From: Candidatus Omnitrophota bacterium | Lineage (GTDB): Bacteria > Omnitrophota > Gorgyraeia > Gygaellales > Profunditerraquicolaceae | Assembly: GCA_028715785.1 (NCBI GenBank) | Contig: JAQURC010000002.1 | Location: 8,402 to 72,401, forward strand | Direction: 5' to 3' | DNA length: 64,000 nucleotides | Part shown: piece after piece, positions 1-64,000 of the stretch | Layout: each line of letters begins with the position of its first letter | Position numbering within the stretch: the first letter of the stretch is position 1 | The notes under the pieces: generated by a model | Databases searched by the model: none | What the model saw: only the letters and a program-made list of their open reading frames with translations | Told to the model about the DNA's origin: nothing | Program-made: the position numbers and the translations under genes

Positions 1-1
1 G

Positions 2-127
2 CACTTCCAGTTCATTAAATCAATTGCCTATGATTGCGATATGGACGCGCTTTTGATCAAGGTACGCCAGGCAGGCAAAGCCTGCCATACCGGAAATAGA
101 AGTTGTTTTTATAGAAAGATAAAATAG
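2..127 (+). CDS. hisI: phosphoribosyl-AMP cyclohydrolase HisI, C-terminal fragment (5' end outside window)
   Basis: Frame-2 translation ...[32 protein letters not shown] matches conserved HisI C-terminal motif (CDxD...ACHTGxxSCF); stop TAG 125-127. Confidence 0.6.
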
Positions 128-135
128 GGCATCGA

Positions 136-1617
136 TTGATAAAACCGACTTTTAAAGAATTTTTAAAATTAAGCAGTAAAGGTAATGTTATACCGGTCTA
201 TAAGGAGATAAATGCCGACCTGGATACCCCGGTTTCTGCTTTTTTAAAAATCAAGCAAGGCAATTATTCCTTTCTCTTGGAATCCGTGGAAGGCCAGGAA
301 AAGATTGCCCGTTATTCTTTCTTAGGCACCGATCCCAGCCTGATTTTTAAAAGCAAAGGAAGGCAGATAGAAATTATTGATACGGCCAGAAACAAGAAAA
401 GGAGTTTTATTACCGGCAGCTCCCCCTTGGCTGAAATTAAGAAGATAATGCGGGATTTTAGAAGTGTTGAGGTTGCCGGACTGCCGCGTTTTTATGGGGG
501 CCTGGTGGGTTATATCGGTTATGATATGGTAAGGTTTTTTGAGGATATCCCCGATAAAAATAAAGATGACCTGCGTATTCCCGACACGGTTTTACTCCTT
601 ACGGATACGCTTTTGATCTTTGACCGGCTTAACCATAGCATAAAAATCGTAAATAATGTTATTCTGCCCAAAGCCTCGGGGGCGCTTAATAAAAAGAAGC
701 TTTATGAAAAGGCAGTTAAAAAGATCGAATCAATATATAATGGTTTTAACCGTTCGGTTATCCGAAAAGATAGCCTGGTTAAGCCCGGAAAATTACATAT
801 TAGCAGCAATCTTAAGCAGTCGGAATTCGTCAGTATGGTTAAGAGGGGCAAGGAGTATATAAAAAAGGGCGATATTATTCAAGTAGTCCTGTCGCAGAGG
901 TTTAAGGTCAAGACGCAAAGAGACGCTTTTGCCATTTACCGGTCGCTGCGCAGCCTCAATCCTTCGCCCTACATGTATTATCTAAAGTTAAAAGACTTTT
1001 CTATTGTTGGTTCAAGCCCGGAGATGCTGGTGCGTTGCGAAAATGGTTTTGTGCAGAACCGCCCGATTGCCGGTACGCGCAGGCGCGGTAAGGGCCAAGA
1101 GGAGGATGCGCGGCTTGAAAAAGAGCTTTTGGCCGATGATAAGGAAAGGGCCGAGCACCTGATGCTGGTAGATTTGGGCAGGAATGATTTAGGCCGGATA
1201 AGTAAACCGGGTAAGGTTAAAGTTGATGAGTTTATGCGCGTGGAAAAATTTTCCCATGTAATGCACCTGGTCAGCCAGGTAAGCGCGATACTTGACAAAA
1301 AAAGGTTTGATATCTATGATGTGTTAAGATCCACGTTTCCCGCGGGCACGGTAACCGGCGCGCCCAAGATCCGGGCGATGGAGATTATCGATGAGCTGGA
1401 AAATTCAAGGCGCTCGTTATATGCCGGGGCAATCGGTTATTTTAGTTTCTCGCATAATCTGGATACTTGCATTGCCATCCGCACGGTACTTCTTAAAAAT
1501 GGCTTTGCTTATGTGCAGGCCGGCTCAGGGATTGTCGCTGACTCTGTTCCGCAAAAAGAATATCAGGAATCAGTGAATAAAGCAGAAGCTTTGATGGAAG
1601 CAATAAGATTTGTATAA
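136..1617 (+). CDS. trpE: anthranilate synthase component I (chorismate-binding enzyme)
   Basis: 493-aa ORF with TTG start; chorismate-binding family motifs (LLESVEG, GYIGYD, PIAGTRRRG, LMLVDLGRNDLGR, GAIGYF). Confidence 0.85.
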   Translation: MIKPTFKEFLKLSSKGNVIPVYKEINADLDTPVSAFLKIKQGNYSFLLESVEGQEKIARYSFLGTDPSLIFKSKGRQIEIIDTARNKKRSFITGSSPLAEIKKIMRDFRSVEVAGLPRFYGGLVGYIGYDMVRFFEDIPDKNKDDLRIPDTVLLLTDTLLIFDRLNHSIKIVNNVILPKASGALNKKKLYEKAVKKIESIYNGFNRSVIRKDSLVKPGKLHISSNLKQSEFVSMVKRGKEYIKKGDIIQVVLSQRFKVKTQRDAFAIYRSLRSLNPSPYMYYLKLKDFSIVGSSPEMLVRCENGFVQNRPIAGTRRRGKGQEEDARLEKELLADDKERAEHLMLVDLGRNDLGRISKPGKVKVDEFMRVEKFSHVMHLVSQVSAILDKKRFDIYDVLRSTFPAGTVTGAPKIRAMEIIDELENSRRSLYAGAIGYFSFSHNLDTCIAIRTVLLKNGFAYVQAGSGIVADSVPQKEYQESVNKAEALMEAIRFV

Positions 1618-1723
1618 TGCATAATGTGTAATGCGGGTGTAAAGTAACTATGCGCAACGGAAAAACAAAGATTTTTGCATTACACATTTAACATTACACA
1701 AAAATAACAAGGGAGGTATAAAA

Positions 1724-1975
1724 ATGGCAGTACATATTCGACTAAGAAGGATTGGTAAAAATCCCGGCGGAAAGCCGCATTTCCGCGTTACCGTCTTTGA
1801 TGAGCGCAGGGGCCGGGACAGCCGGATAATCGAAGAGCTGGGTTATTATAAACCGACCAGCGGCTCGGCAGTGCTTAAGCAAGAGCGCATCGCAGCCTGG
1901 ATAAAAAATGGCGCCCAGTTGTCTGCAACCGTAAAGAGTTTATTGAAGAAGTCCAATAATACCCCGCGCTTATAA
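1724..1975 (+). CDS. rpsP: 30S ribosomal protein S16
   Basis: MAVHIRLRRIGKNPGGKPHFRVTV... typical S16 N-terminus; SD GGGAGG upstream. Confidence 0.9.
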   Translation: MAVHIRLRRIGKNPGGKPHFRVTVFDERRGRDSRIIEELGYYKPTSGSAVLKQERIAAWIKNGAQLSATVKSLLKKSNNTPRL

Positions 1976-2030
1976 GGAATTGCGCGCCTGCCTACCGGCA
2001 GGCAGGGGCAGCCCTTTTGGGCAAAGGAGC
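1961..2030 (+). repeat. gene-proximal hairpin+SD element, variant copy with extra palindrome (CCTGCCTACCGGCAGGCAGG) upstream of yajC; overlaps rpsP stop
   Basis: ACCCCGCGCTTATAAGGAATTGCGCG...GGCAGCCCTTTTGGGCAAAGGAG; rpsP ends ...NNTPRL* with TAA inside the element loop. Confidence 0.65.
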
Positions 2031-2035
2031 TTAAT

Positions 2036-2314
2036 ATGCCACAGCAAAACGCAGTTAACCCGATAGTTCAGCTTTTACCGTTAGCTTTGATCTTTGTTAT
2101 TTTTTATTTTCTGTTGATCCGCCCGCAGAAGCAAAAGGAAAAAGAGCACCAGAAAATGCTGGCGGGAATTAATAAAAATGACGAGGTGGTAACTTCAGGC
2201 GGGATACACGGGGTGGTAGTCAATGTAAAGGAGAAGACCTTGACGCTGCGCATCGATGAAAATGTGAAGATGGAGATTGAAAAGAACAGCGTCGCTTATA
2301 TCAAAAAGCCTTAA
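2036..2314 (+). CDS. yajC: preprotein translocase subunit YajC
   Basis: 92 aa, single TM helix then FYFLLIRPQKQ motif; directly upstream of secDF. Confidence 0.8.
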   Translation: MPQQNAVNPIVQLLPLALIFVIFYFLLIRPQKQKEKEHQKMLAGINKNDEVVTSGGIHGVVVNVKEKTLTLRIDENVKMEIEKNSVAYIKKP

Positions 2315-2342
2315 AATATATCAGAAAAACAGGAGCTAAATA

Positions 2343-4544
2343 ATGGAAAGAAAGCTGACCTATAAAATATTGCTTATCTTAGGCGTAATTGGATTGTGCG
2401 CATATTATACCTTTCCCCTGAGTAAGCATATTAACCTGGGCCTGGATTTGCAGGGAGGGATGCATCTGTTGCTTAAAGTTGATACCAGTCATCTTGAGGG
2501 AAAGGCAAAATTAGATGCCTGTGACCGGGCAGTCGAGGTTATCCGTAACCGCATCGATGAGTTCGGGGTCAGGGAGACTTCCATTCAAAAGCAGGGCGAG
2601 GATGAAATTGTAGTGCAGCTTCCCGGGGTTACTGACCGGCAGCGCGCCATTGATTTAATCGGTAAAACCGCAATGCTTGAATTTAAAGTTGTCTCCAATG
2701 ATGCGGATAAGCTCAAGGAGTCAATCGCCGGCACGATCCCTGAAGGTTATGAATTAAAATATTCTCAGGAAGAGAATGAGCCGTTATTGCTTGAGAAGAA
2801 AACCGTTTTAGTCGGGGATTCTTTAACCGATGCTTCGGTGCGTTTTGATCAAAGCCAATTCAGCGAGCCGATTGTTGCTTTACAGTTTAACGCCGCAGGC
2901 TCCAAGAAATTTGCCGAAATAACCGCGGCAAATGTAGGAAAGCGCCTGGCGATTGTCCTGGATGGAAAGGTGCAGTCAGCGCCCAGGATCAGGGAGGCGA
3001 TCCCTTCAGGGGAGGCGGTAATTACCGGCAGGTTTGATGTTCAAACTGCCCAGGACCTGGCCTTAGTTTTAAGGGTAGGGGCCTTACCTGCGCCAATGCA
3101 TATTGAGGAGGAAAGGACAATCGGCCCGTTATTGGGGCAGGATTCGATAAGTAAAGGAGTTAAGGCCTGCATTATCGGCATCGGCTTAGTTTTTATTTTT
3201 ATGGCTGTTTATTACCTTTTAGCCGGGATCGTTGCCAATATCGCCCTTATGCTTAACCTGCTTATAATCTTAGGATCGTTGGGCATGCTTCCTTTAATAT
3301 TTCCCGGCATATCCGCCACTTTGACTCTTCCGGGGATTGCCGGTATCGCTCTTTCTTTAGGTATGGCAGTAGATGCCAACGTCTTGATTAATGAGCGCAT
3401 AAGAGAAGAGTTGGCCGCGGGCAGAAGTTTACGCCTGGCAATAACCAACGGATATGGGAGGGCTTTTAGCGCCATATTCGATTCAAACCTTACTACCTTA
3501 ATTGCCGCGTTCCTTTTGTTCCAATTTGGCACCGGGCCCATAAGGGGTTTTGCGGTTACCTTAACCATCGGTTTGATTGCCAGCATGTTTACCGCTATTA
3601 TCGTAACCAGGGTAATCTTTGAACTCCTTTTAAATTCGGGAATCCTGAAATCATTGCCGATGTTAAAGTTGATCAAGGATACAAAAATAGATTTTATTAG
3701 CAAAAGAAAGATTTTTTATGCGCTTTCTATTGTAGTTACGGTAGTAGGGTTGGTTTCGTTCTTAATGAAAGGGAGCAAGGCTTACGGTATAGATTTTTCC
3801 GGAGGGCAGCTCCAGGAGTATATGTTTAAGGCCCCGCCTTCTGTTGATAAGGTTAGAAAGGTTTTAGACCAGATAAATCTCAGTAACGCTTCCATACAGC
3901 AGTTCAAAGACAACCCGAATGTTTTACTGATCAGGACCTCTGAAGATAAGAATGAGATATTGACTAAGGAACTAAAACAAAGTTTTCCCCAGGATGATAT
4001 TCAAGTTTTAAGGATCGAGCGCGTTGGCCCTGTAGCGGGAAAACACTTAAGGGATAAGGCGGTGCTGGCGCTTTTCTGGGCGTTGGCAGGGATCCTTATT
4101 TACGTTGCTTTCAGGTTCAAGCATTTTAACTTTGCGATCGCCGGGATTATCGCTCTTCTTCATGATGTTTTAGTTTCTTTGGGCATGCTTTCCCTGACCG
4201 GCAGGCAAATAGACCTTTTAAGCGTCACTGCTTTTTTAACTATTGCCGGCTATTCAATAAATGATACGATTGTTATTTATGACCGGGTGCGGGAAAATGC
4301 CAAGTTTTACCGCAAATTGAATCTTTATGAATTGATAAACCTAAGCGTGAATCAATGTTTGGGGAGGACGCTGCTTACCAGCGGAGTTACCTTGTTGTGC
4401 GTTTTGGCAATATTTTTATACGGTGGGGAGATCCTCGGTAATTTTTCTTTTGCTTTGTTAGTTGGTTTTTTCTGCGGAGCTTATTCTACGGTTTATATCG
4501 CTTCACCGCTGGTGCTTGCTTGGAGCCGCAAAAGCTCTAAATAA
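2343..4544 (+). CDS. secDF: protein translocase subunit SecDF (fused SecD-SecF)
   Basis: 733 aa; SecD periplasmic domain plus two six-TM halves; yajC-secDF synteny. Confidence 0.9.
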   Translation: MERKLTYKILLILGVIGLCAYYTFPLSKHINLGLDLQGGMHLLLKVDTSHLEGKAKLDACDRAVEVIRNRIDEFGVRETSIQKQGEDEIVVQLPGVTDRQRAIDLIGKTAMLEFKVVSNDADKLKESIAGTIPEGYELKYSQEENEPLLLEKKTVLVGDSLTDASVRFDQSQFSEPIVALQFNAAGSKKFAEITAANVGKRLAIVLDGKVQSAPRIREAIPSGEAVITGRFDVQTAQDLALVLRVGALPAPMHIEEERTIGPLLGQDSISKGVKACIIGIGLVFIFMAVYYLLAGIVANIALMLNLLIILGSLGMLPLIFPGISATLTLPGIAGIALSLGMAVDANVLINERIREELAAGRSLRLAITNGYGRAFSAIFDSNLTTLIAAFLLFQFGTGPIRGFAVTLTIGLIASMFTAIIVTRVIFELLLNSGILKSLPMLKLIKDTKIDFISKRKIFYALSIVVTVVGLVSFLMKGSKAYGIDFSGGQLQEYMFKAPPSVDKVRKVLDQINLSNASIQQFKDNPNVLLIRTSEDKNEILTKELKQSFPQDDIQVLRIERVGPVAGKHLRDKAVLALFWALAGILIYVAFRFKHFNFAIAGIIALLHDVLVSLGMLSLTGRQIDLLSVTAFLTIAGYSINDTIVIYDRVRENAKFYRKLNLYELINLSVNQCLGRTLLTSGVTLLCVLAIFLYGGEILGNFSFALLVGFFCGAYSTVYIASPLVLAWSRKSSK

Positions 4545-4549
4545 AAAAT

Positions 4550-4600
4550 GGGGACGGTTCTATTTTTCTAAATTAAATCGGGAAAAATAGAACCGTCCCC
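4550..4600. repeat. 19-bp perfect inverted repeat hairpin (GGGGACGGTTCTATTTTTC / GAAAAATAGAACCGTCCCC, 13-nt loop); member of a long-hairpin repeat family; possible terminator for secDF
   Basis: Read directly; related copy at 62613-62691. Confidence 0.6.
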
Positions 4601-4611
4601 ATCCATTCAAT

Positions 4612-6507
4612 ATGTTATTTAAATCACTCAAACTATATCCTAATCAAGATATTAACTTAGAAACTCTTTCTGAGGCCCTGGTTGATTTTGGTTACCGCAG
4701 GCAGAAGATGGTTTCCGCAGAAGGCGATTTTAGCCGCCGCGGTTCGATTATCGATATTTTCCCGGCCTCCTTTGAATTACCCATCCGTATTGAATTAGGT
4801 AATGAAAAAATCATTTCCATCAAAACTTTTAATCCTTCCAGCGGCCAGGCCCTTTGGCAGCATAATATCGTTATTGTCCTGCCGCATAAAAAGTCCTCAG
4901 GCGCCAGAGGCCGCGTATTTAACGAAAAGTTCCCTTTAAAAAATTTCGTAGATTTGAATATCGGTGATTTTGTAGTGCATAACCAGCATGGCATAGGAAG
5001 GTTCCTGGGCATGCAGAAGATCAAGGCAGGAAGCGGCCTTAAGGACCACCTGGTGATTGAGTATGACCGCAATGAAAAACTGTATGTGCCGGTTGACGCC
5101 ATGCACCTGGTGCAGAAGTATATTGCTTTTCACGCGGGGCGGCCTAAACTCTACCGTTTAGGCAATAAGCAGTGGCAGAGGGTAAAGGCGAAGGCGCGCA
5201 AGGGCGTTCAAAAGCTGGCCTGGGAACTATTGAGTCTGCAGGCAATGCGCCTGGCTTCTAAGGGGTTTAAGTTTTCCGCGGATACCGATTGGCAGGCTGA
5301 TTTTGAAAAGACATTTCCGTATGAAGAAACCCCCGATCAGGCCAAGGCAATGGCAGAGGTTAAGCTCGATATGGAATCTTTTAAGCCCATGGACAGGCTG
5401 CTTTGCGGGGATGTGGGGTATGGAAAGACCGAAGTAGCGATGCGGGCGGCATTTAAATCGGTGATGGACAATAAACAGGTTGCTTATCTTGTCCCGACCA
5501 CTATTTTAGCCGAGCAGCATTATAAGAATTTCACCGGCCGGTTGGCTAATTTTGCGGTAAATGTTGCGATGCTTTCCCGTTTTAAAACCATCAGGCAGCA
5601 AAAAGAAATTATCGAAGGGTTAGCCGACGGAAGCGTGGATATAGTTATCGGCACGCACCGGCTGCTTTCGGATGACGTGGTTTTTAAGGATTTAGGTTTG
5701 GTTATCGTTGATGAAGAGCAGCGGTTTGGAGTTGAGGCTAAAGAAAAGCTGAAAAAACTTAAAACTACCATCGATGTCCTGGTTTTAACTGCCACACCGA
5801 TCCCGCGCACCTTGTATATGAGTTTAATGGGGGCAAAAGAAATTTCGGTAATCAATACCCCGCCGCAAAATAGGTTGCCTATCAAGACGGTTGTGGTAGA
5901 ATATGATGCGGATTTGGTAACCCAGGCCATTAAGCGGGAACTGGCGCGCCGCGGCCAGGTGTTTTTTCTGCATAACCGTATCCTGGATTTGGAAAAAATC
6001 CGGGATAAGATCGCAAAGAATTTGCCGGCAGGCGCGAGGATTGCCATGGCCCATGGCCAAATGAATTCTTCTTTGCTTGAGCGGATCATGTCGGATTTTA
6101 TTTCCGGCAATATCGATGTTTTGGTCTCAACCATGATTATTGAATCCGGCATCGATATACCAAATGCCAATACCATTATCGTAAATAACGCGCAGATGTT
6201 TGGATTATCTGATCTGCATCAATTACGCGGCAGGGTGGGCAGGTTTAACCGGTCCGCCTACGCGTATTTTATGGTTCCTGGCAATATGGTTTTGGAAGCC
6301 GATGCCAAAAAACGGCTGCAGGCGATAGAGGAATACACCGAGCTGGGGGCCGGTTTTAATATTGCCATGCAGGATCTGGAGATCCGCGGGGCCGGCAACA
6401 TCCTGGGACAAGAGCAGCACGGATTTATCGTGGCTGTGGGGTTTGACCTTTATTGCAGATTATTAAAAGAAGCGGTGGTCAATTTTAAGAAAGCAGGGGT
6501 ATTTTAA
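4612..6507 (+). CDS. mfd: transcription-repair coupling factor Mfd, short form (RNAP-interacting domain plus RecG-like translocase; lacks the UvrB-homology N-terminal module)
   Basis: 631 aa; [14 protein letters not shown] (Mfd RID motif), DEAD/DEAH helicase motifs ([35 protein letters not shown]). Confidence 0.8.
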
Positions 6508-7418
6508 TGAAGCGCATAATTAGTTTTTCGGCCATTGCAATTACGCTTATTTTTTTTATCCCCTTTCTTTACGCGCAGGATAAGGTGGTGGCGATAGTGA
6601 ACAATGAAATTATCACGCAAAAAGACCTCAATGATTTTTTGAATTATATACGCCTGCAGTATTCACGCGAAGTTAAAGGAAAGGCTTTGGCGGAAAAAGT
6701 AGAAGCGATGCGGCAGGATCTATTACAGCGTTTAATCGAAGACCGGATTATACTTGCGCAGGCAAAGATCGATAAGATAAATATCGATTCCAACAGGGTA
6801 AAAGAAAAAATTAATGAGATTAAAAAGCGTTACCGGTCGGATTCGGAAATGGAACGTGATTTGGCTAAACAGGGATTAGTGCAGGCGGATTTGGAAAATA
6901 AGATCCGGGAGCAGATGCTCACCTATAGCATTATCGAGCAGAAGGTGCGCAGTAAAGTAGTGGTTTGGCCGGAAGAAATCACCAGCTTTTATAACCAAAA
7001 TAAGCAGCAGTTTTTAAAACCTGAGGAGAGGATCCTCACGATTATTATCTTGCCCAGTGAAGATTTGGCTAAAACCGTCAGTTATCAGTTGAGGATTGGG
7101 TCAAAATTAGAGGAGCTTGCCGCAAAATACCAGTTTACCACCGATAAGCTTATTGCCTGGCAGGGGCAGCAGCTGCGCAGCGAGATCGAAGAAACGGTAT
7201 TTAAATTGGGAATAGGGGAAGTATCTAATCCGGTAAAAATCGACGAGCAATATTATATCTTCAAGTTAGATGATATTGCCGGAAGCCGGCAATTGAGTTT
7301 GGATGAGGCGCAGGCTAATATCCAGGCTTATTTATTCGATAAGAAACTGCAGGATGCCCTGGCCAAATGGTTAAATGAACTTAAAAAACAATCCTACATT
7401 AAAATCCTCGACAATTAG
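6507..7418 (+). CDS. surA: SurA-like periplasmic chaperone / PpiC-type peptidyl-prolyl isomerase
   Basis: Signal peptide, SurA N-domain, degenerate parvulin domain; conserved surA-pdxA-ksgA synteny. Confidence 0.7.
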   Translation: MKRIISFSAIAITLIFFIPFLYAQDKVVAIVNNEIITQKDLNDFLNYIRLQYSREVKGKALAEKVEAMRQDLLQRLIEDRIILAQAKIDKINIDSNRVKEKINEIKKRYRSDSEMERDLAKQGLVQADLENKIREQMLTYSIIEQKVRSKVVVWPEEITSFYNQNKQQFLKPEERILTIIILPSEDLAKTVSYQLRIGSKLEELAAKYQFTTDKLIAWQGQQLRSEIEETVFKLGIGEVSNPVKIDEQYYIFKLDDIAGSRQLSLDEAQANIQAYLFDKKLQDALAKWLNELKKQSYIKILDN

Positions 7419-8367
7419 AGTCGGTATTACTATAGGCGACCCTTCGGGAATCGGACCGGCCGTTACCCTTAAGGCTCTTGAAATATTAAAAGGTAAGGCC
7501 GGTTTTACGGTTATCGGTAACCGCCTCGTGTTGGCTAAGGCGGCTAAAATCTTAAAAATACGCTCCTTGCCTGCGGAGTTAATCGATTTAAATAATGTTA
7601 ATCCGGGGAATTTTACATTCGGCAGTTTAAGCGCGCAAAACGGCCGGGCTTCTTTGGAATACCTCGATGCGGCTTTGGATTTGTTTAAGAAAAATAAAAT
7701 TGATTGTCTGGTTACCTGCCCGGTCTCAAAAGAAGCGATCAACCTGGCAGGAGCTGAATTTTCCGGCCACACAGAATATCTTGGTAAAAAGACAGGCTGT
7801 AAGGACCTGGTCATGCTGCTGCTTAACGCTAAATTAAAATTCAGTTTAGTTACCAGGCACGTGGCGCTTAAGGATGTCTGCGGATTGCTGGACCGTAAAG
7901 TTTTAAGAACCAATATCCTAAAGACAATCAGGGGCCTGGAGTCTTTATTCCTGATAAAAAAACCAAGGCTGGTTGTCTGCGGGGTTAACCCTCATGCCTC
8001 GGATAACGGAGTAATCGGTAAGGAGGAAGGGAGGGTTATTACGCCGGTTGTAAAAAGCCTGAAGAAAAAAATCAGGGGCGTTTCCATAACCGGACCGCTT
8101 TCTGCGGATGTGGCGATATCACAGGCCGCAGGCGGAAATTTTGATTGTGTAATTGCCGCTTATCATGACCAGGCGCTTATTCCTTTAAAGTTAACGGATT
8201 TTGACAGCGGGGTAAACCTTACCCTTGGCCTTCCTTTTGTGCGCACCTCTCCTTTGCACGGGACAGCTTTTGATATCGCCAAAAAGCCCGCTATGGCCGA
8301 TCCCGGCTCGCTGGTGGCTGCCATAAAACTTGCCATAAAATGCGCATCAAACCAAAAAAAAGCTTAG
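7375..8367 (+). CDS. pdxA: 4-hydroxythreonine-4-phosphate dehydrogenase PdxA
   Basis: VGITIGDPSGIGP N-terminal motif, GPLSAD, AYHDQALIP; overlaps surA end (start may be later). Confidence 0.8.
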   Translation: MNLKNNPTLKSSTIRVGITIGDPSGIGPAVTLKALEILKGKAGFTVIGNRLVLAKAAKILKIRSLPAELIDLNNVNPGNFTFGSLSAQNGRASLEYLDAALDLFKKNKIDCLVTCPVSKEAINLAGAEFSGHTEYLGKKTGCKDLVMLLLNAKLKFSLVTRHVALKDVCGLLDRKVLRTNILKTIRGLESLFLIKKPRLVVCGVNPHASDNGVIGKEEGRVITPVVKSLKKKIRGVSITGPLSADVAISQAAGGNFDCVIAAYHDQALIPLKLTDFDSGVNLTLGLPFVRTSPLHGTAFDIAKKPAMADPGSLVAAIKLAIKCASNQKKA

Positions 8368-9158
8368 GCCAGAATTTTCTTACCGATAAAAATATTCAGA
8401 AAAAAATAATCCGCGCCTGCGGCCTGACCAATGAGGATATCGTTTTAGAGATAGGCGCCGGATACGGGGGTTTTAGCGCCCAGCTTGCGCCTTGCCTAAA
8501 GAAGCTCTATGCCCTTGAGATCGATTGGCGCCTGTATCCGGATCTTGAAAAAAATTTAAGCGCCTACAACAATTGTAAAATTATAAAAAGCGATATATTA
8601 AAATTTGAAATAACCGGATTTCTGCAGGAAGAAAAAATAAAACAAAAAATAAAAGTTATCGGCAATATCCCCTATTATATATCCAGTCCGATTATCGAAC
8701 ATCTGATCAATTATCGTAATAATATCGGTGAGGTTTTTATGACGGTGCAAAAAGAGTTCGGCCGCAGGGTTTGCGCTGTCCCCGGGTCAAAAGAATACGG
8801 ATCTTTCAGCTGTTTTGCGCAATATTACGCCCGGTGCAGGGTCCTTTTTGAAATCAACAAAAGATGCTTTAATCCCGTCCCAAAAGTAGATTCGTCTTTT
8901 TTATCGCTGAAGTTCAGGGAAAAGCCGGCTGTTAACGTAGGGGATGAGACGCTGTTCTTTAAGTTGATCCGCGCTGCTTTTAACCAGAGAAGGAAAACTT
9001 TACGCAACAGCCTGGAAGGCTTGCTGGACCGGCAGGAGTTAGAAAGGGTCCTGGATAGCGCCGGTATTAATAGGAATGTGCGCCCGGAGGATCTTTCCCT
9101 GGAGCAGTTGGCAAATTTGAGCAATTCCTTAAAATCATTACAGTTAAGCGTTCATTAA
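8340..9158 (+). CDS. rsmA: 16S rRNA (adenine1518/1519-N6)-dimethyltransferase RsmA/KsgA
   Basis: LGQNFLTD, VLEIGAGYG, GNIPYYISSPI motifs. Confidence 0.9.
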   Translation: MRIKPKKSLGQNFLTDKNIQKKIIRACGLTNEDIVLEIGAGYGGFSAQLAPCLKKLYALEIDWRLYPDLEKNLSAYNNCKIIKSDILKFEITGFLQEEKIKQKIKVIGNIPYYISSPIIEHLINYRNNIGEVFMTVQKEFGRRVCAVPGSKEYGSFSCFAQYYARCRVLFEINKRCFNPVPKVDSSFLSLKFREKPAVNVGDETLFFKLIRAAFNQRRKTLRNSLEGLLDRQELERVLDSAGINRNVRPEDLSLEQLANLSNSLKSLQLSVH

Positions 9159-9175
9159 AAAAGTCAAAAAATATC

Positions 9176-9233
9176 TTGACAAGCCCGCGTTTTTATTATA
9201 AACTTCTTTACTTTCACGATTATCTGGTAAAAT
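9176..9233 (+). promoter_or_regulatory. candidate sigma70-type promoter region for the tRNA-Thr/rpmG/tRNA-Trp/secE/nusG unit (TTGACA at 9176-9181; TATAAA and TAAAAT -10 candidates)
   Basis: Hexamer matches only; spacings suboptimal. Confidence 0.25.
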
Positions 9234-9342
9234 AGCACGTTTAATTTAATTTTATTATTACCAAAGAAAGAGTTTTGGATAATTTCTTGGGGTGTAGATT
9301 TTTTTTATTTATTGGCTTGCACGACTTGGCGAATCCATTTCT

Positions 9343-9415
9343 GCTGGAGTAGCTCAGTTGGCAGAGCACGTCCTTGGTAAGGACGGGGTCACGAGTTCAA
9401 TTCTCGTCTCCAGCT
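9343..9415 (+). tRNA. tRNA-Thr (anticodon GGT)
   Basis: Cloverleaf: acceptor GCTGGAG/CTCCAGC, D-arm AGCTCAGTTGG, anticodon loop TTGGTAA, T-arm GGTTCAATTCC. Confidence 0.85.
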
Positions 9416-9427
9416 TACTAAAAAAAT

Positions 9428-9577
9428 ATGCGTGAAACAATAACTTTAGAATGTACGGTTTGTAAAAATAGAAATTACACGACGTCAAAGAACAAAAAGT
9501 TGCATCAAGATAGGCTGGAGCTTAATAAGTTCTGCAACTGTTGTCATAAGCATACCCCGCATAAAGAGATTAAATAA
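9428..9577 (+). CDS. rpmG: 50S ribosomal protein L33 (zinc-ribbon C+ form)
   Basis: 49-aa [52 protein letters not shown] (below ORF-track cutoff); between tRNA-Thr and tRNA-Trp upstream of secE. Confidence 0.85.
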
Positions 9578-9581
9578 TATT

Positions 9582-9652
9582 AGGGGCGTCGGTTAATGGC
9601 AAACCAACGGTCTCCAAAACCGTGACTGCAGGTTCAAGTCCTGCCGCTCCTG
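9582..9652 (+). tRNA. tRNA-Trp (anticodon CCA)
   Basis: AGGGGCG acceptor, anticodon loop CTCCAAA, T-arm GGTTCAAGTCC; canonical position upstream of secE. Confidence 0.85.
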
Positions 9653-9810
9653 CAAAATTAGGACTTGAACCTAAAGGGGTGTGGGGGAAAATTCCCCCAC
9701 GTTTTCGGGGTAACAGCGAACGAAGTGAGCGCCATAGGGGCAGAGCCCCTTTGGGGAGCGATACGCCGAAGGCGTAGAGCGACAGGTTCTAGTCCTGCCG
9801 CTCCTGTAGT
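9653..9810 (+). ncRNA. structured secE-leader region: inverted copy of tRNA-Trp T-arm (9660-9672), two GC hairpins (GGGGGAAAATTCCCCC; GGGGCAGAGCCCC) and a direct repeat of the tRNA-Trp 3' end (CAGGTTCTAGTCCTGCCGCTCCTG, 9783-9806); tRNA-like remnant
   Basis: Read directly; 23/24 identity to tRNA-Trp 3' end. Confidence 0.45.
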
Positions 9811-9839
9811 CTATGGTTGAAAGGGAAGCGTAAAAATTT

Positions 9840-10031
9840 ATGAATATTTTAGCAAAACCGGTAAATTTTTTAAAGGAAGTCAGGAGCGAATTAAGCAAGG
9901 TTGCCTGGTCTACCAAAAGAGAGCTGCTTGCTTCTACGGTTTTGGTAATTACGGTTACGGTGATTATGACGGCTTTTATCGGGATAGTTGATCTGGGTTT
10001 ATCCAGGTTCCTAAGCGTGGTCTTTAAATGA
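9840..10031 (+). CDS. secE: preprotein translocase subunit SecE
   Basis: 63 aa, single C-terminal TM helix; immediately upstream of nusG with 4-nt overlap. Confidence 0.85.
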   Translation: MNILAKPVNFLKEVRSELSKVAWSTKRELLASTVLVITVTVIMTAFIGIVDLGLSRFLSVVFK

Positions 10032-10555
10032 AGAACTGGTACGTTGTGCATACGCAAACCGGGATTGAAGAAAAAGTAAAAGCATCTTTAGAGAAGAAGG
10101 TGGCCTCCGAAGGTTTGCAAGAGTTAATTTCTAGCGTTGTTATTCCTACCGAGCAGGTCTCGGAGGTGCGCGCGGGAAAGAAGAAGATTACGCAGAGAAA
10201 GTTTTTCCCGGGATATTTATTAGTGGAAATGGATCTAAGCGAACAGACCTACCTTTTTGTTAAGAATTCTCCCGGAGTAACGGGGTTTATCGGATTGGGC
10301 AGGAAACCCGTGCCGCTGCCTCAAGAAGAGGTGGACAATATCCTTAAGCGCACCAAGGAAACCGCGGCCAAGCCGTCCCCTAAAATAGTTTTTGAGAAAG
10401 GCGAACAGGTCAGGGTTAACGAAGGCCCGTTCCTGAATTTTAACGGCACAATCGAAGAAGTTTATCCTGAAAAAGGAAAGGTGAAAGTGAGCGTTTCTAT
10501 TTTTGGCCGCTCTACGCCGGTGGAGTTGGAATACTGGCAGGTGGAGAAAGTTTAA
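10028..10555 (+). CDS. nusG: transcription termination/antitermination factor NusG
   Basis: NGN domain (WYVVHTQTG), KOW domain; secE-nusG-rplK synteny. Confidence 0.9.
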
Positions 10556-10557
10556 CT

Positions 10558-10983
10558 ATGGCAAAGGCAATCAAGGCGCAGATTAAATTACACGTTCCGG
10601 CAGCGCAGGCAAACCCGGCGCCTCCGGTAGGCCCGGCATTAGGCCAGCATGGCGTGAATATTATGCAGTTCTGCAAGCAGTTTAATGACCAGACCAAAGG
10701 CAGGGACGGATTGATTCTTCCGGTAGTAATCAGTGTTTTTGAGGACAGGACCTTTACCTTTATTATTAAGAGCCCTCCATCATCTATTCTGCTAAAAAGG
10801 GCGGCGAATTTAGCCAAGGCGTCAGGGACAAGCGGAAAAGAGACCATCGGCAAAGTAACCAGGAAGCAGGTTGAAGAAATTGCCAAACTAAAGTTAGCGG
10901 ATTTAAATACCAATGACATGCAGCAGGCAATCAAGAGCATAGAAGGCACTGCCCGCAGTATGGGTATTGCCATTGAAGGATAA
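10558..10983 (+). CDS. rplK: 50S ribosomal protein L11
   Basis: [22 protein letters not shown] motif. Confidence 0.95.
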
Positions 10984-10986
10984 AGC

Positions 10987-11667
10987 ATGAAAACGCAGAG
11001 CAAAAGATATAAAGAATCGGTTAAACAGGTAGAGAAAGATAAATTTTATCAGTTAAAAGAAGCGGTGGCCATATTGAAAAAACTGCCTAAGCCAAAATTT
11101 GACGGCTCCGTCGACCTGCATTTTAATCTGGGCGTGGATACCAAAAAGAGCGATCAGATGATCCGCGGGACGGTTGTGCTTCCGCATGGGACCGGAAAAA
11201 AGGTGCGCGTGGCAGTATTCTGTAAAGGCGAGCATGAGCGCCAGGCCAGGGAGGCAAAGGCGGATTATGTCGGCGGCACGGAGTTGATGGATAAAGTTGC
11301 CGCGGGGTTTCTTGATTTTGACTGCGCCATCGCCACTCCTGAAATGATGAAAGATTTAAGCAAGCTTGGCAAAGTCCTGGGCCCGCGGGGCCTGATGCCC
11401 AGCCCTAAGACCGGCACGGTGACCAATGATATTTCAAAAGCCATCGAAGACGTGAGGAAGGGCAAGGTTGAGTTTCGCGTGGATAAGCAGGGCGGGATGC
11501 ATTTATCGATAGGCAAGATTTCTTTTGACGAAAACCAGATAAATGATAATGCTTCCAAAGTGATCGAGGCAGTTAACGAGTCAAGGCCGGCTTCGGTAAA
11601 AGGTAAATTTGTGAAAAGTCTGAGCATAACCGTTTCCATGAACCCGGGATTAAAGATTATCTGCTAA
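10987..11667 (+). CDS. rplA: 50S ribosomal protein L1
   Basis: L1 family, 226 aa, rplK-rplA synteny. Confidence 0.95.
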   Translation: MKTQSKRYKESVKQVEKDKFYQLKEAVAILKKLPKPKFDGSVDLHFNLGVDTKKSDQMIRGTVVLPHGTGKKVRVAVFCKGEHERQAREAKADYVGGTELMDKVAAGFLDFDCAIATPEMMKDLSKLGKVLGPRGLMPSPKTGTVTNDISKAIEDVRKGKVEFRVDKQGGMHLSIGKISFDENQINDNASKVIEAVNESRPASVKGKFVKSLSITVSMNPGLKIIC

Positions 11668-11668
11668 A

Positions 11669-12196
11669 ATGAAAAAAATCGGCCAATTAATCAAAGAAAC
11701 TTCAGAGAACCGCATAAAGAATACTTTCAAGTCATCCAAAGGATTGATTATTATAAAATACTCCGGAGTATCCAGTCCCGACATGAGTACTCTAAGAAAG
11801 GGCCTGAGGGCTTCCGGATCCGACCTTTTTGTAGTTAAAAACAGCATTGCCAAAAGAGCAATGAAAGAGTTGGGTCTGGTGGATTTAGCCAAATCAATAG
11901 AGACCCCCTGCGGAATGATTTTTTTCAAGGATGAACCGGTAGACACCTCCAGGATTTTGTGCGCTTTTCGAAAAGAGCATGAAAAACTGGTATTGGAAGG
12001 CGGATTATTGCAGGATAAATTGTTGAGTTTAAAAGATATTGAAGTCATGAGCACCCTGCCTTCAAAAGAGGTTATGAGGGCCAGGGTAGTGGTGACTTTG
12101 AATGCTCCAATTGCAAAATTGGCAATTGTCTTAAATCAGACATTAAAGAAGTTTGTTTATTGCTTGGATCAAATCAAACAGAAAAAGACAAGTTAA
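11669..12196 (+). CDS. rplJ: 50S ribosomal protein L10
   Basis: 175 aa L10 family; precedes rplL. Confidence 0.9.
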   Translation: MKKIGQLIKETSENRIKNTFKSSKGLIIIKYSGVSSPDMSTLRKGLRASGSDLFVVKNSIAKRAMKELGLVDLAKSIETPCGMIFFKDEPVDTSRILCAFRKEHEKLVLEGGLLQDKLLSLKDIEVMSTLPSKEVMRARVVVTLNAPIAKLAIVLNQTLKKFVYCLDQIKQKKTS

Positions 12197-12202
12197 AAAG
12201 TA

Positions 12203-12229
12203 CCCCGCGCTTAGCGGAATTGCGCGGGG
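12203..12229 (+). repeat. gene-proximal hairpin element, partial copy (hairpin 1 only: CCCGCGC-TTAGCGGAATT-GCGCGGG)
   Basis: Sequence family alignment; tandem with the next copy. Confidence 0.6.
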
Positions 12230-12244
12230 TTACACTATGGGCAA

Positions 12245-12294
12245 CACCCCGCGTTTATAAGGAATTACGCGGGTGTGTCCTACTGACAAGGAGG
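12245..12294 (+). repeat. gene-proximal two-hairpin+SD element (copy upstream of rplL; hairpin 2 variant GTGTCC-TAC-TGACA)
   Basis: CACCCCGCGTTTATAAGGAATTACGCGGGTGTGTCCTACTGACAAGGAGG then ATG. Confidence 0.7.
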
Positions 12295-12299
12295 AAGAA

Positions 12300-12683
12300 A
12301 TGGCAACTGCAAAAATGGAAGATTTAATCAAGTCAATTGAGACGATGAGCGTTCTTGAACTGGCCGACTTAGTTAAAGCTTTGGAGGAAAAATTTGGCGT
12401 AAGCGCAAACATGCCGATGGCCGCAGCGCCTGCTGCCGGTGCCGCAGGCGCAGCCCCCGCTGCCGAAGAGAAGAGCGCTTTTACCGTAGTGTTGACTAAT
12501 GCCGGGGCGAATAAAATCGCGGTAATCAAAGAAGTGCGCACGATTACCAGTCTCGGTTTGAAAGAAGCCAAAGATTTAGTCGATGCCGCTCCTAAGCCGA
12601 TCAAGGAAGGCGTAAATAAAGAAGAAGCTGCGGAAATGAAGAAGAAATTAGAAGCAGCCGGGGCTACCGTAGAATTAAAGTAA
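12300..12683 (+). CDS. rplL: 50S ribosomal protein L7/L12
   Basis: [34 protein letters not shown]..., Ala/Pro hinge; start corrected to ATG after SD (ORF-track start at 12273 runs through the repeat). Confidence 0.95.
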
Positions 12684-12719
12684 GTTTGAATAAACAGGCC
12701 AAAGGCCGGCCATAAAATA

Positions 12720-15700
12720 ATGATCAAACGAAAAAATTTTGCCAAGATAAAAGAAGTTTACGATCTGCCCGATCTTTTAGACGTTCAGCTGGATACGTAC
12801 CGTGAATTTCTGCAGATGGATGTTCCGGCGGCAGAAAAGAAAAATCAGGGATTGCAGGAAGTTTTTGGCGAGATCTTTCCTATAGAAAATGCCGACCGTT
12901 CGGTAAAGCTGGAATTCATCAGCTATTCTTTGGGAAAGCCCAAATACACGATGAGCGAGTCCAAAAACCGCTCATTGACCTATGCGGCTCCGTTAAAGGT
13001 GAAATTCCGCCTGACTACTCCCCGGGAAACCAAAGAGCAGGACGCTTATTTCGGGGAGATCCCTTTAATGACCGAGACCGGGACCTTCATTATCAACGGC
13101 GATGAGCGCGTAGTCGTCAGCCAGCTGCAGCGCTCCCCCGGAGTATCCTTTGAAGAAGAATTACATCCTACCGGAAAGAAGATCTTTTACGGCCGGATCA
13201 TCCCTTACCGCGGAGCCTGGCTGGAATTTAAATATGACCTTACCGAAACAGTCACCGCTTATGTTGACCGGCGCAGGAATTTTCCCGCAACCCAAATTTT
13301 AAGGATTTTAGGTTTTTCGCAAGACCAGCAGATATTTGCCGCTTTTGGCAAAGAGCATCCCGAAATCGTCAATACCTTAAAGAAAGATTACACTAAAAAT
13401 AAAGAAGAAGCATACCTTGATTTCTACCGTAAGATGCGGCCGACGGAGCCGGTAACTAAAGAGGCAGCCGAAGGCCTGTTTTACAGGTTATTTTTTGATC
13501 CCGCCAGATATGATCTAGAAAGAGCGGGCCGTTTTATTTTGAACCGTAAATTGGGGATGGAGGTGTCTTTAGATAAAAGGATACTTGATTCCGATACGGT
13601 AATTAAGGTGATCGAGTATTTAATCAAACTTAATGCCGGTTCGGGAAAGATCGATGATATTGACCACCTGGGAAACCGCCGCGTAAAGAGCGTCGGAGAG
13701 TTAGTTCAAAATCAGGTGCGTATCGGTTTATCCCGCGTTGAGCGTTCAATTAAGGAAAGGTTAAGTATTTTAGGGGAGTTTGATAATTTAAACGTGCATT
13801 ACCTGATCAATTCCAAACTGTTAAGCAACCAGATACGGGATTTCTTCGGGCGCAGCCAGTTGTCCCAGTTTATGGACCAGATCAATCCTTTGGCAGAAAT
13901 GACGCATAAGCGCCGTTTAAGCGCTTTAGGGCCGGGAGGGCTTTCACGCGAAAGAGCCGGGTTTGAGGTCAGGGATATCCATCCTTCACATTATGGAAGA
14001 GTTTGCCCTATCGAGACACCGGAAGGGCCAAATATCGGTTTGATTGCCTCTTTGAGCTGTTTTGCGCGGATTAATTCTTTGGGTTTGATCGAGACTCCTT
14101 ACCGTAAGGTAGAAGACGGCAGGGTGACTAAAAAATTTGAATATTTGACCGCAGACATCGAAGAGGATAAGTTTATCGCTCAAGCTGATGTCCCGTTAGA
14201 CAGCGAAGGGCGTTTTGTGGATAGGTTTGTTACCTGCCGCTATAAAGATGATTTTCCGAAAGTGCCGGCAAAAGACGTGCAGTATATGGATGTTTCCGCA
14301 AAACAGCTGGTTTCAGTTGCCGCCTCCTTAATTCCTTTCCTGGAGCATGATGATGCCAACCGCGCGTTAATGGGTTCAAACATGCAAAGGCAGGCTGTCC
14401 CGCTGATGATTACCGAGACGCCTTTGGTGGGAACAGACATGGAAGCAAAAGTTGCCCAGGATTCCGGCACCGTAGTTATCGCCGAGGATTCCGGGAAAGT
14501 AACCAGCGTAGATGCTTCAGCCATTACCGTGGGCAAGAAAATTTATCATCTGAAGAAATTTTTGCGCACTAATGCCGACACATCGATAAATCAAAGGCCG
14601 CTGGTAAAATTAGGCGACCGAATCGAAGCAGGGCAGGCAATCGCAGATGGCGTTGCTACCAAAGAAGGGGAACTGGCTTTAGGCAAGAATGTTTTAGTTG
14701 CTTTAATGCCCTGGAGAGGTTATAACTTTGAAGACGCTATTCTTATCAGCGAAAGATTGGTCAAGCAGGATTCTTTTACTTCGATTCATATCGAAGAATT
14801 TGAGATTGAAGCTGCCGAGACCCGGCTTGGCAATGAAGAGATCACCCGCGATATCCCTAACGTCAGCGAAGAGGCTTTACGGAACCTTGATGAGGACGGG
14901 ATTATCCGCGTCGGGGCAGAGGTTGGAGCCGGGGATATCCTGGTCGGCAAAATTACTCCCAAGACCGATTCTGAGCCCAGCCCGGAAGAAAGATTACTGC
15001 GCGCGATTTTCGGCGAGAAAGCCGGCGATGTGCGCGATACTTCTTTAATTGTCCCTCCCGGGGTTGAAGGGGTAGTTATCGATGTCCATGTTTTTCAGCG
15101 TAAGGACCGCGGCCGTAAAACTAAAGAAGAAAAGACCAAAGAGCTGGCTAAAATCCGCGAGCTCAAGGCTTATTATAAACAAGAGGTCGAGTTTTTACAG
15201 GTTGAGAAAACCTTGCGTTTATCTCAAGTGCTGGGCATAGATAAGAAAAAAGTAGAGAAGTTTGATTTTAGCGATAATGAAGAGGCAAAGATTTTGGCTG
15301 CCTCCTTTGACGAGCAGATGCAGGAATTGTTGGCTGAAGAGGAGCAGGAGATTGAGAAGGTGCGCCGCGGGGATGAATTGCCTACAGGTATCTTAAAGAG
15401 GGTTGTGGTTTATGTGGCTACAAAACGCAAGCTTTCCGAAGGCGATAAACTTGCCGGCCGGCACGGTAATAAAGGTGTTGTTGCCAGGATTATCGCCGAA
15501 GAAAATATGCCTTATATGCCCGATGGTACTCCGGTAGATGTGGTTTTGAACCCATTAGGCGTTCCTTCGCGTATGAACGTAGGCCAGATTTTGGAATGCC
15601 ATTTGGGTTGGGCAGCAAAAGCGTTAGGTATAAATGTCAGCTGTCCGGTATTTGACGGAGCAAAAGAGGTTGAAATCAAGGAATTGCTTAAGAAAGCCGG

Positions 15701-16124
15701 CCTGCCGGAAGACGGAAAGATTACTCTCTATGATGGTTATACGGGTGAGCCTTTTGACCAGAAGGTCACCGTAGGATATATGTATATTTTGAAACTTATC
15801 CATTTAGTCGATGAAAAAATTCATGCCCGTTCTATCGGGCCTTATTCTCTGGTTACCCAGCAGCCGTTGGGCGGCAAAGCCCAATTTGGCGGCCAGAGGT
15901 TGGGTGAAATGGAAGTTTGGGCCCTGGAAGCATATGGAGCGGCATTCACTTTGCAGGAGATGCTTACAGTCAAGAGCGATGATGTCAGCGGCAGGACGCG
16001 GATTTATGAAGCGATTGTTAAGGGTGAGCAGCGCCTGACTCACGGGACTCCCGAGTCATTTAATGTTCTAATCAAGGAATTACAAGGCTTATGCCTTGAT
16101 ATCAAGACAGAAAAGGGTAAATAA
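12720..16124 (+). CDS. rpoB: DNA-directed RNA polymerase subunit beta
   Basis: 1134 aa with RpoB signature regions. Confidence 0.97.
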
Positions 16125-19100
16125 TGGAAGAGATCGTATCGTTTGACAGTATTTCGATTAAGATTGCCAGCCCCCAGGTAATTAAAGGATGGTCTAAGGG
16201 CGACGTCAAAAAAGCGGAGACGATTAATTACCGCACCCTTAAGCCGGAAAAAGACGGCCTGTTTTGTGAAAAGATTTTTGGCCCGGTACGCGACTGGGAA
16301 TGTAATTGCGGTAAATATAAAGGCATAAAATTCAAAGGCATTACCTGTGACCGCTGCGGGGTAACGGTTGACCGTTCAAGCGTCAGGCGCGAGCGCATGG
16401 GGCATATCGATTTAGCCACGCCGGTCACGCATATCTGGTTTTTTAAGGCCGTGCCCAGCAGGATGAGCGCGCTCTTAGATATCGGCTTAAGGGATTTGGA
16501 AAGAATTATTTATTACGAGGAATATGTCGTTGTCGATCCGGGGACCACACCATTAAAGAAAAAAGAGCTGCTTACCGATGAACAGTATCAGGAAGCCCTG
16601 AGCAAATATGGCGCGAATTTCAAGGCCAGGATCGGCGCCGAGGCAATCAGCGAACTTTTAAAGGAATTAGACCTGGATGTCGTTTGCCGCAAGCTCAGGA
16701 AAGACCTGGAGAAATCCAAGGACATCTTAAATAACCGCAAAGCGATCAAGAGCTTAAAGATCGTCGAGGACTTCAAGAAAAGCGGGAATAAGCCGGAATG
16801 GATGATCTTGGAAATTGTCCCGGTAATCCCTCCGGACTTACGGCCCTTGGTCCCTTTAGAGGGCGGAAGGTTTGCCACAAGCGACCTTAATGATCTATAC
16901 CGTCGGGTAATTAACCGCAATAACCGTTTAAAGAAATTAATGGAGTTAAGCGCTCCCGAGATTATTATCCGCAATGAAAAGCGCATGCTTCAAGAAGCAG
17001 TGGACGCGCTCTTGGATAATGGGCGCCATGGCAAGCCGGTAAACGGGGCCAATAACCGGCCGTTAAAATCCCTTTCCGATATGCTTAAAGGAAAGCAGGG
17101 AAGGTTCCGCCAGAATCTCCTGGGTAAGCGCGTGGATTATTCGGGGCGTTCGGTAATCGTTGTCGGCCCGGAGCTAAAACTGCATGAATGCGGGCTTCCT
17201 AAACAGATGGCCCTTGAATTATTTGAGCCGTTTATCATCAAGAAATTAAGAGAAAAAGGTTTTGTGCATACGATCAAAGGCGCCCGCAGGATGGTTGAGC
17301 GCGGCAAGATCGAAGTCTGGGATATTTTGGATGAAGTAATCAAAGACCATCCGATCATGCTTAACCGCGCCCCGACCCTGCACCGTTTAGGTATCCAGGC
17401 ATTCCAACCGTTGTTAATCGAAGGAAAATCGATAAAAATTCATCCTTTGGTTTGCACCGCTTTTAACGCCGACTTTGACGGGGACCAGATGGCCGTGCAC
17501 GTGCCTCTGTCCCTGGAATCGCAGTTAGAGACCAAGGTGCTCATTATGGCCATTAATAACATATTTTCTCCCGCCGATGGCCGGCCGGTAATTTCTCCTA
17601 CTCAGGATATAATTTTAGGTTTGGCGTATTTAAGCCGGGAAAAAGCAGGCGCGCAAGGCGAGGGAAAAATTTTCTCTAGTTTCGATGAAGTTTTAATAGC
17701 TTATGATGATAAGGCAGTGGAGTTGCACGCTAAAATCAAGATTTATGTCCATAGCTTATATAATTTTGACCAGAAAAAGGCCATCGACGCAAAGCAGATG
17801 ATCTCAACCACTGTCGGCAGGATATTATTTAATCAAGCCTTGCCTGCGGAGTTCGGGTTTGTTAATTGCGATTTAAATAAAGGTAAAGTCAGCGATGTGG
17901 TTGTCAGTTGTTATAAGAGGTTTGGCCACACTACGACCATCAAGCTGCTCGATGATATTAAAAAATTAGGTTTTGAGATGGGGACTTTGGGCGGTATTTC
18001 TATCGGTATTGATGATATGACTGTCCCGGTAGATAAGCCGCAAGTCTTAAAAGAATCTAAAGAAGAGGTAGCTAAAGTTGAGGACCAGTACCGTAAGGGC
18101 ATTATTACCGATAGCGAGCGTAAATCCAAGGTAATTGATATCTGGACGCACGCGACGGATAAGATTTCGGACCTTTTATTTAAAGGCATGGATTCTTTTA
18201 ACCCGATCTTTATGATGGCGGACAGCGGGGCGCGCGGTTCGCGCCTGCAGGTCAGGCAGCTTGCCGGTATGCGCGGCCTGATGGCTAAGCCCAGCGGGGA
18301 AATCATTGAGAACCCGATTACGGCAAATTTCCGCGAAGGCTTGAATGTTTTGGAGTATTTTATTTCTACCCACGGCGCGCGAAAAGGGTTGGCCGATACC
18401 GCGCTTAAAACCGCCGACGCCGGTTACTTAACCCGCAGGCTCGTCGATGTCGCTCAAGAGGTGATTATTTGCGAGGAGGATTGCGGGACGCTTAATGGCA
18501 TTACGGTTTCGGCTATCATCGAAGGCGACGAAGAGGTGGTCGGGCTTAAAGACCGGATCATCGGAAGGGTCGCTTTGGATAATGTGGTCGATATTATTAC
18601 CGATGAGGTTATTGTCGAGCAGGGAAGCGAGATAACCGAAGAGAAGACCGACCAGATTGAAAAATTAGGTATTGAAAAAATCCGTATCCGCAGTGTTTTG
18701 ACCTGCGAGTCCGGAAGAGGGGTTTGCGCTAAATGCTATGGCCGGAATTTATCTACCGGCAGGCTGATCGAATTAGGGGAAGCTGTCGGGGTTGTGGCTG
18801 CCCAGAGTATCGGTGAGCCTGGTACGCAGTTGACCATGAGGACATTCCATATCGGAGGCACAGCCTCAAGGACTATTGAGCAGTCGTTTATTAAAGCCAA
18901 GAATGAAGGTATAATCAAATATCATAATTTAAGGGTTACGCTTAAGAATAAAGAGAACGTTGTCTTAAACCGCAACGGAGCAATCAGTATTAACGATGCC
19001 CAGGGCCGCGAACTTGAACGTTATCCGCTTCCGCAAGGCGCGTTCATTCTTATTGCCGACGGAGAAAAGGTTGCTAAGGGAGTGTCTTTTGTGCATTGGG

Positions 19101-20158
19101 ATCCTTATACCTTGCCGGTGCTTACTGAAGTTGGCGGTATAGTGCGTTTTGAAGATTTACGCGAAAATGTTACGATGCGTGAAGAGATTAATCCGGTCAC
19201 CAAATTAGCCGAGCGCGTGGTGGTTGAACATAAACCGGAGTATCATCCTCAGGTAGTTATCCTGGATGATAAAAAAGAAGTTTTAGGCATTTATCCGATT
19301 CCTATCGGAGCCCACATTATCGTTCGCGACGGTGAACGGGTAGGCGGAGGAGACCTTCTGGCGAAAATTCCGCGCACCGTTGTTAAAACCCGCGATATTA
19401 CCGGCGGCCTTCCGCGCGTTGCCGAGCTTTTTGAAGCCAGGCGGCCGAAGGATCCGGCCATTATCAGTGAAATTGACGGGTTCGTTGAGTTTGGTGAAAC
19501 CAAGAAAAATCAGCGCGTAATCATTATAAAATCGGCAACCGGGATGGCCAGGGAATATATTATTCCCCATGGCAAACATCCGAATGTTTACAAAGGGGAT
19601 AAAGTTACCGCCGGCCAGCAGCTTACAGATGGGCCGGTAGTTTTGCAGGATATTTTAAGTGTCTGCGGCGATAAGGTTTTGCAGGAATACCTGGTAAATG
19701 AAGTGCAGGAGGTTTATCGCCTGCAGGGAGTGCGGATTAACGATAAACATATCGAGGTAATTATCCGCCAGATGCTCAAAAAAGTAAGGGTTGAAGATCC
19801 GGGCGATACGGAATTTTTGGCTACCCAGCAGGTGGATAAATGGGTATTCCAAAAAGAGAACACCCGGGTGATCAAAAAAGGCGGCAAGCCGGCTCAAGCA
19901 ACGCCTCTGCTTTTGGGTATCACCAAGGCTTCGCTTACTACCGAAAGTTTTATCTCCGCTGCCAGTTTCCAGGAAACTACCCGCGTTTTAACCGAAGCGG
20001 CAACCAGCGGTAAACGTGACGAATTATTCGGTTTAAAAGAAAATGTTATCGTCGGCCACCTGATTCCGGCTGGTACCGGGTTTAAGGCCCATCGCGATAT
20101 TGAAGTAGTAAAAGCAGGAGCGGAAAACAGTGAAGAAAAGAAAGAAAAAAAGGAATAA
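16124..20158 (+). CDS. rpoC: DNA-directed RNA polymerase subunit beta'
   Basis: 1344 aa; zinc finger [27 protein letters not shown] catalytic motif; TAATG overlap with rpoB. Confidence 0.97.
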
Positions 20159-20161
20159 CCT

Positions 20162-20539
20162 ATGCCCACAATTGCCCAGTTGATCAGACACGGTAGGATT
20201 TCGAAAAAGAAGAGAAGCAAGTCCCCGGCTTTAAAAGCTTGTCCTCAGAGGAGAGGGGTGTGTATCCAGGTGCGCACGATGACGCCCAAAAAACCTAACT
20301 CCGCGCTGCGCAAGATTGCCAGGGTCAGGCTGACTACGGGTTTAGAGGTCACTGCCTATATTCCGGGCGAAGGGCATAATCTCCAAGAGCATTCCATTGT
20401 TATGGTCAGAGGCGGCAGGGTCAAGGATCTACCCGGTGTGCGTTATCATATTGTTAGAGGCACATTGGATGCTTCAGGGGTCAATGCCCGCAGAAGAGGC
20501 CGCTCTAAATACGGAGCCAAGAGGCCAAAAGCGGCATAA
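20162..20539 (+). CDS. rpsL: 30S ribosomal protein S12
   Basis: [12 protein letters not shown]..., [10 protein letters not shown] motif. Confidence 0.97.
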
Positions 20540-20568
20540 CTATAGAGAAACGCAATAGAGGATAATCG

Positions 20569-21039
20569 ATGAGAAGAAGAAAAGCACAGGAAAAAGTTAT
20601 TCTAGCAGACCCCAAATATAACAGCAAAATAATCGCCAAGTTTATGAATATGGTGATGGTGGACGGGAAAAAAGCTGTCGCGGAAAAATTAGTTTACAGC
20701 GCTTTTGATATTGTGCTCAAGAATTTAAATGAGCAGGATATTTTAAAAGTATTTTATAAGGCATTGGATAATGCCCGGCCGCGCTTAGAAGTAAAACCGC
20801 GCAGGGTCGGCGGAGCTACTTATCAGGTGCCTATAGAGGTAAGGCAGGAGCGCGGTACTTCCATTGCTCTGCGCTGGCTTAGAGATTTTGCCCAGAATAG
20901 AAAAGGCAAGCCCATGCAGGAAAAGTTAGCCGATGAAATTATCGCCGCGTACAAGGGCGAGGGGTCGGCAATCAAAAAGAGGGATGATACGCATAAGATG
21001 GCCGAGTCTAACAAGGCCTATGCGCATTTCCGTTGGTAA
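20569..21039 (+). CDS. rpsG: 30S ribosomal protein S7
   Basis: S7 family 156 aa. Confidence 0.95.
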   Translation: MRRRKAQEKVILADPKYNSKIIAKFMNMVMVDGKKAVAEKLVYSAFDIVLKNLNEQDILKVFYKALDNARPRLEVKPRRVGGATYQVPIEVRQERGTSIALRWLRDFAQNRKGKPMQEKLADEIIAAYKGEGSAIKKRDDTHKMAESNKAYAHFRW

Positions 21040-21042
21040 TCT

Positions 21043-23139
21043 ATGAGAAAGATTCCTTTAGATAAAATTAGAAATATTGGAATAATTGCCCACATCGACG
21101 CCGGAAAAACTACCACCAGCGAGCGCGTTTTGTTTTATACCGGTAAAAATTATAAGATTGGCGAGGTGCATGACGGGGCAGCGACTATGGACTGGATGGT
21201 CCAGGAGCAGGAGAGGGGCATTACGATTACCGCTGCCGCTACTACTTGCAAATGGAAGGATATCACGATTAATTTAATCGATACTCCCGGCCACGTAGAT
21301 TTTACTATCGAAGTGGAAAGATCGTTGAAGGTTCTGGACGGTGCGGTAGTTGTTTTTTGCGGAGTCGGCGGAGTTGAACCGCAATCAGAAACCGTATGGC
21401 GCCAGGCGGACCGTTACGGCGTTCCAAGGATCGCCTTTGTTAATAAAATGGACCGCACCGGTTCGGATTTTTTTGCGGCAATTGACCAGATGCATGAAAG
21501 ACTGGGGGCTAATGTTGCGGCTATTCAGCTTCCCGTTGGCAGGGAGAGCGGTTTTAACGGCCTGGTGGATCTGGTTGAAAAAAAATTAATCCATTACGAA
21601 GAAATTCTAGGTAAAGAATTTGAAGTAAAAGAGCTTCCGGAAGAGATGTTTGGCGATTTTGAAAAATACCGCGCGATTCTTGTCGAAAAAGTCGCTGAAG
21701 CGGATGATAAGATCATGGAAGATTATTTACAAGGTAAGACTGTAACTAACGAAGAGTTAAAAGCAGCGATACGCAGGAGCGTACTTATAAATAAATTTGT
21801 GCCGGTACTTTGCGGTTCAGCTTTTAAGAATAAAGGCGTGCAGATGGTTTTGGACGCGGTCAGAGACTATCTTCCTTCTCCGCTTGATGTCCCTCCGGTA
21901 AAAGGCACAAATCCGGATTCCGGAGAATTTGAAGAGGTAAAGGCCGATGATAATGCTCCTTTTGTCGCGTTATGTTTTAAGGTAGCCACCGATCCTTTTG
22001 TGGGAAAAATATTTTTTGTAAGGATGTATTCCGGAACGCTTACTTCAGGAACTTATATTTACAATGCTTCAAAGAGAGAAAGAGAGCGGGTTACTAAGAT
22101 TGTTAAATTGCATGCTAACCATCAGGAGGTAACTGACAGTATTTCCACAGGAGATATTGCTGCCTTTGTCGGTTTAAAAGATACAAAAACCGGAGATACC
22201 CTTTGTACCGAGAAAAATCCTATTCTTGTTGAGGCGATGCGTTTTCCGGATCCGGTTATCCAGCAGGCAATCGAACCTAAGTCCAAGGACGCCCAGGAAA
22301 AATTGGGTATGGCCATGCATAAGCTGGAAGATGAAGATCCGTCATTTAGAGTTACCTATAATCAGGAAACAGGCCAAACACTTATCGCCGGGATGGGGCA
22401 GTTACATTTGGAAATTATTGTCGATAGAATTTTACGCGAGTTTAATGTTGAGGCTACCGTGGGCGCTCCGCAGGTTGCTTATCGGGAAACGATCAGGAAA
22501 AGTGTTTCTAGCGTCGGAAAATTTATTTCCCAATCCGGCGGCCGCGGCCAATACGGCCATTGCGTTATTGAGATGAGCCCGCAAGAGACTCCCGGGACCG
22601 GTATTACATTCGAAGATAAAATTAAGAGCGGGGCAATTCCGCGCGAATTTATTCCTGCGGTAAAACAGGGAGTAATGGGTGCTGTCAAAAACGGGACATT
22701 AGCAGGATATCCGGTTACCGACGTCAAAGTCGTTTTGGTCGACGGGTCATTTCATGAAGTTGATTCTTCAGAGTTAGCGTTTAAAATGGCAGGGAGCATC
22801 GCGTTTCAGGATGGAATGAAAAAAGCCAATCCTGTTTTATTGGAACCGATTATGGATATTGAAGTTGTGGTACCTGAAGAATTTATGGGCCAGATTATCG
22901 GTGATCTCAGCAGCCGGCGCGCAAAAATAATTGCCCTTGGTCAGAGGCTGAACTTGCGTACTATCCGAGCCAATGTTCCGCTGTCGGAAGTTTTTAATTA
23001 CGCAACCGTAACAAGATCCTTGACACAAGGCCGTGCATCATATACAATGGAACCTTCTTTTTACAGCGAAGTTCCAGCACAGGTAGCTGAAAAAGTTATT
23101 CAAGGCTCAACCAATACAAAAGAAAGAAAAACTTTTTAA
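21043..23139 (+). CDS. fusA: elongation factor G
   Basis: 698 aa; G-domain [22 protein letters not shown]. Confidence 0.97.
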
Positions 23140-23145
23140 AAAAAC

Positions 23146-23196
23146 ACACCCCGCGCTTATAAGGAATTGCGCGGGTGTGCCCCTAGGGGCAAGGAG
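23146..23196 (+). repeat. gene-proximal two-hairpin+SD element (upstream of tuf)
   Basis: CACCCCGCGCTTATAAGGAATTGCGCGGGTGTGCCCCTAGGGGCAAGGAGG. Confidence 0.75.
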
Positions 23197-23204
23197 GATA
23201 AAAA

Positions 23205-24407
23205 ATGGCTAAAGAAAAATTCGTAAGGAGCAAGCCGCACGTAAATATCGGGACCATCGGGCACATCGATCACGGTAAAACTACCCTTACCGCCGCTATC
23301 TGCAATGTTCTTTCAAAGCTTGGAAAAGCTACTGCCAGGGATTACGCGGATATCGCCAAAGGCGGAACAGTAAGAGATGACACCAAGGTTGTGACTATCT
23401 CTGTCGCTCACGTAGAATATGAAACAGACAGCCGCCACTACGCGCATATTGACTGCCCGGGCCACGCGGATTATATCAAGAACATGATTACCGGCGCCGC
23501 CCAGATGGACGGGGCAATTTTGGTTGTCTCGGCAGCTGACGGCCCCATGCCTCAGACTAGAGAGCATATACTTTTAGCCCGCCAGGTAAACGTGCCGGCG
23601 ATGGTCGTGTTCATGAATAAGGTTGATTTAGTTGATGACAAAGAGCTTCTGGACCTGGTGGAGATGGAGATCAGGGACCTTTTAACCAAATATGGGTATC
23701 CGGGAGACAAAACTCCGATTATCCGCGGCAGTTCAAATAAAGCCTATGCGGCAACTGACCCTAATAGCCCGGAGGCCAAACCGATTCTGGATTTAATGAA
23801 AGCGGTTGATGAGTTTATTCCTCTTCCCCCCAGGGAGTTAGACAAACCTTTACTTATGGCAGTCGAAGATGTTTTTAGTATTGAAGGCAGGGGTACCGTG
23901 GCAACCGGAAGGATCGAGCGCGGTAAGGTTAAAGTCGGAGAAGAAGTCGAGATTATCGGTTTAAGGCCGGAGCCCAAGAAATCCGTGGTTACCGGAATCG
24001 AAATGTTCCGCAAGCTATTGGATGAAGGTCAGGCCGGAGATAACGTCGGTTTGCTTTTAAGAGGCGTGGAAAAGAATGATGTTGAGCGTGGGATGGTTAT
24101 CGCCGCTCCAAAATCCATTCATCCTCATACGAAATTCAAGGCCCAGGTTTACATCCTGACCAAAGAAGAAGGCGGAAGGCACACTCCATTTTTCAAGGGG
24201 TACAGGCCTCAGTTCTATTTTCGCACAACAGATGTAACCGGTACAGCCGGACTTCCCGCTAACGTCGAAATGGTTATGCCCGGTGACAACGTGGCTTTGG
24301 ATGTCGAATTGATTACTCCGATTGCCATTGAGAAGGAATCGCGTTTTGCTATCCGTGAAGGCGGCCATACAGTGGGAGCAGGCGTAGTTACCGAGGTTAT
24401 TGCATAA
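23205..24407 (+). CDS. tuf: elongation factor Tu
   Basis: 400 aa; [22 protein letters not shown]. Confidence 0.97.
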
Positions 24408-24410
24408 ACA

Positions 24411-24716
24411 ATGAATACGCAAAAGATCCGGATTAAACTAAAAGCCTACGATCACCGGCTTTTAGATCAGGCAGTTATCGAGATCGTGGATACCGTTAAG
24501 CGCACCGGGGCCAAGATTTCCGGCCCCGTACCGCTTCCCACAAAGAGGGAGATTTATACGGTGCTGCGTTCGGTGCATGTTGATAAAAAATCGCGCGAAC
24601 AGTTTGATTTATCTACTCATAAACGCCTTATTGACATCTTTGAACCCACAGCCAAGACCATCGATTCATTAAGGAAATTGAACCTGCCTGCAGGGGTGGA
24701 CGTAGAGATCAAGTAG
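24411..24716 (+). CDS. rpsJ: 30S ribosomal protein S10
   Basis: [15 protein letters not shown] motif. Confidence 0.95.
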
Positions 24717-24739
24717 CAAATCAAAGACGGATAAATAAA

Positions 24740-25375
24740 ATGATCGGTTTGATTGGTAAAAAAATTGGAATGACCCAGGTGTTTACGGCGGACAACAGCC
24801 AGGTTGGGGTTACCGCTATTCAGGCCGGGCCTTGCCCTGTCTTGAGGGTCATGGACAAGAACATTCAATTGGGTTTTGATCTGGCAAAAGAAAAAAATTT
24901 AAAGAAGCCGCAATTGGGGCTTTATAAAAAATTAAATATTGCCCCGCGCAAGGTGATTAAAGACATTTCAAAAGAAGTTAATGTTGAATATAAAGTGGGG
25001 GATGAGCTCAAAGTTGATCTTTTTGCCGAAGGTGATTTTGTGGATGTCCACGGCACTTCCATTGGAAAAAGTTTCCAAGGTGGCATGAAACGTTGGCATT
25101 GGAAAGGCGGCCCCAGAACGCACGGTTCAACTTCGCACCGCCGGGTCGGCTCTATCGGTTCCAGCACTACTCCCGGCCGCGTCTTTAGAGGGCATCATAT
25201 GCCCGGGCACATGGGCGCCAAAAACGCGACGGTACAAAACTTAAAAGTGATTAAAGTAGATTTAGAGAATAATCTTTTGCTGGTTGAAGGAGGGGTTCCC
25301 GGGTTCAAAAATGGGTATCTAGTGGTTACCAAATCTTTTAAAAAGAAAGCCAAGAAAGCGGCAGTGAAAAAATAA
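24740..25375 (+). CDS. rplC: 50S ribosomal protein L3
   Basis: GKKIGMTQVF N-terminus. Confidence 0.95.
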   Translation: MIGLIGKKIGMTQVFTADNSQVGVTAIQAGPCPVLRVMDKNIQLGFDLAKEKNLKKPQLGLYKKLNIAPRKVIKDISKEVNVEYKVGDELKVDLFAEGDFVDVHGTSIGKSFQGGMKRWHWKGGPRTHGSTSHRRVGSIGSSTTPGRVFRGHHMPGHMGAKNATVQNLKVIKVDLENNLLLVEGGVPGFKNGYLVVTKSFKKKAKKAAVKK

Positions 25376-25376
25376 T

Positions 25377-26021
25377 ATGTTTACTTTACCTGTATATAAT
25401 AGCCAAGGCGCGGAAGTTGAGACGATAAAACTCGACGCTTCGGTTTTTGACGCCAGCCTGAATACCAATAGCCTGCACCAGGCGATTGCCGGCTACCGGG
25501 CCAACCAGAGAAAAGGGCTGGCTTCGACTAAGACCCGCGGGGAGGTTTCCGGAGGCGGCAAGAAACCCTGGAAGCAAAAGGGGACAGGCCGGGCCCGTGT
25601 AGGCTCTACGCGTTCCCCTCTTTGGAGGCATGGCGGGGTAGTCTTTGGCCCGCATCCGCGCGATTTTTCTTATACCGTTCCTCAAAAAATCAAGGCCGCG
25701 GCTTTAAAAACAAGTTTAAATCTCAAGCTGAAAGAAAATAATTTTGTGATCCTGGATGATTTTAAAATCGACGCGCCTAAGACTAAGGAGGCGGTAAAGG
25801 TTCTGGCTAATTTAAAATTATTTTCCGCAAAAGAGAAGAAAATAAAAAAGGTTTTATTCTTAACGCATAAACTGGAGAGCCGGTTAAAAGCGGCCTTAAA
25901 GAATATCAATTTTTTAACTGTAGACCTGGCTTCTGATTGCCATGCTTATGAAGTAATGAATAACCAAAAGCTGCTGATCAGTAAAGCGGGTCTTGCGGAT
26001 TTGACCAAGAGGTTAAAGTAA
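25377..26021 (+). CDS. rplD: 50S ribosomal protein L4
   Basis: L4 family, S10-operon order. Confidence 0.93.
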   Translation: MFTLPVYNSQGAEVETIKLDASVFDASLNTNSLHQAIAGYRANQRKGLASTKTRGEVSGGGKKPWKQKGTGRARVGSTRSPLWRHGGVVFGPHPRDFSYTVPQKIKAAALKTSLNLKLKENNFVILDDFKIDAPKTKEAVKVLANLKLFSAKEKKIKKVLFLTHKLESRLKAALKNINFLTVDLASDCHAYEVMNNQKLLISKAGLADLTKRLK

Positions 26022-26299
26022 TGACTGCAATTACCACGATAATTAAATCGCTTTTACAAACTGAAAAATCAAGCACTTATTTGCCAAAGGGCAAGTATCT
26101 TTTTCTGGTAGATAATTCTGCCAATAAAATTCAGATTAAAAGAGCCGTAGAGCAGGCCTATAAAGTTAAGGTTAAGGATGTGAATACTTTTGTTTCCATG
26201 GGTAAGCTCAAAAGGGTAAGGCATCAATTGGGCCGCACATCCGATACGAAGAAGGCCGTAGTTACTCTGCTGGCCGGACAAAAAATAGAGGTAGCTTAA
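26021..26299 (+). CDS. rplW: 50S ribosomal protein L23
   Basis: 92 aa L23 family. Confidence 0.93.
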
Positions 26300-26300
26300 T

Positions 26301-27137
26301 ATGGGCATCATTAAATTTAAACCCACAACACCAAGCCGCAGGCATATGAGCGGCCCGGATTTTTCCGAGATTACCAAGAATAAGCCGGAGCGTTCCCTGC
26401 TGGTTGCGCTTAAAAAAACCGGCGGAAGAAATTCTTACGGCCGGATCACGACCCGCCATATCGGCGGCGGGCACAAGCGTATGCTGCGGATAATTGATTT
26501 TAAACGTAACATCTACGATCAACCGGCAAAAGTTATCGCTATTGAATATGACCCTAATCGTTCATCTAGGATTGCTTTAGTCGAATACCCCGATAAACGC
26601 AAGAGTTATATTATCGCGCCATTGGGGCTTAATGTGGGAGATGCGGTTGTTGCCAGCGACCAGAAAGACATTGAAATTAAAATCGGCAACTGCCTTCTTC
26701 TGCGCAATATTCCTTCCGGTACCTTGATCCACAACATTGAATTATCTAAGGGCAAAGGCGGACAAATTGTGCGCGGGGCAGGAACCAGCGCCCAGATTAT
26801 GGCCAAAGAGGCGGATATGGCGCATGTCAGACTGCCTTCCGGGGAGGTTAGATTAGTGAGTTTGGATTGCCATGCCACGATCGGCCAGATTGGCAATATC
26901 GATCATGACGCAATTGTTTTAGGCAAAGCCGGCAAGAGCCGCTGGCTGGGGATTAAACCCTCGGTAAGAGGAGTGGTAATGAATCCTTTCGACCATCCTC
27001 ACGGCGGCGGAGAAGGCAAGAGCGGACAGGGCAATCCGCATCCGGTTACTCCCTGGGGTAAGCCGACTAAAGGATATCGTACCAGGAACCGTAATAAGTA
27101 TTCTAATAAATTTATCGTTAAAAGAAGGAAACCATAA
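26301..27137 (+). CDS. rplB: 50S ribosomal protein L2
   Basis: 278 aa; GGGHKR, PHGGGEG motifs. Confidence 0.97.
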
Positions 27138-27139
27138 TT

Positions 27140-27427
27140 ATGCCGCGCTCACTGAAAAAAGGACCGTACGTGGAGGAAAGTTTATTAAAAAAGATAGAAA
27201 AACAGACCAAGGCCGGATTGCGCCAGGCAATTAAAACCTGGAGCAGGCGCTCGACGATCCTGCCGGATTTCGTGGGATTGACTTTCGCGGTTTATGACGG
27301 TAAAAAGCACGTTCCGGTTTTTATTACCGAAAATATGGTCGGCCATAAACTGGGAGAGTTTTCTCCTTCCAGGATCTTCAGGAAGCACGGCGGTATCAAG
27401 GCGAAGAAGGCGCTGGAGAAGACATAA
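27140..27427 (+). CDS. rpsS: 30S ribosomal protein S19
   Basis: [11 protein letters not shown]..., GHKLGEF. Confidence 0.95.
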
Positions 27428-27428
27428 A

Positions 27429-27761
27429 ATGATCTCAAGAGCGGAAGGAAAATTTTTAAGGATTTCACCCAGTAAGGTGCGCATCGTTGCCGATCTTATC
27501 CGCGGCAAGGATGCCCTCCAGGCGCAAAGTATCCTGCTGCATTTGAATAAAAGGTCAAAAGAGTACCTGATAAAAATATTGAAATCCGCGATCGCTAACG
27601 CTAAAGTCAAGGGTTTTGCGGCCGAGAAATTATATGTTTCCAAGATTGTTTGTAATCCCGGGCCGATGTGGAAAAGATTTAAGGCCGCTGCTTTTGGCCG
27701 GGCCGCGTCAATAGTTAAACGTACGGTGCATATAAAAATTGAATTGGATTTAAAAGCTTAG
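27429..27761 (+). CDS. rplV: 50S ribosomal protein L22
   Basis: MISRAEGKFLRISPSKVRIVADLIRGK...; start corrected from ORF-track 27294 to in-frame ATG just after the rpsS stop. Confidence 0.93.
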   Translation: MISRAEGKFLRISPSKVRIVADLIRGKDALQAQSILLHLNKRSKEYLIKILKSAIANAKVKGFAAEKLYVSKIVCNPGPMWKRFKAAAFGRAASIVKRTVHIKIELDLKA

Positions 27762-27811
27762 CACCCCGCGCTTATAATGTATTGGGCGGGTGTGCCCTTT
27801 TGGGCAAGGAG
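27762..27811 (+). repeat. gene-proximal two-hairpin+SD element (upstream of rpsC)
   Basis: CACCCCGCGCTTATAATGTATTGGGCGGGTGTGCCCTTTTGGGCAAGGAG. Confidence 0.75.
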
Positions 27812-27819
27812 AATAATTC

Positions 27820-28536
27820 ATGGGTCATAAGGTAAGTCCTTTATTGTTAAGGATCGGTTTTATAAGGCAGTGGCATTCACGCTGGTTTGCTAAAACCAAA
27901 GATTTCCCGCTGTTTATTCAGCAGGATTTTAAGATTAGAAAATTTATCAAGAGTAAATTCAAGCAGGCGGCGATATCCAAAATTGTCATTGAAAGGCTTG
28001 CCGAAAGAATCAAGATCCGCATATTCTCCGCCCGCCCGGGAATTATCATCGGCCGGCACGGTTCGGATATTGAGCGGCTGCGCTCGGACTTAAACGGACT
28101 GGTTAAAAATGAACTGTCTATTGATATACAAGAGGTTAATAATCCCGCCTGGGACGCGCAATTAGTCGCAGAAAACATTGCTTTGCAGCAGGAGAAGAGA
28201 ATTGCTTTCCGCCGGGCGGTAAAAAGAGCGATGGAGCAGTCAATTCAGTCCGGAGTAAAAGGTATCCGGGTCAGCTGTTCCGGCCGGCTTAACGGCGCGG
28301 AGATGAGCCGTAAAGAAACGTATAAAATCGGCAAGGTCCCTTTGCAAACTTTACGCGCGGATATCGATTATGGTTTTGCCGAAGCCCTTACCACGTATGG
28401 TTTAATCGGCGTTAAAGTCTGGATTTATAAAGGCGATATATTAGGAAAACAGTTTGTTCAGGAAGAGGTCAGGAGCGCTCAAGCGGGCCAGCCTAAAGAA
28501 GCTTTTAAGCCGGCTCGGCAGGACATCGCTAGATAA
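27820..28536 (+). CDS. rpsC: 30S ribosomal protein S3
   Basis: MGHKVSPLLLRIG..., KH domain. Confidence 0.95.
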   Translation: MGHKVSPLLLRIGFIRQWHSRWFAKTKDFPLFIQQDFKIRKFIKSKFKQAAISKIVIERLAERIKIRIFSARPGIIIGRHGSDIERLRSDLNGLVKNELSIDIQEVNNPAWDAQLVAENIALQQEKRIAFRRAVKRAMEQSIQSGVKGIRVSCSGRLNGAEMSRKETYKIGKVPLQTLRADIDYGFAEALTTYGLIGVKVWIYKGDILGKQFVQEEVRSAQAGQPKEAFKPARQDIAR

Positions 28537-28554
28537 AGGATTGAAGGAGCTTGA

Positions 28555-28971
28555 ATGGTTTTAATGCCCAAGAGGGTTAAATATCGTAAATTACAGAAAG
28601 GCCAGAGGCGCGGGATAGCTACTACCGGCTCAACCCTTGCTTTTGGAGAATTTGGCCTAAAGTCTTTGGATAACGGATGGGTCAAGAATACGCAAATCGA
28701 AGCTGTGCGCGTTATTTTGGCGCGCCAGCTGCATAAAGGCGGTAAATTATGGATCAGGATATTTCCGGATAAATCCATAACCAAGAAGCCGGCAGAAGTA
28801 CGTATGGGTAAAGGCAAGGGCGACCTTGACCATTGGGTTGCCGTAGTAAAGAGAGGGCGCATACTTTTTGAATTGGGCGGAGTTCCGCAGGAATATGCCA
28901 AGACCTGTTTTCGCCTGGCAGCCTATAAGATACCGCTGCGCACAAAATTTGTAACCCGGGCGCATAAATAA
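28555..28971 (+). CDS. rplP: 50S ribosomal protein L16
   Basis: MPKRVKYRK..., L16 family. Confidence 0.95.
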
Positions 28972-28972
28972 G

Positions 28973-29164
28973 ATGAAACCGCAGGAATTAAGAGATTTAC
29001 CGACAGGTGAGTTATTAGAGAAAGAAAAGGCTCTTTATGCCGAGCTGTCTAAGTTAAATACGCAGCGTTACACGGGCAATGTGGAGAAACCGCATAGGTT
29101 TGCGCTGCTGAAGAAGGATATCGCCCGGATTAGGACAGTTTTAAAAGGAAAGAAAGATAAATAA
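28973..29164 (+). CDS. rpmC: 50S ribosomal protein L29
   Basis: 63 aa L29 family in canonical position. Confidence 0.9.
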   Translation: MKPQELRDLPTGELLEKEKALYAELSKLNTQRYTGNVEKPHRFALLKKDIARIRTVLKGKKDK

Positions 29165-29165
29165 G

Positions 29166-29447
29166 ATGGGTAAACAGAAAGAGTTCACCGGAATAGTAAC
29201 CAGCGACAAGATGCAGAAGACCGTGGTGGTCAAGACGATGCATTTAACCAGGCATGCGAAATATTCTAAAACAATCAAACTGCACAATAAGTTTAAGGCC
29301 CACGATGAAAAAGGCATTGCCAAGCTTGGAGATACGGTAAGCATAGTAGAAACCCGTCCTTTGTCAAAAGATAAGCGTTTTATAGTCAAGGAAGTATTAA
29401 AGAAAGCCCCAAGTATGCATTTGGTGAATCCCGAGGAGATCGCATAA
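29166..29447 (+). CDS. rpsQ: 30S ribosomal protein S17
   Basis: GIVTSDKMQKTVVV... S17 motif. Confidence 0.93.
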   Translation: MGKQKEFTGIVTSDKMQKTVVVKTMHLTRHAKYSKTIKLHNKFKAHDEKGIAKLGDTVSIVETRPLSKDKRFIVKEVLKKAPSMHLVNPEEIA

Positions 29448-29816
29448 ATGCTTCAATTACGCAGTATTTTGGATGTGGCCGACAATACCGGAGCCCGCAA
29501 GGCCTCCTTGATTTGTGTATTGGGGAAAATGGGCAGTTTTAATGCCGACATCGGGGATGTTGTGAGGGTCAATATCAAGGAATCTATACCGGGGGCCACG
29601 GTGAAAAAAGGGGAGAAGGCCAGGGCGGTAATCGTGCGCACGAAACGGGATATCCGCAGGCCTGATGGCTCGATATTGCGTTTTGATCGTAATGCCATCG
29701 TAATCCTTGACGATAAAGATAACCCCAGGGGTACGCGCGTATTCGGACCGGTTGCCCGCGAGTTAAGGGATAAAAATTTTAATAAAATAATTTCATTAGC
29801 ACCAGAGGTAATTTAA
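29448..29816 (+). CDS. rplN: 50S ribosomal protein L14
   Basis: [16 protein letters not shown]... L14 N-terminus. Confidence 0.95.
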
Positions 29817-30127
29817 TGCAGAAAATCAGGAAGAATGATATTGTCCAGGTAATTAAAGGCAAGGATAAAGGCAAGCAGGGGAAGGTGATCAGTATCATTG
29901 AGGGCAACCGGCGCGCCATAGTCGAAGGCTTAAACCTTGCCAAGAAACACAAGCGCCAGAGCCGGCAGGACCAGAAGGGCGGGATAATTTCGATAGAGAT
30001 GCCTATCAGTGTGGCTAACCTTATGGTTTTCTGCAAGCGTTGTTCCAAGCCTGCGCGTACCGGTTCAATGATCCTAAAAGACGGAACAAAATCGAGATTT
30101 TGCAAAGTTTGTAAAGAGGCGTTATAA
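29816..30127 (+). CDS. rplX: 50S ribosomal protein L24 (KOW domain with C-terminal CxxC...CxxC tail)
   Basis: KGKDKGKQGKV KOW motif; C-terminus FCKRCSKPARTG...RFCKVCKEAL carries four Cys. Confidence 0.9.
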   Translation: MQKIRKNDIVQVIKGKDKGKQGKVISIIEGNRRAIVEGLNLAKKHKRQSRQDQKGGIISIEMPISVANLMVFCKRCSKPARTGSMILKDGTKSRFCKVCKEAL

Positions 30128-30128
30128 G

Positions 30129-30686
30129 ATGATACCCAGACTATTAGAAAAATACCGTAATGAAATTGTCCCTAAGTTGATGGAAGATTTTAAGCTTAAG
30201 AATAAGATGGCTGTGCCTGTAGTGGATAAGATCGTGGTCAATATGGGCATTGGCGAGGGTACTCAGGATGTTAAAATGCTGGAGAAATCGGTGGATGAGC
30301 TGGGCAATATTACCGGCCAGAAACCGATTATCCGCCGGGCAAAAAAGGCCATTGCTAATTTTAAAGTCAGGCAGGGGCAAGCGGTCGGTGCCAAGGTTAC
30401 TTTAAGAAGGACGATGATGTATGAGTTTATGGACCGGCTGCTGAATATCGCGCTTCCCCGTATCCGTGATTTTCGCGGTGTCTCCAGGGATTCATTCGAT
30501 GAAGGCAATAATTATACCCTGGGGCTTAGTGAACAGATTATCTTCCCGGAGATTGAATATGATAAGATTACCCGCACTCAGGGGATGGATATTACTTTTG
30601 TAATCAAGAATGCCAAGAATGTCGAGCAGGCAAGGAGTTTACTACGCTATTTTGGCATGCCCTTTAAGACTAAGGAAGAAAAATAA
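30129..30686 (+). CDS. rplE: 50S ribosomal protein L5
   Basis: 185 aa L5 family. Confidence 0.95.
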   Translation: MIPRLLEKYRNEIVPKLMEDFKLKNKMAVPVVDKIVVNMGIGEGTQDVKMLEKSVDELGNITGQKPIIRRAKKAIANFKVRQGQAVGAKVTLRRTMMYEFMDRLLNIALPRIRDFRGVSRDSFDEGNNYTLGLSEQIIFPEIEYDKITRTQGMDITFVIKNAKNVEQARSLLRYFGMPFKTKEEK

Positions 30687-30689
30687 AAA

Positions 30690-30875
30690 ATGGCAAAGAA
30701 TTCACAAATCGCAAGATGGAAAAGAAAGCCTAAGTTTTCAACTCGTAAGTACAATCGTTGTTCAATTTGCGGCAGAAGCGGCGGTTACTTAAGAAGGTTT
30801 CAGCTTTGCCGTATTTGTTTTAGAGAGCTGGTTTGGCAGGGGCTTATCCCCGGCGTTAAAAAAGCCAGCTGGTAG
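30690..30875 (+). CDS. rpsZ: 30S ribosomal protein S14 type Z (zinc-binding)
   Basis: 61 aa; [20 protein letters not shown]. Confidence 0.93.
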
Positions 30876-30878
30876 ATT

Positions 30879-30929
30879 ACACCCCGCGCTTATAATGAAT
30901 TGCGCGGGTGTGCCCGTGTGGGCTAGGAG
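30879..30929 (+). repeat. gene-proximal two-hairpin+SD element (upstream of rpsH)
   Basis: CACCCCGCGCTTATAATGAATTGCGCGGGTGTGCCCGTGTGGGCTAGGAG. Confidence 0.75.
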
Positions 30930-30934
30930 AATAA

Positions 30935-31330
30935 ATGTCCAGGACAGATTTAATCGCAGATGTTTTTACAATCATACGTAATGCAATATTGATTAAACGG
31001 GATACCGTGGATCTTCCGGCTTCCGGTAACATCAAATCGATTATGGCTATTCTTAAAAAGAATGAATACATCGATAATTTTAAGCTGATTGAAGATAAAA
31101 AGCAGGGATTGGTAAGGGTTTATTTAAAGTATACCGCCGGAAAATCAGCTATCCGCAATATCAAGCGGGTTTCCCGGCCGGGTTTGAGGGTTTATGCTCG
31201 AGGCAAAAAGGTCCCCACAGTTTTGCGCGGCAGGGGCCTGGCAATCGTTTCTACTTCTAAGGGCGTAATCACCGATAAAGAAGCCAGGGAGTTGGGTGTG
31301 GGTGGCGAAGTTATTGGTTATATTTGGTAA
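30935..31330 (+). CDS. rpsH: 30S ribosomal protein S8
   Basis: MSRTDLIADVFTIIRNA... S8 family. Confidence 0.95.
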   Translation: MSRTDLIADVFTIIRNAILIKRDTVDLPASGNIKSIMAILKKNEYIDNFKLIEDKKQGLVRVYLKYTAGKSAIRNIKRVSRPGLRVYARGKKVPTVLRGRGLAIVSTSKGVITDKEARELGVGGEVIGYIW

Positions 31331-31332
31331 AT

Positions 31333-31381
31333 ACCCCGCGTTTATAAGGTATTGCGCGGGTCTGCCCTTGCGGGCAAAGGA
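31333..31381 (+). repeat. gene-proximal two-hairpin+SD element (upstream of rplF; stem G-U variant, weak SD AAGGAAA)
   Basis: ACCCCGCGTTTATAAGGTATTGCGCGGGTCTGCCCTTGCGGGCAAAGGAAA. Confidence 0.7.
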
Positions 31382-31388
31382 AAAATAA

Positions 31389-31934
31389 ATGTCTAGGATC
31401 GGAAAAAAACCGGTAATCATACCAAAGGATGTAAAGATTGAAGTTAAAGATAGGGAGGTTTTTGTCCAGGGGCCTAAGGGCAAGCTTAGCCGTAAGTTGA
31501 CTGATCGGATCAATATCGAGATTAAAGATGATCAGCTTCTGGTTACCAGAGTAGCCGATACTAAGGTGGATAAATCCATGCATGGGTTATACCGGGCACT
31601 GATCGTGAATATGATCAAGGGCGTAACCGAAGGTTATCTCAAGGAGTTGGAGATCATCGGCGTAGGGTTTAAAGCCGCAGTGGCCGGGGATAAATTAAAT
31701 CTGGCTTTAGGTTTTTCACATCCGGTAAATTTTGCGATTCCGGCCGGCATTAAGATTGAAACTCCCAAACCTACGCAGCTGGTCATAAGAGGCATTGATA
31801 AGGAGCTAATCGGAGAGGTAGCAACTGAAATACGCGCAATTTATCCTCCCGAGCCTTATAAGGGTAAAGGGATCCGTTTTGCAGGGGAGCATGTAAAGAA
31901 GAAGATAGGAAAAGCGCAGGCAACCGGTAAATAA
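31389..31934 (+). CDS. rplF: 50S ribosomal protein L6
   Basis: MSRIGKKPV... L6 family. Confidence 0.95.
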   Translation: MSRIGKKPVIIPKDVKIEVKDREVFVQGPKGKLSRKLTDRINIEIKDDQLLVTRVADTKVDKSMHGLYRALIVNMIKGVTEGYLKELEIIGVGFKAAVAGDKLNLALGFSHPVNFAIPAGIKIETPKPTQLVIRGIDKELIGEVATEIRAIYPPEPYKGKGIRFAGEHVKKKIGKAQATGK

Positions 31935-31935
31935 A

Positions 31936-32295
31936 ATGAGAAAAAAAGAAGAGCTAAGGCTCAAGAGGCATAAAAGAATTAAAATGAAGATGCTGGGTAC
32001 CGCCGAGAAGCCCCGGCTGGTGGTGCACCGTTCTTTAAAGAATATTTCCGCCCAAGTCTTAGATGACACCGTAGGAAAGGTTTTGTTTTCTCTTTCCACT
32101 AAAGATAAGGCTTTGAAACAGAAATTTACCAGCGCCGGGAACGTGAAATCAGCGGAGCTTTTTGGCCAATTATTTGCCCAAGAGGCAAAGGGAAAAGGGT
32201 ATAGCAAGGTAATTTTCGACCGGGCAGGATATCTTTATCACGGCAGGATTAAATCTTTTGCCGATGCATTAAGAAAAGGCGGAATGGAGTTCTAA
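31936..32295 (+). CDS. rplR: 50S ribosomal protein L18
   Basis: 119 aa L18 family. Confidence 0.93.
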   Translation: MRKKEELRLKRHKRIKMKMLGTAEKPRLVVHRSLKNISAQVLDDTVGKVLFSLSTKDKALKQKFTSAGNVKSAELFGQLFAQEAKGKGYSKVIFDRAGYLYHGRIKSFADALRKGGMEF

Positions 32296-32298
32296 ATT

Positions 32299-32751
32299 AT
32301 GCGTGAACTAACTATCGGACAGCAATCGGATTTGGTGGAGAAGGTTATCAGTATTAACCGCGTTACCAAGGTAACTAAGGGCGGGAAAAAGCTGCATTTC
32401 AGCGCTTTAGTGGTTGTGGGAGATACCAAGGGCAGGGTTGGTTTTGCTTTGGATAAAGCCAATGAGGTGGCCGAGGCTATTCGTAAATCTTTAACCAAGG
32501 CCAAGAAGAGCCTGTTTAAGATCCCTCTTGAAGGGGCAACGATCCCGCATGAGATAATCGGTAAATTTGGAGCCGCCAGTGTTTTGCTCAAACCGGCATC
32601 GGAAGGTACAGGTGTTATTGCTGCCGGACCGGTGCGGGCAATTTGTGAAGCTGCCGGGATCAAAGATATACTCACCAAGTGTTTAAAGTCGAATAATCCG
32701 ATCAATGTTATTAAGGCGACGATGCAGGGGTTAAGGAGCCTGAAAGCTTAA
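32299..32751 (+). CDS. rpsE: 30S ribosomal protein S5
   Basis: 150 aa S5 family (dsRBD-like plus S5 C domain). Confidence 0.95.
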
Positions 32752-32758
32752 AAATAAA

Positions 32759-33313
32759 ATGAAAGAAAAAAAATCCGAAAGTAAGCCGATAGCTAAGAAA
32801 CCGGCGATAAAAAAGATTGTAAGAAAATCTATTCCTGAAGAGGTTAAGAAAGAGCCCGTAGTGAGTTTGGTTTCTTTGCATAACCTAAAGAGCCCGTTTG
32901 GTTCGCATAAAAAAAGAAAGCTTTTGGGGCGCGGTTCCAGTTCCGGACATGGCAAAACCTCAACCCGCGGAAGCAAGGGGCAAACCTCCCGCGCCGGCAG
33001 GCATTTTTATTTAGGTTTTGAAGGAGGCCAATCTCCGCTTATCCGCAGAATGCCTAAGCGCGGGTTTGTGAGTAACTTTAAAAAAGTTTATCAGATTGTT
33101 AACTTGGCGGATTTAAATTCGATTAAAGAAGCTGTGATTACTCCGCTTCTTTTAAAGCAGAGCGGCTTAATCAAGGATGAATCCGCCTTGATTAAGATAT
33201 TGGGAAACGGCAGCATTAAGAATGCGGTGACTATCCAGGCGCATGCATTTTCAAAACGTGCATCTTCGGAGATCGCCAGCGCCGGCGGCAAAGCAGAAAT
33301 CCTAAATGTTTAA
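32759..33313 (+). CDS. rplO: 50S ribosomal protein L15 with about 40-aa Lys-rich N-terminal extension
   Basis: KRKLLGRGSSSGHGKTSTRGSKGQTSRAG matches L15 N-terminal motif; no L30 gene between rpsE and rplO. Confidence 0.9.
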   Translation: MKEKKSESKPIAKKPAIKKIVRKSIPEEVKKEPVVSLVSLHNLKSPFGSHKKRKLLGRGSSSGHGKTSTRGSKGQTSRAGRHFYLGFEGGQSPLIRRMPKRGFVSNFKKVYQIVNLADLNSIKEAVITPLLLKQSGLIKDESALIKILGNGSIKNAVTIQAHAFSKRASSEIASAGGKAEILNV

Positions 33314-34652
33314 TGCACTGGTTAATGCTTTTAAGATCCCGGATTTAAAAAGAAGATTAATTATTACCGGCGCGCTGATTGCGGTTTATCGCGTGGGTTG
33401 TTATATTCCTACTCCCGGTATTGACGGAGCAGCGCTGGCGGATTTTTTTAACCGCATTGCTAAAACTCAAGGCGGTACGCTCTTTGGCATAATTAACATG
33501 TTTTCCGGCGGCGCTATGGAACGCTTAACCATCTTTGCCCTGGGGATAATGCCGTATATCTCATCCTCCATTATTATGCAGTTACTCACTGCGGTTATCC
33601 CGGCTTTTGAAAAAATGGCCAAAGAGGGCAAATCCGGATACGAAAAGATCAATCAGTTTACCCGTTACGGGACGGTCCTCTTGTCGGTTATCCAGTCTTA
33701 TTTTATCGCCCTCTGGCTTGAGAATCCGGCGCGTTTTGAAGGCTTGCAAATTGTCATGCATCCGGGTTGGGGGTTCCGTATTCTAACGGTTTTGACCCTG
33801 ACCACCGGAACGATTTTTATCATGTGGCTGGGCGAACAGATCCAGGAACGCGGGATCGGAAACGGTATTTCCCTGGTGATTACCGCCGGTATTATTTCGC
33901 GTATTCCTACGGCGCTCAATCAACTTTTTGTTTTAATTTCTCCGTTTGCCCCCAGCCGCAGGCAGATCCAGCCGGTCACTTTGTTGATCATGGCGGTTTT
34001 ATTAGTGGTTGTGGTGTTTTCGGTAATCATGATTACACAGGGCATACGTAAGATTCCCGTGCAATATGCCCGCAGGATCGTCGGACGCAAGATTTACGGG
34101 GGACAGAGCACATATATACCGCTTAAGGTAGATACCTCCGGAGTTATCGCGATTATTTTCGCGCAGTCAATTATTTTGTTTCCGGCCACATTAGCTTCTT
34201 TTATCCCGAATCCGGGTTTTCAACGGCTGGCCCAGGGTTTAATCCGCGGGCAGCTGCTTTATTCGCTGGTTTACGCTCTTTTGATAATTTTCTTCTGTTA
34301 TTTTTATACGGCCATTGTTTTTAATCCCAATGACCTGTCTGAAAACATGAAAAAGTACGGCGGTTTTATTCCCGGGATCCGGCCCGGGACACCTACCGCT
34401 GAATTCCTCGATTATGTGATGACCAGGATCACTTTGGCCGGCGCCAGTTTCATTGCGGTGATCGCCATTTTCCCGGATTTTATCATGGCCTGGTTAAAGG
34501 TGCCATACCTGGTTGCTTCATTTTTCGGCGGCACGGGTGTTTTGATTATCGTCGGGGTAATGCTGGATACTTTAAAACAAATCGAATCGCACCTGTTGAC
34601 GCACCATTACGAAGGTTTTATCAAAAGCGGCCAAATCAGGGGAAGAAGATAA
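33306..34652 (+). CDS. secY: preprotein translocase subunit SecY
   Basis: 448 aa, 10 TM, SecY family, canonical position. Confidence 0.95.
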   Translation: MFNALVNAFKIPDLKRRLIITGALIAVYRVGCYIPTPGIDGAALADFFNRIAKTQGGTLFGIINMFSGGAMERLTIFALGIMPYISSSIIMQLLTAVIPAFEKMAKEGKSGYEKINQFTRYGTVLLSVIQSYFIALWLENPARFEGLQIVMHPGWGFRILTVLTLTTGTIFIMWLGEQIQERGIGNGISLVITAGIISRIPTALNQLFVLISPFAPSRRQIQPVTLLIMAVLLVVVVFSVIMITQGIRKIPVQYARRIVGRKIYGGQSTYIPLKVDTSGVIAIIFAQSIILFPATLASFIPNPGFQRLAQGLIRGQLLYSLVYALLIIFFCYFYTAIVFNPNDLSENMKKYGGFIPGIRPGTPTAEFLDYVMTRITLAGASFIAVIAIFPDFIMAWLKVPYLVASFFGGTGVLIIVGVMLDTLKQIESHLLTHHYEGFIKSGQIRGRR

Positions 34653-35299
34653 TGTATCTGGTACTCTTAGGGCCTCCCGGGGCCGGTAAAGGCACTCAGG
34701 CAAAAAGGCTGGCCGAAAGATTGGCCCTGCCGCATATATCAACCGGAGACATCTTGAGGCAGAATGTCAAGGACGGCACGGATTTGGGCAAGCAGGCCAA
34801 GGGTATTATGGATAAAGGTTTGCTGGTGCCGGATGATTTAGTCGCTAAAATGCTGGATGAGCGTTTCAATAATCCGGATATAAAAAAAGGTTTTATCCTG
34901 GACGGCTACCCGCGGACATTGGCTCAGGCCAAAACATTAGATGATATATTGAGCCGTAAGGAACTGGCGGTGGATTTAGTGGTTTATTTAAATACCAGCG
35001 ATGAGATAATCATTAAGCGGCTTACCGGAAGGCTGGTTTGCTCTAAGTGCGGAGCGAACTTTCACGTAACTAATATGCCTCCCAGGGTTAAGGGGGTCTG
35101 TGATAGCTGCCAGGGTTCTCTGTATCAGCGTTCCGATGATAATGAAACAACGGTACGTAAGCGCCTGGAAGTCTATAAGCATGAAGTTGCTTCTTTGATA
35201 AAGTATTACACCCAAGCCAAAAAGCTGCGCAGTTTGAATGCGGATCTGGATCCGGGGGTAGTTTTAGGGCAGATTATCGAATTGAGCGCCAAGGCTTAA
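34652..35299 (+). CDS. adk: adenylate kinase (zinc-lid form CxxC...CxxC)
   Basis: GPPGAGKGTQA P-loop; CSKCG...CDSC lid. Confidence 0.95.
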   Translation: MYLVLLGPPGAGKGTQAKRLAERLALPHISTGDILRQNVKDGTDLGKQAKGIMDKGLLVPDDLVAKMLDERFNNPDIKKGFILDGYPRTLAQAKTLDDILSRKELAVDLVVYLNTSDEIIIKRLTGRLVCSKCGANFHVTNMPPRVKGVCDSCQGSLYQRSDDNETTVRKRLEVYKHEVASLIKYYTQAKKLRSLNADLDPGVVLGQIIELSAKA

Positions 35300-36043
35300 A
35301 TGATTTTCCTGAAGTCGCCAGAAGATTTAGAGATGCTCAAGCGCTCGGGAAAAATTCTGGCTGCGGTTATGCGCAAGGTTGAAAAAATCGTGCAGCCGGG
35401 GATTACGACTTTAGATATCGACCGCCTAAGCCAAGAGCTGATTATTAAAGAAAATGCCGTTGCGGCTTTTAAAGGTTATAAAGGTTTTCCGGCAGCCTCT
35501 TGTGTTTCCGTAAATGAAGAGATTGTGCACGGGATTCCCGGGCCAAGAGTGCTCCTGGAAGGGGATATCGTCAGCATAGATTTAGGGGTGAACTACCAGG
35601 GTTATTTTTCGGATATGGCGGTAACTTTGGCAGTCGGTAGAATAGATGAAAGCAGGAAAAAGTTAATCGCAGTAACCAGGCAGTCACTGGATACAGGTAT
35701 CAAGCAGGCGCGGGTAGGAAATAATTTAACTGATATTTCTCATAGTATTCAAACTTTTGTTGAGGCGCAGGGGTTCTCGGTGGTCAGGCAATTTGTCGGC
35801 CATGGCATAGGGGCTGCTTTGCATGAGGACCCTGAGATCCCTAACTTTGGACAGCCGCATTCAGGCCCGCTTTTAAAAAGCGGGATGGTCTTGGCTATTG
35901 AGCCGATGATCAATATGGGGGGCTGGGAGTGTCTTATCCTGGATAACGGCTGGACAGCGGTAACCAAAGACGGCGCCCCGTCCGCGCATTTCGAACACAC
36001 TGTAGCCGTTACCGATAAGGGGCCGGTAATATTGACGCAATAG
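35300..36043 (+). CDS. map: methionine aminopeptidase type I
   Basis: 247 aa; metal ligands in GHGIG, HEDP, E...E context. Confidence 0.93.
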
Positions 36044-36044
36044 C

Positions 36045-36263
36045 ATGCCAAAAGAAGAACTGATTGAGACAGAAGGAAAAATTATCGAAGCGCTGCCCAA
36101 TGCCATGTTTAAGGTAGAGCTTGAGAACGGACATGTGGTTTTAGCGCATGTTTCGGGAAAAATGCGGATGAATTTCATCAGGATTCTTCCGGGTGATAAA
36201 GTTAAGTTAGAGCTTTCTCCTTATGATTTAAGCCGGGGGAGAATTACTTTTAGGGTGAGATAA
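36045..36263 (+). CDS. infA: translation initiation factor IF-1
   Basis: 72 aa S1-like OB fold. Confidence 0.93.
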
Positions 36264-36377
36264 ATGAAAGTTAAAGCGTCGATCCGTAAAATTTGCGATA
36301 AGTGTAAAATAATCAAAAGAAGAGGGGTAGTGCGGGTTATTTGCGTAACTACCAAACATAAACAAAGGCAAGGGTAA
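36264..36377 (+). CDS. rpmJ: 50S ribosomal protein L36 (zinc form)
   Basis: 37-aa [40 protein letters not shown] (below ORF-track cutoff); between infA and rpsM. Confidence 0.9.
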
Positions 36378-36390
36378 AATTATTTTTTAA

Positions 36391-36440
36391 CACCCCGCGC
36401 TTAAAAGGAATCGCGCGGGTCTGCCCGCCTGGGCAAGGAG
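36391..36440 (+). repeat. gene-proximal two-hairpin+SD element (upstream of rpsM)
   Basis: CACCCCGCGCTTAAAAGGAATCGCGCGGGTCTGCCCGCCTGGGCAAGGAG. Confidence 0.75.
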
Positions 36441-36448
36441 CTTAAAAT

Positions 36449-36859
36449 ATGCCAAGAATTATCGGTGTTGATATACCAAAAGAAAAAAGGATTGAGATTG
36501 CTCTTACTTATTTATATGGAATAGGCAGGGCGCTTTCAAATGTTGTGCTTAAGGAAGCAGGGATCAACCCGGATAAGCGGGCCAAGGATTTAAGCGAAGA
36601 GGAGGTCTCCCGGATTACCAATATTTTGCAAAAAGGGACATGGAGGATCGAGGGGGATTTACGGCGCGATATATCGCAGAATATCAAGCGCCTTATGGAC
36701 ATTGGTTCCTGGAGGGGGATGCGCCATAAAAAAGGCCTTCCGGTCAGGGGTCAGCGCACGCGCACTAATTCGCGTACCAGAAAAGGCAAGAAGAGGGTAA
36801 ATCTTGCTCCTATAAAAAAAGCCGAACCGGCAAAAGCCGCTAAGCCTGCCGCAAAATAA
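36449..36859 (+). CDS. rpsM: 30S ribosomal protein S13
   Basis: [26 protein letters not shown]. Confidence 0.95.
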
Positions 36860-36861
36860 TA

Positions 36862-36910
36862 CACCCCGCGCTAATTTGAATTGCGCGGGTGTGTGTTCGT
36901 ACACAAGGAG
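36862..36910 (+). repeat. gene-proximal two-hairpin+SD element (upstream of rpsK; hairpin 2 fully covaried TGTGT-TCGT-ACACA)
   Basis: CACCCCGCGCTAATTTGAATTGCGCGGGTGTGTGTTCGTACACAAGGAG. Confidence 0.75.
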
Positions 36911-36921
36911 ATAAAAATAAA

Positions 36922-37311
36922 ATGGCGACAAAAGATAACGCAAAGAAGAAAAAAATCGCACGGGGCATAACCAGCGGTATTGCCCATATCCAGGCAAGCT
37001 TTAATAACACGATTATTTCAATAACCGACAAGCAGGGCAATGTCCTGGCTTGGAGCGCTCCGGGGACCGTTGGTTACAGCGGTTCTAAGAAATCCACGCC
37101 ATTTGCCGCCCAAATTGCGGCAACGGATGTTGCCAGGAAGGCCAAAGAAGTCGGTGTCAAGGAATTGGAAGTTTATGTGAAGGGTCCGGGTTTCGGCAGG
37201 GAGTCGGCGATCCGGGCGCTTCAGGCAGCAGGAATGGTTGTAACTTTGATTAAGGATGTGACTCCTATTCCTCATAATGGTTGCCGTCCTAAGAAGAAAA
37301 GGAGAGTCTAA
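36922..37311 (+). CDS. rpsK: 30S ribosomal protein S11
   Basis: S11 family; start corrected to ATG after SD (ORF-track start 36889 lies in the repeat). Confidence 0.93.
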
Positions 37312-37314
37312 CTT

Positions 37315-37944
37315 ATGGGCCGTTATACTGGTGCAGTTTGCAGGTTATGTCGCAGGCAGGGGGAAAAACTGTTTTTAAAGGGGACCAGGTGTCAGACTGA
37401 AAAGTGTGCCGCCAGTAAAAGGGCGTATCCGCCCGGCCAGCACGGGCAAGGCAGAAGGCAGAAGCTTTCTAACTACGGAGTGCAGCTGAAAGAGAAACAG
37501 AAAGTTAAAAGGATTTACGGTGTTTTGGAAAGGCAGTTCCGTAAATATTTCAAGATCGCCTCAAAGACTAAAGGGGTCACCGGCAAGGTGCTTTTGCAAT
37601 TGTTAGAGCGCCGGCTGGATAATGTGGTTTTCCGCATGGGCCTGGGTATTTCCCGTTCACAGGCGCGCCAGATTGTCAGGCACAATTTAGTGGCGGTTAA
37701 TTCCCGCAGGGTCAATATTCCGTCATATTTAGTGGATAAAGATGATTTGGTTGAGATTAAAGCCAAGGATAAAGCTAAAATTAAGATCAAAGATAATCTG
37801 GAGCTTTCTAAAGACAGGACTGTTCCCGGTTGGCTTGAATTCAATGCGGCGGAGATGAAAGCCAAAGTTGCCAGGCTTCCTGAGAAAACCGATATTCAAC
37901 AGCCGATACAAGAGCAGTTGATCGTTGAGTTGTATTCTAAATAA
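37315..37944 (+). CDS. rpsD: 30S ribosomal protein S4 (zinc-finger form)
   Basis: MGRYTGAVCRLCRRQGEKLFLKGTRCQTEKC. Confidence 0.95.
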   Translation: MGRYTGAVCRLCRRQGEKLFLKGTRCQTEKCAASKRAYPPGQHGQGRRQKLSNYGVQLKEKQKVKRIYGVLERQFRKYFKIASKTKGVTGKVLLQLLERRLDNVVFRMGLGISRSQARQIVRHNLVAVNSRRVNIPSYLVDKDDLVEIKAKDKAKIKIKDNLELSKDRTVPGWLEFNAAEMKAKVARLPEKTDIQQPIQEQLIVELYSK

Positions 37945-37991
37945 AAATAGAATTAATCCGTAGTTTTATTAAATACAATTAGGGGGATAAA

Positions 37992-38984
37992 ATGGGGATA
38001 AAATGGAGAGATTTTCAGTTTCCTAAGAAACTTGATTGTGATGAGTCGACATATACCGATACATACGGAAAATTTCAGGCGGCGCCTTTTGAAAGAGGAT
38101 ATGGGGTAACCCTGGGTAACTCTTTAAGAAGGGTGCTGCTTTCATCCATCGAAGGCAGCGCGGTTACGGCAATTAAAATTGCCGGAGTCTCCCATGAATT
38201 TTCCACTATACCCGGCATACTTGAGGATGTGCCGGAGATCATCTTAAATATCAAAAGCCTGGTTTTAAATTCTCACTCCAAAATCCCCAAAACAATTTAT
38301 TTAAAAGCGGATAAAAAAGGGGAGGTTAAGGCCAAGGATATCCAGGCGGATGAGACAATCGAGATCATTAATCCTGAGCTGCATATCGCCACCCTTACTA
38401 AGGATACCAAACTTAATATCGAAATGGAGGTATCCCGCGGCAGAGGTTATGTTCCGGCCGAAGCGAATAAAAAAGAAGATAAAGTCGCCGGTTTCATCGC
38501 CGTGGATTCGATATTCACGCCGATTAAAAAGATCAACTATTACGTGGAAAATACCCGCGTAGGCCAGCGGACGGATTACGATAAGCTGATCCTTGAGATC
38601 TGGACCAATGGCAGCATTAATCCTAAGGATGCCCTGCTCTATGCTTCTAATATTTTACAAAGGCATTTGGATATTTTTGTAAGTTTTGGCCAGCTTCCTG
38701 AAGATGTCGCTGAAGAGGAGCCGGAGATGACCAAGGAGGACGCGGCTTTGTATGAAAAATTAAGGCTGCCGATTTCCGAGCTTGAGCTTTCAGTGAGAAG
38801 CTCCAACTGTTTAAGGGAAGCCGGAATTAAAACTATCGCTGATCTGGTTAAGAGGACTGAAGATGAGATGCTCAATTTTAAGAATTTCGGCAAGAAGTCT
38901 CTTACCGAAATTCAGGAGCTGCTTATGGGTATGGGGGTCAGTTTAGGGATGCAGGTTGATCCCAAGAAAATGAAGAAGGGATAA
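37992..38984 (+). CDS. rpoA: DNA-directed RNA polymerase subunit alpha
   Basis: 330 aa; NTD dimerisation and CTD motifs (SVRSSNCLREAGIKTIADLV). Confidence 0.93.
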   Translation: MGIKWRDFQFPKKLDCDESTYTDTYGKFQAAPFERGYGVTLGNSLRRVLLSSIEGSAVTAIKIAGVSHEFSTIPGILEDVPEIILNIKSLVLNSHSKIPKTIYLKADKKGEVKAKDIQADETIEIINPELHIATLTKDTKLNIEMEVSRGRGYVPAEANKKEDKVAGFIAVDSIFTPIKKINYYVENTRVGQRTDYDKLILEIWTNGSINPKDALLYASNILQRHLDIFVSFGQLPEDVAEEEPEMTKEDAALYEKLRLPISELELSVRSSNCLREAGIKTIADLVKRTEDEMLNFKNFGKKSLTEIQELLMGMGVSLGMQVDPKKMKKG

Positions 38985-38990
38985 GAGTAA

Positions 38991-39557
38991 ATGAGACACG
39001 CAAAGAAAAGACTGCAGCTTGGCCGTTTTACCAGTTGGCATGATGCGACAATAAAGAGCTTAGCCAAAAATATGATCATTTGCCAGAGCATTAAAACTAC
39101 TTTGACCAGGGCCAAAGCCAGCAAGCAGATGGTCGATAAACTTATAACCCTGGCTAAGAAAAACACGCTTTTTGCCCGCAGGCAGGCGCAGAAAGTGCTC
39201 GGTGAACATAAAATAGTCAATCTGCTTTTTAATGAAATCGGGCCGCGTTTTGCTAACCGCAGCAGCGGTTTTACCAGGATTATCAGCATCGGCAAACGCC
39301 GCGGCGATAACGCAGAGATGGTTATTTTTGAGCTTACGGAATTAAAGAAAAAAGAACCTAAAAAAACCAAATTAGCCAAAGAAGCCAGGCCGCAGGCGAC
39401 CCAGGCAGAAGAGGTTGTTGAAGAAAAAATTACGCAGGAACAGAAAAAGGAACCCAAGGCGGTAACTAAAGAAGCTCCGGTTGATCAGAAGAAGCCGCAG
39501 AAGAAATTTATGGGGGGCTTGCGGACCATATTTAGAAAGAAAAGTGATTCTTTGTAA
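38991..39557 (+). CDS. rplQ: 50S ribosomal protein L17 with Lys/Glu-rich C-terminal extension
   Basis: MRHAKKRLQLGRFTSWHDATIKSLAKN... L17 family. Confidence 0.93.
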   Translation: MRHAKKRLQLGRFTSWHDATIKSLAKNMIICQSIKTTLTRAKASKQMVDKLITLAKKNTLFARRQAQKVLGEHKIVNLLFNEIGPRFANRSSGFTRIISIGKRRGDNAEMVIFELTELKKKEPKKTKLAKEARPQATQAEEVVEEKITQEQKKEPKAVTKEAPVDQKKPQKKFMGGLRTIFRKKSDSL

Positions 39558-39574
39558 ACTGAAGAAAAACTTTT

Positions 39575-40750
39575 ATGAAGATAGATACTCGGCTTGCTGA
39601 GCGCCTAAAAAAAATCCATCCTTCCTCGACGCTGGCGATAACCTCTAAAGCTAAAAAGCTTAAAAGCGAAGGCAAGGATATCGTTAATTTTGCCGCCGGT
39701 GAGCCGGATTTCGATACGCCGGATTTTATAAAGGAGGCGGCAATTGCGGCAATTACTTCCGGATTCACCAAGTATACCCCCACCACAGGCACCCCCGAAC
39801 TAAAAAAACTCATTTGTCAGAAATTCAAAAAAGATAATTCATTAGAATATGCGCCGGATCAGATCATAGTTTCTAACGGGGCAAAGCACAGTATTTATAA
39901 CGCCCTGATGGTGCTTTTAAACCGCTCTGATGAAGCGCTTATCCCTTTGCCTTATTGGGTCAGTTATCCTGAAATGGCCGGCCTCTGCGAGGCAAGCGCC
40001 CGTTTCATAAAGACGACTGCCGCAAATAATTTTAAAATTTCCGCAAAAGACCTCCAGAAGCACATTACCACTAAAACCAAAGTACTTATTCTCAATAGCC
40101 CGTCAAACCCGGCCGGGTCGGTTTATAGCCGCCAGGAGCTTGAAGAGATAGCTAAAATCTGCGTGGATAAAAATATTTTTGTAATCAGCGATGAGATTTA
40201 CGAGAAGATTACTTTTGACGGCTTAAAGCATAATTCGATTGCCAGCTTCAATAAAGATATTTATAACCTCACCATTACGGTTAACGGCCTGTCTAAAAGC
40301 CATTCCATGACCGGCTGGCGTATCGGCTATCTGGGCGCGCCAAGCGATATTGCCAATGCCATTTCAAACCTGCAGGATCATTCAACCTCCAATCCTAATT
40401 CCATCGCCCAGAAAGCAGCGGTGGCTGCGTTAAGCGCGCCGGAGGATTTTACGCATGAATTGTGCCGGGAGTTTGCCAAAAGGAGGGATTACCTGGCCGC
40501 AAGGCTAAAGGGGATTAAGAATTTGAATTTTTCTCTGCCGCAGGGCGCGTTTTATATGTTTTGCGATATTTCTAAAACCGGCCTTGATTCATTGACTTTT
40601 TCCAGGCGTCTGCTTGAGGAAGAATATGTCAGCCTTATTCCCGGAATAAGTTTCGGCATGGATGACCATATAAGGATAAGTTTTGCCACAAGCGTCGAAG
40701 AACTGCAAAAAGGCATGGATAGGATAGAAAAGTGGATAACAAAACTATGA
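39575..40750 (+). CDS. class I pyridoxal-phosphate aminotransferase (aspartate aminotransferase-like)
   Basis: 391 aa; SNPSNPAGSVYS and GLSKSHSMTGWRIGY (Lys-PLP motif). Confidence 0.8.
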   Translation: MKIDTRLAERLKKIHPSSTLAITSKAKKLKSEGKDIVNFAAGEPDFDTPDFIKEAAIAAITSGFTKYTPTTGTPELKKLICQKFKKDNSLEYAPDQIIVSNGAKHSIYNALMVLLNRSDEALIPLPYWVSYPEMAGLCEASARFIKTTAANNFKISAKDLQKHITTKTKVLILNSPSNPAGSVYSRQELEEIAKICVDKNIFVISDEIYEKITFDGLKHNSIASFNKDIYNLTITVNGLSKSHSMTGWRIGYLGAPSDIANAISNLQDHSTSNPNSIAQKAAVAALSAPEDFTHELCREFAKRRDYLAARLKGIKNLNFSLPQGAFYMFCDISKTGLDSLTFSRRLLEEEYVSLIPGISFGMDDHIRISFATSVEELQKGMDRIEKWITKL

Positions 40751-42003
40751 GCCAAGCGACTATAGCCGAAAAAATATTAAGCAAGCATGCCGGTAAAACC
40801 TTGCGCGCAGGAGATTTTGCGGTCTGCAAAATTGATTTTGCTTTTGGCCAGGATGGAACCTCCTCGATAATTATCGACCGGATAAAAGAGCTGGGGGTAA
40901 AAAAAATAAAAACCAAGTTTTGCATGGTAATTGACCATAGCGCCCCCAGCCCCAGCGAAGGGGTTTCCCGGGTGCATAAGAAGATGCGCGATTTTTCGCA
41001 GGATTTTAATACGGAAATTTTCGATATCGGCTGCGGGGTTTGCCATCAGGTTATCCCTGAATCGGGAAATGTTTTACCCGGAGATTTAGTTTTAGGGGCA
41101 GATTCCCATACCTGTACCTATGGGGCACTGGGGGCATTCTCTACGGGTGTGGGTTCTACGGATCTGGCGATAGCTTTAGCTACGGGAAAGAATTGGTTTA
41201 AAGTCCCGGCAACCGTGAAAATTATCGTTACGGGAAAACTTCCCAAAGGGGTTTTTGCCAAGGATATAATTTTGCATATAATCGGTAAATTAAAAAGTGA
41301 CGGGGCTACCTATAAAGCAGTTGAATTCTACGGCCCGGCGATTAATAATATGGGTATGGACGGCCGGTTCACTGTTGCCAATATGCTGGTTGAGATGGGG
41401 GCAAAGACAGGCTTTCTGCCGGTTGATGATAAAACCGCTGCCTGGTTAAAATCCAGGGTTAGCGGCAGCCGGCGCATTGAACATATTACCGCAGACAAAG
41501 GGGCTCTTTATGAGAATGTTTATGAGTTTGATATTTCAAAACTTGAACCGGTGGTTTCTATGCCCCATAGCGTAGATAATACCGCGCAGGCATCGACTTT
41601 AAAAAAGGTAAAAATAAACGAAGCTTTTTTGGGCACCTGTACTAACGGCCGGATCGATGATTTGAAGGTTGCGGCAAAGATCTTGAATAAACGCAAGGTT
41701 TCTCCGCAAGTTAAATTAATTATTGCTCCGAGTTCCCGCAGCGTCTATCTGGAGGCTTTAAAACTCGGCCTGGTTGAGATATTTATCAAAGCCGGGGCAG
41801 TGATTGTGGCTCCGGGCTGCGGCCCTTGCGTGGGCACGCATAACGGTATTCCCAGCGACGCAGAAGTGGTGATCTCAACCGCAAATCGTAATTTTAAAGG
41901 CAGGATGGGAAATCCTTCGGCTTTTATTTATCTGGCTTCTCCGGCTACGGTGGCGGTTTCGGCGCTTAAAGGTTACATTAGTGATCCCAGGGATTATTTC
42001 TAA
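40732..42003 (+). CDS. leuC: aconitase-family hydro-lyase large subunit, small type (3-isopropylmalate / homoaconitate dehydratase LeuC-like)
   Basis: 423 aa; Fe-S ligand context GTCTNGR, CGPCVG; paired LeuD-like gene downstream. Confidence 0.75.
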   Translation: MDNKTMSQATIAEKILSKHAGKTLRAGDFAVCKIDFAFGQDGTSSIIIDRIKELGVKKIKTKFCMVIDHSAPSPSEGVSRVHKKMRDFSQDFNTEIFDIGCGVCHQVIPESGNVLPGDLVLGADSHTCTYGALGAFSTGVGSTDLAIALATGKNWFKVPATVKIIVTGKLPKGVFAKDIILHIIGKLKSDGATYKAVEFYGPAINNMGMDGRFTVANMLVEMGAKTGFLPVDDKTAAWLKSRVSGSRRIEHITADKGALYENVYEFDISKLEPVVSMPHSVDNTAQASTLKKVKINEAFLGTCTNGRIDDLKVAAKILNKRKVSPQVKLIIAPSSRSVYLEALKLGLVEIFIKAGAVIVAPGCGPCVGTHNGIPSDAEVVISTANRNFKGRMGNPSAFIYLASPATVAVSALKGYISDPRDYF

Positions 42004-42004
42004 C

Positions 42005-42053
42005 CACCCCGCGCTTATAAGGAATTGCGCGGGTGTGCCCGTGTGGGCAAGGA
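42005..42053 (+). repeat. gene-proximal two-hairpin+SD element (upstream of pilT)
   Basis: CACCCCGCGCTTATAAGGAATTGCGCGGGTGTGCCCGTGTGGGCAAGGAGG. Confidence 0.75.
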
Positions 42054-42060
42054 GGAATTG

Positions 42061-43107
42061 ATGGAAATTCGCGATTTACTTTTAATGTGTATCGAGAAGG
42101 ACGCTTCGGATCTGCATGTCACGGAAAATGAACCGCCGATCCTGCGCATTGACGGCAGGTTACTGCGCACAAACCTGGAGAAATTAGATAAGCCAAGTTT
42201 AAAAAAAATGATCCACAGCGTTCTTTCCAATTCCCAGAAAGAGGTTTTTGAGCGCGAATTGGAGCTTGATTTTTCGCTTGCCTTGCCGGATCTGGACCGT
42301 TTCCGCGTAAATGTCCATCTGCAGAAGGGCGCGGTGGAAGCGGCTTTTCGCCGTATCCCGATAGAGATACCGACTGTGGCAAAATTAGGCCTGCCTAAGA
42401 TTATAAGCGATTTAGCGCGCAAGCCCAACGGTTTAGTTTTGGTAACCGGGCCTACAGGTATGGGCAAGACCACTACTTTGGCGGCGATGATCGACCTTAT
42501 TAACAGCGAACGGGAATGTCTGATTACCTGCATCGAAGACCCGATCGAGTTTATCTATAACAATAAAAAGAGCATCGTTAAACAGCGCGAGGTTTATTCG
42601 GATACGCATTCTTTTGCCGAAGCCTTGCGTCATGCCCTGCGCCAGGATCCCAATGTTATCGTAGTCGGTGAAATGCGCGACTTAGAAACTATATCCACCG
42701 CTTTAACCGCGGCGGAAACCGGCCATCTTGTTTTAGCGACCTTGCATACGCCGGATGCCCCGCAAACTATCTCCAGGATCATCGATGTTTTCCCGCCGCA
42801 TCAGCAGACGCAGGTCAAATTGCAGCTTTCCGATTGTTTGCAGGGGGTAATTTCGCAGCTTCTGCTTCCGCACGCATCAGGCAAAGGAAGGGTGTTGGCT
42901 ACCGAGATCATGGTGGCAACCTCCAGTATCCGCAATCTTATCCGCGAGCAGCAGATAGAGCAGATCCCGACGATGATGCAGACCGGTTTGCAATACGGCA
43001 TGAATACTATGGACAGCTGCCTTAAAGATTTGACCCAAAAAGGCCTGATCACTTTGGATGTGGCTATGTCTAAAGTAAAGAATAGGGAAGAGTTTAAACA
43101 GCTATGA
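42061..43107 (+). CDS. pilT: type IV pilus retraction ATPase PilT-family
   Basis: 348 aa; Walker A GPTGMGKTTT, PilT family core; start corrected from 42025 (TTG within repeat). Confidence 0.85.
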   Translation: MEIRDLLLMCIEKDASDLHVTENEPPILRIDGRLLRTNLEKLDKPSLKKMIHSVLSNSQKEVFERELELDFSLALPDLDRFRVNVHLQKGAVEAAFRRIPIEIPTVAKLGLPKIISDLARKPNGLVLVTGPTGMGKTTTLAAMIDLINSERECLITCIEDPIEFIYNNKKSIVKQREVYSDTHSFAEALRHALRQDPNVIVVGEMRDLETISTALTAAETGHLVLATLHTPDAPQTISRIIDVFPPHQQTQVKLQLSDCLQGVISQLLLPHASGKGRVLATEIMVATSSIRNLIREQQIEQIPTMMQTGLQYGMNTMDSCLKDLTQKGLITLDVAMSKVKNREEFKQL

Positions 43108-43607
43108 GTATTGAAGGCAAAAGCGTAAAACTCGGGGATAATATAAATACGGATTTTATCATTTCCGGAAGGTATAAGTTTGCCATTACCGATATGAAGG
43201 AGCTGGCCAAACACATTATGGAGGATATCGACCCGAATTTTCCGCAGAAGATTGTTCCGGGAAAAACCATTATCGTCGCCGGCAATAACTTTGGCATGGG
43301 TTCAAGCCGCGAACAGGCCCCGTTGGTAATCAAAGAGGCCGGGGTTGTTGCGGTCCTATCCCCGCAATTTGCGCGCATATTTTTTCGCAATAGCTTTAAT
43401 ATCGGGCTGCCTTTGATTGAAACTGACACCAGTAAAATTGAGGAGGCAGACCGGCTCCAAATCGATTTAGATAAAGGTTTGGTAAAAAATCTCACCAAAG
43501 GCATTGATTTAGAGATTAAGCCTCTGCCTAAATTCATGCAGGACCTTTTAAGCGAAGGCGGCATAATTAATTATTACAAAAAACACGGAGAACTACCTGC
43601 GTTATAA
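43104..43607 (+). CDS. leuD: aconitase-family hydro-lyase small subunit (LeuD-like)
   Basis: 167 aa aconitase C-terminal swivel domain; 4-nt overlap with pilT. Confidence 0.75.
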   Translation: MSIEGKSVKLGDNINTDFIISGRYKFAITDMKELAKHIMEDIDPNFPQKIVPGKTIIVAGNNFGMGSSREQAPLVIKEAGVVAVLSPQFARIFFRNSFNIGLPLIETDTSKIEEADRLQIDLDKGLVKNLTKGIDLEIKPLPKFMQDLLSEGGIINYYKKHGELPAL

Positions 43608-43689
43608 AATTTGTGTAATTGAAAAAAAGAAAGCAATAAACCAGCGTTACACGTTACGCATTAAACGTTACACAAAATAATTATTTAAT

Positions 43690-44778
43690 ATGGTTCATAA
43701 AATAACTCTTATTCCCGGCGACGGTATCGGATATGAAGTTTCACTTGCGGCTAGGCGGTGCATCGAGGCCACGGGTGTTAATATCGAGTGGGAGAACGTG
43801 CTTGCCGGTTCCGATGCCCTGGATAAAACCGGGGAGCTCCTGCCGCAGAGCGCGCTGGATTCAATCAAGAAAAATAAGGTTGCCCTCAAAGGGCCGATCA
43901 CCACACCCATTGGAACCGGGTTTCGTTCGGTAAATGTGGCGATCAGGCAAGCGTTGGATCTTTACGCCTGCCTGCGTCCGGCTAAAAGTTATTTAGGGGT
44001 AAATAGCCGTTTTAAGGACATTGACTTGGTTATTGTCAGGGAAAACAGCGAAGACCTTTACGCCGGCATAGAATTTGAAGAGGGTAAGCCTGAAACTAAG
44101 AACCTGATCGCCCAGATTCAAAAGGACACCAAAAGGCTGATCCGCCGGGATTCCGGTATAAGCATCAAACCAATATCTAAATTCGCATCGGAGAGGATCG
44201 TAAAATTTGCCTTTGAGTATGCTTTAAAAAATAAACGTAAGAAAGTTACCTGCGTGCATAAGGCAAATATCATGAAATTTACCGACGGTTTATTTTTAAA
44301 AGTTGCCCGGGAGGTTGCCCAAAAGTATGCCGGAAAAATAATTTTTGAGGAAGCAATCGTGGATAATATGTGTATGCAGCTGGTGCAGAAGCCGCATAAT
44401 TATGATGTCTTGGTGCTGCCTAATCTTTACGGGGATATCATTTCTGACCTTTGCGCCGGGCTCATCGGCGGCCTGGGAATTGCACCCGGCGCCAATATCG
44501 GCGCGGAGCTGGCGGTTTTTGAAGCTGTGCATGGCTCTGCTCCGAAATATAAAGGGAAGAACAGAGTTAATCCCACGGCGATGATCTTGTCGGGGGCCTT
44601 GATGCTGCGTTATATTAATGAAGAAAAAGCTGCGGACAGCTTAGAAGAAGCGGTAAAGCAGGTGATTGCCGAAGGAAAATCCGTAACCTATGATTTAAAA
44701 GCCGATCCGCTTGACCCCGGCGCTGTTGGTACCGCGCAGATGGCTGATGCCATTATTGACAAGCTAAAAAGAATATAA
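43690..44778 (+). CDS. isocitrate/isopropylmalate dehydrogenase family protein (NAD-IDH-like)
   Basis: 362 aa; IPGDGIG, LDLYACLRP, NLYGDIISD motifs. Confidence 0.75.
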   Translation: MVHKITLIPGDGIGYEVSLAARRCIEATGVNIEWENVLAGSDALDKTGELLPQSALDSIKKNKVALKGPITTPIGTGFRSVNVAIRQALDLYACLRPAKSYLGVNSRFKDIDLVIVRENSEDLYAGIEFEEGKPETKNLIAQIQKDTKRLIRRDSGISIKPISKFASERIVKFAFEYALKNKRKKVTCVHKANIMKFTDGLFLKVAREVAQKYAGKIIFEEAIVDNMCMQLVQKPHNYDVLVLPNLYGDIISDLCAGLIGGLGIAPGANIGAELAVFEAVHGSAPKYKGKNRVNPTAMILSGALMLRYINEEKAADSLEEAVKQVIAEGKSVTYDLKADPLDPGAVGTAQMADAIIDKLKRI

Positions 44779-44782
44779 ACTT

Positions 44783-45703
44783 ATGAAGATTACCGTAATC
44801 GGCGCAGGAAACGTGGGGAGCCTGACTGCAATGCGCATCGCCCAGGATGGACTGGGCGATGTTTTGCTTATTGACATCGTCAAGGGGCTGGCGCATGGGA
44901 AGGCTTTGGATTTAGAGGATGCCCGGCCGCTCCTAAAACATAATTATAATATTCGAGGCAGTGATGATATCGCCCAGCTTAAGGATTCGGATATCGTGGT
45001 GGTTACCGCCGGCCTGGCGCGTAAACCCGGGATGAGCCGCGAAGAATTGCTGGCAAAGAATGCCCAGATTTTAAAAGGAGTGTGTTTGAATATAAAAGAG
45101 CTGGCCAGGAATGCGATTGTTATAATCGTCACCAATCCTTTGGATATTATGACTTTTTATGCCCTGAAAATTACCGGTTTTAAGCCCGGCAGACTTTTTG
45201 GCATGGGGATTAGTTTGGATACTGCCCGGTTTATCAATTTAATCGCCGGCGAATTAAATTTACCGGTTACGGATATTGAGGCATTAGTCATCGGCGCCCA
45301 CGGTGAAGGCATGCTTCCTTTGCCGGCTTTGGCTAAAGTTAAGGGTGTGGCGTTAGATGAATTTATCGGCGACGATAAGATTGGCGTATTAGTCAGCCGC
45401 ACGGTTGCCAGGGGCGCTGAAATCGTTGCCAACCTTGGAACAGGGAGCGCGTTTTTTGCCCCGTCAGCGGCAATCGCGGCAATAGTCAAAACAATAGTCA
45501 AGGATGAAAAACGCATTATTGGGTTGTGCAGTTATCTTAACGGAGAATACGGCATCAAGAATAGCTGTATAGGCGTTCCCTGCCGTTTAGGCAAAAACGG
45601 CATTGAACAGATTATTCAACTGGACCTTTCGCCGGAAGAGAAAAACAGGCTGACCAAATCCGCGCAGCTTGTAGCTGCTGCGGCAGCGCAATTATTGGCT
45701 TAA
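44783..45703 (+). CDS. mdh: malate dehydrogenase (LDH-like MDH)
   Basis: GAGNVG Rossmann motif; GLARKPGMSREEL with Arg specificity residue. Confidence 0.85.
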   Translation: MKITVIGAGNVGSLTAMRIAQDGLGDVLLIDIVKGLAHGKALDLEDARPLLKHNYNIRGSDDIAQLKDSDIVVVTAGLARKPGMSREELLAKNAQILKGVCLNIKELARNAIVIIVTNPLDIMTFYALKITGFKPGRLFGMGISLDTARFINLIAGELNLPVTDIEALVIGAHGEGMLPLPALAKVKGVALDEFIGDDKIGVLVSRTVARGAEIVANLGTGSAFFAPSAAIAAIVKTIVKDEKRIIGLCSYLNGEYGIKNSCIGVPCRLGKNGIEQIIQLDLSPEEKNRLTKSAQLVAAAAAQLLA

Positions 45704-45718
45704 AAACCAACCATACCT

Positions 45719-47002
45719 ATGTATGATCTGGCTGTTATTGGAGCAGGCTGGGCAGGTTTTAACGCTGCCCTAAAAGCAAAAGAGCTGGGCCTGAAGGTTT
45801 GCCTTATTGAATCCGGCCGGATCGGCGGAACCTGCCTTAATTTCGGATGTATTCCCACCAAAGCATTAATCGTTTGCGCGAAAATATTTCAGCTGGCTAA
45901 AAAAGCACCGGGTTTTGGGGTAGAGCTGGATAATCCGCGGTTTAATTTCACAAAAATCCAGGAAAGAAAAAATAAAATCGTCCGGGAGCTTGCCCAGGGG
46001 ATGCGCGGCAGGCTTGCCGGAATCGATCTTATCGAATCCGTTGCCCGGATCAGTTCTCCTAATGAAATAAAAGCCGATGGCCGCCTGATCAACAGTAAGT
46101 TTATACTTATTTCAACCGGCAGTCATTCGGTTCTATTGCCCGGGTTAAAGATTGATCAAGAAAAAATAATTTTAAGCGACCAAGCCCTGGCTTTATCGGA
46201 AATTCCCCAATCTTTATTAATTATCGGAGGAGGAGTAATTGGCTGTGAATTCGCCAGTCTTTTTTCTATTTTAGGCAGCAAGGTGGCCATTATTGAAAAG
46301 ATGCCGTTTCTTTTGCCGGGAGAAGACATGGATATAGCCAGAAAGATAGAAGTTATTTTTAAGAAAAAAGGAATCCAGGTAACTTGCGGCGCGGATATCG
46401 CTAATTTCAATTTGGAAGATTATTCCCGTATTTTAGTTTGCGTAGGCAGGACCGCCAATACCGCCGGTTTAGGTTTGGAAAACTTAGGCGTAGAATTGGC
46501 AAATAACAGGATAATCGTTGATGATTATCTTCAGAGCAGCGTTGCCGGTATATATGCGGCAGGAGATTGCGCCTCTAAGATAATGCTTGCTCATTATGCT
46601 GCTTATCAGGGGAGAGCGGCGGTTGAAAATATGGTTTCAAATAATAAGCATAAGGCGGATAATAAGATTGTGCCTGCCTGCATATTCACCGAGCCGCAGA
46701 TTGCCAGCGTCGGCTTAAATGAAGAGAACGCCCTGGCTGCCGGCTTATCGGTTAAAGTCCATAAATTTGATTTTCGCGCCAATGCCATGGCGCGCATTAT
46801 CGATGAGGCCGAAGGATTCATCAAGATTATTAGCAACCGGCAAACTCAGGAAGTGATCGGCGCCAGCATAATCGGTCCGCTTGCCAGCGAGTTAATCTCC
46901 ATTCTCTCTATGGCAATTTCAGCGCATTTGACTGTTGACCAGATTCGCGCGATGATATTGGCGCATCCCACTCTTTCTGAATCAATATATGAAGCTGTCT
47001 AA
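45719..47002 (+). CDS. lpd: dihydrolipoyl dehydrogenase
   Basis: 427 aa; GGTCLNFGCIPTK redox disulfide, FAD/NAD folds, C-terminal His-Pro-Thr-xSE. Confidence 0.85.
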   Translation: MYDLAVIGAGWAGFNAALKAKELGLKVCLIESGRIGGTCLNFGCIPTKALIVCAKIFQLAKKAPGFGVELDNPRFNFTKIQERKNKIVRELAQGMRGRLAGIDLIESVARISSPNEIKADGRLINSKFILISTGSHSVLLPGLKIDQEKIILSDQALALSEIPQSLLIIGGGVIGCEFASLFSILGSKVAIIEKMPFLLPGEDMDIARKIEVIFKKKGIQVTCGADIANFNLEDYSRILVCVGRTANTAGLGLENLGVELANNRIIVDDYLQSSVAGIYAAGDCASKIMLAHYAAYQGRAAVENMVSNNKHKADNKIVPACIFTEPQIASVGLNEENALAAGLSVKVHKFDFRANAMARIIDEAEGFIKIISNRQTQEVIGASIIGPLASELISILSMAISAHLTVDQIRAMILAHPTLSESIYEAV

Positions 47003-47007
47003 ACCAT

Positions 47008-47056
47008 CACCCCGCGCTTAGAGGAGTTGCGCGGGTGTGCCCTGGTGGGCAAGGAG
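47008..47056 (+). repeat. gene-proximal two-hairpin+SD element (upstream of lipoyl-domain gene)
   Basis: CACCCCGCGCTTAGAGGAGTTGCGCGGGTGTGCCCTGGTGGGCAAGGAGG. Confidence 0.75.
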
Positions 47057-47062
47057 GTTACC

Positions 47063-47299
47063 ATGATGAAAGTGGTGCTGCCGGAATTAGGGGAGGGTAT
47101 TACTAAGGCTACCGTGTCGTATTGGTTTTATAAGGACGGGGAAAAGGTAAACCGGAATGATGACCTGGTGGAATTGACTACCGATAAAACTACCTTTAAC
47201 CTGCCCAGCCCCTGCACAGGGGTAATTTCCGAAATAATGTATAGCGAAGGCGATAGCGTGGATGTGGGCCAGACATTGGCGGTAATTAACGAAGCCTGA
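47063..47299 (+). CDS. free-standing biotin/lipoyl attachment domain protein (78 aa)
   Basis: MMKVVLPELGEG...ELTTDKTTFNLPSPCTGVISEI (lipoyl-lysine context DKT); start corrected from 47027. Confidence 0.7.
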   Translation: MMKVVLPELGEGITKATVSYWFYKDGEKVNRNDDLVELTTDKTTFNLPSPCTGVISEIMYSEGDSVDVGQTLAVINEA

Positions 47300-47308
47300 C
47301 CATTCTTA

Positions 47309-47337
47309 TTGACATTATGCCGCTTCTTTAGTATACA
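47309..47337 (+). promoter_or_regulatory. candidate sigma70 promoter (TTGACA-17-TATACA) for the GAF/HD-GYP gene
   Basis: Hexamer match and spacing. Confidence 0.35.
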
Positions 47338-47373
47338 TGATTATGGTGGATAAACTAAGATTTAGACAGATAA

Positions 47374-48540
47374 ATGGCAATCGATTATAAAAAAGAATTA
47401 GAAAATACGGCCAGGAGCATGATCTTTGTGCATGATCCGGATTCCTTGATTAAATCAATCGTGCGCATGATCGTCAGTAAGGCTAAGATTACCCACGCCA
47501 GTTTCTTCTTGTATAGCCGGCAAAAACAGGGTTATCTGCTCACTGTTTCCAAGGGGTCGCTGGGCAAGAAGATTCCCTTGGATCTAATCTGTATCGATAA
47601 GGATGATGTGTTGGTCCGTTTTTTGAAGGAGCATAAGAGCGCCCCTATTTTTGGCAGAGAGGCCTTGGTTTACAGCCAGGCGGAAATTGCCTTAAAAAAT
47701 ACAAAATTAAAGCAGGACACCAAGAGCCAGCTGGCTCAGGTCCTTTATCAAATGGAGCTCTTGGATGCGGTTGTTTGCGTCCCGGGTTATTTCGGCAATG
47801 AGCTTCTGGGTTTTTTGTTATTGGGCAAGAAGGATTCAGGTAAGGATTTTATCGGCGAGGAATTAAATTTTTTTGCCGCCCTTAATTCTAATGTGGCAAT
47901 GGCTATTAAAAATGCCCAGCTTTTTAAGGAGCTGGAATATGAAGTAGAGCGCAAGCACCAGTTGTTTGTGCGTATCACCGTTGCATTTGCCGCGGCTATC
48001 GAGGCCAAGGATCATTATACCCGCAGCCATACCAGCCGGGTAACCAATATAAGCCTTGAGATTGCCCGCAGGATCGGACAAAAATCAAAAAGAAGCCTTG
48101 ATGGAAAATTTTTCGAGAATCTCCACATTGCCAGCCTCCTGCATGATATCGGCAAGATCGGCGTGCCGGAGTATATTTTAAACAAAAGAAGCGGGTTGAC
48201 TATCGGGGAGCGTAACCGCATCAAAGAGCACCCGATGATCGGGGTCGGTATTTTAAAACCGATTAAAGAACTGGAAGGGTCTTTGTTGGGGGTCAGGTAT
48301 CACCACGAGCGATTTGACGGCAAGGGGTATCCTGAAGGCTTAAAAGGAGACCAGATCCCCTTGGTTGCTTCGATAATCTCCGTAGCCGATTCTTTCGACG
48401 CCATGATTACTGACCGGCCCTATCGGACGGCTCTTAATAAGGCCGATGCGATTAATGAGATCAGGCATCTGGGCGGCCAGCAATTCTGTCCCCGCGTTAC
48501 CAATACTTTCCTGGAACTCTGCGAGGAAGGAAAAATCTAA
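47374..48540 (+). CDS. GAF-domain HD-GYP phosphodiesterase (c-di-GMP hydrolase family)
   Basis: HD motif HDIGKIGVP; HHERFDGKGYPEGL (GYP). Confidence 0.8.
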   Translation: MAIDYKKELENTARSMIFVHDPDSLIKSIVRMIVSKAKITHASFFLYSRQKQGYLLTVSKGSLGKKIPLDLICIDKDDVLVRFLKEHKSAPIFGREALVYSQAEIALKNTKLKQDTKSQLAQVLYQMELLDAVVCVPGYFGNELLGFLLLGKKDSGKDFIGEELNFFAALNSNVAMAIKNAQLFKELEYEVERKHQLFVRITVAFAAAIEAKDHYTRSHTSRVTNISLEIARRIGQKSKRSLDGKFFENLHIASLLHDIGKIGVPEYILNKRSGLTIGERNRIKEHPMIGVGILKPIKELEGSLLGVRYHHERFDGKGYPEGLKGDQIPLVASIISVADSFDAMITDRPYRTALNKADAINEIRHLGGQQFCPRVTNTFLELCEEGKI

Positions 48541-48547
48541 TTTTTCT

Positions 48548-49672
48548 ATGCGCCCTAAACGTATTATTTTGATGTATATTTCCGAAGTTTCCGGGCATCG
48601 CAGCGCCACCCTGGCCATTGAAAAGGCGGTCAAGGAATTACGTCCGGATACGGAGATCTTAAGCATCAATGCCTTTAATTACACTAATCCCATAACAGAA
48701 AAGGTGGTTAACCGGATCTATATGGAGGTAATTAAACGCACCCCCAAGCTTTGGGACTATCTTTATGATAATCCCAGCGTAGTTAAGGGGCTGGAAAATA
48801 TTAAACGGCGTATACATAAATCAAATTCGCCGAAACTTAAAAAACTTTTTGATCGTTTTAACCCCGATTTGGTGGTCTGCACCCAGGCATTCCCCTGCGG
48901 CATGGTTGCTGATTATAAAAAGGCTTATGGGTTAAATTTGCCGCTTGTGGCGGTGCTTACGGATTATATCCCGCATTCTTATTGGGTTTATGAGGAGGTG
49001 GATTACTATATAACCCCTTCGGAAGATGTCTCGGCGCGCTTAGAAAAAAAAGGAGTCGCTCCTTCAAAAATTAAGGCCTTGGGGATCCCCTTTGATCATA
49101 AGTTCAACCAAAAGTTGGATAAGGAAAGCGTCTTGCGTAAATTAAAATTAAACCCGCAGAAGCCGGTAATCTTAATTATGGGCGGCGGCCAGGGGCTGGG
49201 GCCGATTAAAACTATCGTTAAGTCATTGGAGAAAAGCGAAAATGATATCCAGGAATTGATTGTTGCCGGGATCAATAAAAAGTTATTGAATTCGCTAAAA
49301 CGAAAAATAAAGCATTATAAAAAAGACATCCATTTGTTTGGTTTTATACAAAATATCCATGAATTAATGCGTATCGCCGAGTTGATCATATCTAAACCGG
49401 GAGGGGTTACTACCGCCGAAGTCCTGAGTATGGGCCTGCCGATGATTATTGTCAAGCCTATCCCCGGCCAGGAGATCAATAATACCAATTTCTTGACGCA
49501 TAAGGGGGCGGCAATCAAGGTAGACAAGCCCGAAGAGGTCCATCGGGTTATCGATGATTTATTAAGGAACCGGACAAGATTAGAGCAGCTTAAGCTTGCT
49601 GCTTTAAGGATCGCCAAGCCCGGGGCAAGTATGGATATCGCCAAGCTTCTACTGAGTCTACAATCGTGCTAA
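48548..49672 (+). CDS. MGDG-synthase-like / GT28 diacylglycerol glycosyltransferase
   Basis: N-terminal MGDG_synth-like region (ILMYISEVSGHRSA), GT-B C-terminal; start corrected from 48446. Confidence 0.7.
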   Translation: MRPKRIILMYISEVSGHRSATLAIEKAVKELRPDTEILSINAFNYTNPITEKVVNRIYMEVIKRTPKLWDYLYDNPSVVKGLENIKRRIHKSNSPKLKKLFDRFNPDLVVCTQAFPCGMVADYKKAYGLNLPLVAVLTDYIPHSYWVYEEVDYYITPSEDVSARLEKKGVAPSKIKALGIPFDHKFNQKLDKESVLRKLKLNPQKPVILIMGGGQGLGPIKTIVKSLEKSENDIQELIVAGINKKLLNSLKRKIKHYKKDIHLFGFIQNIHELMRIAELIISKPGGVTTAEVLSMGLPMIIVKPIPGQEINNTNFLTHKGAAIKVDKPEEVHRVIDDLLRNRTRLEQLKLAALRIAKPGASMDIAKLLLSLQSC

Positions 49673-50523
49673 ATTATTATATTTATCGTTTTGGCCAATT
49701 TATCGCCCTAATCTTGCCAATCAAGATAGTTTATGCGATCGCGGTTTTTTTAGCCGACCTGCATTATTTTTTTGCTTTCCGCGACCGCCGGTTTGTAAAA
49801 GCCAACCTGCGGGTTATTTTTCCTGAAAGACCGGATAAAGAGCTGCGCAAAATAAGCAAACAGGTTTTTCGAAACTTCGCAAAATACCTGGTGGATTTTT
49901 TTCGTTTTGAAAAATTAAACCTTGGCTACATAGATAGAAACATAAAATTAGAAAATATGCATTATTTTGACCAGGCTCTAGCTAAGGGTAGAGGCGCGGT
50001 TGTCCTGACCGCCCACTTGGGCAATTGGGAGCTGGGAGGAGTGGTTATCGCGCTTTTAGGTTATCCCTTTTGGGTAGTGGCCCTGCCGCATAAAAACAAA
50101 AAAGTCGATATTTTCTTTAATACCCAGAGGAACAGGAAAGGAGTTAAGGTTGTGAGTATGGGCAAGGCTGTCCGAAGTTGTCTTTCCGAAATCAGGAATA
50201 ATCATATGGTCGCTTTGGTCGGTGACCGGGATTTTACCGAAAAAGGGATCACCATTGATTTTTTCGGTAAACCAACGCATTTTCCTGAAGGCCCGGCGGC
50301 TTTAAGCCTGATGACAGGGGCAAGTATTATTCCGGGTTTTATGCTTAGGAATCCGGATGATAGTTTTACATTAAGGATCGAAAAACCGGTGGAATTTTCT
50401 CCCACCGGGGATAAAACAAAAGATTTAGCCGGTTTGGTTGCGGTTTATAAAAATATTTTTGAGGATTATATCCGCCGGTATCCTGAACAGTGGTATGTTT
50501 TTCGCAGGTTTTGGGCTAAATAA
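49666..50523 (+). CDS. LpxL/HtrB-family lipid acyltransferase (lysophospholipid acyltransferase superfamily)
   Basis: HLGNWELGG motif; 285 aa. Confidence 0.7.
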   Translation: MLNYYIYRFGQFIALILPIKIVYAIAVFLADLHYFFAFRDRRFVKANLRVIFPERPDKELRKISKQVFRNFAKYLVDFFRFEKLNLGYIDRNIKLENMHYFDQALAKGRGAVVLTAHLGNWELGGVVIALLGYPFWVVALPHKNKKVDIFFNTQRNRKGVKVVSMGKAVRSCLSEIRNNHMVALVGDRDFTEKGITIDFFGKPTHFPEGPAALSLMTGASIIPGFMLRNPDDSFTLRIEKPVEFSPTGDKTKDLAGLVAVYKNIFEDYIRRYPEQWYVFRRFWAK

Positions 50524-50525
50524 AT

Positions 50526-51182
50526 ATGAATACTTGTGTAATTATTCCCACTTTTAATGAATCCAAGGCGATCGCCGGGCTAATTGGGCAAATACGCCAA
50601 CTAGGGTTGGAAGCTATCATCATCGATGATGGCTCAACTGATGATACGGTAAAAATCGCCCAAGCCTGCGGGGCCAAAGTCTTACGCAATGAGTCCAACC
50701 TCGGCAAAGGGGCTTCTTTAATCAAAGGGTATAATTATGCCATTGCTCAAGGGTTTGAGGCGGTGATCAGCATGGATGGGGATGGGCAGCATTCCTGCGA
50801 TGATATCGAAGCCTTTATCCGGAAAGCGAAAAACTCCCAAAGCGCAATTATCGTCGGTAACCGCATGGAGATGACTAAAAATATGCCTGTCGTGCGCATG
50901 TTGACTAACCGTCTTGTTTCAAAATTAATTTCAATTATTATTAAACAGAATGTCCCCGATACCCAATGCGGTTTCCGCCTGCTGAAAAAAGAGGCGCTGG
51001 CCCGATTGAATTTATCGGCATCTAAATACGAGATAGACTCTGAAGTTTTGATCAAGGCGGCGCGTTTAGGCTTTAAGATCGAATCCATTCCGATCCAGAC
51101 TATCTATTCCGGGCAAAAAAGCCAGATCAATCCTTTTATCGATACTTTAAGGTTCCTGCGTTTCATAATCCGAAATTTATGA
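50526..51182 (+). CDS. family 2 glycosyltransferase (polyprenyl-phosphate sugar transferase, DPM1-like)
   Basis: IIPTFNE, DDGSTD, DGDGQH motifs. Confidence 0.75.
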   Translation: MNTCVIIPTFNESKAIAGLIGQIRQLGLEAIIIDDGSTDDTVKIAQACGAKVLRNESNLGKGASLIKGYNYAIAQGFEAVISMDGDGQHSCDDIEAFIRKAKNSQSAIIVGNRMEMTKNMPVVRMLTNRLVSKLISIIIKQNVPDTQCGFRLLKKEALARLNLSASKYEIDSEVLIKAARLGFKIESIPIQTIYSGQKSQINPFIDTLRFLRFIIRNL

Positions 51183-51192
51183 GGGTTTCCAG

Positions 51193-51696
51193 ATGATCCA
51201 GGTTTACACGGGTAATGGCAAAGGTAAAACTACCGCGGCAATGGGGCTGGCTTTACGGGCTGCCGGAGCGGGTTTTAACGTTTATATCTGCCAGTTTGCC
51301 AAAGGGCATCTTTGCAGCGAGCATAAAGCGCTGAAAAAATTAAAGAATATAAAGGTCGAACAGTTTGGCAGGGATTGTTTTGTCAGGCGTAAGCCTGTGC
51401 AGGCTGATATCATATTAGCCCATCAGGGCCTGGAGAAGGCAAAAAAAATTATTGCTTGTAAAAAATATCGTTTAGTTATTCTGGATGAAATTAACATTGC
51501 TTTGAAGTTAAGGCTGGTATCCATTAAAGAGGTGCTGGATTTAATTAAGCATACACCGAAGAATATGGAATTAGTGCTTACTGGCCGGGATGCGCCCGCG
51601 CGGATTACTAAGGTTGCGGACCTAGTTAGCGATATAAAAGACCTTAAACATTATTATCTTAAAGGAATAAAAGCCCGCCGGGGAATTGAGCTCTGA
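51193..51696 (+). CDS. cobO: cob(I)yrinic acid a,c-diamide / corrinoid adenosyltransferase (CobA/CobO/BtuR family)
   Basis: MIQVYTGNGKGKTTAAMGLALRAAGAGF P-loop signature. Confidence 0.8.
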   Translation: MIQVYTGNGKGKTTAAMGLALRAAGAGFNVYICQFAKGHLCSEHKALKKLKNIKVEQFGRDCFVRRKPVQADIILAHQGLEKAKKIIACKKYRLVILDEINIALKLRLVSIKEVLDLIKHTPKNMELVLTGRDAPARITKVADLVSDIKDLKHYYLKGIKARRGIEL

Positions 51697-51826
51697 CACC
51701 TGAAACTGTTTCCAAGCTAATCGGGAAACAGGGTGTCCCTTTTGGGCGCGTCCCCATTATGAAGCATTATTATAAACGCGGGTTTAGGGCAAGAAAAGGC
51801 ATTGAATTATAATTTTAGGAAAATTA

Positions 51827-51854
51827 TTGACAAATTATTGTTGGGTGTTAAAGT
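51827..51854 (+). promoter_or_regulatory. candidate sigma70 promoter (TTGACA-16-TAAAGT) driving riboswitch 1
   Basis: Hexamer match upstream of riboswitch. Confidence 0.35.
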
Positions 51855-51867
51855 AATTAGACAATTT

Positions 51868-52100
51868 GGTAAACTTATAGGTTAAGGGAAATCCGTAAAT
51901 ACGGATGCGGTCCCGCCGCTGTAAGGGCAGACGAAAACTGCATAAGTCACTGTCTTTAGTGTTAAAGACGGGAAGACGCAGTAAGTAGGTTAGAAGCCCA
52001 AGCCAGAAGACCTGCCTATATAAAGAATGGTAATGCCTCGTGGAATGGGTTAAGAAATATTTGGGTGCAACCCGTCAGCAACTGTGGCGGGTTTTTTGTT
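51868..52100 (+). promoter_or_regulatory. cobalamin (B12) riboswitch with intrinsic-terminator expression platform
   Basis: AAGGGAA, CCCGCCGCTGTAAG, GTCACTG (B12 box), GGGAAG, GACCTGCC conserved blocks; terminator ACCCGTCA-GCAACTG-TGGCGGGT + TTTTTTGTTT at 52069-52100. Confidence 0.6.
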
Positions 52101-52110
52101 TAATATCTAT

Positions 52111-52941
52111 ATGAAAAAAATAATACTGATAAGTTTTTTTGTTTGCTGGCTGGCAAATACAGCCTTTGCCGCGCCCCGTTACATTTCTCTTGCGCCTTCA
52201 ACCACCGAGATCCTTTTTGCCCTGGGTTTAGACACGGAGATCGTAGGTGTAAGCACCTATTGTAATTATCCCGAGCAGGTAAAAAATAAAACCAAGGTTG
52301 GGGATTTCAGCAGCCCCAGCATCGAGAAAATAATTTCATTAAAGCCCGATTATATTTTTTGCACCGGGCTTGAGCAGGCTCCGGTTATCGCCCAGTTAAG
52401 AGGATTGGGTTTTAAAGTTTATGTGGCGGATCCGGCAAGTTTTGAAGAGCTATTTAAATCAATCAAGGAAATCGGAGAGATAACTAAAAAAACAGTTCAA
52501 GCTTCGGTCTTGATTGGAGAAATGCAAGCCCAGATCGCTGAGGTAACTTCCGCGGTAAAGCTTGTTCCCCGGGAAAAGAGAGTCAGGGTTTTTATTGAAA
52601 TCTGGCATGAGCCGTTGATGACTGCCGGAGGCGGCTCTTTTGTGGATGAATTGATTGCTTTAGCCGGCGGTATTAATATCGCCCACGATACGCTCAGGCC
52701 TTATTCTAATTATAGCGCGGAGAGAGTGGTTAGTTCTAATCCCCAGTGTATTATTATGGTTTATATGGACAAAGAGGCGCCGCTAAAGTTAATTGGACAG
52801 CGTTTTGGCTGGGATAAAATAGACGCGGTGAGAAACCAGCGCGTATTTAACGATATCAGCCCGGATATCTTGCTTCGGCCGGGGCCGCGATTAACTCTGG
52901 GTTTAAAGCAGCTTTACGGAAAACTATACTCTAAACAATGA
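52111..52941 (+). CDS. btuF: periplasmic cobalamin/siderophore-type substrate-binding protein (BtuF-like)
   Basis: Signal peptide MKKIILISFFVCWLANTAFA; class III binding-protein family; start corrected from 52084 (inside terminator). Confidence 0.75.
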   Translation: MKKIILISFFVCWLANTAFAAPRYISLAPSTTEILFALGLDTEIVGVSTYCNYPEQVKNKTKVGDFSSPSIEKIISLKPDYIFCTGLEQAPVIAQLRGLGFKVYVADPASFEELFKSIKEIGEITKKTVQASVLIGEMQAQIAEVTSAVKLVPREKRVRVFIEIWHEPLMTAGGGSFVDELIALAGGINIAHDTLRPYSNYSAERVVSSNPQCIIMVYMDKEAPLKLIGQRFGWDKIDAVRNQRVFNDISPDILLRPGPRLTLGLKQLYGKLYSKQ

Positions 52942-53897
52942 TTACGTATCTAAAGAAAAGTTTTTTAATATTATTTTCCTTGCTTTGTATAGCCGTAGTT
53001 TTTGCCTTGATCAAAGGCGCGGTAAATATCCCGCTGGCTGACCTTTTGTTCAGGGATAACCGGCCTATTTTAAACTTGAGGCTATTGCGCGTAATCGCGG
53101 CCCTTCTGGTCGGAAGCGGCCTGGCAGTTTCGGGCATAGCCCTGCAGGCAATTTTAAGAAATCCGTTGGCTGAGCCGTATCTTTTAGGGACTTCCAGCGG
53201 AGCCGGCCTGGCGGCGATAATCGCGGTGATTATGGGCGTCTCAAGGATATATATGCCTTTGGCAGCTTTTTTAGGGGCGGCTCTAAGTATTATTATAGTT
53301 TATAGTTTATCCCGCGAAAGAGGGGTGATTGCCGATAAGTCGCTGATCCTCTCCGGAGTAATTGTTTCGGTTGCTTTTTCTGCGATAATCGTATTTCTGG
53401 TGTCCTTGTTTGGTAATGAGGCAATGCATGAGATGAACTGGTGGTTATGGGGCAGCCTGCAGGTCTATGATCATAAGCTGCTTATCCTGGTTGCTGTTCC
53501 TGTTTTGTTAGGTATAGGCATAATTTATTTTTTTGCCCAGGATCTGAATGCGATCAGTATGGGGGAAGAAGAGGCAGTTCATTTAGGTATCGATACTCAG
53601 AATATAAAGAGGATTCTGATTTTTATCACCGCTTTGATTACCGCCAGCCTTATTTGTATCTGCGGAATAATCGGATTTGTCGGTTTGATCGTGCCGCACA
53701 TGATGCGGCTTTTGGTTGGCCCTAATCATAGAATACTTATTCCTACCACTTGTTTGGCTGCTTGCGTATTTATGGTGGTCTGCGATCTTATAGCGCGCAC
53801 GTTATTTACGCCGCTTGAAATACCGATAGGAGTGATTACGGCGATAATCGGAGCCCCTGTATTTATCATTCTTTTGAAAAAAGGCAGAAGGATCTAA
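52938..53897 (+). CDS. btuC: FecCD-family ABC permease (BtuC-like)
   Basis: 319 aa polytopic membrane protein, FecCD motifs. Confidence 0.8.
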   Translation: MITYLKKSFLILFSLLCIAVVFALIKGAVNIPLADLLFRDNRPILNLRLLRVIAALLVGSGLAVSGIALQAILRNPLAEPYLLGTSSGAGLAAIIAVIMGVSRIYMPLAAFLGAALSIIIVYSLSRERGVIADKSLILSGVIVSVAFSAIIVFLVSLFGNEAMHEMNWWLWGSLQVYDHKLLILVAVPVLLGIGIIYFFAQDLNAISMGEEEAVHLGIDTQNIKRILIFITALITASLICICGIIGFVGLIVPHMMRLLVGPNHRILIPTTCLAACVFMVVCDLIARTLFTPLEIPIGVITAIIGAPVFIILLKKGRRI

Positions 53898-54689
53898 ATG
53901 GGCGCATTGTTAAGAATAAATAACCTCTATGGCGGATATCATAAAAAAGATATTATTAAAGGATTGTCCCTGGATATAAATGAGGGTGATTTTTTGGTGA
54001 TTATCGGGCCTAACGGTTCCGGAAAAACCACTCTTCTTCGCCTGGCAAGCCGGGTGCTCAAATTAAAAAGCGGAGGAGTTTTTTACCAAGATGAGGATAT
54101 TTTCCGGATAGATCTGAAGGAATTTTGCAGGCAGGTGGCTTTTGTCTCCGGCGATACCGCGACGGGTTTTCCGCTTACGGCCATGGAGTTGGTTTTGATG
54201 GGAAGGATCCCGCATTTAAAGAGGCTGCAGTTTGAGACAAAAAAAGATATCCAAATTGCTCAAGAGATGCTTGTTTTAGCCGATGCCTGGGAGTTGCAGG
54301 ATAAGCGTATCGATGAATTAAGCGCCGGAGAGCTCCAGAGAGTCGTTCTTGCCCGGGCCCTGGCGCAGGAGCCGCGGCTTTTATTTCTGGATGAACCGAC
54401 CGCGCATTTAGATATCGGGCATCAAATACAGATCCTGGATTTATTAAAAAAACTTAACCGCAAAAATAACCTTACGATCGTGATGATCCTGCATGACCTG
54501 AATTTAGCCAGCGTTTATTCTAACCGGATCGCTCTCCTTGATAAAGGGGTTATTTTTAAAGAAGGCAGCCCCGAGGAAGTGCTGACATACCAAAATATCG
54601 AGGCGGTTTATAAAACCGTAGTTTTGGTGAATAATAATTCTTTGACCGGCAAGCCCAATGTAGTTTTAGTTCCGGGAGAAAACCGATGA
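53898..54689 (+). CDS. btuD: ABC transporter ATP-binding protein (BtuD-like)
   Basis: GPNGSGKTT Walker A, LSAGELQRV signature, LFLDEPT Walker B. Confidence 0.85.
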   Translation: MGALLRINNLYGGYHKKDIIKGLSLDINEGDFLVIIGPNGSGKTTLLRLASRVLKLKSGGVFYQDEDIFRIDLKEFCRQVAFVSGDTATGFPLTAMELVLMGRIPHLKRLQFETKKDIQIAQEMLVLADAWELQDKRIDELSAGELQRVVLARALAQEPRLLFLDEPTAHLDIGHQIQILDLLKKLNRKNNLTIVMILHDLNLASVYSNRIALLDKGVIFKEGSPEEVLTYQNIEAVYKTVVLVNNNSLTGKPNVVLVPGENR

Positions 54690-55288
54690 CCACCAGGCTT
54701 GTTTTAATCCGTCACGGAATAACTGAATGGAATAAAGACCGGCGTTATTGCGGATGTAAGGATGTGAGTTTAAGCAGGCAGGGCAGGCTTCAGGCGGCTA
54801 AATTACGCAAGCGGTTTAATAAGAGCGCCGCCGATTTTGACAAGATTTATTGCAGTGATCGAAAGCGCGCGTTGCAAACCCGGGCCATAATTTTTGGCAG
54901 GAGTGAATTTATCAGGCTAAATGGCTTAAGAGAAATTAATTTCGGGGTGTTCGAGGGGCTAAAGCACGAAGAAATTATGGAAAAATTTCCCGCTGTTTAT
55001 AGGAGGTGGCTGGCTGATCCCTATAAAGCGCGGATTCCGCAAGCCGAGCATATGCGGGTTTTTAAAAAACGGGTCCAGAATGCCATTAAAAAGATACTCC
55101 AAGCTAACTCCGGAAAAACTATTGCCGTGGTTTGTCACGGCGGAGTAATCGGTATACTGGTAAGCGGTATATTAAAGAGCAGGGATTTTTGGAAATACGT
55201 GCCTTCCGCGGCAAGCCTGACCATCGTAGAACATAAAGACAATAAATTCAGGATAAAGAAATTTAACGATAAGCGGCACCTTGGGTAA
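54686..55288 (+). CDS. cobC: alpha-ribazole phosphatase (histidine phosphatase family)
   Basis: RHGITEWN catalytic motif; cob context. Confidence 0.75.
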   Translation: MTTRLVLIRHGITEWNKDRRYCGCKDVSLSRQGRLQAAKLRKRFNKSAADFDKIYCSDRKRALQTRAIIFGRSEFIRLNGLREINFGVFEGLKHEEIMEKFPAVYRRWLADPYKARIPQAEHMRVFKKRVQNAIKKILQANSGKTIAVVCHGGVIGILVSGILKSRDFWKYVPSAASLTIVEHKDNKFRIKKFNDKRHLG

Positions 55289-55810
55289 ATGATGAATAAG
55301 GTAACTTTAATTTTAGGCGGGGCCAGAAGCGGAAAAAGCACTTATGCCTTGAAGCTGGCGGATAAATATAAAGAGGTGGCTTTTGTGGCAACCTGCCAGG
55401 CTTTGGATAAAGAGATGGAGGACAGGATTGAGCTGCATAAGAGGGCAAGGCCCAAGCATTGGCAGAGTTTTGAGGAGCCTAAAGATGTGGATTTACTGCT
55501 TAAGAAAATACCTGATATTTTTAATTGTATTGTTATCGATTGCTTGACGCTTTTGGTCTCAAATCTTCTTTTATCGGGTAGTAATCAAAAGGAAGTCGAG
55601 GATAAGGTTAAAAAAATACTTTCGGTTTTAAAAAATAAAAAAGCGCACGTAATAATCGTATCCAATGAGGTAGGCTTAGGCATAGTCCCAGAGCATAAAT
55701 TGGCAAGGGAATTCCGGGATATCGCCGGCAGGGTAAATCAACTCGTAGCCCGGCAGGCCGATGAAGTATGGTTTCTAGCCGCGGGCATACCTTTAAAAAT
55801 TAAAAACTAA
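55289..55810 (+). CDS. cobU: adenosylcobinamide kinase / adenosylcobinamide-phosphate guanylyltransferase
   Basis: LILGGARSGKS P-loop; about 170 aa CobU family. Confidence 0.85.
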   Translation: MMNKVTLILGGARSGKSTYALKLADKYKEVAFVATCQALDKEMEDRIELHKRARPKHWQSFEEPKDVDLLLKKIPDIFNCIVIDCLTLLVSNLLLSGSNQKEVEDKVKKILSVLKNKKAHVIIVSNEVGLGIVPEHKLAREFRDIAGRVNQLVARQADEVWFLAAGIPLKIKN

Positions 55811-55833
55811 AGAGAAAGGTAAAGGATAGAGGA

Positions 55834-56892
55834 ATGGAGAAACTTAGTTTGACGGTTAAAAAGATCACTGGGCCTAATCATAAACTTATGGAAGCTACCC
55901 AGATTAGGCTTGATAGCTTGACTAAACCTCTGGGAAGTTTAGGCAAATTGGAAGAATTGGCAAAACAGATCGTCGGGATTACGGGTAAGAATGAACCGGA
56001 ATTAAGTCAGAAAGTTATTTTTACCTTGGCCGCGGATCACGGCGTAACCGAAGAAGGAGTGAGCGCCTACCCGAAAGAAGTCACCGCGCAAATGGTCTAT
56101 AACTTTTTAAGGGGTGGAGCGGGAATAAATGTTTTAGCAAAACATACGGGAGCAAAAGTTGTCGTTGTGGATATAGGCGTCGCGGAAGATTTAAAACCCG
56201 ATCCCAGGCTGATTGTCAAAAAGGTTAATTATGGAACCAAGAATATGGCAAAGAGTGCGGCAATGACCAGAGAGGAAGCCATAAAAGCGATTGAAGCAGG
56301 CATCGAAATATTTAACGCGGAACTAAAAAACGGAATTGGTATTTTGGGCACGGGGGAAATGGGAATTGGAAACACTACCGCTGCCAGCGCGATTACCGCT
56401 TGTTTTACCAATAAGCCAGTTGAAGAAATAACCGGTAGGGGCGCAGGACTGAATGATTTGGGGTTAAAAAATAAAATTGATATTATTAAAAGATCACTAT
56501 TCTTAAATAAGCCGGATTCTTCTGACCCTATAGATGTTTTGTCTAAAGTGGGTGGATTTGAGATTGGAGGATTGGCCGGGATAATTTTAGCCGCCGCCGC
56601 CAATAATGTCCCGGTGATTATCGACGGGTTTATATCCGGCGCCGCGGCTTTAGTGGCTTTTAAGATTGAGCCGAAAGTAAAAGATTATATGATTGCCGCG
56701 CATTGTTCGGTAGAGGCAGGCCATCAGGTTATCCTGGAACATATTGGTTTAAAACCGCTTTTAGATTTAAATTTAAGGCTGGGGGAAGGCACGGGCGCGG
56801 CTCTGGGTATAGGATTAGCTGATGCGGCAATCAAGATCCTTACGCAGATGGCTACCTTTAAGAGTGCTAACGTATCGGAGAAGAAAGAATGA
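55834..56892 (+). CDS. cobT: nicotinate-nucleotide--dimethylbenzimidazole phosphoribosyltransferase
   Basis: GEMGIGNTTAASA signature. Confidence 0.9.
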   Translation: MEKLSLTVKKITGPNHKLMEATQIRLDSLTKPLGSLGKLEELAKQIVGITGKNEPELSQKVIFTLAADHGVTEEGVSAYPKEVTAQMVYNFLRGGAGINVLAKHTGAKVVVVDIGVAEDLKPDPRLIVKKVNYGTKNMAKSAAMTREEAIKAIEAGIEIFNAELKNGIGILGTGEMGIGNTTAASAITACFTNKPVEEITGRGAGLNDLGLKNKIDIIKRSLFLNKPDSSDPIDVLSKVGGFEIGGLAGIILAAAANNVPVIIDGFISGAAALVAFKIEPKVKDYMIAAHCSVEAGHQVILEHIGLKPLLDLNLRLGEGTGAALGIGLADAAIKILTQMATFKSANVSEKKE

Positions 56893-57638
56893 GCAGTTTT
56901 TTACTGGCAATACAATTTTTAACTATCCTGCCTTTGGGGGAAAAAAAGTTTAGCCCGGAAAAGCTGGCTTGGGCTTTAATCTATTTTCCCATAGTCGGTT
57001 TATTTTTAGGGGCAATACTTGCCGGGCTAAACATCTGTTTATCTTCTTTGGGTATTTCCGCTTTAGCCGTAAACATAATCTTGGTTATCGCTTTGGTTAT
57101 TCTTACCCGAGGAATACATTTAGACGGGCTGGCGGATACGACGGATGCTTTTTTAAGCGGCAAAGGGAAAGAAGAGACGCTTGAGATTATGCGCGATCCG
57201 CATATCGGGGTGATGGGTGCATTAAGCTTAATCAGCATCCTGATTTTAAAAATTGGCTTACTTTCATCGGTTAGCGCCGCGGTAAAACCCGCGGCTTTAA
57301 TGCTGATGTGTATCTCAGGCAGGTGGTCTGCTGTCCTAAGCATCTATTTATTTCCTTATGCCCGCCAGGAAGGAAAAGCAAAAGTATTTATCGAAGGGAT
57401 GAGCCTGAAGATCTTTATTATTTCGGCAATAATAGTTATTATTTGCGCGGCTATAGTTTTAAACATAGCGGGATTGGTTGTTTTATTGATTGTTTCCGGG
57501 TGCGCTTATATCATCGGCAGGTTTATTTGTAGTAAGATCGAAGGAGTAACCGGAGATACTTTGGGAGCGGTAATTGAGTTGACCGAAGTAATTACTTTAT
57601 TAATTATTTGTATTGGGCAAGGAGTAGTCAATGGATAA
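56889..57638 (+). CDS. cobS: adenosylcobinamide-GDP ribazoletransferase (cobalamin synthase)
   Basis: 249 aa polytopic membrane protein, CobS family, after cobT. Confidence 0.85.
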   Translation: MSSFLLAIQFLTILPLGEKKFSPEKLAWALIYFPIVGLFLGAILAGLNICLSSLGISALAVNIILVIALVILTRGIHLDGLADTTDAFLSGKGKEETLEIMRDPHIGVMGALSLISILILKIGLLSSVSAAVKPAALMLMCISGRWSAVLSIYLFPYARQEGKAKVFIEGMSLKIFIISAIIVIICAAIVLNIAGLVVLLIVSGCAYIIGRFICSKIEGVTGDTLGAVIELTEVITLLIICIGQGVVNG

Positions 57639-58305
57639 GCGCAAGGCGATAGCTTCTTGGAGCGGAGGTAAAGACAGCTGCCTGGCATGTTATCGGGCAA
57701 TGCAGCAGGGTTATGATGTAAAACTGCTTTTAAATTTTATCTCCCGGGAATCAAAACGCGGATGTTTCCACGGAATCGAAGGCAGGTTATTGAAGTTTCA
57801 GGCGGATTTAGTCGGCATTCCTCTTGAACAAAAAGAAGTCAGCCCGGATATGCATAAATATGAAGAGGAGTTTAAGTGCGCGGTTACTGAGCTCAGAGGC
57901 AAGGATATTGGCTCAATGGTTTTTGGCGATATCTACCTATTGGAGCATGAAAGCTGGATTGAGCGGGTCTGCGGCGATTTAAAAATCAATGCCTTGGAGC
58001 CGCTTTGGAATAATTCTCCGGAAAACATCATCGATGAGTTTTTAAGCGCGGGATTTAAGGCGATCATTGTCAGTTGTAAAGCGGATGTAATGGGTAAAGA
58101 GTTTCTTGGTTGTTATATTGATAAAGGGTTGATTGAAGAACTGAAGAAAAAAAATATCTGTCCCTGCGGGGAGAAAGGAGAATTCCATACTTTAGTGGTT
58201 GATGGGCCGATATTCAGGAAGCCGATTAAGATACTCGAGGCTGAACCTGTAATTAAGGAAAGTTTTTGGAAGCACTGGTTTTTAGATATTAAAAAATTCG
58301 AATAA
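57631..58305 (+). CDS. PP-loop ATP pyrophosphatase of the diphthine-ammonia ligase / MJ0570 (DUF71) family
   Basis: SGGKDS PP-loop; 224 aa; overlaps cobS stop by 8 nt (operonic). Confidence 0.7.
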   Translation: MDKRKAIASWSGGKDSCLACYRAMQQGYDVKLLLNFISRESKRGCFHGIEGRLLKFQADLVGIPLEQKEVSPDMHKYEEEFKCAVTELRGKDIGSMVFGDIYLLEHESWIERVCGDLKINALEPLWNNSPENIIDEFLSAGFKAIIVSCKADVMGKEFLGCYIDKGLIEELKKKNICPCGEKGEFHTLVVDGPIFRKPIKILEAEPVIKESFWKHWFLDIKKFE

Positions 58306-58321
58306 TTTATAGAGAAGAACA

Positions 58322-58452
58322 AACCAGATAGGCGGAGGAAATCCTGGTGTAATCCCAGGTACTGTCGCGCAACGGTAATCCCGCAAGGGTAGTCCGGTCG
58401 ACCACCTATCGCAAGGCCTGCCTGCCGGCAGGCAGGTAAGTACTCTCGCAGA
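58322..58452 (+). promoter_or_regulatory. cobalamin (B12) riboswitch upstream of btuB
   Basis: GGAAATCCTGGTGTAATCCCAGGTACTGTCGCGC (GGTG-AATCC / ACTGT core), GCAAGGCCTGCC; 10-bp palindrome CCTGCCTGCC/GGCAGGCAGG. Confidence 0.6.
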
Positions 58453-58468
58453 AGAGAAAGGGATTAAA

Positions 58469-60355
58469 ATGAAAAATATTTGCAAGAAATCGCTCATACC
58501 GGCATTGCTGGTTATGATCCTGTCAGGAATTTCATGGGCAGAAGAAGGGCAAGATATACATGATTTGGAGAAGATAATCGTTACCGCAACAAGGACAGAG
58601 GCAAGTCAGTATTCTACAGGTAGTTCTGCTACGGTAATAACCGCAGAAGAGGTTGGTCAAACAGGCAAAGATGAGTTCTCTGACCTGTTAAGGGATGTTC
58701 CGGGAGTTACGGTTTCTCAGTCGGGAAGCATCGGAGGTTTGACTAATGTTTATCTTCGTGGATCTAAGCCCGGCCACACATTAGTTATGGTTGATGGAGT
58801 GGAGCTTAACGATCCCATGAGTACCGATCGTTCCTTTGATTTTTCCAATCTAACCATGGATAATATTGAGCGTATTGAAGTGATCCGTGGGCCGCAGTCT
58901 GCCCTTTACGGTTCTGATGCTATGGCCGGCGTAATTAATATTATTACTAAAAAAGGCAGGGGGAAACCGGAGTTTAGTAGTTCCTTTGAAGGCGGCGCAC
59001 ACAATACATTTAGAGAAAATTTGACTTCAAGCGGCAATATAGATAAATTTAATTATTCCCTGTCTGTTTCGCGCCTTGATTCCGGCGGTATTTCCGCGGC
59101 AGCAGGAGGTTCTGAAAAAGATCCCTATCATAATAACGCTATCTCCTCTAGGATAGGGTATAAGGTTTTTGATAACAGCGAATTGAGTTTAGTTGCCCGC
59201 TATACGAATAGTAAGACTTCTATCGACAATGGCGCTTATGATGACGATCCTAATGATACTCTTTGGTCGAAGGATCTTGCCACTAGGTTGGCATTTGACC
59301 AGGCAATAAATTACTGGTGGAACCATTGTCTGTCATTTTCTTATAATGATGTCCGCCGCAAGGGTCGTAACGACAAGGATCCGTCGCACCCGGATGATTA
59401 TTCCAGCGATTGGTATAAAGGTAACATTAAAAAGGTTGAATGGCAGCACAATATTTCTCCTGCGAAATGGAATACTCTTACCGCTGGTTTTGAGTATGAA
59501 AGAGAAAGCGGATCATCTTATTATGAATCGGATAGTTCTTTTGGTCCTTTCTTAAGTAAGCAAGACAGAAAGAGTGTTGATAATAAAGGGTACTATTTTC
59601 AGGACCAGTTTAAGTTTTGGGAGAAACTTTTTATTACTCCCGGATTAAGGATCGACGATCACGAACTTTTCGGCGCTGAAACTACCTATAAAATATCCGC
59701 GGCCTATCTTATTCCCCAGACAGGAACTCGTCTTAAAGGTAACTGGGGCACAGGGTTTAAGGCACCGTCTCTTTATCAACTTTATTCAAGCTACGGCGAT
59801 ACTAGTCTCAAGCCGGATAAAAGCAGAAGTTATGATTTTGGGTTTGAGCAGAGTTTTTTTAAGGATAAACTATCTTTTGATTTAGCGTATTTTCATAATG
59901 ACTTTAGGAATTTGGTTGATTATGATTATAATACTAATAAGTATAAAAATATCGGCAGAGCAAGTACTAAGGGTTTTGAAGTCGGAGCAAAATTTTCGCC
60001 AGTTGAAAATCTAACAATAGGAGGAAACTTTACCTATACTGACACGCAAGATAAAGAAACTGGCCTTGAATTATTAAGGCGGCCGAAGAGGCAGTTTAAT
60101 TTTGACCTCAACTGGGGTTTTCTGCCCAACGCCAATCTTAACCTGGGGTTAAATCATGTGGGCAGCCGCAAAGATTATGTGTATATTACCGATAAATCCT
60201 ATACGATTGTCCGTCTGGCTTCTTCTTATAATGTAACAAAAAACTTCCAAATTTTTGGCAGGATAGAGAATCTTTTTGATAAGGAGTATCAGGAAGTTAA
60301 CGGCTATGCTACGCTCGGGCGTTCATTCTACGGAGGCATTAAGGGTAAATTCTAA
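58469..60355 (+). CDS. btuB: TonB-dependent outer-membrane receptor (BtuB-like)
   Basis: Signal peptide, TonB box EKIIVTATR, plug plus beta-barrel, C-terminal Phe. Confidence 0.85.
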   Translation: MKNICKKSLIPALLVMILSGISWAEEGQDIHDLEKIIVTATRTEASQYSTGSSATVITAEEVGQTGKDEFSDLLRDVPGVTVSQSGSIGGLTNVYLRGSKPGHTLVMVDGVELNDPMSTDRSFDFSNLTMDNIERIEVIRGPQSALYGSDAMAGVINIITKKGRGKPEFSSSFEGGAHNTFRENLTSSGNIDKFNYSLSVSRLDSGGISAAAGGSEKDPYHNNAISSRIGYKVFDNSELSLVARYTNSKTSIDNGAYDDDPNDTLWSKDLATRLAFDQAINYWWNHCLSFSYNDVRRKGRNDKDPSHPDDYSSDWYKGNIKKVEWQHNISPAKWNTLTAGFEYERESGSSYYESDSSFGPFLSKQDRKSVDNKGYYFQDQFKFWEKLFITPGLRIDDHELFGAETTYKISAAYLIPQTGTRLKGNWGTGFKAPSLYQLYSSYGDTSLKPDKSRSYDFGFEQSFFKDKLSFDLAYFHNDFRNLVDYDYNTNKYKNIGRASTKGFEVGAKFSPVENLTIGGNFTYTDTQDKETGLELLRRPKRQFNFDLNWGFLPNANLNLGLNHVGSRKDYVYITDKSYTIVRLASSYNVTKNFQIFGRIENLFDKEYQEVNGYATLGRSFYGGIKGKF

Positions 60356-60405
60356 CAGCAGCCGGGGACGTCCTGTTAGGGGACATCCTCTCAAACCAAT
60401 TGGTA

Positions 60406-60433
60406 TTGACAAATAACGCGGTTGTGCTATAGT
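60406..60433 (+). promoter_or_regulatory. sigma70 promoter TTGACA-16-TATAGT upstream of hppA
   Basis: Consensus hexamers. Confidence 0.5.
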
Positions 60434-60502
60434 CTTTTCTAATTTCCCAAAACTACAAAGTTGTAGTGAATTTCACAGATTTTTGAAAGGAGCGGAGTAA
60501 AG

Positions 60503-62602
60503 ATGGGTTTTGACCTGTTGTTGTTGGCGCCGGTTGGTTCGATATTGGCTTTGAGTTTCGCTTTTTATCTGGCCTTGAGTATTTTGAAAATGGATGAGGG
60601 CACGGATAAGATGAAGGAGATTGCCCAGGCGGTGCGCGTTGGCGCCCAGGCCTATTTAAAAAGGCAGTATCTGGGTGTCTCGATGTTTTTTATTGTGGTG
60701 TTTTTCATTCTTCTGGCGATGGCTATGAAGAATTATCTGGTCATCTTTGTGCCGTTTGCTTTTTTAACCGGCGGTTTCTTTTCAGGCTTGTCCGGTTTTA
60801 TCGGGATGACTATTGCCACCCAGTCCTCTAACCGTACCGCCCAAGCCGCGTCTAAGAGTTTGAATTCCGGCCTGCGCGTTGCTTTTTCCAGCGGGGCAGT
60901 TATGGGGCTTACCGTGGTCGGTTTAGGGCTATTGGATTTGAGTATCTGGTATTATTTTTTAAATTGGTATTATTCTTGCCATCCTACCCCGCTGGGAACG
61001 GATAAGATCGCGGCAATTACTTCAACTATGCTTTGCTTTGGTATGGGCGCCAGCTCGATGGCGCTTTTTGCCAGGGTCGGCGGAGGTATTTTTACTAAAG
61101 CCGCGGATGTCGGCGCGGACTTAGTCGGGAAGGTTGAGGCGGGAATCCCCGAGGACGATCCGCGCAACCCGGCAGTTATCGCTGATAATGTCGGCGATAA
61201 TGTCGGCGATGTCGCGGGTATGGGCGCTGACCTTTACGAGTCTTATGTCGGTTCCATTGTCGCCACTTCGGCTTTAGGCGTTGCCGCCGGCCTCGGTGTT
61301 GCCGGGGTGACTGTGCCGATGGTTATGGCCGCGGTAGGGGTTATCTCTTCGATTATCGGAACATTTTTTGTTAAAAGCGGAGAACAGGCCAGCCAAAAAG
61401 TTCTTTTGGCAGCTTTACGTAAAGGAGTCTTTACCAGTTCATTTATCGTCGCGGTAATCTCATTTTTTCTGGTTAAAGCAACATTGGGCGCCGGGAATTT
61501 AGGCGTTTATTGGTCGGTATTGGCGGGTTTAGTTGCCGGAGTATTGATTGGTTTGTGTACGGAGTATTATACTTCCAGCGGTTTTAAGCCAACGCGTTCA
61601 ATTGCCGATGCTTCTTTAACCGGCCCGGCAACCGTAATTATCGGCGGTATCGCGGTAGGGATGATGTCCACGGCTATTCCGGTAATTATCGTATGCATTG
61701 CTATTTTAATAAGTTTTTATTTATCCGGCGGGGCGGCTAATTTTAACGCCGGCCTTTACGGTATCGCCATTTCAGCAGTAGGGATGCTTTCTACTTTAGG
61801 TATAACTTTGGCTACTGATGCTTATGGCCCGGTCGCGGATAATGCCGGAGGAAACGCCGAGATGTCAAAGCTTCCTCCTGAAGTAAGGAAGAGAACTGAT
61901 GCCCTGGATGCTTTGGGTAATACGACCGCGGCAACCGGTAAAGGTTTTGCCATTGGTTCAGCAGCCCTGACAGCATTAGCTTTGATTGCCGCGTATAAAG
62001 ATCAAGTTTTGCTTTTTGGCAGGGATATTAATGCCAGTATGATGAATCCTACGGTGTTAATAGGTTTATTTCTAGGCGGAATGCTGCCGTTTTTATTCTG
62101 CTCTATGACTATGCGCGCCGTAGGAAGGGCAGCGGGTAAAATTGTCGTGGAAGTCCGCCGGCAGTTTAAGGAGATCATTGGTCTGATGGAAGGCACAGCT
62201 AAGCCTGATTACGCGCGTTGCGTAAGCATTGCCACTGCGGCAGCGCAAAAAGAAATGATCGCTCCTTCACTTTTAGCAATCGCGGCTCCAATAGGTGTGG
62301 GGTTACTGATAGGTATTGACGCGGTTGCCGGGCTTCTGGTTGGGGCAACGGTTACCGGATTTGTTTTAGCGGTTATGATGGCTAATTCCGGAGGCGCCTG
62401 GGATAATGCCAAGAAGTTTGTGGAAGAAGGGCATCATGGCGGTAAAGGCTCAAATGCCCATAAAGCTACCGTGGTTGGCGATACAGTGGGCGATCCCTTT
62501 AAAGATACTTCCGGGCCAAGCTTAAATATTTTGATCAAGCTTATGTCCATGGTCTCCATTGTTTTTGCCTCATTTATTATTAAAAATACGTTATTTAAGT
62601 AA
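60503..62602 (+). CDS. hppA: membrane-bound H+(or Na+)-translocating pyrophosphatase
   Basis: 699 aa; GDNVGD (twice) and DNAGG signature motifs. Confidence 0.9.
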
Positions 62603-62612
62603 TTCAGGTTAA

Positions 62613-62700
62613 GGGACTGTTTCTATTTTTTCATTACGGTAGAGGAGGTTTAAACCTCCTCTACCGTTGAAAGAAAAATAGGACTGTCCCCTTGTTTTTG
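62613..62700. terminator. long imperfect hairpin (about 38-nt arms, inner perfect 15-bp palindrome CGGTAGAGGAGGTTT/AAACCTCCTCTACCG) followed by TTGTTTTTG; likely hppA terminator; related to hairpin at 4550-4600
   Basis: Read directly. Confidence 0.5.
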
Positions 62701-62709
62701 TGCTATAAT
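62701..62709 (+). promoter_or_regulatory. extended -10 (TGcTATAAT) placing TSS at or next to the ATG of the ECF sigma gene (leaderless mRNA)
   Basis: TATAAT 62704-62709; ATG 62717; no SD. Confidence 0.4.
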
Positions 62710-62716
62710 TACAGCC

Positions 62717-63322
62717 ATGGATGATTTGGGGTTTGTCCAAGGCTGCCTCAAGGGGAACAAGCAATCCTGGTCTGAATTCATCTCGCGTTATTCCCGCCTG
62801 ATCTATAACTATATCTATAGTGTTTTGGCTGTCAAAGGCCACACCGCTCCTGCGGAACAGGTCGAGGACATCTTCCAAGAAATATTTCACGCCTTAATCA
62901 AGGATAACTATAAAAAACTATCCACTTACCAGGCAAAAAACGGCTGTTCTTTAGCCAGTTGGCTTAGACAGGTTACGATTAATTTTACCATTGATTATTT
63001 ACGCAAACTTAAGCCCGCTGTATCCCTTGACGCGGAGAATGAGGAGGGTTTTAGTTTAGGGGATACTCTCAAGGATCTAACGGCCGGGGCAATTGAATTT
63101 CTTAATGATCAGGATCGCCGTAAGACTCTGCAGGAATGTATCAGCTTGCTTGAATCCGATGAACAGTTCTTTCTTGAACTATTCCTGAATCAAGAGTTAA
63201 GCCTGGAGGAGATCAAGGATTATTATAAAATTAACCGCGGAGCAGTGGATATGCGCAAAAGCAGGATATTCCAGAAATTGCAGGATTGTTTCAAAAATAA
63301 AGGTTTTACTGAGGCTCAGTAG
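62717..63322 (+). CDS. ECF-type RNA polymerase sigma-70 family factor
   Basis: 201 aa; region 2 (IFQEIFHALIKD) and region 4 HTH (LSLEEIKDYYKINRGAVDMRKSRIFQKL). Confidence 0.75.
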   Translation: MDDLGFVQGCLKGNKQSWSEFISRYSRLIYNYIYSVLAVKGHTAPAEQVEDIFQEIFHALIKDNYKKLSTYQAKNGCSLASWLRQVTINFTIDYLRKLKPAVSLDAENEEGFSLGDTLKDLTAGAIEFLNDQDRRKTLQECISLLESDEQFFLELFLNQELSLEEIKDYYKINRGAVDMRKSRIFQKLQDCFKNKGFTEAQ

Positions 63323-63368
63323 TTAGATTTCTTAAGGTGATACGTCTATTGAGGCAGGAGAAGAAGAA

Positions 63369-64000
63369 TGGCTGGCTATTTAGAGAAAATAACAAAAATT
63401 ATTTACCGGGAGCGGAAAAGAGGCCGGAGTTTTAAGGCCAAGGCGCATCCCAGCGAAGAGGATCTGGTTTGTTTTCTTGAGGGTAAGTTTTCCGTTCAAG
63501 ATAAAGAAGCTGTCCAAAAACACCTGCTTAGCTGTGATCTTTGCGCCGAATATTTGAGTGTCCAGCTTAAGATACAGCCGCATTTAAGCCTGGATGTCCC
63601 GGGGCAGCTGTTAGAGAAGGTTAAAAAACTGCTGGGCCAGGAAACCGCTGAAAATTTATTAGAGGTATTCCTTAAACTCAAAGATAAAGCTATGGAGATT
63701 ATCCAGACTACCGGAGATGTGCTGGTTGGCCAGGAATTAGTCCCCGCTCCGGTTTTACGCAGCCGGAAAATCGATGAATTCAAGGAAGAAGTGAGTATTT
63801 TAAAGGATCTGCGGCAGATCAGGATATTGGCTAAGATCCAGAATAAGGGCGCTAAGAGCTTTAATCTTACAATTACCGTTAAGGATAAACAAAGCCAAAA
63901 AACCCATAAAAATTTACGGATCACTCTTCTCAAAGACGGAATTGAGCTGGAGTCATATATAACTGATTCAGCCGGCAGCAGTTTTTTTGAAAATATCCTG
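63369..64000 (+). CDS. putative zinc-binding anti-sigma factor (ZAS-like HxxxCxxC), 3' end outside window
   Basis: Open frame to window end: MAGYLEKITKIIYRERKRG...HLLSCDLCAEYLSVQ; adjacent to ECF sigma. Confidence 0.5.

Follow-up and report, generated by a model that had tools for sequence, protein, structure and literature searches.

Two Copies of a Dispersed, Probably Mobile Palindromic Repeat in the rplJ-rplL Spacer of a Candidatus Omnitrophota Bacterium

Introduction

Among the small non-coding repeats of bacteria, the BOX elements of pneumococcus and the Correia elements of Neisseria show insertion polymorphism between strains, occur nested or in tandem, lie near gene starts, and may alter the expression of their neighbors. 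Miniature elements derived from IS200/IS605 carry subterminal hairpins at both ends, lack inverted termini, cause no duplication, and insert in a fixed orientation to a short target with a strand bias. For REP and BIME elements, roles in supercoiling, nucleoid organization, and replication have been proposed. REPs are short, GC-rich extragenic palindromes that are present in many copies, show compensatory changes in their stems, lie between co-directional genes, form clusters and mosaics, and are probably transcribed (PMC3733652).

A further kind of structured element is known from the ribosomal protein operons. The RNA that is bound by L10(L12)4 precedes rplJ and has a kink-turn, with a bulged C after it, and a hairpin whose internal loop holds two unpaired adenosines; its distribution across phyla is patchy (PMC3616713). 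Here, we analyze the spacer between rplJ and rplL in a 64,000-nucleotide stretch of DNA from a Candidatus Omnitrophota bacterium, the whole of which we refer to as the window. An earlier note on this DNA had described tandem hairpin elements in the spacer and had proposed that they stand in for the autoregulatory leaders known from other bacteria. Based on comparisons of sequence, we consider it probable that the spacer instead holds two copies, one decayed and one intact, of a dispersed, presumably mobile palindromic repeat of REP/MITE-like type that is specific to one clade of Omnitrophota.

Results and Discussion

The Spacer between rplJ and rplL

The region from 9.3 to 20 kb of the window encodes tRNA-Thr, rpmG, tRNA-Trp, secE, nusG, rplK, rplA, rplJ, rplL, rpoB, and rpoC, all on the + strand, and nearly all genes of the window lie on one strand. 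Within rplKAJL the sole sizeable gap is the 103-nt spacer between the rplJ stop codon (12194–12196) and the rplL ATG (12300), which spans 12197–12299 and reads, stop codon to start codon, TAA-aaagta-CCCCGCGC-ttagcggaatt-GCGCGGGG-ttacactatGGGCAA-CAC-CCCGCGT-ttataaggaatt-ACGCGGG-TG-TGTC-ctact-GACA-AGGAGG-aagaa-ATG. The description given in the earlier note, that tandem copies fill this spacer, the first with hairpin 1 only and the second complete, with a covaried hairpin 2 and a Shine-Dalgarno sequence (SD) that feeds rplL, is borne out: one decayed and one intact copy follow each other and end at the SD of rplL (table 1). In the distal copy, hairpin 1 is intact (12203–12229, 8 bp) and pairs CCCCGCGC (12203–12210) with GCGCGGGG (12222–12229) around the 11-nt loop TTAGCGGAATT. 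The segment that follows (12230–12244) reads TTACACTATGGGCAA, and of hairpin 2 only the 3' arm is left (GGGCAA, 12239–12244). In the proximal copy, hairpin 1 (12248–12273) pairs CCCGCGT (12248–12254) with ACGCGGG (12267–12273) around the loop TTATAAGGAATT, giving 7 bp plus a CAC/GTG extension, and differs from the family consensus by one compensatory change from C-G to U-A. Hairpin 2 of this copy, TGTC-CTACT-GACA (12276–12288), likewise carries a C-G to U-A change relative to the consensus GCCC/GGGC.

The distal loop TTAGCGGAATT is the same as the loop of the single rplL copy in one relative (L016), and this variant is also found at other sites; hairpin 2 of the proximal copy is similar to that of the relatives. 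Judged from these resemblances, the arrival history of the two rplL copies appears to be a mosaic one.

Table 1. Genes, Signals, and Repeat Copies in the Window
Feature	Position	Strand	Evidence
rplJ (ribosomal protein L10)	11669..12196	+	ORF list; NCBIfam L10, E = 2e-40
Distal, decayed repeat copy	12199..12244	+	Covariance-model match 12199–12241, 20.7 bits, E = 0.0045; sequence; fold
Proximal, complete repeat copy	12245..12288	+	Covariance-model match 12243–12293, 67.3 bits, E = 7e-17; alignments
rplL Shine-Dalgarno sequence AGGAGG, the host gene's own, outside the repeat	12289..12294	+	Same GGAGGAAGAAATGGCAAC in relatives that lack the element
rplL (ribosomal protein L7/L12)	12300..12683	+	NCBIfam TIGR00855, E = 1e-45
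Copy before yajC	1958..2026	+	Covariance model
Copy between fusA and tuf	23145..23190	+	78.2 bits; EF-Tu identified
Copy before rpsC	27760..27805	+	74.9 bits; gene identified
Copy before rpsH	30878..30923	+	75.9 bits; gene identified
Copy before rplF	31330..31375	+	70.2 bits; gene identified
Copy before rpsM	36389..36434	+	75.3 bits; gene identified
Copy before presumed rpsK, the gene that follows rpsM; hairpin 2 of GTGT/ACAC type	36860..36904	+	49.6 bits; context
Copy before pilT	42003..42048	+	80.9 bits; gene identified
Copy before a small ORF resembling a lipoyl-domain protein	47006..47050	+	61.3 bits; context

The spacer folds with a predicted energy of -41.9 kcal/mol (z = -2.98), and the complementary strand is about as stable. 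The layout of an intrinsic terminator, a GC hairpin followed by a U tract, is absent here, as GTGTG comes after hairpin 1 and AAGGAG after hairpin 2; a consensus scan of the + strand of 12197–12299 also finds no terminator-like site. One could suppose that the repeat is an outward promoter, with the TATAAG of the hairpin-1 loop as its -10 box, so that transcription would also begin inside operons, ahead of rplL, tuf, and other genes. TATAAG agrees with TATAAT at five of six positions and lies ~40 nt before the start codon, and some bacteria do have an internal promoter ahead of rplL or tuf. However, the + strand of the spacer has no promoter-like site by the same consensus scan, the element lacks a conserved -35, many loops contain no TATAA (for example TTAGCGGAATT and TAATTGGAATT), and a promoter would not be expected to show covariation in the stem around its putative -10 box. 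We regard a promoter as highly improbable.

The Repeat Family in the Window

The hairpin-1 pattern occurs nine times in the window where 0.12 occurrences are expected, a count reached by none of 100 shuffles. A covariance model built from seven copies finds 11 copies in the 64-kb window, all of them intergenic. The consensus is CACCCCGCGC-TTATAAGGAATT-GCGCGGGTG-T-GCCC-NNNN-GGGC-A or, in another rendering, (A)ACACCCCGCGC-TTATAAGGAATT-GCGCGGGTGT-GCCC-NNNN-GGGC-A. The unit of ~45 nt thus consists of a GC-rich hairpin 1 with the conserved AT-rich 12-nt loop TTATAAGGAATT, followed by the short hairpin 2, in which the stem is maintained and the loop is free to vary. The end of the consensus abuts the AGGAG of the gene that follows, with the start codon 5–10 nt further on, and the element begins a few bases past the upstream stop codon, so that the window spacers that bear it contain little else. 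At yajC, a second small palindrome, GCCTACCGGCAGGC (1990–2003), breaks the 3' arm of hairpin 1. No family of Rfam 15 matches the repeat, and a full-text literature search, in which the literal loop sequence was included, returned no description of it; the family seems to be undescribed so far.

Ribosomal Protein Leaders

The earlier note had also pointed out that there is no room for an L10/L12 or an L11/L1 leader, and this holds. The junctions measure 2 nt (nusG/rplK), 3 nt (rplK/rplA), and 1 nt (rplA/rplJ), and rplJ, which starts 1 nt past the stop codon of rplA, has no leader. An Rfam scan, the check that the note had proposed for leader absence, gives no ribosomal protein leader at gathering thresholds over the whole window and none at E ≤ 10 over 9150–12800. 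An L1 leader, a structured site that mimics 23S rRNA directly in front of rplK or rplA, would have gaps of 2 nt and 3 nt to occupy, and among the models of Rfam 15 there is no leader-type match here at E ≤ 10. Across seven 20-kb relatives, the Rfam matches are tRNAs only, with no leader among them.

The tight junction between rplA and rplJ is common to all relatives, those with the element and those without it, which argues against a link between losing the leader and gaining the element. On the evidence of these junctions, the absence of an L10 leader is a clade-wide trait that is independent of the element. Since the distribution of the L10-binding RNA is patchy across phyla (PMC3616713), its absence here is not remarkable in itself.

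The proposal of the earlier note amounts to a lineage-specific autoregulatory site of L10(L12)n, with L1/L11 treated alike, that has moved to the tandem hairpins and has replaced the canonical leaders. The canonical leader is indeed absent, with no room for one, the spacer is structured, and the single bulged C in hairpin 1 has a superficial likeness, and no more, to the bulged C of the L10-binding RNA (PMC3616713). The likeness to the L10_leader family (RF00557) otherwise consists in the presence of structured RNA inside the rplKAJL cluster and in nothing else. Hairpin 1 has a 12-nt loop on a continuous GC stem of 7–10 bp in which a single C is bulged, whereas the L10_leader has a kink-turn and the two-adenosine internal loop, neither of which is found here, and there is no Rfam match to it even at E ≤ 10. 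The L10_leader sits 5' of rplJ, whereas the structured region here lies downstream of rplJ and therefore cannot control the initiation of rplJ. Moreover, a leader of this family would be expected to be conserved at the locus and specific to rplJL, whereas the element is absent from the spacer in ~20 of 50 relatives, including many close relatives that are equally leaderless, and is present before dozens of other, unrelated genes. The element is not a member of the L10_leader family, nothing suggests that it is a dedicated regulator of rplJ and rplL, and we consider a relocated autoregulatory site extremely improbable. The claim that the element replaces autoregulatory leaders is thus not supported, given that the element is generic across genes and not conserved at this spacer and that leaderlessness is independent of it. 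In this respect our result is mostly corrective: the hairpins between rplJ and rplL do not appear to be a new L10 autoregulatory device, and the missing L1 leader, like that of L10, appears to be a clade-wide feature that is unrelated to the repeat.

Filled and Empty Sites in Relatives

A protein search with L10 gave 50 loci with L10 identities of 48–84% from Candidatus Omnitrophota, Omnitrophica, and unclassified metagenome-assembled genomes (MAGs) of the same clade. Across these relatives the rplJ-rplL spacer is highly polymorphic, ranging from about 0–15 nt through one copy to nested copies. In ~20 of the 50 it measures ~15 nt or less and contains no hairpin (for example TAAAAGGAGGAAGAAATG, with the layout TAA-AAGGAGG-N6-ATG), ~10 have a single copy of the element, two (L029 and L043) have an rplL copy that is nested in the loop of another copy, and other relatives have unrelated hairpins in this position. 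On a neighbor-joining tree of L10 and L12, the presence of the element at rplL is patchy and sister pairs differ (L043/L045, L016/L003, L005/L011, L013/L014, and the window versus L001/L009). The segment GGAGGAAGAAATGGCAAC, which comprises the SD and its spacing to the ATG, is identical in filled and empty spacers; thus, the SD is the host's own, with the element placed just 5' of it.

Other sites show the same pattern of presence and absence. The yajC site carries a copy in the window alone, 1 of 17 cases, and is empty in sixteen relatives, and the segment from the SD to the ATG is equivalent in both states (AGGAG plus ~6 nt, commonly CTTAAT). The rpsL-rpsG spacer is empty in 31 loci, the window included, and is occupied by a forward copy in two loci (L028 and L013) and by a reverse copy in two others (L024 and L113). 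In the relative L161, the rplF, rpsM, rpsK, and pilT sites are all empty. The rpsM copy of L140 lies at the stop codon and 8 nt from the SD, and by this position it would represent an independent insertion into the same spacer.

With 11 copies in 64 kb, the window is denser than the 50 relatives, which have 23 copies in 710 kb across the same genes; this indicates a probable lineage-specific expansion. Some orthologous copies, among them those at rplL and between tRNA-Thr and rpmG, are retained in diverged genomes and show compensatory changes there, which suggests that the copies may not be simply neutral junk.

Gene Context and Orientation

A strand-blind scan of metagenome contigs with a pattern for hairpin 1 only gave at least 120 stretches. 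Among the 120 stretches listed, the covariance model finds 100 copies in 80 loci and 65 in the 40 others. An ORF start directly follows 73 of the 100 copies in the first 80 loci listed, mostly 4–10 nt past AAGGAG, and 35 of 46 further copies outside L166 among the matches listed; most of the others stand further upstream in a tandem or nested group, at the end of which such an ORF follows. Orientation was counted by a direct start-codon test, and roughly 85–90% of copies are co-oriented with the downstream gene, an estimate in which distal members of arrays are counted, with ~10% reversed. A reversed copy between tRNA-Thr and rpmG is found in at least 11 loci, and not in the window. A few copies adjoin terminator-like hairpins. 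The element was not found in viral contigs.

The downstream genes belong to dozens of unrelated families. They include tuf, rpsC, rpsH, rplF, rplT, rpmE, eno, dnaK, groES, hup, acpP, and metK, and further purD, ilvE, aroC, smc, and pilT as well as genes for ferritin, glutaredoxin, P-II, PilZ-like proteins, and lipoproteins. This context raises the question of a cis-acting RNA module that serves many genes, whether it enhances translation, provides a standby site or an insulator, stabilizes a 5' or 3' end, or is the site of a global RNA-binding regulator; at rplL, the copies would raise or tune the output of L7/L12 relative to L10. About three quarters of the copies lie directly 5' of an SD and in the orientation of the gene, and AGGAG begins right where hairpin 2 ends. 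The targets often encode proteins that are typically abundant (tuf, rplL, eno, dnaK, hup, groES, acpP, and ribosomal proteins), and rplL and tuf are genes from which more product is needed than from their upstream neighbors. The loop is conserved and the stems covary. The co-orientation, together with the exact abutment on AGGAG, could stem from selection on some role in the mRNA rather than from targeted insertion.

Against such a module stands the finding that ~20 of 50 relatives have rplL behind a hairpin-less spacer of ~15 nt, together with the structural evidence given in the next section. On balance, a cis-regulatory role is rather unlikely, and it keeps this much weight because of the placement, the orientation bias, and the conserved loop. 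A more far-reaching version would make the repeat a portable expression module that is read by a lineage-specific factor, a protein or the ribosome, and that has been recruited before hundreds of highly expressed Omnitrophota genes (for example rplL, tuf, rpsG, rpsM, groES, and dnaK); in a related form, it would be a mobile element that targets the 5' edges of SDs as well as its own hairpin loop. We regard this version as quite unlikely. If it were true, these compact, leaderless genomes would control their translation apparatus globally and post-transcriptionally through one module, instead of through the protein-specific autoregulatory leaders of other bacteria.

Structure and Covariation

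In 91 distinct copies, standard base pairs occupy 97.7% of the cells, compared with 87.2% in shuffles, and double-sided changes occur in 11 of 13 pairs; these figures are somewhat inflated, as the alignment was fitted to the model. None of 500 shuffles reaches the observed values, and the covariation signal collapses when the pairing partners are slid against each other. Even allowing for the inflation, these comparisons indicate that both hairpins are maintained.

Which strand would be the selected one is a separate question. Mismatches of G.U type and of A.C type are equally rare (10 vs. 12), whereas selected RNA helices are typically richer in G.U; the two strands of the spacer fold equally well; and the reversed copies retain the same DNA loop sequence, so that their RNA would display the complement. 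Each of these findings speaks against a cis-acting RNA module, and the equal frequency of the two mismatch types and the retention of the loop in reversed copies mean that the data do not single out the sense RNA as the selected species. The parts of the loop that are best kept are the 5' TTA and the 3' (G/T)(A/T)ATT, and the conservation of the loop implies sequence-specific recognition by a putative partner.

The consensus also has a GGA in the hairpin-1 loop, with the GGA of the SD ~27 nt further on, a spacing that is compatible with a CsrA dimer. However, this SD-like core is present in the loop of only 68 of 126 copies and of 18 of 37 in the subset that was not selected by the scan pattern, which led us to reject a dual site of CsrA type and an SD mimic; the very broad set of targets is a further difference from CsrA sites. 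The predicted accessibility from SD to AUG is essentially the same with and without the element (0.63 vs. 0.57 at nine window sites), which leaves an insulator role unsupported and counts against the cis-acting module in general.

Probable Spread and Decay of Copies

Several observations bear on how the repeat may have multiplied. Identical 52-nt copies, including the free loop of hairpin 2, occur before three different genes. Tandem arrays are common, and in one locus (L166) at least 20 copies lie within 12.8 kb, with a 7-unit array before rplP. Nested copies always break the hairpin-1 loop at one point, between TTATAAGG and AATT; L128 contains a triple nest, and in L099 a diverged subfamily sits at the same loop position. 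Decay products are found in the window, as the distal rplL copy, and in L090, L086, and L064, where the AAGGA common to loop and SD joins what remains, 5' arm and loop, directly to the SD. The rule that the copy nearest the SD is always the younger was dropped, since the covariance-model scores of other tandem arrays agree with it in some cases and contradict it in others.

The fixed position of the nested insertions is consistent with a nick or insertion site in the loop, and it is one of the points in favor of a role at the level of DNA. The repeat could act as a hairpin, a cruciform, or a protein site in supercoiling, nucleoid organization, or replication, or it could propagate itself through nicking of a single-stranded DNA hairpin at its loop by an enzyme of HUH type. 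The loop sequence is kept whatever its orientation to transcription, there is no excess of G.U, and a GC-rich stem with an AT-rich loop presumably resembles the origin hairpins of rolling-circle or HUH systems. Against these roles, a crude motif regex finds no Y1/HUH transposase or other such enzyme among the ORFs of 1.48 Mb of loci, which represent partial genomes; the co-orientation with genes and the abutment on the SD would be unexplained unless insertion were strand- or target-specific; and nearly all window genes lie on one strand, so that orientation to replication and orientation to transcription are inseparable there. We consider a role at the DNA level unlikely.

We therefore return to the reading that we favor, in which the repeat would be a non-autonomous mobile or duplicative element of REP/MITE type that is gained and lost at orthologous sites. 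We infer its mobility and mode of spread from the pattern of sites described above. Counting against this reading are the lack of a transposase or other mobilizing gene by the crude motif search of the 1.48 Mb of loci, the absence of terminal inverted repeats and of a consistent target-site duplication, the conserved loop, the bias of orientation and placement, and the orthologous copies that persist with compensatory changes. The repeat would land, or be retained, preferentially in the short stretch that separates a stop codon from the next SD, in the orientation of the gene, and it is because of this preference that it would be so frequent in tightly packed ribosomal protein operons. The rplJ-rplL spacer would have received or retained two copies, of which one is decaying. 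These would be co-transcribed in the nusG-rplKAJL-rpoBC message and, as predicted by folding, would place stable hairpins directly 5' of an unpaired SD. Any effect on rplL would probably be generic, such as separating the initiation of rplL from the termination of rplJ or buffering mRNA ends, and it must be dispensable given that many relatives manage with ~15 nt. If the repeat targets SD-proximal DNA or affects translation or mRNA stability, it would be relevant to operon-internal tuning in the compact genomes of uncultivated bacteria.

Comparison with Known Repeats

The repeat resembles REP and BIME elements in its size, GC-rich palindromy, copy number, compensatory evolution, intergenic position, and clustering. 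With 26–32 nt, hairpin 1 lies within the 20–40 bp of a GC-rich imperfect palindrome that are typical of REPs, and there are 11 copies in 64 kb. However, REPs carry an unpaired GTAG or CGTC tag (PMC3733652), and the element, flanked by AACAC... and ...GTGTG, has neither tag on either strand. REPs are found mostly downstream of coding regions and often as inverted pairs, whereas the element lies 5' of the next SD, co-oriented and head-to-tail. A REP or BIME is a single palindrome or an inverted pair, whereas the element consists of two unlike hairpins. REPs are thought to be mobilized by RAYT transposases, and no RAYT was seen in a crude HUH...Y search of the 1.48 Mb of loci.

Bacterial MITEs and the BOX and Correia elements share with the repeat its insertion polymorphism, nesting, tandem copies, and proximity to gene starts. 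As expected of a MITE, orthologous sites are filled in some genomes and empty in others, and identical copies lie at separate sites. Unlike MITEs, which have terminal inverted repeats and a target-site duplication and are typically much longer than ~45 nt, the element has no repeats that span the unit. Its left end CACCCCGCGC is not complementary to its right end GGGCA, and its inverted repeats are internal, forming the two hairpins. Nor is a duplication evident, as filled and empty pairs (L045/L043, yajC, and pilT) show no consistent target-site duplication, with A or AA possible at both junctions.

By analogy with these systems, the repeat is best described as a new form of small dispersed palindromic repeat. 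Its occupation of the slot between stop codon and SD, its mostly gene-directed orientation, its nesting in its own loop, and its 7-unit arrays in essential ribosomal operons are unusual for a small bacterial repeat. It could serve as a lineage marker, and it could cause artefacts of assembly and annotation in Omnitrophota MAGs.

The architecture is compatible with that of miniatures derived from IS200/IS605, which the element resembles in its two unlike hairpins, its lack of inverted termini, and a fixed orientation next to a purine-rich flank. Known miniatures of this type are longer than the element, and a crude Y1 motif search of the 1.48 Mb of loci finds no TnpA. The IS200/IS605 target is a fixed sequence of 4–5 nt, whereas the flank after hairpin 2 of the element is loose, mostly AA plus GGAG and otherwise AAAA, TTG, or GCTGGAG.

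The rplA/rplJ and rplJ-rplL junctions

In most of the related Omnitrophota loci (L001-L050), the start codon of rplJ lies 0-3 nt beyond the rplA stop codon and is not preceded by a recognisable SD; the window likewise shows no recognisable rplJ SD at this junction. Together, these features imply that L10 is translationally coupled to L1. Unlike rplJ, rplL is always preceded by a strong AAGGAGG in the window and in L001-L050.

The rplJ-rplL spacer of relatives also holds other hairpin modules that are unrelated to the main repeat, that is, the dispersed two-hairpin palindrome of ~45 nt. Among them are CCCCCTCGCGGGGCTCGGGG...GGGGAAAAATGAGGAGG, hairpins rich in GGCC, and AAATCCTTGC...GCAAGG. It seems that small structured insertions in general collect in this spacer.

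Coordinates of features in the window and of repeats and spacer modules in other loci
Feature	Location	Positions
rplA/rplJ junction without recognisable SD	window	11667-11671
Other rplJ-rplL spacer modules	L010, L013; L006, L012, L035; L007, L015, L021, L023, L033	
Main-repeat regions	L166	3116-3485; also 2027-2245, 5908-6055, 6459-6553
Diverged subfamily	L099	145-327
Diverged subfamily	L128	547-657
tRNA-Trp	window	9582-9653
Hairpin-rich stretch after tRNA-Trp, with the repeated 3' end	window	9654-9810
Repeated tRNA-Trp 3' end	window	9783-9806
Small palindrome GCCTRCCGGYAGGC	window	1990-2003, 58420-58433
Sub-threshold AdoCbl riboswitch	window	58313-58441
628-aa ORF	window	58469
Full cobalamin riboswitch	window	51862-52033

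Amplified, nested, and truncated copies of the main repeat

A single metagenome contig, L166, carries at least 20 main-repeat copies in 12.8 kb of a ribosomal-protein cluster, seven of them arranged head-to-tail before rplP. Each unit of this array is closed by its own AAGGA(A/G), which indicates that the SD-like sequence was duplicated along with the element. A diverged subfamily (GGCCCGACCCAATTGGAATGGGTCGG + CCGCCNNNNGGCGG) is seen only nested within main-family copies, in their hairpin-1 loop, and in one case the nesting is three deep. Truncated copies in L090, L086, and L064 (before an XRE-like gene) have the 5' arm and loop joined straight to the SD (CACCCCGCGCGTATAAGGAG), which is what a deletion between the loop's AAGGA and that of the SD would be expected to leave. 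Within the window, essentially all long ORFs (~70) are on the + strand of positions 1-64000, so that effects of the replication strand and the transcription strand are inseparable there.

Other small elements

Immediately 3' of tRNA-Trp is a hairpin-rich stretch of ~130 nt, beyond which the 3'-terminal 24 nt of this tRNA recur at 96% identity. The duplicated end matches the tRNA-Trp of related loci, the inserted segment has no match among them, and a second copy is also present in L006. This arrangement resembles what an element would leave behind on integrating into the tRNA-Trp 3' end.

A second small palindrome family, GCCTRCCGGYAGGC, has two copies in the window versus 0.02 expected. One interrupts the 3' arm of hairpin 1 in the main-repeat copy before yajC. 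Among relatives, the palindrome occurs in L006 (before yajC), L009 (before rpsG), and L029, where it also immediately adjoins SD sequences. The other window copy falls inside a match to the AdoCbl riboswitch that precedes the 628-aa ORF and stays below threshold, scoring 37 bits (E = 1.5e-5) where the gathering score is 50; the palindrome's presence there may account for this low score. The full cobalamin riboswitch of the window scores 88 bits.

Follow-up and report, generated by a model that had tools for sequence, protein, structure and literature searches.

The spacer between rpsM and rpsK in a ribosomal-protein superoperon of Omnitrophota raises the question of what two abutting hairpins are doing directly in front of a ribosomal-protein gene, and whether it is as RNA that selection acts on them. 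The window (the whole 64-kb stretch of DNA that we analyzed) is this superoperon, with the gene order secE-nusG-rplKAJL-rpoBC-rpsLG-fusA-tuf-S10-spc-alpha and all genes on the plus strand; in the genome collection, the sequences most closely related to it come from Candidatus Omnitrophota MAGs. The spacer is 62 nt long, runs from the rpsM stop codon (36857-59) to the rpsK AUG (36922), and holds the hairpins at 36862-36910; the protein encoded downstream is Ribosomal_S11 (Pfam). The first hairpin, P1, consists of CCCGCGC (36865-71), the loop UAAUUUGAAUU (36872-82) and GCGCGGG (36883-89), and is extended beyond a bulged C36864 by pairing of C36862 and A36863 with G36891 and U36890. The second hairpin, P2 (UGUGU-UCGU-ACACA, 36892-36905), follows P1 without a linker, and a Shine-Dalgarno (SD) sequence, AAGGAG, occupies 36905-10.

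The rpsK spacer is not alone in this arrangement. Searching the window for CCCGCG-N8-20-CGCGGG returned nine matches, all on the plus strand, against 0.10 expected, and looser pattern searches found further copies at 1963 and 27765. In total, the window contains 11 copies of the twin-hairpin element on one strand in 64 kb (Table 1). Within the r-protein cluster, the element accounts for seven of the eight intergenic spacers of at least 40 nt. The genes 3' of the window copies are yajC, rplL, tuf, rpsC, rpsH, rplF, rpsM, rpsK and those for a PilT-like ATPase and a lipoyl protein, rplL being preceded by a full copy plus a decayed tandem copy. All window copies lie between genes of co-directional operons, and the only overlap is with the rpsP (S16) frame, which enters the yajC copy for four codons and stops at the loop UAA (1973-75).

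Table 1. Copies of the twin-hairpin element in the 64-kb window; bit scores are from a covariance model built from nine complete window copies.
Copy	Position	Strand	Score (bits)	Features
yajC	1957..2033	+	34.2	extra hairpin CCUGCC-UACC-GGCAGG (1987-2002) inside P1 3' arm
degenerate upstream tandem copy after rplJ	12201..12245	+	24.3 (P1 only)	P1 intact 12204-12228; loop UUAGCGGAAUU; P2 decayed; without SD
directly 5' of rplL (L7/L12)	12242..12297	+	67.7	P1 closing pair U-A; P2 UGUC-CUACU-GACA
fusA-tuf	23144..23200	+	79.8	consensus sequence; downstream protein EF-Tu
rplV-rpsC	27759..27815	+	77.5	one P1 G.G mismatch; loop UUAUAAUGUAUU
rpsN-rpsH	30877..30933	+	78.9	loop UUAUAAUGAAUU
rpsH-rplF	31329..31385	+	70.3	P1 closing pair U.G wobble; loop UUAUAAGGUAUU
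rpmJ-rpsM	36388..36444	+	74.9	loop UUAAAAGGAAUC; P2 UGCCC-GCCU-GGGCA
rpsM-rpsK	36859..36914	+	68.8	P1 36862-36891; loop 36872-82; P2 36892-36905; fold z = -3.0
aconitase-family large subunit / PilT-like ATPase	42002..42058	+	81.1	ATPase AUG 42061
dihydrolipoyl-dehydrogenase-like / 78-aa lipoyl-domain protein	47005..47060	+	72.4	AUG 47063; loop UUAGAGGAGUU

The element is roughly 55 nt long (about 48 nt without the SD, with P1 alone taking up 26-30 nt) and is built in the order (C/U)AC, P1, P2, AAGGAGG, 5-9 nt, AUG. In the window it starts 1-12 nt past the upstream stop codon and fills the whole spacer. P1 has 9 bp, that is, 7 bp plus 2 bp past an invariant bulged C, and closes on a loop of 11-12 nt; of the two pairs past the bulge, one is always A-U and the other covaries (CG 98, UA 22, GC 6). 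In the (C/U)AC flank of P1, the A-C is invariant (alignment columns 5-6). Alignment columns 1-3 are variable. P2 has 5-6 bp and a 4-nt loop, reads UGCCC-N4-GGGCA in most window copies, abuts P1 without a linker, and leaves 0-1 nt between its foot and the SD AAGGAGG. The P1 loop had been described as nearly invariant by the first-pass annotation, which is a fair description: it is exactly UUAUAAGGAAUU in four of the 11 window copies and carries one to four differences in the others. Among 39 copies that were not chosen by loop sequence, the consensus is U(U)A-NNN-GG(A/U)AUU, with GG(A/U)AUU nearly invariant; GGA is present in 27 of these 39 loops and is replaced by GGU, UGA or AGU in the other 12. 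The loop often contains an SD-like UAAGGA, and its GGA and that of the SD stand at a fixed spacing of about 30 nt.

We noted that the SD was unpaired in all six MFE folds of window copies (6/6). By partition function, its unpaired probability was 0.52 in the native context; it fell to 0.45 upon shuffling of the element (p = 2e-5, Wilcoxon), and control genes gave 0.43. In this prediction the element opens the SD by a small margin, which lends modest support to an open-ribosome-binding-site mechanism. An SD-sequestering riboregulator, such as an RNA thermometer or a translational riboswitch, was rejected because the SD is predicted to be open, more so than in shuffled or control leaders.

Next, we examined how the stems vary. 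The first-pass annotation had proposed that compensatory base changes in both hairpins reflect selection on RNA structure, and the individual changes that it cited are all present. The P2 stem is kept by different sequence in the rpsK copy (three pairs) and in the rplL copy (one pair), with both sides changed, and the P1 stem reads CCCGCGU/ACGCGGG in the rplL copy (C-G to U-A) and CCCGCGU/GCGCGGG, with a U.G wobble, in the rplF copy. We then scored an alignment of 146 copies, drawn from the window, two related genomes and the listed metagenome matches. In this alignment, which is fitted to the covariance model and whose copies are related by descent, 97.5% of stem cells were paired, compared with 80.3% after shuffling and 36-54% when the partners were slid. 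Double changes were found at 11 of the 12 stem pairs and filled 247 cells, against 40.5 in shuffles, and none of 500 shuffles reached 247. The annotation had further suggested comparing stem-disrupting with compensatory substitutions in a larger alignment; here, the 1658 cells included 247 double changes, 18 wobble pairs and 42 unpaired positions, so that disruption was by far the rarer outcome.

Two further data sets were not fitted to the covariance model. The metagenome pattern ACCC-N5-TTATAAKGWATT-N5-GGT, which fixes the loop but leaves five P1 pairs free, matched at least 120 stretches. Among the matches listed, 98 of 123 were fully paired at the five free positions, 14 of 123 had one mismatch, and 11 of 123 were unpaired (chance or unrelated matches), where the chance of all five random pairs forming is about 0.007. 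These stem-free matches comprise at least 14 distinct P1 stems, each with its complement: CGCGC, CGCGU, GGCGC, GGCGU, UGCGU, CACGC, CACGU, AACGC, GACGC, AGCGC, AGUGC, UUCGC, UUCCC and UUCCU. Moreover, RNAalifold recovered P1 together with its extension and bulge from an independent MAFFT alignment. Since the stems vary by matched double substitutions, the element is a real structured repeat and not a chance pattern, a conclusion that is strongly supported, and it appears to be undescribed.

The covariation thus strongly supports selection on the hairpins, which is one part of the first-pass claim; the other part, that this selection operates at the level of RNA, is not proven by it. G.U pairs (19) and A.C appositions (13) did not differ significantly in number, and the stems are almost purely Watson-Crick. 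Such near-pure Watson-Crick stems are atypical of RNA families and would be produced by palindrome copying at the DNA level; a single-stranded-DNA or copying mechanism that maintains palindromes would yield identical covariation. Copies also nest in one another's loops, and about 10% of them are reversed. A mobile palindrome at the DNA level may therefore contribute beside RNA-level selection.

Comparison with databases and the literature is consistent with the element being new. Rfam 15, run over the whole window at the gathering threshold, reported only a cobalamin riboswitch and two tRNAs, and a search around the tuf copy at E-values up to 10 gave noise only. Among papers on Omnitrophota or Omnitrophica hairpin, intergenic or RNA motifs, we found none on this element, and one that merely states that Rfam was run. 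We also considered a tRNA-like or RNase P substrate, a K-turn, a CRISPR repeat, a type III antitoxin array and a processive-antitermination RNA, and rejected each of them because its defining features are absent.

As for position relative to genes, the metagenome copies are intergenic. Among the matches listed, about 70 of about 108 unique pairing copies (about 65%) have a start codon 25-30 nt past P1 and an SD directly after P2, and about 20% have no SD after them and are followed by another copy, a terminator-like hairpin or a tRNA; a few copies are reversed beside the start of a gene. Relative to flanking open reading frames of at least 90 aa, about 76 copies among the matches listed are in sense orientation (counted in co-directional spacers) versus 11 in antisense, of which some are miscalls; about 10% of the copies listed are reversed relative to their neighbors. 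On one metagenome contig whose genes are all on the minus strand (L114), the SD-adjacent copy before clpP is likewise on the minus strand, and both polarities of the element are present on this contig. In another (L102), the copy that precedes enolase has a TTGACT-16-TATAAT promoter in front of it, with 24 nt between the promoter's end and the element, and a similar layout of promoter and then element was judged by eye in L120 and L086. Given the sigma-70-type promoter upstream of the L102 copy, the element is, as far as sequence can tell, present in predicted primary 5' UTRs as well as between cistrons.

In the window and the metagenome taken together, the downstream genes encode EF-Tu, the ribosomal proteins L7/L12, S3, S7, S8, L6, S13, S11, L16, S20 and L31, and also DnaK, GroES, ClpP, trigger factor, enolase, ferritin, the ATPase c subunit and ArgG. 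These genes are largely highly expressed, although less obviously abundant proteins are represented too. Altogether, the element precedes at least 60 different gene families. An autoregulatory ribosomal-protein leader was accordingly discarded as a candidate: one element stands before at least 60 families, DnaK, GroES, enolase, ferritin and ArgG among them, and is not operon-specific.

We next asked how old the element is at these positions. It occurs in relatives at the matching tuf, rpsH, rplF, rpsM, rpsC and rplL junctions, where third-codon identity is only 0.43-0.63 while the identity of the element is 0.57-0.96, with compensatory changes. At the rpsC site, for instance, P1 CCCGCGC has become CCAACGC opposite GCGUUGG, and P2 UGCCC has become UGUCU. 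Retention across saturated synonymous divergence argues for long-term maintenance of the element at these six sites, which might be brought about by selection or by homogenization among copies. At other junctions there has been turnover: the window lacks the copies that relatives have before rpsG and rplP, and the rpsM and rpsK copies are absent in L001 and L002, respectively. With the covariance model, diverged copies were found in these two genomes, which are the closest ones. The same model gave no significant match in five more distant Omnitrophota (L003-L007, RplE identity 57-74%) or in 23 loci from other phyla, suggesting that the family is confined to an Omnitrophota sublineage among the genomes and loci searched. 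The stem-free pattern had no match in viral contigs.

Copies are also found within and next to one another. Tandem arrays occur in the window (12204 and 12248) and in L113, L142 and L177. Elsewhere, a P1 loop houses another whole unit; the point of entry is in every case between ..GG and AATT, such that TTATAAGG|AATT is interrupted with no duplicated bases (L136, L168). The inner nested units have a distinct P2 in common, UGCGCU-N4-AGCGCA, and near-identical inner units are found in different contexts (L134, L169).

Collectively, these observations led us to favor, with a probability of about 0.5, the view that the element is a dispersed, REP-like family of ~55-nt repeats in one Omnitrophota lineage that acts in mRNA as a leader or intercistronic cassette. 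Action at the RNA level is favored by the sense bias, the abutment with the SD, the promoter upstream of the L102 copy and the retention at orthologous sites, and we infer the cassette function itself from placement. In such a scheme, the element would be transcribed within the mRNA as a standard leader or intercistronic cassette, where a stable rod would lock up the upstream spacer sequence so that the SD and the start codon stay single-stranded. Initiation at the downstream gene would also no longer depend on how the upstream cistron is translated and folded. Exonucleolytic decay might be slowed as well, since the rod would leave processed or primary transcripts with a structured 5' end and the upstream cistron with a structured 3' end. 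The conservation of the loop points to a putative trans-acting partner that probably contacts it, either the 30S platform with the anti-SD or a protein; the loop might engage in SD-like pairing or in kissing with reversed copies, bind a CsrA-like protein, or undergo an RNase E-type cut. Duplication at the DNA level would account for the spread and turnover of the family, as seen in its tandem and nested copies and in the gains and losses that separate species, and the copies that are retained would be kept by selection on the RNA fold. For insulation alone, however, conservation of the loop would be unnecessary, and the antisense copies, those with no SD after them and the uneven presence among close relatives also speak against the cassette.

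A competing account, which we consider possible but rather unlikely, takes the element for a DNA palindrome of the REP/REPIN/MITE kind that is selfish or spreads neutrally. Its hairpins would act in single-stranded DNA, as a substrate of an HUH/Y1-type transposase or through template-switch copying, any effects on mRNA would be incidental, and copies would survive only where they are harmless, in short spacers before an SD. Much of the genomic behavior would follow readily from this: the tandem arrays, the precise nested insertions at ..GG^AATT without target duplication, the near-identical inner units in L134 and L169, the gain and loss at rpsG, rplP, rpsM and rpsK between close relatives, the existence of both orientations, and stems that are almost perfectly Watson-Crick with G.U about as frequent as A.C. 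The conserved bulge and flank of the element recall the hairpins that IS200/IS605 TnpA and RAYT proteins recognize. The element also largely falls under the operational definition of a REP, being extragenic, palindromic, multi-copy and with a consensus, its full unit having a length somewhat above that of E. coli REPs (PMC12306157). By contrast, a harmless passenger would not be expected to lie about 7 to 1 in sense relative to genes, to end 0-1 nt before the SD in about 65% of copies, or to be kept at six orthologous sites across saturated synonymous divergence. Nor does the element resemble such palindromes in its conservation, since its loop is more conserved than its stems, the reverse of classical REPs, and it has neither a GTAG-type 5' tetranucleotide nor inverted doublets. 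A tblastn search with IS200 TnpA, IS608 TnpA and E. coli RAYT found no Y1/RAYT transposase homologue in the window or the Omnitrophota loci, which is a weak negative because these loci are genome fragments; the queries were approximate and gave a positive-control match in L032.

The conserved loop could also be read as the essential part, with the element serving as a docking site for a global post-transcriptional factor and the family forming a regulon of highly expressed genes, which we judge unlikely. A CsrA-like dimer might bridge the loop GGA and the SD GGA, ~30 nt apart, and so control translation; an endoribonuclease might cut the loop, whose GA|AUU fits the RNase E motif RN|WUU; or an RNA with a complementary loop might bind, for which reversed copies would present AAUUCCUUAUAA. 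In keeping with a docking site, the loop is conserved while the stems covary freely, GG(A/U)AUU is nearly invariant even in the 39 copies unselected for loop sequence, both polarities coexist on contig L114, and the downstream genes form a coherent high-expression set. With one GGA in a hairpin loop and another in the SD, always about equally far apart, the geometry fits CsrA/RsmA targets, but CsrA normally requires GGA, which is found in only 27 of the 39 unbiased loops and absent from the other 12. In addition, nested copies split the outer loop. CsrA, Hfq, RNase E and RNase Y were not found by tblastn, an uninformative result given that small genome fragments only were searched. A role in double-stranded DNA, as an internal promoter or operator, is very improbable; the loop TATAAG would then serve as a -10 box and the inverted repeat around it as an operator, boosting tuf, rplL and other genes. 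TTATAAG does resemble TATAAT, the rpsC copy reads TATAAT and was caught by a promoter scan, and a promoter would be compatible with the excess of sense copies and their constant spacing from the start codon. Yet the element has no conserved -35 and no TG extension, promoter-like matches in the window are at the level of chance (27 versus 24.6 expected), the L102 copy already lies 3' of a good promoter, and a transcript starting past the -10 box would lose the 5' arm of P1. Moreover, covariation of both arms, of the pair past the bulge and of P2 is not predicted by protein half-sites. Hardly credible, finally, is an intrinsic terminator or attenuator between cistrons: the hairpins are GC-rich and sit in intergenic spacers, a few of them just 5' of true terminator-like hairpins (L139, L173, L177, L185, L187), but no U tract follows P1 or P2, after which comes AAGGAGG, none of the window copies was called by a terminator scan, and the operons that contain the element have to be transcribed past it. 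We set aside both readings, promoter and terminator, for their poor sequence fit and for leaving the covariation unexplained.

To place the element, we compared it with known repeats and leaders. REPs stabilize flanking mRNA and affect translation of the neighboring gene. Like the REP/BIME sequences of Enterobacteria and Pseudomonas, the element is a GC-rich, extragenic and presumably transcribed palindrome in many copies, often in operons and clustered. REPs are defined operationally as extragenic, usually transcribed, palindromic stem-loops that are short (14-40 nt in E. coli) and have a consensus and many copies per genome (PMC12306157). The element is likewise extragenic, forms stem-loops, and has a consensus and many copies (11 in 64 kb; at least 120 metagenome stretches); in length, P1 measures 26-30 nt, and the full unit, at ~48 nt, somewhat exceeds the E. 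coli range. In REPs it is the stem that is conserved; the element, with its two hairpins side by side, conserves a 12-nt loop and lets the stems vary. It further differs from REPs in having a (C/U)AC flank and no GTAG-type 5' motif, in clustering as direct tandem or nested copies and not as inverted doublets, and in its ~7 to 1 sense bias with a 3' end fused to the downstream SD. In REP-RAYT systems a RAYT gene is flanked by the repeats, and none was found for the element in the genome fragments searched; unlike REPINs, its clusters are in the same orientation, with no inverted pair that forms a larger hairpin; and unlike MITEs, its nested copies show no target duplication and the unit ends (CAC... 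...GCA) are not mutual inverted repeats. Correia elements of Neisseria and other MITE-like repeats are small, dispersed, gene-adjacent and co-transcribed, and alter expression or processing; the element is likewise small, dispersed and gene-adjacent, is presumably co-transcribed and may have such effects. Correia elements are further marked by RNase III sites, by terminal inverted repeats, by activity as promoters and by duplication of a TA target, and we saw none of these four features in the element.

Other likenesses are to sequences that act within transcripts. The mycobacterial MIRUs are intercistronic operon repeats of 40-100 bp that are oriented with transcription and arranged in tandem; an effect on the downstream cistron has been proposed for them, and they are thought to act via small ORFs that overlap stop and start codons (translational coupling). 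The element is similarly intercistronic, oriented and tandem; unlike MIRUs, which are not defined by covarying hairpins, it is non-coding, hairpin-based and SD-adjacent. In the 5' stabilizers, of which the E. coli ompA leader, the B. subtilis aprE/ermC leaders and the cryIIIA STAB-SD are examples, the mRNA is protected, and expression of abundant proteins favored, by a stable hairpin or by SD-like bases that lie ahead of the genuine ribosome-binding site, and protection by a 5' hairpin requires that the hairpin be very near the 5' end. The likeness of the element to these would lie in its likely effect; the known stabilizers are single-gene leaders, whereas the element is a repeated family. 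A likeness in probable effect also exists to the plastid intercistronic expression element (IEE), which is reported to be a short sequence between cistrons that lets the downstream cistron be expressed as a stable, translatable unit (PMC2230500). The IEE is a chloroplast protein-binding site at a single locus, unlike the covarying and dispersed twin hairpin of Omnitrophota.

If the cassette works as proposed, a single portable and structured module would standardize where ribosome-binding sites begin on their 5' side throughout an entire uncultivated lineage, and would set how strongly EF-Tu, L7/L12, other ribosomal proteins and chaperones are expressed within very long operons. Such a module would parallel, in nature, the synthetic "insulator" parts of bioengineering, and would show clearly that selection on RNA structure can maintain a repeat family. 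As a candidate for a new RNA family the element is strong; it also marks gene starts in Omnitrophota metagenome bins, and its conserved loop offers a direct handle for finding the putative factor that reads it. Were it instead a mobile palindrome at the DNA level, the loop-targeted nesting would point to an uncharacterized insertion mechanism. A bolder version, which we regard as speculative and doubtful, combines the two sides: a genome-wide modular system of leader cassettes, in which a dedicated trans factor (a protein, or an RNA with a complementary loop such as the reversed subfamily) would read the invariant P1 loop and co-ordinate translation or decay of transcripts for the translation apparatus, chaperones and central metabolism, while whole units would insert by a new, self-targeting mechanism at the loop GG^AAUU. 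If true, it would amount to a post-transcriptional regulon wired by a mobile RNA module.

The subfamily of copies with the stems UUCCC/GGGAA is mostly reversed beside gene starts. Upon inspection of the more distant Omnitrophota, we noted other intergenic hairpin repeats in L004 and L006, and in L006 the reversed UUCCC/GGGAA form lies directly before the SD of tuf.

Complete two-hairpin units were found sitting within the P1 loop of another unit in the two closest related genomes (L001 and L002) and in the metagenome contigs L134, L136, L157, L161 and L168. In every case, the inner unit is inserted between ..GG and AATT, without duplication of target bases. A P2 of UGCGCU-N4-AGCGCA is common to the inner units. 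We also noted an element subfamily with UUCCC/GGGAA stems and a P2 of CUAAYNC-UUUC-UGNRUUA, most copies of which lie in reverse orientation to the neighbouring gene start. Transcripts of this subfamily, if made, would carry a loop exactly complementary to that of the main family; both polarities of the element are present on a single metagenome contig, L114.

Coordinates of nested units, UUCCC/GGGAA-subfamily copies and other structured features
Feature	Source	Position	Remark
Nested two-hairpin units	L001	8375-8478, 4634-4737, 5456-5556	
Nested two-hairpin units	L002	2379-2533	
Nested two-hairpin units	L157	4931-5016	
Nested two-hairpin units	L161	234-331	
UUCCC/GGGAA copy	L113	420-518	
UUCCC/GGGAA copy	L114	5168-5225	
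UUCCC/GGGAA copy	L121	29-86	
UUCCC/GGGAA copy	L126	6410-6460	
UUCCC/GGGAA copy	L131	1426-1477	
UUCCC/GGGAA copy	L184	53-107	
UUCCC/GGGAA copy	L006	2597-2653	
GCCUGCC-N4-GGCAGGC	window	1987-2002	insertion in P1 3' arm of yajC copy
GCCUGCC-N4-GGCAGGC	L121	about 90-115	
GCCUGCC-N4-GGCAGGC	L174		upstream of that contig's element
GCCUGCC-N4-GGCAGGC	L006	18214-18517	
Distinct L002 repeat	L002	3574-3649, 4466-4549, 8189-8275	
Cobalamin riboswitch	window	51862-52033	Rfam RF00174, 88.4 bits

At the yajC copy, the rpsP (S16) reading frame (window 1724-1975) reaches four codons into the element, where the P1-loop UAA terminates it; hence the element supplies both the last residues of S16 and its stop codon. 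Another small palindrome, GCCUGCC-N4-GGCAGGC, is recurrent in these genomes. About 100 nt upstream of the tuf copy, within the 3' end of fusA, lies a strong sigma-70-like match (TTGACA-17-TACAAT, 11/12, window 23020-23048). This match may be an internal tuf promoter, in which case the element would be in a primary 5' UTR.

L002 carries a distinct repeat, absent from the window, ahead of rplR, of the r-protein gene that comes next and of rpmJ. It consists of GAACCCCGCACCUUCUU, about 20 nt, and then AAGAAGYGUGGGGUUUGAAUAAUAAAUAAGGAAGGUGCGGGGUG, which ends in the start codon. Because its 5' arm could form either of two helices, one with the middle segment and the other with the SD plus GUG start region, the repeat looks like a putative SD-sequestering switch. 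In the more distant Omnitrophota, the L004 MAG has three tandem ~95-nt repeats upstream of secY (12496-12774), each containing hairpins, and the r-protein operons of L006 have several further hairpin-rich, unrelated spacers. Structured intercistronic spacers therefore seem to be common in the phylum, with sequence families that differ by lineage.

Elsewhere in the window, at 40732-43607, genes for the large and small subunits of an aconitase-family (LeuC/LeuD-like) enzyme are split by a PilT-like T2SSE ATPase gene, an unusual interruption of the pair; an element copy lies directly 5' of the ATPase gene. At 9343-9653, a 49-aa ORF (L33-like) is found between tRNA-Thr and tRNA-Trp, immediately 5' of secE-nusG. 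This locus has no element copy in the window; on metagenome contig L141, an antisense copy adjoins the corresponding tRNA. Downstream of the cobalamin riboswitch is a gene cluster that includes ABC-transporter-like and cobalamin-salvage-like ORFs.

Follow-up and report, generated by a model that had tools for sequence, protein, structure and literature searches.

A horseshoe tricarboxylic acid (TCA) cycle is already published for the uncultured phylum Omnitrophota, with an oxidative branch leading from citrate synthase to 2-oxoglutarate and an oxaloacetate–malate branch (Williams et al. 2021, PMC8542988; Seymour et al. 2023, PMC10066038). AcnA is present in only 3 of 14 Omnitrophota MAGs, and 9 of the 11 MAGs lacking AcnA have two LeuCD-annotated enzymes; the idea that a LeuCD-annotated enzyme may stand in for the missing AcnA is given there only as a supplementary footnote (PMC8542988). 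Genes for isocitrate dehydrogenase (IDH) and malate dehydrogenase (MDH) are adjacent in the published MAG tables (PMC8542988), and Pfam aconitase domains have merely been counted (Seymour et al., PMC10066038). Neither paper describes the operon anatomy, the link to the ribosomal alpha operon or the enzyme loop or clade, and neither mentions pilT, dihydrolipoyl dehydrogenase (Lpd) or the lipoyl protein. Strict anaerobes (Clostridium kluyveri, Dehalococcoides, Syntrophus; PMC8542988) likewise make glutamate through Re-citrate synthase, aconitase and IDH, an oxidative half-cycle that serves biosynthesis only. The Omnitrophota cluster differs from this route in that it has no synthase gene but carries genes for an aspartate aminotransferase (AspAT) and MDH. 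The aconitases discussed for those strict anaerobes are generally single-chain enzymes, whereas the candidate described here is a split enzyme of the isopropylmalate isomerase (IPMI)/homoaconitase (HACN) type. In an aconitase superfamily survey, HACN, IPMI and AcnX-II are the only enzymes listed as having two subunits (PMC8184944). The closest solved relatives are the Methanocaldococcus jannaschii isopropylmalate/citramalate isomerase (MJ0499/MJ1277; 4KP1, 3VBA) and homoaconitase (MJ1003/MJ1271; 4KP2, 2PKP), which share with the pair studied here a two-subunit build, three cluster cysteines and the GSSRE motif.

The window, the whole 64-kb stretch of Candidatus Omnitrophota DNA that was analysed, contains eight protein genes from an aminotransferase to a lipoyl protein at positions 39575–47299 on the + strand, on which all features given below lie. 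Both limits, as proposed in an initial annotation, are exact gene boundaries. The genes named in that annotation (AspAT-like, LeuCD-type, IDH-like, MDH, Lpd and a 78-aa lipoyl domain) are all present with strong family matches, and an eighth gene, encoding a PilT ATPase, had been omitted. It is likely that the region constitutes a biosynthetic C4/C5 node, in which AspAT and MDH accompany the oxidative arm of the horseshoe TCA cycle, its aconitase being a heterodimer. The final gene of the alpha operon, rplQ (38991–39557; L17, 188 aa including a long tail rich in Lys and Glu; PF01196 in the orthologue of the closest relative, L001), stops 17 nt before the aminotransferase start, and no terminator-like site was found in this gap. 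No intergenic terminators were found across the unit, whose genes are spaced by −4 to +82 nt. The region is therefore probably best regarded as the downstream half of a long transcription unit continuing from rpoA–rplQ, where we infer co-transcription with the alpha operon from spacing only.

The gene order of L001 and L002 is identical to that of the window, and the order rpoA–rplQ–AspAT–LeuC'–[PilT]–LeuD'–IDH–MDH–[Lpd–(LipB)–Lip], in which LeuC' and LeuD' are the large and small hydro-lyase subunits, is found in about 55 loci of Omnitrophota, among them the complete V. archaeovorus genome. The LeuC' homologues at 80–94% identity all come from Candidatus Omnitrophota MAGs. Since the order recurs in about 55 Omnitrophota loci, the gene cluster is an old, vertically inherited operon extension. 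The nucleotide composition is uniform across the window, and this, together with the phylum-wide synteny, contradicts the term island if this is taken to mean acquired DNA. The order could also be a frozen accident 3' of the alpha operon that groups functionally unrelated genes, including pilT, lpd and lip; the presence inside the cluster of pilT, clearly unrelated in chemistry, and the gene content 3' of MDH, which differs between lineages, would agree with this. However, the AspAT–LeuC'–LeuD'–IDH–MDH linkage is kept down to 55% LeuC' identity, LeuC'–LeuD'–IDH also occurs in other phyla in different surroundings, and the four chemistries have substrates in common, making such an accident extremely improbable.

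LeuC' (40747–42003) is a LeuC/HacA-type [4Fe-4S] hydro-lyase large subunit of the aconitase family (PF00330, 8e-103; PRK00402, 556 bits) with a length of 418 aa, which is also that of its homologues. Its ATG overlaps the aminotransferase stop codon (ATGA), and its cluster cysteines are located in GTCTNG and GCGPC. LeuD' (43104–43607) is a 167-aa Aconitase_C small subunit (TIGR02087, 179 bits); 4 nt are shared between its start and the pilT stop. Both subunits are nearest by sequence to M. jannaschii IPMI (395 and 149 bits), followed by HACN (374 and 133 bits), and mitochondrial aconitase gives 137 bits with the large subunit. In these hydro-lyases, a short small-subunit loop determines the substrate specificity (PMC7308503). 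This loop is ISGRYKFAITD in LeuD', and a G(R/K)YKF loop with one extra residue, together with the motif GSSREQAP, is common to all 70 of the 70 small subunits recovered from related loci. The G-R-Y-K-F-A-I-T segment is one residue longer than YLVY of IPMI (MJ1277) and YLRT of HACN (MJ1271) and contains a lysine, and it is also unlike YNLT of PH1724 and the ARYLNTSD class. Thus, neither the LeuD form (YLNT/YLV) nor the HacB form (YLRT) is found in the window small subunit. The lysine in the Y-K-F loop may contact the distal carboxylate, the role played by Arg580 in aconitase and Arg26 in HacB. In an NCBIfam-type profile search, the pair missed all equivalog cut-offs for LeuC/LeuD, HacA/HacB and aconitase and passed only subfamily models. 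These "LeuCD" genes most likely encode a two-subunit aconitase, with citrate/cis-aconitate as its presumed substrate. The sequence proximity to IPMI and the restriction of two-subunit enzymes to HACN, IPMI and AcnX-II in the superfamily survey (PMC8184944) count against this reading.

Plain branched-chain amino-acid biosynthesis, in which the pair would be an isopropylmalate/citramalate isomerase (LeuCD), perhaps bifunctional, lying beside IDH by chance, is an unlikely explanation. The public annotation of LeuC' homologues as 3-isopropylmalate dehydratase, the M. jannaschii IPMI subunits as nearest solved structures, and the 2 of 11 AcnA-less MAGs that apparently have a single LeuCD pair (PMC8542988) are in its favour, but the pair falls short of the LEU2 and leud equivalog cut-offs (484 against 611 and 178 against 246), the hydrophobic YLV/YLNT of the loop is replaced by a sequence with a lysine and one more residue, and all neighbouring dehydrogenases are of the IDH type. 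Furthermore, a check for nearby leuA–leuB, suggested in the initial annotation, found neither gene in the 64-kb window or beside the orthologues in 80 related loci. The absence of these genes nearby, the IDH-like dehydrogenase and the missed cut-offs support the earlier view that the gene set looks less like leucine biosynthesis and more like an oxaloacetate/2-oxoacid module.

The dehydrogenase (43690–44778; 362 aa; Iso_dh PF00180, 2e-106; FRSVNVAIRQ, HGSAPKYKG) has the isocitrate-specific R-S-x-N motif (R-S-V-N-V), equivalent to Ser113/Asn115, and the IDH motif is present in 54 of 54 Iso_dh neighbours of the LeuCD clade. Its top PDB matches are all IDHs (368–250 bits), with homoisocitrate dehydrogenase (HICDH) at 242 bits and IPMDH at 223 bits or less. 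The scores and the motif place it in the IDH clade and not with LeuB, indicating that its substrate specificity, previously held to be unreadable from sequence, is largely readable by motif. The cofactor is predicted to be NADP from the K-Y motif (HGSAPKY), which is not of the NAD type (D-I), and so the earlier NAD-IDH label is probably wrong, although 6LKY, its nearest relative of solved structure, bears an NAD-dependent label.

Neither the window nor the Omnitrophota loci contain a citrate synthase gene, a point against the citrate route. In a sister clade from Firmicutes and Dictyoglomota, the hydro-lyase pair is flanked by IDH and a NifV-like synthase that is a candidate Re-citrate synthase. 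The neighbours of the pair, IDH in the window and these two genes in the sister clade, differ from LeuA/LeuB and AksA/AksF. The synthase, LeuCD pair and IDH genes are adjacent in Syntrophomonas, Peptococcaceae and Dictyoglomota. A homologue of the NifV-like synthase of locus L049 lies directly 5' of LeuC' in 20 non-Omnitrophota loci, and 18 of these 20 are 65–100% identical to the L049 protein; the 6 upstream synthases scanned score 495–539 bits with TIGR02660 (cut-off 463). In Syntrophomonas wolfei, a true NADP-IDH (PRK07006, 765 bits; cut-off 490) is encoded 3' of the LeuCD pair. The NifV-like neighbour passes the nifV homocitrate synthase model and scores as a homocitrate synthase, the hacA_fam family model gives 545 bits for the large subunit, and HacB2_Meth is the best small-subunit match (180 bits), raising the possibility of 2-oxoacid elongation, in which homoaconitase and homoisocitrate dehydrogenase would produce 2-oxoadipate as a precursor of a cofactor or, through aminoadipate, of lysine. 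However, the HacA and HacB equivalog scores are 454 (cut-off 550) and 180 (cut-off 230), the YLRT arginine is absent from the loop, the dehydrogenase carries the isocitrate Ser/Asn motif and scores higher with IDHs than with HICDH, the dehydrogenase beside the S. wolfei pair passes an NADP-IDH equivalog model, and Re-citrate synthases are themselves NifV/LeuA homologues. Elongation is very unlikely on these grounds, and of the two isomerisations envisaged earlier, that of citrate is favoured and that of homocitrate is disfavoured.

The first gene (39575–40750) encodes a class Ib AspAT (class I/II; PF00155, 2e-79), the best NCBIfam match of which is asp_aminotase_Arch with 447 bits, under the cut-off of 550. 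Its best PDB matches are AspAT 1J32 (378 bits), the AspAT/prephenate aminotransferases 5WMH and 6F77 (about 345 bits) and Thermus AspAT (293 bits). The predicted reaction is Asp + 2-oxoglutarate <-> oxaloacetate + Glu, and the enzyme may additionally be a prephenate aminotransferase. The NAD-dependent LDH-like MDH (44783–45703; 306 aa; PRK06223, 370 bits, cut-off 283) carries the Arg102-type specificity motif GLARKPGMSR, confirming the Arg specificity assigned to it before.

In the proposed C4/C5 node, a citrate synthase of the Si or Re type, encoded at another locus, would supply citrate, which the heterodimeric [4Fe-4S] aconitase of IPMI/HACN structural type (40747–42003 and 43104–43607) would convert to isocitrate, and IDH would then form 2-oxoglutarate and NADPH. 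AspAT would swap amino groups between Glu/2-oxoglutarate and Asp/oxaloacetate, and MDH would connect oxaloacetate and malate, so that the operon enzymes would probably yield 2-oxoglutarate, glutamate and aspartate. The assignment of the genes to families, the motifs for catalysis and specificity, the spacing and the synteny across the phylum are directly supported, and the flux is presumed to be oxidative. Aconitase and NADP-IDH work in both directions, a count over 176 complete genomes gave a Si-type citrate synthase in just 21 (IDH in 165, MDH in 166), and many Omnitrophota are predicted to be host-dependent (PMC10066038). These observations would fit a reverse net flux through the same enzymes, in which 2-oxoglutarate is reductively carboxylated to isocitrate and citrate, or imported citrate is used, instead of de novo 2-oxoglutarate synthesis. 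Such a direction is improbable, since a Si- or Re-citrate synthase is present in every MAG examined (PMC8542988) and the operon AspAT suits the supply of 2-oxoglutarate and glutamate.

The hydro-lyase genes are not adjacent because pilT (42061–43107) lies between them. It encodes a type IVa pilus retraction ATPase of 348 aa (TIGR01420, 462 bits, cut-off 319) with Walker A (GPTGMGKT), Walker B (VVGEMRD), His box and SIRNLIRE motifs, and its PDB scores are 386 bits with Geobacter PilT and 240 bits with PilU. It resembles known PilT ATPases (Geobacter 5ZFQ/6OJX, P. aeruginosa 3JVV, Aquifex 2EWV) in being full length with all ATPase motifs and an AIRNLIRE-like motif but differs from them in being embedded between metabolic-enzyme subunit genes and translationally coupled to the second. 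An ordinary pilT probably entered precisely at the boundary between the large- and small-subunit genes, where it assumed the 4-nt translational coupling. Most likely, pilT rides on a strongly expressed operon with no chemical link to its enzymes.

Lpd (E3; 45719–47002; 427 aa; TIGR01350, 437 bits, cut-off 409) has the GGTCLNFGC disulfide and HPTLSE motifs, and its 29 best PDB matches are all E3. The free-standing 78-aa lipoyl protein (47063–47299; PF00364, 1.5e-19) has its lipoyl-lysine in TTDKT and aligns to E2p lipoyl domains; orthologues of 76–90 aa occur in 30 loci, and LipB lies between Lpd and the lipoyl protein in many relatives. No E1/E2 genes were found near Lpd, and neither protein showed a link to a 2-oxoacid dehydrogenase; the two probably form an orphan NAD-linked lipoyl redox pair. 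LbpA, which works with lipoate ligases of its own in the sHdr pathway of sulfur oxidation (Cao et al. 2018, PMC6067878), and a LarG–Lpd disulfide carrier proposed for Pelobacter (PMC3543383) serve outside classical 2-oxoacid dehydrogenase complexes, and there too a small free lipoyl protein gene adjoins its own attachment enzyme and/or Lpd. However, those carriers are GcvH-like whereas the window protein is an E2-type lipoyl domain, LbpA uses lipoate ligases whereas LipB is the attachment enzyme in relatives of the window, and no Hdr-like or Act genes were found near the window pair.

A 55-nt repeat consisting of two hairpins and a Shine-Dalgarno sequence is located immediately 5' of pilT (42003–42057; 82.5 bits), and a second copy within the region is immediately 5' of the lipoyl-protein gene (47006–47059; 71.4 bits). 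The LeuD' and IDH genes are separated by an AT-rich 82-nt spacer (43608–43689) with three CGTTAC(A/G)C repeats, which is missing from L001 and is possibly an internal promoter or operator.

The eight genes between positions 39575 and 47299 of the window are co-directional on the + strand and begin 17 nt downstream of the rplQ stop codon. A class I/II aminotransferase gene (39575–40750; PF00155, 267 bits) is followed by the gene for the large subunit of an aconitase-family hydro-lyase (LeuC′; 40747–42003; homologues of 418 residues), whose ATG overlaps the aminotransferase stop codon. The genes for a PilT-family ATPase (42061–43107), the Aconitase_C small subunit of the hydro-lyase (LeuD′; 43104–43607, with a 4-nt overlap with the pilT stop codon), an Iso_dh dehydrogenase (43690–44778), an LDH-like malate dehydrogenase (MDH; 44783–45703), a dihydrolipoyl dehydrogenase (Lpd; 45719–47002) and a 78-residue lipoyl domain protein (Lip; 47063–47299) come next. 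The initial annotation described a metabolic island with these boundaries and was right about each gene that it listed, but it overlooked pilT and gave seven genes instead of eight. There is no hairpin between rplQ and the aminotransferase gene, the remaining intergenic gaps range from −4 to +82 nt, and a promoter-like TTGACA-17-TATACA sequence lies downstream of the lipoyl gene and upstream of an HD-GYP gene, so that the transcription unit plausibly extends from the alpha operon to 47299. Scanning 37900–49800 for promoters and terminators gives counts close to the shuffled expectation, with no intergenic terminator, and is informative only for the missing stop after rplQ.

The LeuC′ homologues at 80–94% identity all come from Candidatus Omnitrophota MAGs and are annotated as 3-isopropylmalate dehydratase. 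A genome scan with LeuC′, onto which the window proteins were mapped, recovers 80 loci at 85–53% identity. The gene order in L001, the closest relative of the window, and in L002 is that of the window: ribosomal genes, rpoA–rplQ, the eight genes, HD-GYP, an MGDG-synthase-like transferase and an LpxL-like gene. About 55 Omnitrophota loci retain rpoA–rplQ–AspAT–LeuC′–(PilT)–LeuD′–IDH–MDH, usually with Lpd and Lip next; two of these loci are from complete genomes, V. archaeovorus LiM (L029) and CP070837.1 (L039). Since base composition (GC and skew) is even across the window and synteny spans the phylum, the cluster is an extension of the Omnitrophota alpha operon that is ancestral in the phylum, and the word island, in the sense of acquired DNA, does not apply. 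Several records with full Omnitrophota synteny and 62–85% identity (L004, L007, L011, L012, L023, L025, L028, L033 and others) are labelled as Planctomycetales/Planctomycetia, Patescibacteria or Deltaproteobacteria MAGs, probably through binning or naming errors. The L17 protein encoded by rplQ (38991–39557) has 188 residues with a long Lys/Glu/Gln-rich C-terminal tail, and its orthologues in the relatives have 185–195; a typical bacterial L17 has about 120–130. An AT-rich spacer of 82 nt upstream of the IDH gene (43608–43689) carries three CGTTAC(A/G)C repeats and may serve as an operator or internal promoter specific to this lineage; L001 lacks it, and its IDH gene starts directly after the small-subunit stop codon.

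LeuC′ and LeuD′ belong to the aconitase superfamily (PF00330, 8e-103, and PF00694, 1.5e-14, respectively) and are of the two-subunit structural type of isopropylmalate isomerase (IPMI) and homoaconitase (HACN), with the GTCTNG and GCGPC motifs of the three [4Fe-4S] cysteines and the small-subunit GSSRE motif as GSSREQ. Models are passed at subfamily level only (PRK00402, hacA_fam, IPMI_arch and LEUD_arch), with scores of 556 (cut-off 385) for PRK00402, 545 (386) for TIGR01343 and 179 (109) for TIGR02087. The equivalog cut-offs are missed for LeuC (TIGR02083, 484 against 610.65; TIGR00170, 238 against 560), for LeuD (TIGR02084, 178 against 245.85; TIGR00171, 53 against 116), for HacA/HacB (NF040615, 454 against 550; NF040625, 180 against 230; NF040604, 145 against 230) and for aconitase (PRK07229, 348 against 612; TIGR01340, 176 against 825; TIGR01341, 115 against 945). 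With its two subunits and the missed aconitase cut-offs, the hydro-lyase is placed by its sequence outside the described aconitase subfamilies (AcnA/AcnB/mAcn/IRP), which are single polypeptides with domains 1–4, and the claim made here concerns aconitase function only.

Substrate choice in IPMI/HACN-type enzymes has been traced to one short small-subunit loop (PMC7308503). This loop is ISGRYKFAITD in LeuD′, one residue longer and with a Lys, compared with ARYL-VYTK in MJ1277 (the M. jannaschii IPMI small subunit), GPYL-RTTD in MJ1271 (that of HACN) and GRYNLT-KD in PH1724. LeuD′ has no hydrophobic LeuD-type loop (YLV.. / YLNT..), GRYKFAIT carrying a one-residue insertion relative to MJ1277, and the Arg of the homoaconitase YLRT loop is not found at that position. 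The pattern G(R/K)YKF.(I/T).D together with GSSREQAP occurs in 70/70 small subunits recovered from the related loci, which form one group in a neighbour-joining tree, separate from the three solved proteins. Among 1.84 billion cluster representatives searched, ARYLNTSD, YLRT-like, YLV-like and Y(F/A)HLRSN appear as other loop classes, and small subunits with the ARYLNTSD loop fall in separate groups from the GRYKF type. HMM matches of LeuD′ to aconitases start at GSSRE, so that Lys25 of the loop is not mappable to aconitase Arg580 by sequence, and we infer that it may stand in for the distal-carboxylate arginine.

The isopropylmalate isomerase LeuCD (EC 4.2.1.33), the function in the database names, is made unlikely by the equivalog cut-offs, the loop type and the lack of a leuA/leuB association, neither gene being found within the 64-kb window. 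A homoaconitase HacAB (EC 4.2.1.114) is made unlikely by the missed cut-offs and the missing YLRT Arg. The neighbouring dehydrogenase points away from leucine biosynthesis as well. The Iso_dh protein, aligned with the A. fulgidus NADP-IDH 2IV0, has the fold of isocitrate dehydrogenase (IDH; EC 1.1.1.42) and carries GPITTPIGTGFRSVNVAIRQ, the Ser113-x-Asn115...Arg119 isocitrate dehydrogenase signature, and HGSAPKYKG, the Lys344/Tyr345 NADP signature (both in E. coli numbering). Among its PDB matches, IDHs (368–250 bits) rank above homoisocitrate dehydrogenase (HICDH; 242 bits) and isopropylmalate dehydrogenase (IPMDH; at most 223 bits), which favours IDH over both. Because the NCBIfam IDH equivalog cut-offs are missed (PRK08997, 404 against 510; TIGR00183, 368 against 567), the protein is a divergent IDH subtype of 362 residues. 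All 54 of the 54 Iso_dh genes adjoining this LeuCD clade have the IDH motif.

The MDH passes PRK06223 (370; cut-off 283), scores just under the cut-off of TIGR01763 (335 against 352) and has the Arg of GLARKPGMSR at the position of LDH Gln102, as an LDH-like malate dehydrogenase does. The aminotransferase has class Ib aspartate aminotransferases (AspATs) as its closest PDB matches, some of them also AspAT/prephenate aminotransferases, and misses all NCBIfam equivalog cut-offs (best 447; cut-off 550). The initial annotation had proposed an NAD-dependent enzyme of the IDH/IPMDH family, an LDH-like MDH with Arg specificity and a 2-oxoacid module, and had named nearby leuA and leuB and a LeuB-clade dehydrogenase as signs of plain leucine biosynthesis. 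The MDH assignment stands, neither sign is seen, and only the cofactor probably has to be changed, as HGSAPKYKG is an NADP-type motif.

The sister clade of the hydro-lyase comprises Syntrophomonas, Desulfotomaculum/Peptococcaceae, Desulfovirgula, Dictyoglomota and one Actinomycetota MAG. A homologue of the NifV-like synthase of L049, one of the related loci, lies directly upstream in 20 of its loci (18 of them at 65–100% identity), and six of these synthases that were scanned score 495–539 bits on TIGR02660 (cut-off 463). An IDH gene is located downstream in many of the 20, and the S. wolfei IDH passes the NADP-IDH equivalog model with 765 bits (cut-off 490). Since Re-citrate synthases are NifV/LeuA homologues, the three genes read as those of a Re-citrate synthase, an aconitase and an IDH. 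Published work is in agreement on the pathway: the TCA cycle of Omnitrophota is of the horseshoe type, with AcnA in only 3 of 14 MAGs, and a supplementary footnote of the same study suggests that one of two LeuCD-annotated enzymes may act as aconitase (PMC8542988). Of 176 complete Omnitrophota genomes, a 2026 preprint finds 165 with IDH and 166 with MDH. The conservation of the IDH and NifV-like neighbours and the lack of AcnA in most Omnitrophota MAGs point to activity on citrate, cis-aconitate and isocitrate, suggesting that LeuC′/LeuD′ is probably a heterodimeric aconitase. The genomic context is the strongest argument for this. The earlier preference for a 2-oxoacid module over leucine biosynthesis is thus borne out, with citrate favoured over homocitrate by the IDH-motif neighbours and the missed HacA/HacB cut-offs.

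An aconitase-superfamily survey contains no two-subunit aconitase (PMC8184944). A literature search found no heterodimeric, two-subunit or mini-aconitase, and nothing relevant on a (Re-)citrate synthase–IDH cluster that includes an aconitase-type or isopropylmalate isomerase/dehydratase gene. The pathway itself is already known in Omnitrophota; what adds to the accessible literature is that a candidate clade of two-subunit aconitases is defined by comparison and found fused to the alpha operon, that pilT is inserted between its subunit genes, and that Lpd, (LipB) and Lip form an orphan module. In the proposed module, citrate would be supplied by a synthase encoded elsewhere and converted to isocitrate by the split candidate aconitase, and IDH would produce 2-oxoglutarate and NADPH. 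AspAT would interconvert Asp/2-oxoglutarate and oxaloacetate/Glu, and MDH would interconvert oxaloacetate and malate. The position right after rpoA–rplQ would couple provision of the main amino-group carriers to the expression of the translation apparatus, and the attachment to the alpha operon suggests matched expression of glutamate/aspartate supply and the translation machinery. IDH and citrate synthase are present, and a recognisable aconitase is lacking, in most of the Omnitrophota MAGs examined and perhaps also in several anaerobic Firmicutes and Dictyoglomota; the locus points to a specific, widespread LeuCD-like clade, with the G(R/K)YKF loop and an IDH neighbour as hallmarks, as the missing enzyme. 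If this is confirmed, the subfamilies recognised so far would gain a two-subunit aconitase, thousands of entries annotated as "3-isopropylmalate dehydratase" would be corrected, and inferences of leucine/glutamate auxotrophy would change for these supposedly host-dependent nanobacteria.

The gene between the two subunit genes encodes a canonical PilT of the type IVa retraction-ATPase kind, with a TIGR01420 score of 462 (cut-off 319), Walker A/B motifs, a His box and SIRNLIRE. Against structures it scores 343–386 bits with PilT and 240 bits with PilU; the PilTs of Geobacter, Pseudomonas and Aquifex, and not PilU, are its nearest matches. pilT separates the subunit genes in 29 loci that keep both, spread over several deep branches of the LeuC′ neighbour-joining tree, and is missing in 18 Omnitrophota loci that form a nested group. 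An ATGA overlap joins the pilT stop to the small-subunit start in 16 of the 29 pilT-bearing loci, and the large-subunit stop to the small-subunit start in 9 of the 18 pilT-less loci; pilT took over the 4-nt coupling to the small-subunit gene. Presence on deep branches, nested absence and the ATGA overlap in both types of loci fit one old insertion exactly at the subunit junction, followed by loss. Repeated gain of pilT at this junction could also have produced the distribution. There is no evidence for a chemical link between pilT and the metabolic genes, and the economical reading is that pilT hitch-hikes on a strongly expressed operon. The loci listed for the insertion beside 42061–43107 of the window are L001–L039, L059, L077 and L078. 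Further PilT-like ATPases occur around the operon in some lineages, one with an N-terminal PilZ domain after Lip in L016 (17058–18452) and others upstream of AspAT in L051 and L060.

Lpd passes the E3 equivalog model TIGR01350 (436.9; cut-off 408.8) and carries the CLNFGC disulfide and the HPTLSE dyad, and its best 29 PDB matches are all E3s. Lip is an E2-type lipoyl domain with its lysine in TDK, and its orthologues have 76–90 residues in 30 loci. The early identification of Lpd and a 78-residue lipoyl carrier is therefore upheld. A LipB octanoyltransferase gene (PF21948; TIGR00214, 142–155 bits in three proteins scanned, cut-off 84) lies between Lpd and Lip, or beside Lip without Lpd, IDH and MDH, in 20 relatives (L029, 16358–17032; L016, 16188–16859; L047, 11871–12575; and 17 more), and is absent from this position in the window and its closest relatives L001–L009. 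Because LipB adjoins Lip in these 20 relatives, Lip is predicted to be a real lipoyl acceptor. The check for E1 and E2 components suggested in the initial annotation finds neither E1 nor catalytic E2, and hence no 2-oxoacid dehydrogenase complex, in the window or the flanks of the 80 loci, and OGDH E1/E2 is reported absent from 176/176 complete Omnitrophota genomes (2026 preprint).

Free lipoyl carriers outside the classical complexes are known (PMC6067878, PMC3543383), but these are GcvH-like whereas Lip is E2-type. A tentative idea, for which the odds seem rather poor, is that Lpd and Lip, with LipB in many relatives, form a self-contained NAD(H)-linked lipoyl-disulfide redox carrier without a 2-oxoacid dehydrogenase or glycine-cleavage complex. 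Such a carrier would, for example, feed a thiol peroxidase or reductase, or balance reducing equivalents beside IDH and MDH; if true, this would be a role of lipoate so far undescribed for an E2-type domain. In one Omnitrophota subgroup (L045, L047, L052 and L071), AspAT–LeuC′–LeuD′ is followed by Lip, with LipB preceding it in L045, L047 and L071, and IDH, MDH and Lpd are missing from the locus; the hydro-lyase and Lip are therefore linked even without the dehydrogenases. An apparent Lpd–lipoyl fusion in L025 and L028, which would have been a Rosetta-stone link, is an ORF-calling artefact of extra N-terminal residues containing no lipoyl domain. For research on Omnitrophota, both the inserted pilT and the orphan group of Lpd, LipB and Lip pose clearly delimited puzzles.

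The leaders of pilT and lip have a common 55-nt sequence, caCCCCGCGCTTATAAGGAATTGCGCGGGTGTGCCCnnnnGGGCAAGGAG, with the potential for two hairpins followed by a Shine-Dalgarno sequence. Scanned with a covariance model, the window yields ten complete copies plus a partial one, all on the + strand, including those at 1958–2008, 12203–12296, 23145–23199, 27760–27814, 30878–30932, 31330–31384, 36389–36443, 36860–36913, 42003–42057 and 47006–47059. Nine copies end 1–9 nt upstream of a start codon, namely those of rplL, tuf, rpsC, rpsH, rplF, rpsM, rpsK, pilT and lip. Outside the window, the element is seen only as weaker copies, which are confined to the closest relatives. A known RNA family is rejected by the lack of any Rfam match, and the copies are so alike that covariation lends no support, so the element is retained as a repeat with hairpin potential. 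It may be an intercistronic stabiliser or processing site that carries a ribosome-binding site, or a small mobile repeat. Read-mapping anomalies in Omnitrophota ribosomal operons have been termed hypervariable regions (2026 preprint), and it is a speculative possibility that the 55-nt repeats explain them.

Elsewhere in the window, a cobalamin riboswitch (51862–52033, 88 bits) precedes the genes of a BtuF/FecCD/ABC transporter, and cobO, a CobC-like phosphatase gene, cobU, cobT and cobS surround it and are followed by a TonB-dependent receptor gene; the region 51193–57638 is a cobalamin salvage and remodelling cluster. The Mfd-like protein encoded at 4612–6507 (UvrB_inter, TRCF RID, DEAD and Helicase_C domains) has only 631 residues, about half the usual Mfd length, suggesting that it is a compact transcription-repair coupling factor.

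Follow-up and report, generated by a model that had tools for sequence, protein, structure and literature searches.

Why should the gene for a pilus retraction ATPase stand between the genes for the two subunits of a dehydratase? In leuCD and hacAB the large- and small-subunit genes are usually adjacent, an arrangement that is typical rather than defining, and the notion that adjacency is ancestral comes from textbook knowledge. In the window, by which we mean the whole 64,000-nt stretch of DNA analysed here, taken from an Omnitrophota metagenome-assembled genome, the forward strand carries a hacA/leuC-like gene for the large subunit of an aconitase/isopropylmalate dehydratase/homoaconitase family enzyme (40732–42003, Pfam Aconitase at 7.8e-103), a pilT gene for a PilT-type hexameric retraction ATPase of type IVa pili (42061–43107, TIGR01420) and a hacB/leuD-like gene for the small subunit (43104–43607, Pfam Aconitase_C at 1.5e-14). 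An earlier note on this DNA had placed pilT between a LeuC-like and a LeuD-like gene, and the coordinates together with the Pfam and NCBIfam matches bear this out. The 57-nt spacer between hacA and pilT holds a repeat element, and the position 42005 at which the earlier note began its locus is the first base of that element, not of pilT. The pilT gene is likely to start at the ATG at 42061, downstream of an AGGAGG at 42050–42055; a mechanically called reading frame opens earlier, at a TTG at 42025, and the PilT proteins of relatives all start with MEI or MEL at the ATG equivalent to 42061. The explanation that we consider probable is that an ordinary retraction ATPase gene was anciently fixed between hacA and hacB, where the order was frozen by mutual dependence, and that the element arrived later and was uninvolved.

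The ATPase has the family score, the motifs and the nearest solved structures of a canonical PilT, and not those of a PilU, DotB or PilB. The 348-residue protein, identical in sequence to NCBI MDD5465107.1 (annotated PilT), matches the PilT/PilU family model TIGR01420 at 462 bits, where the cut-off is 319.1, over profile positions 2–343 of 343, and it falls far under the cut-offs of the TraJ, DotB, PilB and GspE models. Solved PilT structures score 309–386 bits against it, with 386, 379, 346 and 343 bits among the top scores, compared with 240 and 229 bits for PilU, 130 for DotB and about 110 for PilB. The ATPase core is intact, with Walker A GPTGMGKTT (residue 130), Asp box IEDPIEF (158), Walker B VIVVGEMRD (199) and His box TGHLVLATLHT (220), and these catalytic boxes are conserved in 21 embedded orthologues. 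The C-terminal AIRNLIRE-type motif reads SIRNLIRE at residue 289; embedded orthologues carry (A/G/S)(I/V)RNL(I/V)RE, whereas paralogues diverge, and the xxRNLIRE motif that the window protein keeps has been lost from those that adjoin PilT elsewhere. The solved PilTs (Geobacter 5ZFQ and 6OJX, Pseudomonas aeruginosa 3JVU, Aquifex aeolicus 2EWV and 2GSZ, and 5FL3) match over the full length (residues 4–348), are of about equal length and share all of the boxes and the C-terminal motif. They differ from the Omnitrophota PilTs in Walker A, where the latter carry Met, Val or Thr instead of the usual Ser (GPTGMGKTT versus GPTGSGKST), and in genomic setting, the Omnitrophota gene lying in a ribosomal-protein-linked central-metabolism operon between dehydratase subunits, with its stop overlapping the small-subunit start. 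PilU, the PilT-dependent accessory retraction ATPase (PDB 9N32, 10MY group), has the TIGR01420 family and fold in common with PilT but scores much lower against the window protein than the solved PilTs do. In a neighbour-joining tree without support values all Omnitrophota PilTs form one clade within the sampled PilT set. The ATPase groups with PilT and not with a non-PilT secretion ATPase clade, the outcome that the earlier note had named as counting against its reading. From these features the protein is most likely a real retraction motor.

Separation of pilT from the pilus assembly genes is normal for the family, and in P. aeruginosa pilT-pilU forms a separate locus. The claim that the 64-kb window holds no other pilus gene was upheld by Pfam scans of non-ribosomal open reading frames of at least 100 aa and by a six-frame search in which the prepilin motif G-[FM..]-T-L-x-E was absent. 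Nor were pilus assembly genes found within 6–8 kb of the locus in relatives; of the proposed picture of relatives with the same gene order and a full pilus operon close by, the order is therefore present and the nearby operon is not. Following KEGG numbering, we take K02652, K02653, K02654, K02662 and K02669 to be pilB, pilC, pilD, pilM and pilT. The first four are listed together with K02669 for at least two genomes in the source data of a phylum-level study (PMC10066038). The same study reports type IVa pilus genes in 135 of 141 Velamenicoccia, 38 of 40 Gorgyraia, 19 of 23 Omnitrophia and 11 of 13 Aquiviventia genomes, and expression of type IVa pili by V. archaeovorus (PMC10066038). On the basis of this phylum-level literature, pilT would be an ordinary type IVa retraction ATPase gene, with the genes for the remaining pilus machinery at other places in the genome.

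The enzyme that pilT divides can be placed at the level of the subfamily. The large subunit exceeds the cut-offs of NF001614 (555.8 versus 385 bits), TIGR01343 (544.9 versus 385.7) and TIGR02086 (539.6 versus 410.15), and the small subunit that of TIGR02087 (179.4 versus 108.95). The equivalog models are not reached, with 484 versus 610.65 for LEU2, 454 versus 550 for HacA_Meth, 178 versus 245.85 for leud and 180 versus 230 for HacB2_Meth, and the pair therefore falls short of LeuCD or HacAB in the strict sense. Both subunits thus resemble archaeal-type isopropylmalate isomerase/homoaconitase (TIGR02086, TIGR02087) in passing these models and in size (about 420 aa large, about 165 aa small), but differ from it in that the subunit genes are non-adjacent with pilT between them, and in that the flanking genes are not leuA/leuB or lysine genes but icd-like, mdh, lpd and aspC. 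These neighbours, all on the forward strand, are an aspartate aminotransferase-like class I/II aminotransferase gene, aspC (39575–40750, Pfam PF00155 at 2.2e-79; its best NCBIfam model, an archaeal-type aspartate aminotransferase, gives 447 bits, below the 550 cut-off), an isocitrate/homoisocitrate/isopropylmalate dehydrogenase family gene (43690–44778, Pfam Iso_dh at 1.6e-106; nearest to isocitrate dehydrogenase models, with 403.8 bits for NF006529, below the 510 cut-off), malate dehydrogenase gene mdh (44783–45703, Ldh_1_N and Ldh_1_C; NF004863 at 370.5 versus a cut-off of 283) and dihydrolipoyl dehydrogenase gene lpd (45719–47002, TIGR01350 at 436.9 versus 408.8). A lipoyl-carrier gene with a Biotin_lipoyl domain (47027–47299) lies 3' of lpd. 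An aconitase-like use of the dehydratase in a TCA branch is possible. As the first metabolic gene 3' of rplQ, aspC is also the constant upstream neighbour in syntenic related loci.

The earlier note had suggested, as one of two possibilities, that the repeat element preceding pilT mediated its insertion. The element itself is real. It occupies 42005–42055 of the forward strand and comprises hairpin 1 (42005–42035, CACCC.GCGC paired with GCGCGGGTG around a 12-nt loop) and hairpin 2 (42036–42049, TGCCC-GTGT-GGGCA), followed by the AGGAGG Shine-Dalgarno sequence. The predicted fold contains both hairpins at -26.4 kcal/mol (z = -1.4), and across 11 copies of the element (repeat families D1–D3) 10 consensus pairs are predicted, four of them with two-sided compensating changes in at least one copy. 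The core CCCGCGY-N8-16-RCGCGGG matches nine times in the window, always on the forward strand, where 0.01 matches are expected. Copies also precede 10 other genes, always 5' of ribosome-binding sites, including rplL, tuf, rpsC, rpsH, rplF, rpsM, rpsK, secDF and a lipoyl-protein gene; the copy at 47008–47056 lies 3' of lpd beside the lipoyl-carrier gene. No Rfam family matches the element, and its core pattern has no match in 166 related loci, so far as these loci go marking it as specific to the lineage of the window. It resembles REP/BIME-type intergenic repeats and intercistronic stabiliser hairpins in being short, structured, repeated, strand-specific and located between operon cistrons, but differs from both in that it always abuts the Shine-Dalgarno sequence of the gene that follows, in its fixed two-hairpin layout, in its restriction to one lineage and in the lack of an Rfam match.

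A recent insertion of pilT, either as cargo of the element or by recombination at it, would account for the copy that lies directly 5' of the gene, but the pattern on every other side makes it exceedingly improbable. The single copy lies on one side of pilT only, where insertion by a mobile element would be expected to leave flanking repeats or a target duplication, and no transposase or integrase was found nearby. The GC content of 0.504 at 42–43 kb, against roughly 0.39–0.50 elsewhere, is a modest local rise that is equalled at 61–62 kb. About 100 loci have the arrangement but not the element, with PilT identity down to 64%, and with hacA-pilT spacers of only 9–20 nt among them; the distribution is not patchy, the order being universal among the relatives sampled and the element absent from them. 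Because the element is missing from related loci and stands before tuf, rplL, rpsM and other unrelated genes, it did not cause the insertion, and element-mediated recent insertion is refuted by the order in element-free relatives. The 50-nt double hairpin with its Shine-Dalgarno sequence would instead have been acquired later, in this lineage, without a part in placing pilT, and it probably acts on RNA, either as a hairpin that directs processing or lends stability or by insulating the initiation of translation.

Judged from relatives, hacA-pilT-hacB is an old gene order common to many Omnitrophota and not a recent insertion. The order rpoA-rplQ-aspC-hacA-pilT-hacB-icd-mdh-lpd was found in 23 distinct genome or assembly loci, over which identity ranges from 91% down to 64% for PilT and reaches down to 62% for RpoA and 37% for L17. 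Among HacB-anchored metagenome loci, pilT lies directly 5' of hacB in all 72 that are informative and hacA adjoins hacB in none; the same scan contained only PilT-containing or truncated loci and yielded no outgroup with hacA beside hacB. The occurrence of hacA-pilT-hacB on about 100 independent contigs shows that the arrangement is not an assembly artefact. Named taxa with the order are Omnitrophica bacterium GWA2_41_15 (locus L013, class Gorgyraia) and Ca. Susulua stagnicola (class Velamenicoccia), so that the coverage extends to two named classes, and pilT was probably fixed between the subunit cistrons while the phylum was still in an early phase of its radiation, before the Gorgyraia/Velamenicoccia split at the latest. 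In three Omnitrophota loci (L028–L030) the best PilT is found in a different, tandem-PilT context; the neighbours of PilT in L028–L031 encode glycosyltransferase, CBM9, TPR and RecN-like proteins, with no pilus operon near. We found no published description of pilT between dehydratase subunit genes, in Omnitrophota/Velamenicoccus or otherwise, in the literature searched.

What keeps the order in place may lie in the junctions on either side of pilT. The pilT stop codon (TGA, 43105–43107) and the hacB start codon (ATG, 43104–43106) overlap by four nucleotides in an ATGA (43104–43107, forward strand), as the earlier note had it. Of 92 related junctions, 49 (53%) overlap by the same 4 nt, and 13 more leave a gap of at most 10 nt. 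The further claim that pilT is translationally coupled to the leuD-like gene is thus made likely by geometry, at the strength that such geometry allows. Co-expression of pilT with the metabolic module is likewise likely from the geometry of the locus. We propose that the aspC-hacA-pilT-hacB-icd-mdh-lpd operon is a direct continuation of the ribosomal-protein supercluster at its rpoA-rplQ end, no intergenic terminator having been found from rplQ to lpd, and that pilT would be transcribed with these housekeeping genes as a passenger in their operon. The hacB cistron would be translated by termination-reinitiation at the ATGA overlap, and the resulting mutual dependence, in which pilT needs transcription from upstream and hacB needs ribosomes from pilT, would freeze the order. 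The hacA-pilT spacer among related loci varies from 9 to 263 nt (median 19 nt), and since spacers of 50–260 nt on either side of pilT in some relatives could hold promoters, operon structure may vary by lineage.

It is also conceivable, but unlikely, that pilT landed once between hacA and hacB and that the order has simply been kept because rearrangement is rare in small genomes, with coupling and shared transcription irrelevant. Conservation of synteny is indeed high in general, the whole 20-gene neighbourhood being collinear in the same loci, and the gaps of more than 50 nt in 22 of the 92 junctions indicate that coupling is not obligatory. Such an accident does not, however, explain why the two junctions behave asymmetrically. 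The hacA-pilT junction is variable and has been broken twice, in the two loci that are split from the ribosomal cluster (L155 and L163), in both of which pilT-hacB-icd-mdh is intact; the pilT-hacB junction, overlapping in the majority of cases, has never been broken. Moreover, several lineages have lost genes around pilT or exchanged them for others, with pilT still in place. In four lineages hacA and hacB are absent but aspC-pilT(-icd)-lipB persists, with pilT following aspC as before, and in one of these (L018) the loss is secondary, since it is sister to a lineage that has hacAB (L035).

These losses also bear on the idea that selection for some additional or altered function of PilT, connected with the dehydratase/TCA-branch module, holds the gene between the subunits. 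PilT might, for example, serve HacAB as chaperone or regulator, or it might tie pilus retraction to the energy or carbon state. The invariant pilT-hacB adjacency, which survives breakage of the cluster, the stop/start overlap as the majority state and a conservation of PilT about equal to that of RpoA across the cluster are all in keeping with it. Against this, at least two groups of lineages from which both subunit genes have disappeared still carry pilT in its usual slot, the 240 homologues listed include neither a PilT-HacB fusion nor a change in length, all PilT signatures are intact with nothing distinctive relative to other PilTs, pilus genes are near-universal in the phylum (PMC10066038), and a literature search found no link of PilT to aconitase-type enzymes. 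We regard such a role as quite unlikely, and the earlier suggestion of a non-pilus function gains no positive support from a canonical protein whose gene is retained where both dehydratase subunits are gone. Slightly more doubtful still is the specific version in which PilT dosage is slaved to the TCA-branch operon, so that retraction in attachment or predation tracks metabolism, or in which PilT interacts with the dehydratase; if true, this would be the first pilus motor to be integrated with central metabolism.

With an ancient fixation of an ordinary pilT as the preferred reading, the split of the dehydratase operon is a curiosity, and no new machine, system or mechanism. As a marker based on gene order, hacA-pilT-hacB is nonetheless clean and applies to much of Omnitrophota. 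It suggests that these very small, host-dependent bacteria express their retraction motor in the manner of a housekeeping gene, from a position 3' of the ribosomal-protein cluster, which fits an attachment-based lifestyle, and it may offer a natural example of translational coupling locking an unrelated gene in a two-subunit enzyme operon over a very long time.

Scans for promoters and terminators gave counts of 25 versus 18.7 and 16 versus 14.7, which is chance level with no enrichment. Within these chance-level counts, one promoter-like site matching at 11 of 12 positions lies inside hacA, at 41255–41282.

On the + strand of the window, which carries all long ORFs from about 10 kb to 63 kb, the rpoBC and S10-spc-alpha ribosomal-protein clusters terminate in rpoA (37992–38984) and then rplQ (38991–39557), and the genes downstream of rplQ are set apart by small gaps only. 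These are, all on the + strand, an aspartate-aminotransferase-like gene (aspC, 39575–40750), the large subunit of an aconitase/IPM-dehydratase/homoaconitase-family enzyme (hacA, 40732–42003), pilT (42061–43107), the small subunit of the dehydratase (hacB, 43104–43607), an isocitrate-dehydrogenase-like gene (icd, 43690–44778), malate dehydrogenase (mdh, 44783–45703), dihydrolipoyl dehydrogenase (lpd, 45719–47002) and a lipoyl-carrier gene (47027–47299). The start of pilT is most likely ATG 42061, five bases past AGGAGG (42050–42055), which was preferred to TTG 42025, a codon that opens the mechanical ORF only. The pilT TGA (43105–43107) overlaps the small-subunit ATG (43104–43106). The placement of pilT between LeuC-like and LeuD-like genes with a 4-nt overlap with the latter, as described in the earlier note, can thus be read from the sequence. 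Its remark that the 64 kb hold no other pilus genes also stands, as none was found among the window ORFs scanned with Pfam and no prepilin leader motif occurs in the six frames of the window.

The hacA-pilT-hacB order recurs in relatives. Of the genome and assembly loci that a PilT search retrieved, 23 distinct ones, from Omnitrophota MAGs, metagenome assemblies and Ca. Susulua stagnicola, share the arrangement rpoA-rplQ-aspC-hacA-pilT-hacB-icd-mdh(-lpd) with gene order and orientation unchanged, over identities that run from 91% down to 64% for PilT and fall to 62% for RpoA, 37% for L17 and 55% for HacA. In a second, independent set of 80 metagenome contigs, retrieved with an alignment of HacB, pilT lies directly upstream of hacB in 72; the remaining 8 stop within 400 nt of hacB and are uninformative, and hacA adjoins hacB in none of the 80. 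No hacA or hacB neighbours were present at non-Omnitrophota PilT loci, where PilT identity is at most 56%. One locus carrying the arrangement, L013, bears the NCBI name 'Omnitrophica bacterium GWA2_41_15', a MAG of class Gorgyraia, and another, L167, is Ca. Susulua stagnicola, of class Velamenicoccia (supplementary tables, Seymour et al. 2023). The arrangement is therefore older than the divergence of, at minimum, these two classes. The gene-order peculiarity is real, not an artefact, and evolutionarily old. In three Omnitrophota loci the best PilT is the second member of a tandem pair, formed by a PilU-like paralogue and PilT (L028 4894–7047, L029 4767–7089 and L030 38–2114, each in its own coordinates), in an unrelated non-pilus context. 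Neither hacAB nor pilus genes were found near these pairs, whose neighbours include glycosyltransferase, CBM9 and TPR genes; two of the three loci have 63% GC.

The ATPase is PilT by every sequence criterion available. A protein identical to that of the window is recorded as NCBI MDD5465107.1, on a 286,868-bp contig of a Candidatus Omnitrophota MAG, and the best 120 homologues are all at least 84% identical and 345–348 aa long, all the named ones among them being PilT of Omnitrophota/Omnitrophica. The window protein scores 462 bits against TIGR01420 (PilT/PilU family, cut-off 319), and the TraJ, DotB, PilB, GspE, ComGA, FlaI, TrbB and VirB11 models all remain far under their own cut-offs. The top matches among solved structures are PilT from Geobacter (386 and 379 bits), P. 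aeruginosa (346) and Aquifex (343), with a further PilT entry, 5FL3, at 309 bits; PilU (240 and 229 bits), DotB (130) and PilB (about 110) score lower. Walker A, Asp box, Walker B, His box and PilT signature are intact in 21 of 21 orthologues examined that are encoded between hacA and hacB. The signature reads SIRNLIRE in the window protein and (A/G/S)(I/V)RNL(I/V)RE in the orthologues, whereas the xxRNLIRE-type signature has been lost from PilU-like paralogues at other loci. Neighbour-joining of 91 PilT-family sequences, calculated without support values, places all Omnitrophota PilTs in one clade within the PilT set. The protein does not group with a non-PilT secretion ATPase clade, and by all features open to testing it belongs to the PilT family.

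The spacer before pilT contains an element (42005–42055) consisting of a 9-bp GC-rich hairpin with a 12-nt loop and a 5-bp hairpin with a tetraloop, followed by the Shine-Dalgarno sequence. Its core pattern, CCCGCGY-N8-16-RCGCGGG, has 9 matches in the window against 0.01 expected, on the coding strand every time. With degenerate copies included there are 11 on the + strand, members of a family of ~50-nt elements with two hairpins ahead of a Shine-Dalgarno sequence (1956–2027, 12204–12228, 12248–12273, 23150–23175, 27758–27811, 30883–30908, 31335–31360, 36394–36419, 36865–36889, 42008–42033 and 47011–47035), directly 5′ of secDF, rplL (two copies), tuf, rpsC, rpsH, rplF, rpsM, rpsK, pilT and the lipoyl-protein gene. 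Of the 10 pairs in the predicted consensus fold, 4 still pair despite two-sided changes in at least one copy. No Rfam family matches the element, and it was ruled out as an intrinsic terminator since it has no T-run. The earlier note had proposed that the element might have mediated the insertion of pilT. The core pattern has no match in 166 related Omnitrophota loci, and in most relatives the hacA-pilT spacer is only 9–20 nt long and bears the Shine-Dalgarno sequence; the element is thus a recent, lineage-specific addition to an old gene order, the position of pilT does not depend on it, and its involvement in an insertion is refuted. Where it lies suggests a putative role at the RNA level: it may be a lineage-specific intercistronic element that acts in mRNA processing, stabilisation or translation, for instance as a hairpin that is processed or protects the transcript, or as an insulator of translation initiation. 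The spacers of some relatives contain other structured or AT-rich sequences (L007 5880–6000, L008 5930–6000, L001 7843–8000), that of L007 including a longer element similar to the one in the window, and gain and loss of intercistronic elements seem to concentrate in the hacA-pilT spacer.

The two junctions of pilT differ. The pilT/hacB overlap is 4 nt in 49 of 92 junctions, with the genes at most 10 nt apart in 13 more, and the hacA-pilT spacer ranges over 9–263 nt (median 19). This asymmetry fits a pilT that relies on upstream transcription and a hacB that relies on ribosomes finishing pilT, two dependences suggested by geometry. A promoter and terminator scan gave chance-level results. One near-consensus sigma-70-like site, TTGCCA-16-TATAAT (11/12 matches; 41255–41282, +), occurs within hacA some 780 nt 5′ of pilT, in a region where promoter-like sites occur at chance level. 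We consider it probable that this canonical pilT lies in an operon whose order is kept by mutual dependence of its genes, through co-transcription and coupling. pilT would be co-transcribed with housekeeping and central-metabolism genes, and PilT would then be made constitutively; hacB would be translated by termination-reinitiation at ATGA, and this mutual dependence would freeze the gene order. That the order is purely a frozen accident, in which no dependence is left, we regard as unlikely.

The variants bear on a genuine functional link of PilT with the dehydratase module, akin to the non-pilus role raised in the earlier note. Four loci (L018 4759–8205, L020 4790–7062, L021 4–2700, L022 4723–7797) lack hacA and hacB and keep aspC-pilT, followed by icd and/or lipB; where the dehydratase is lost, pilT remains in the slot after aspC. 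L018 is sister to L035, which carries hacAB, so at least its loss is secondary. Some of the four also lack icd or mdh, and their PilTs have short C-terminal extensions (351–361 aa). In L155 and L163 (both 1–4504), pilT-hacB-icd-mdh-lipB stands behind unrelated genes, detached from the ribosomal cluster and hacA; in these two the large subunit must either have another location or be absent. The cluster breakpoint there is hacA/pilT, not pilT/hacB. The genes 5′ of the block encode ParA-like, nitroreductase and '23S rRNA-intervening sequence protein' products in L155 and an RHS-repeat product in L163. In this family it is usual for pilT to lie apart from the pilus assembly genes. We take K02652, K02653, K02654, K02662 and K02669 to be the KO numbers of pilB, pilC, pilD, pilM and pilT. 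Every Omnitrophota class has type IVa pilus genes in most of its genomes, V. archaeovorus expresses them, and the source data list, for two genomes, K02652, K02653, K02654 and K02662 together with K02669 (PMC10066038). Retention of pilT with hacB in detached blocks would suit a functional link, and its persistence without the dehydratase would not; we rate the link as more doubtful than a frozen accident.

The dehydratase subunits belong to the archaeal-type LeuCD/HacAB subfamily. As no equivalog model was passed, 'LeuC-like' and 'LeuD-like' can serve as names that imply no particular substrate; the icd-like, mdh, lpd and aspC neighbours suggest a TCA-branch role. At HacB residues 21–29 (43164–43190) lies a segment SGRYKF(A/S)I, invariant in 10 of 10 Omnitrophota sequences aligned. 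This position presumably corresponds to the loops (YLRT / YLVM) that set substrate specificity in the small subunits of the methanogen enzymes homoaconitase and isopropylmalate isomerase, and the motif may mark a different substrate, e.g. aconitate. For one genome, the stretch of source data covered lists citrate synthase K01647 and neither K01681 nor K01682 (PMC10066038).

No mention of the hacA-pilT-hacB arrangement was found in Omnitrophota papers or by full-text literature search; what is new here is the operon architecture and the depth of its conservation, a peculiarity built from ordinary components and modest in import. Elsewhere in the window, an Mfd/TRCF-like protein (4612–6507, +) combines UvrB-interaction, CarD/TRCF RID, DEAD and Helicase_C domains in only 631 aa; the usual Mfd is about twice as long, and this one may be a compact version. 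A cobalamin riboswitch (RF00174, 88 bits; 51862–52033, +) lies upstream of genes for a BtuF-like binding protein, a FecCD permease and an ABC ATPase; next come genes for cobalamin salvage (CobU, CobT-like, CobS, histidine phosphatase) and for a TonB-dependent receptor.
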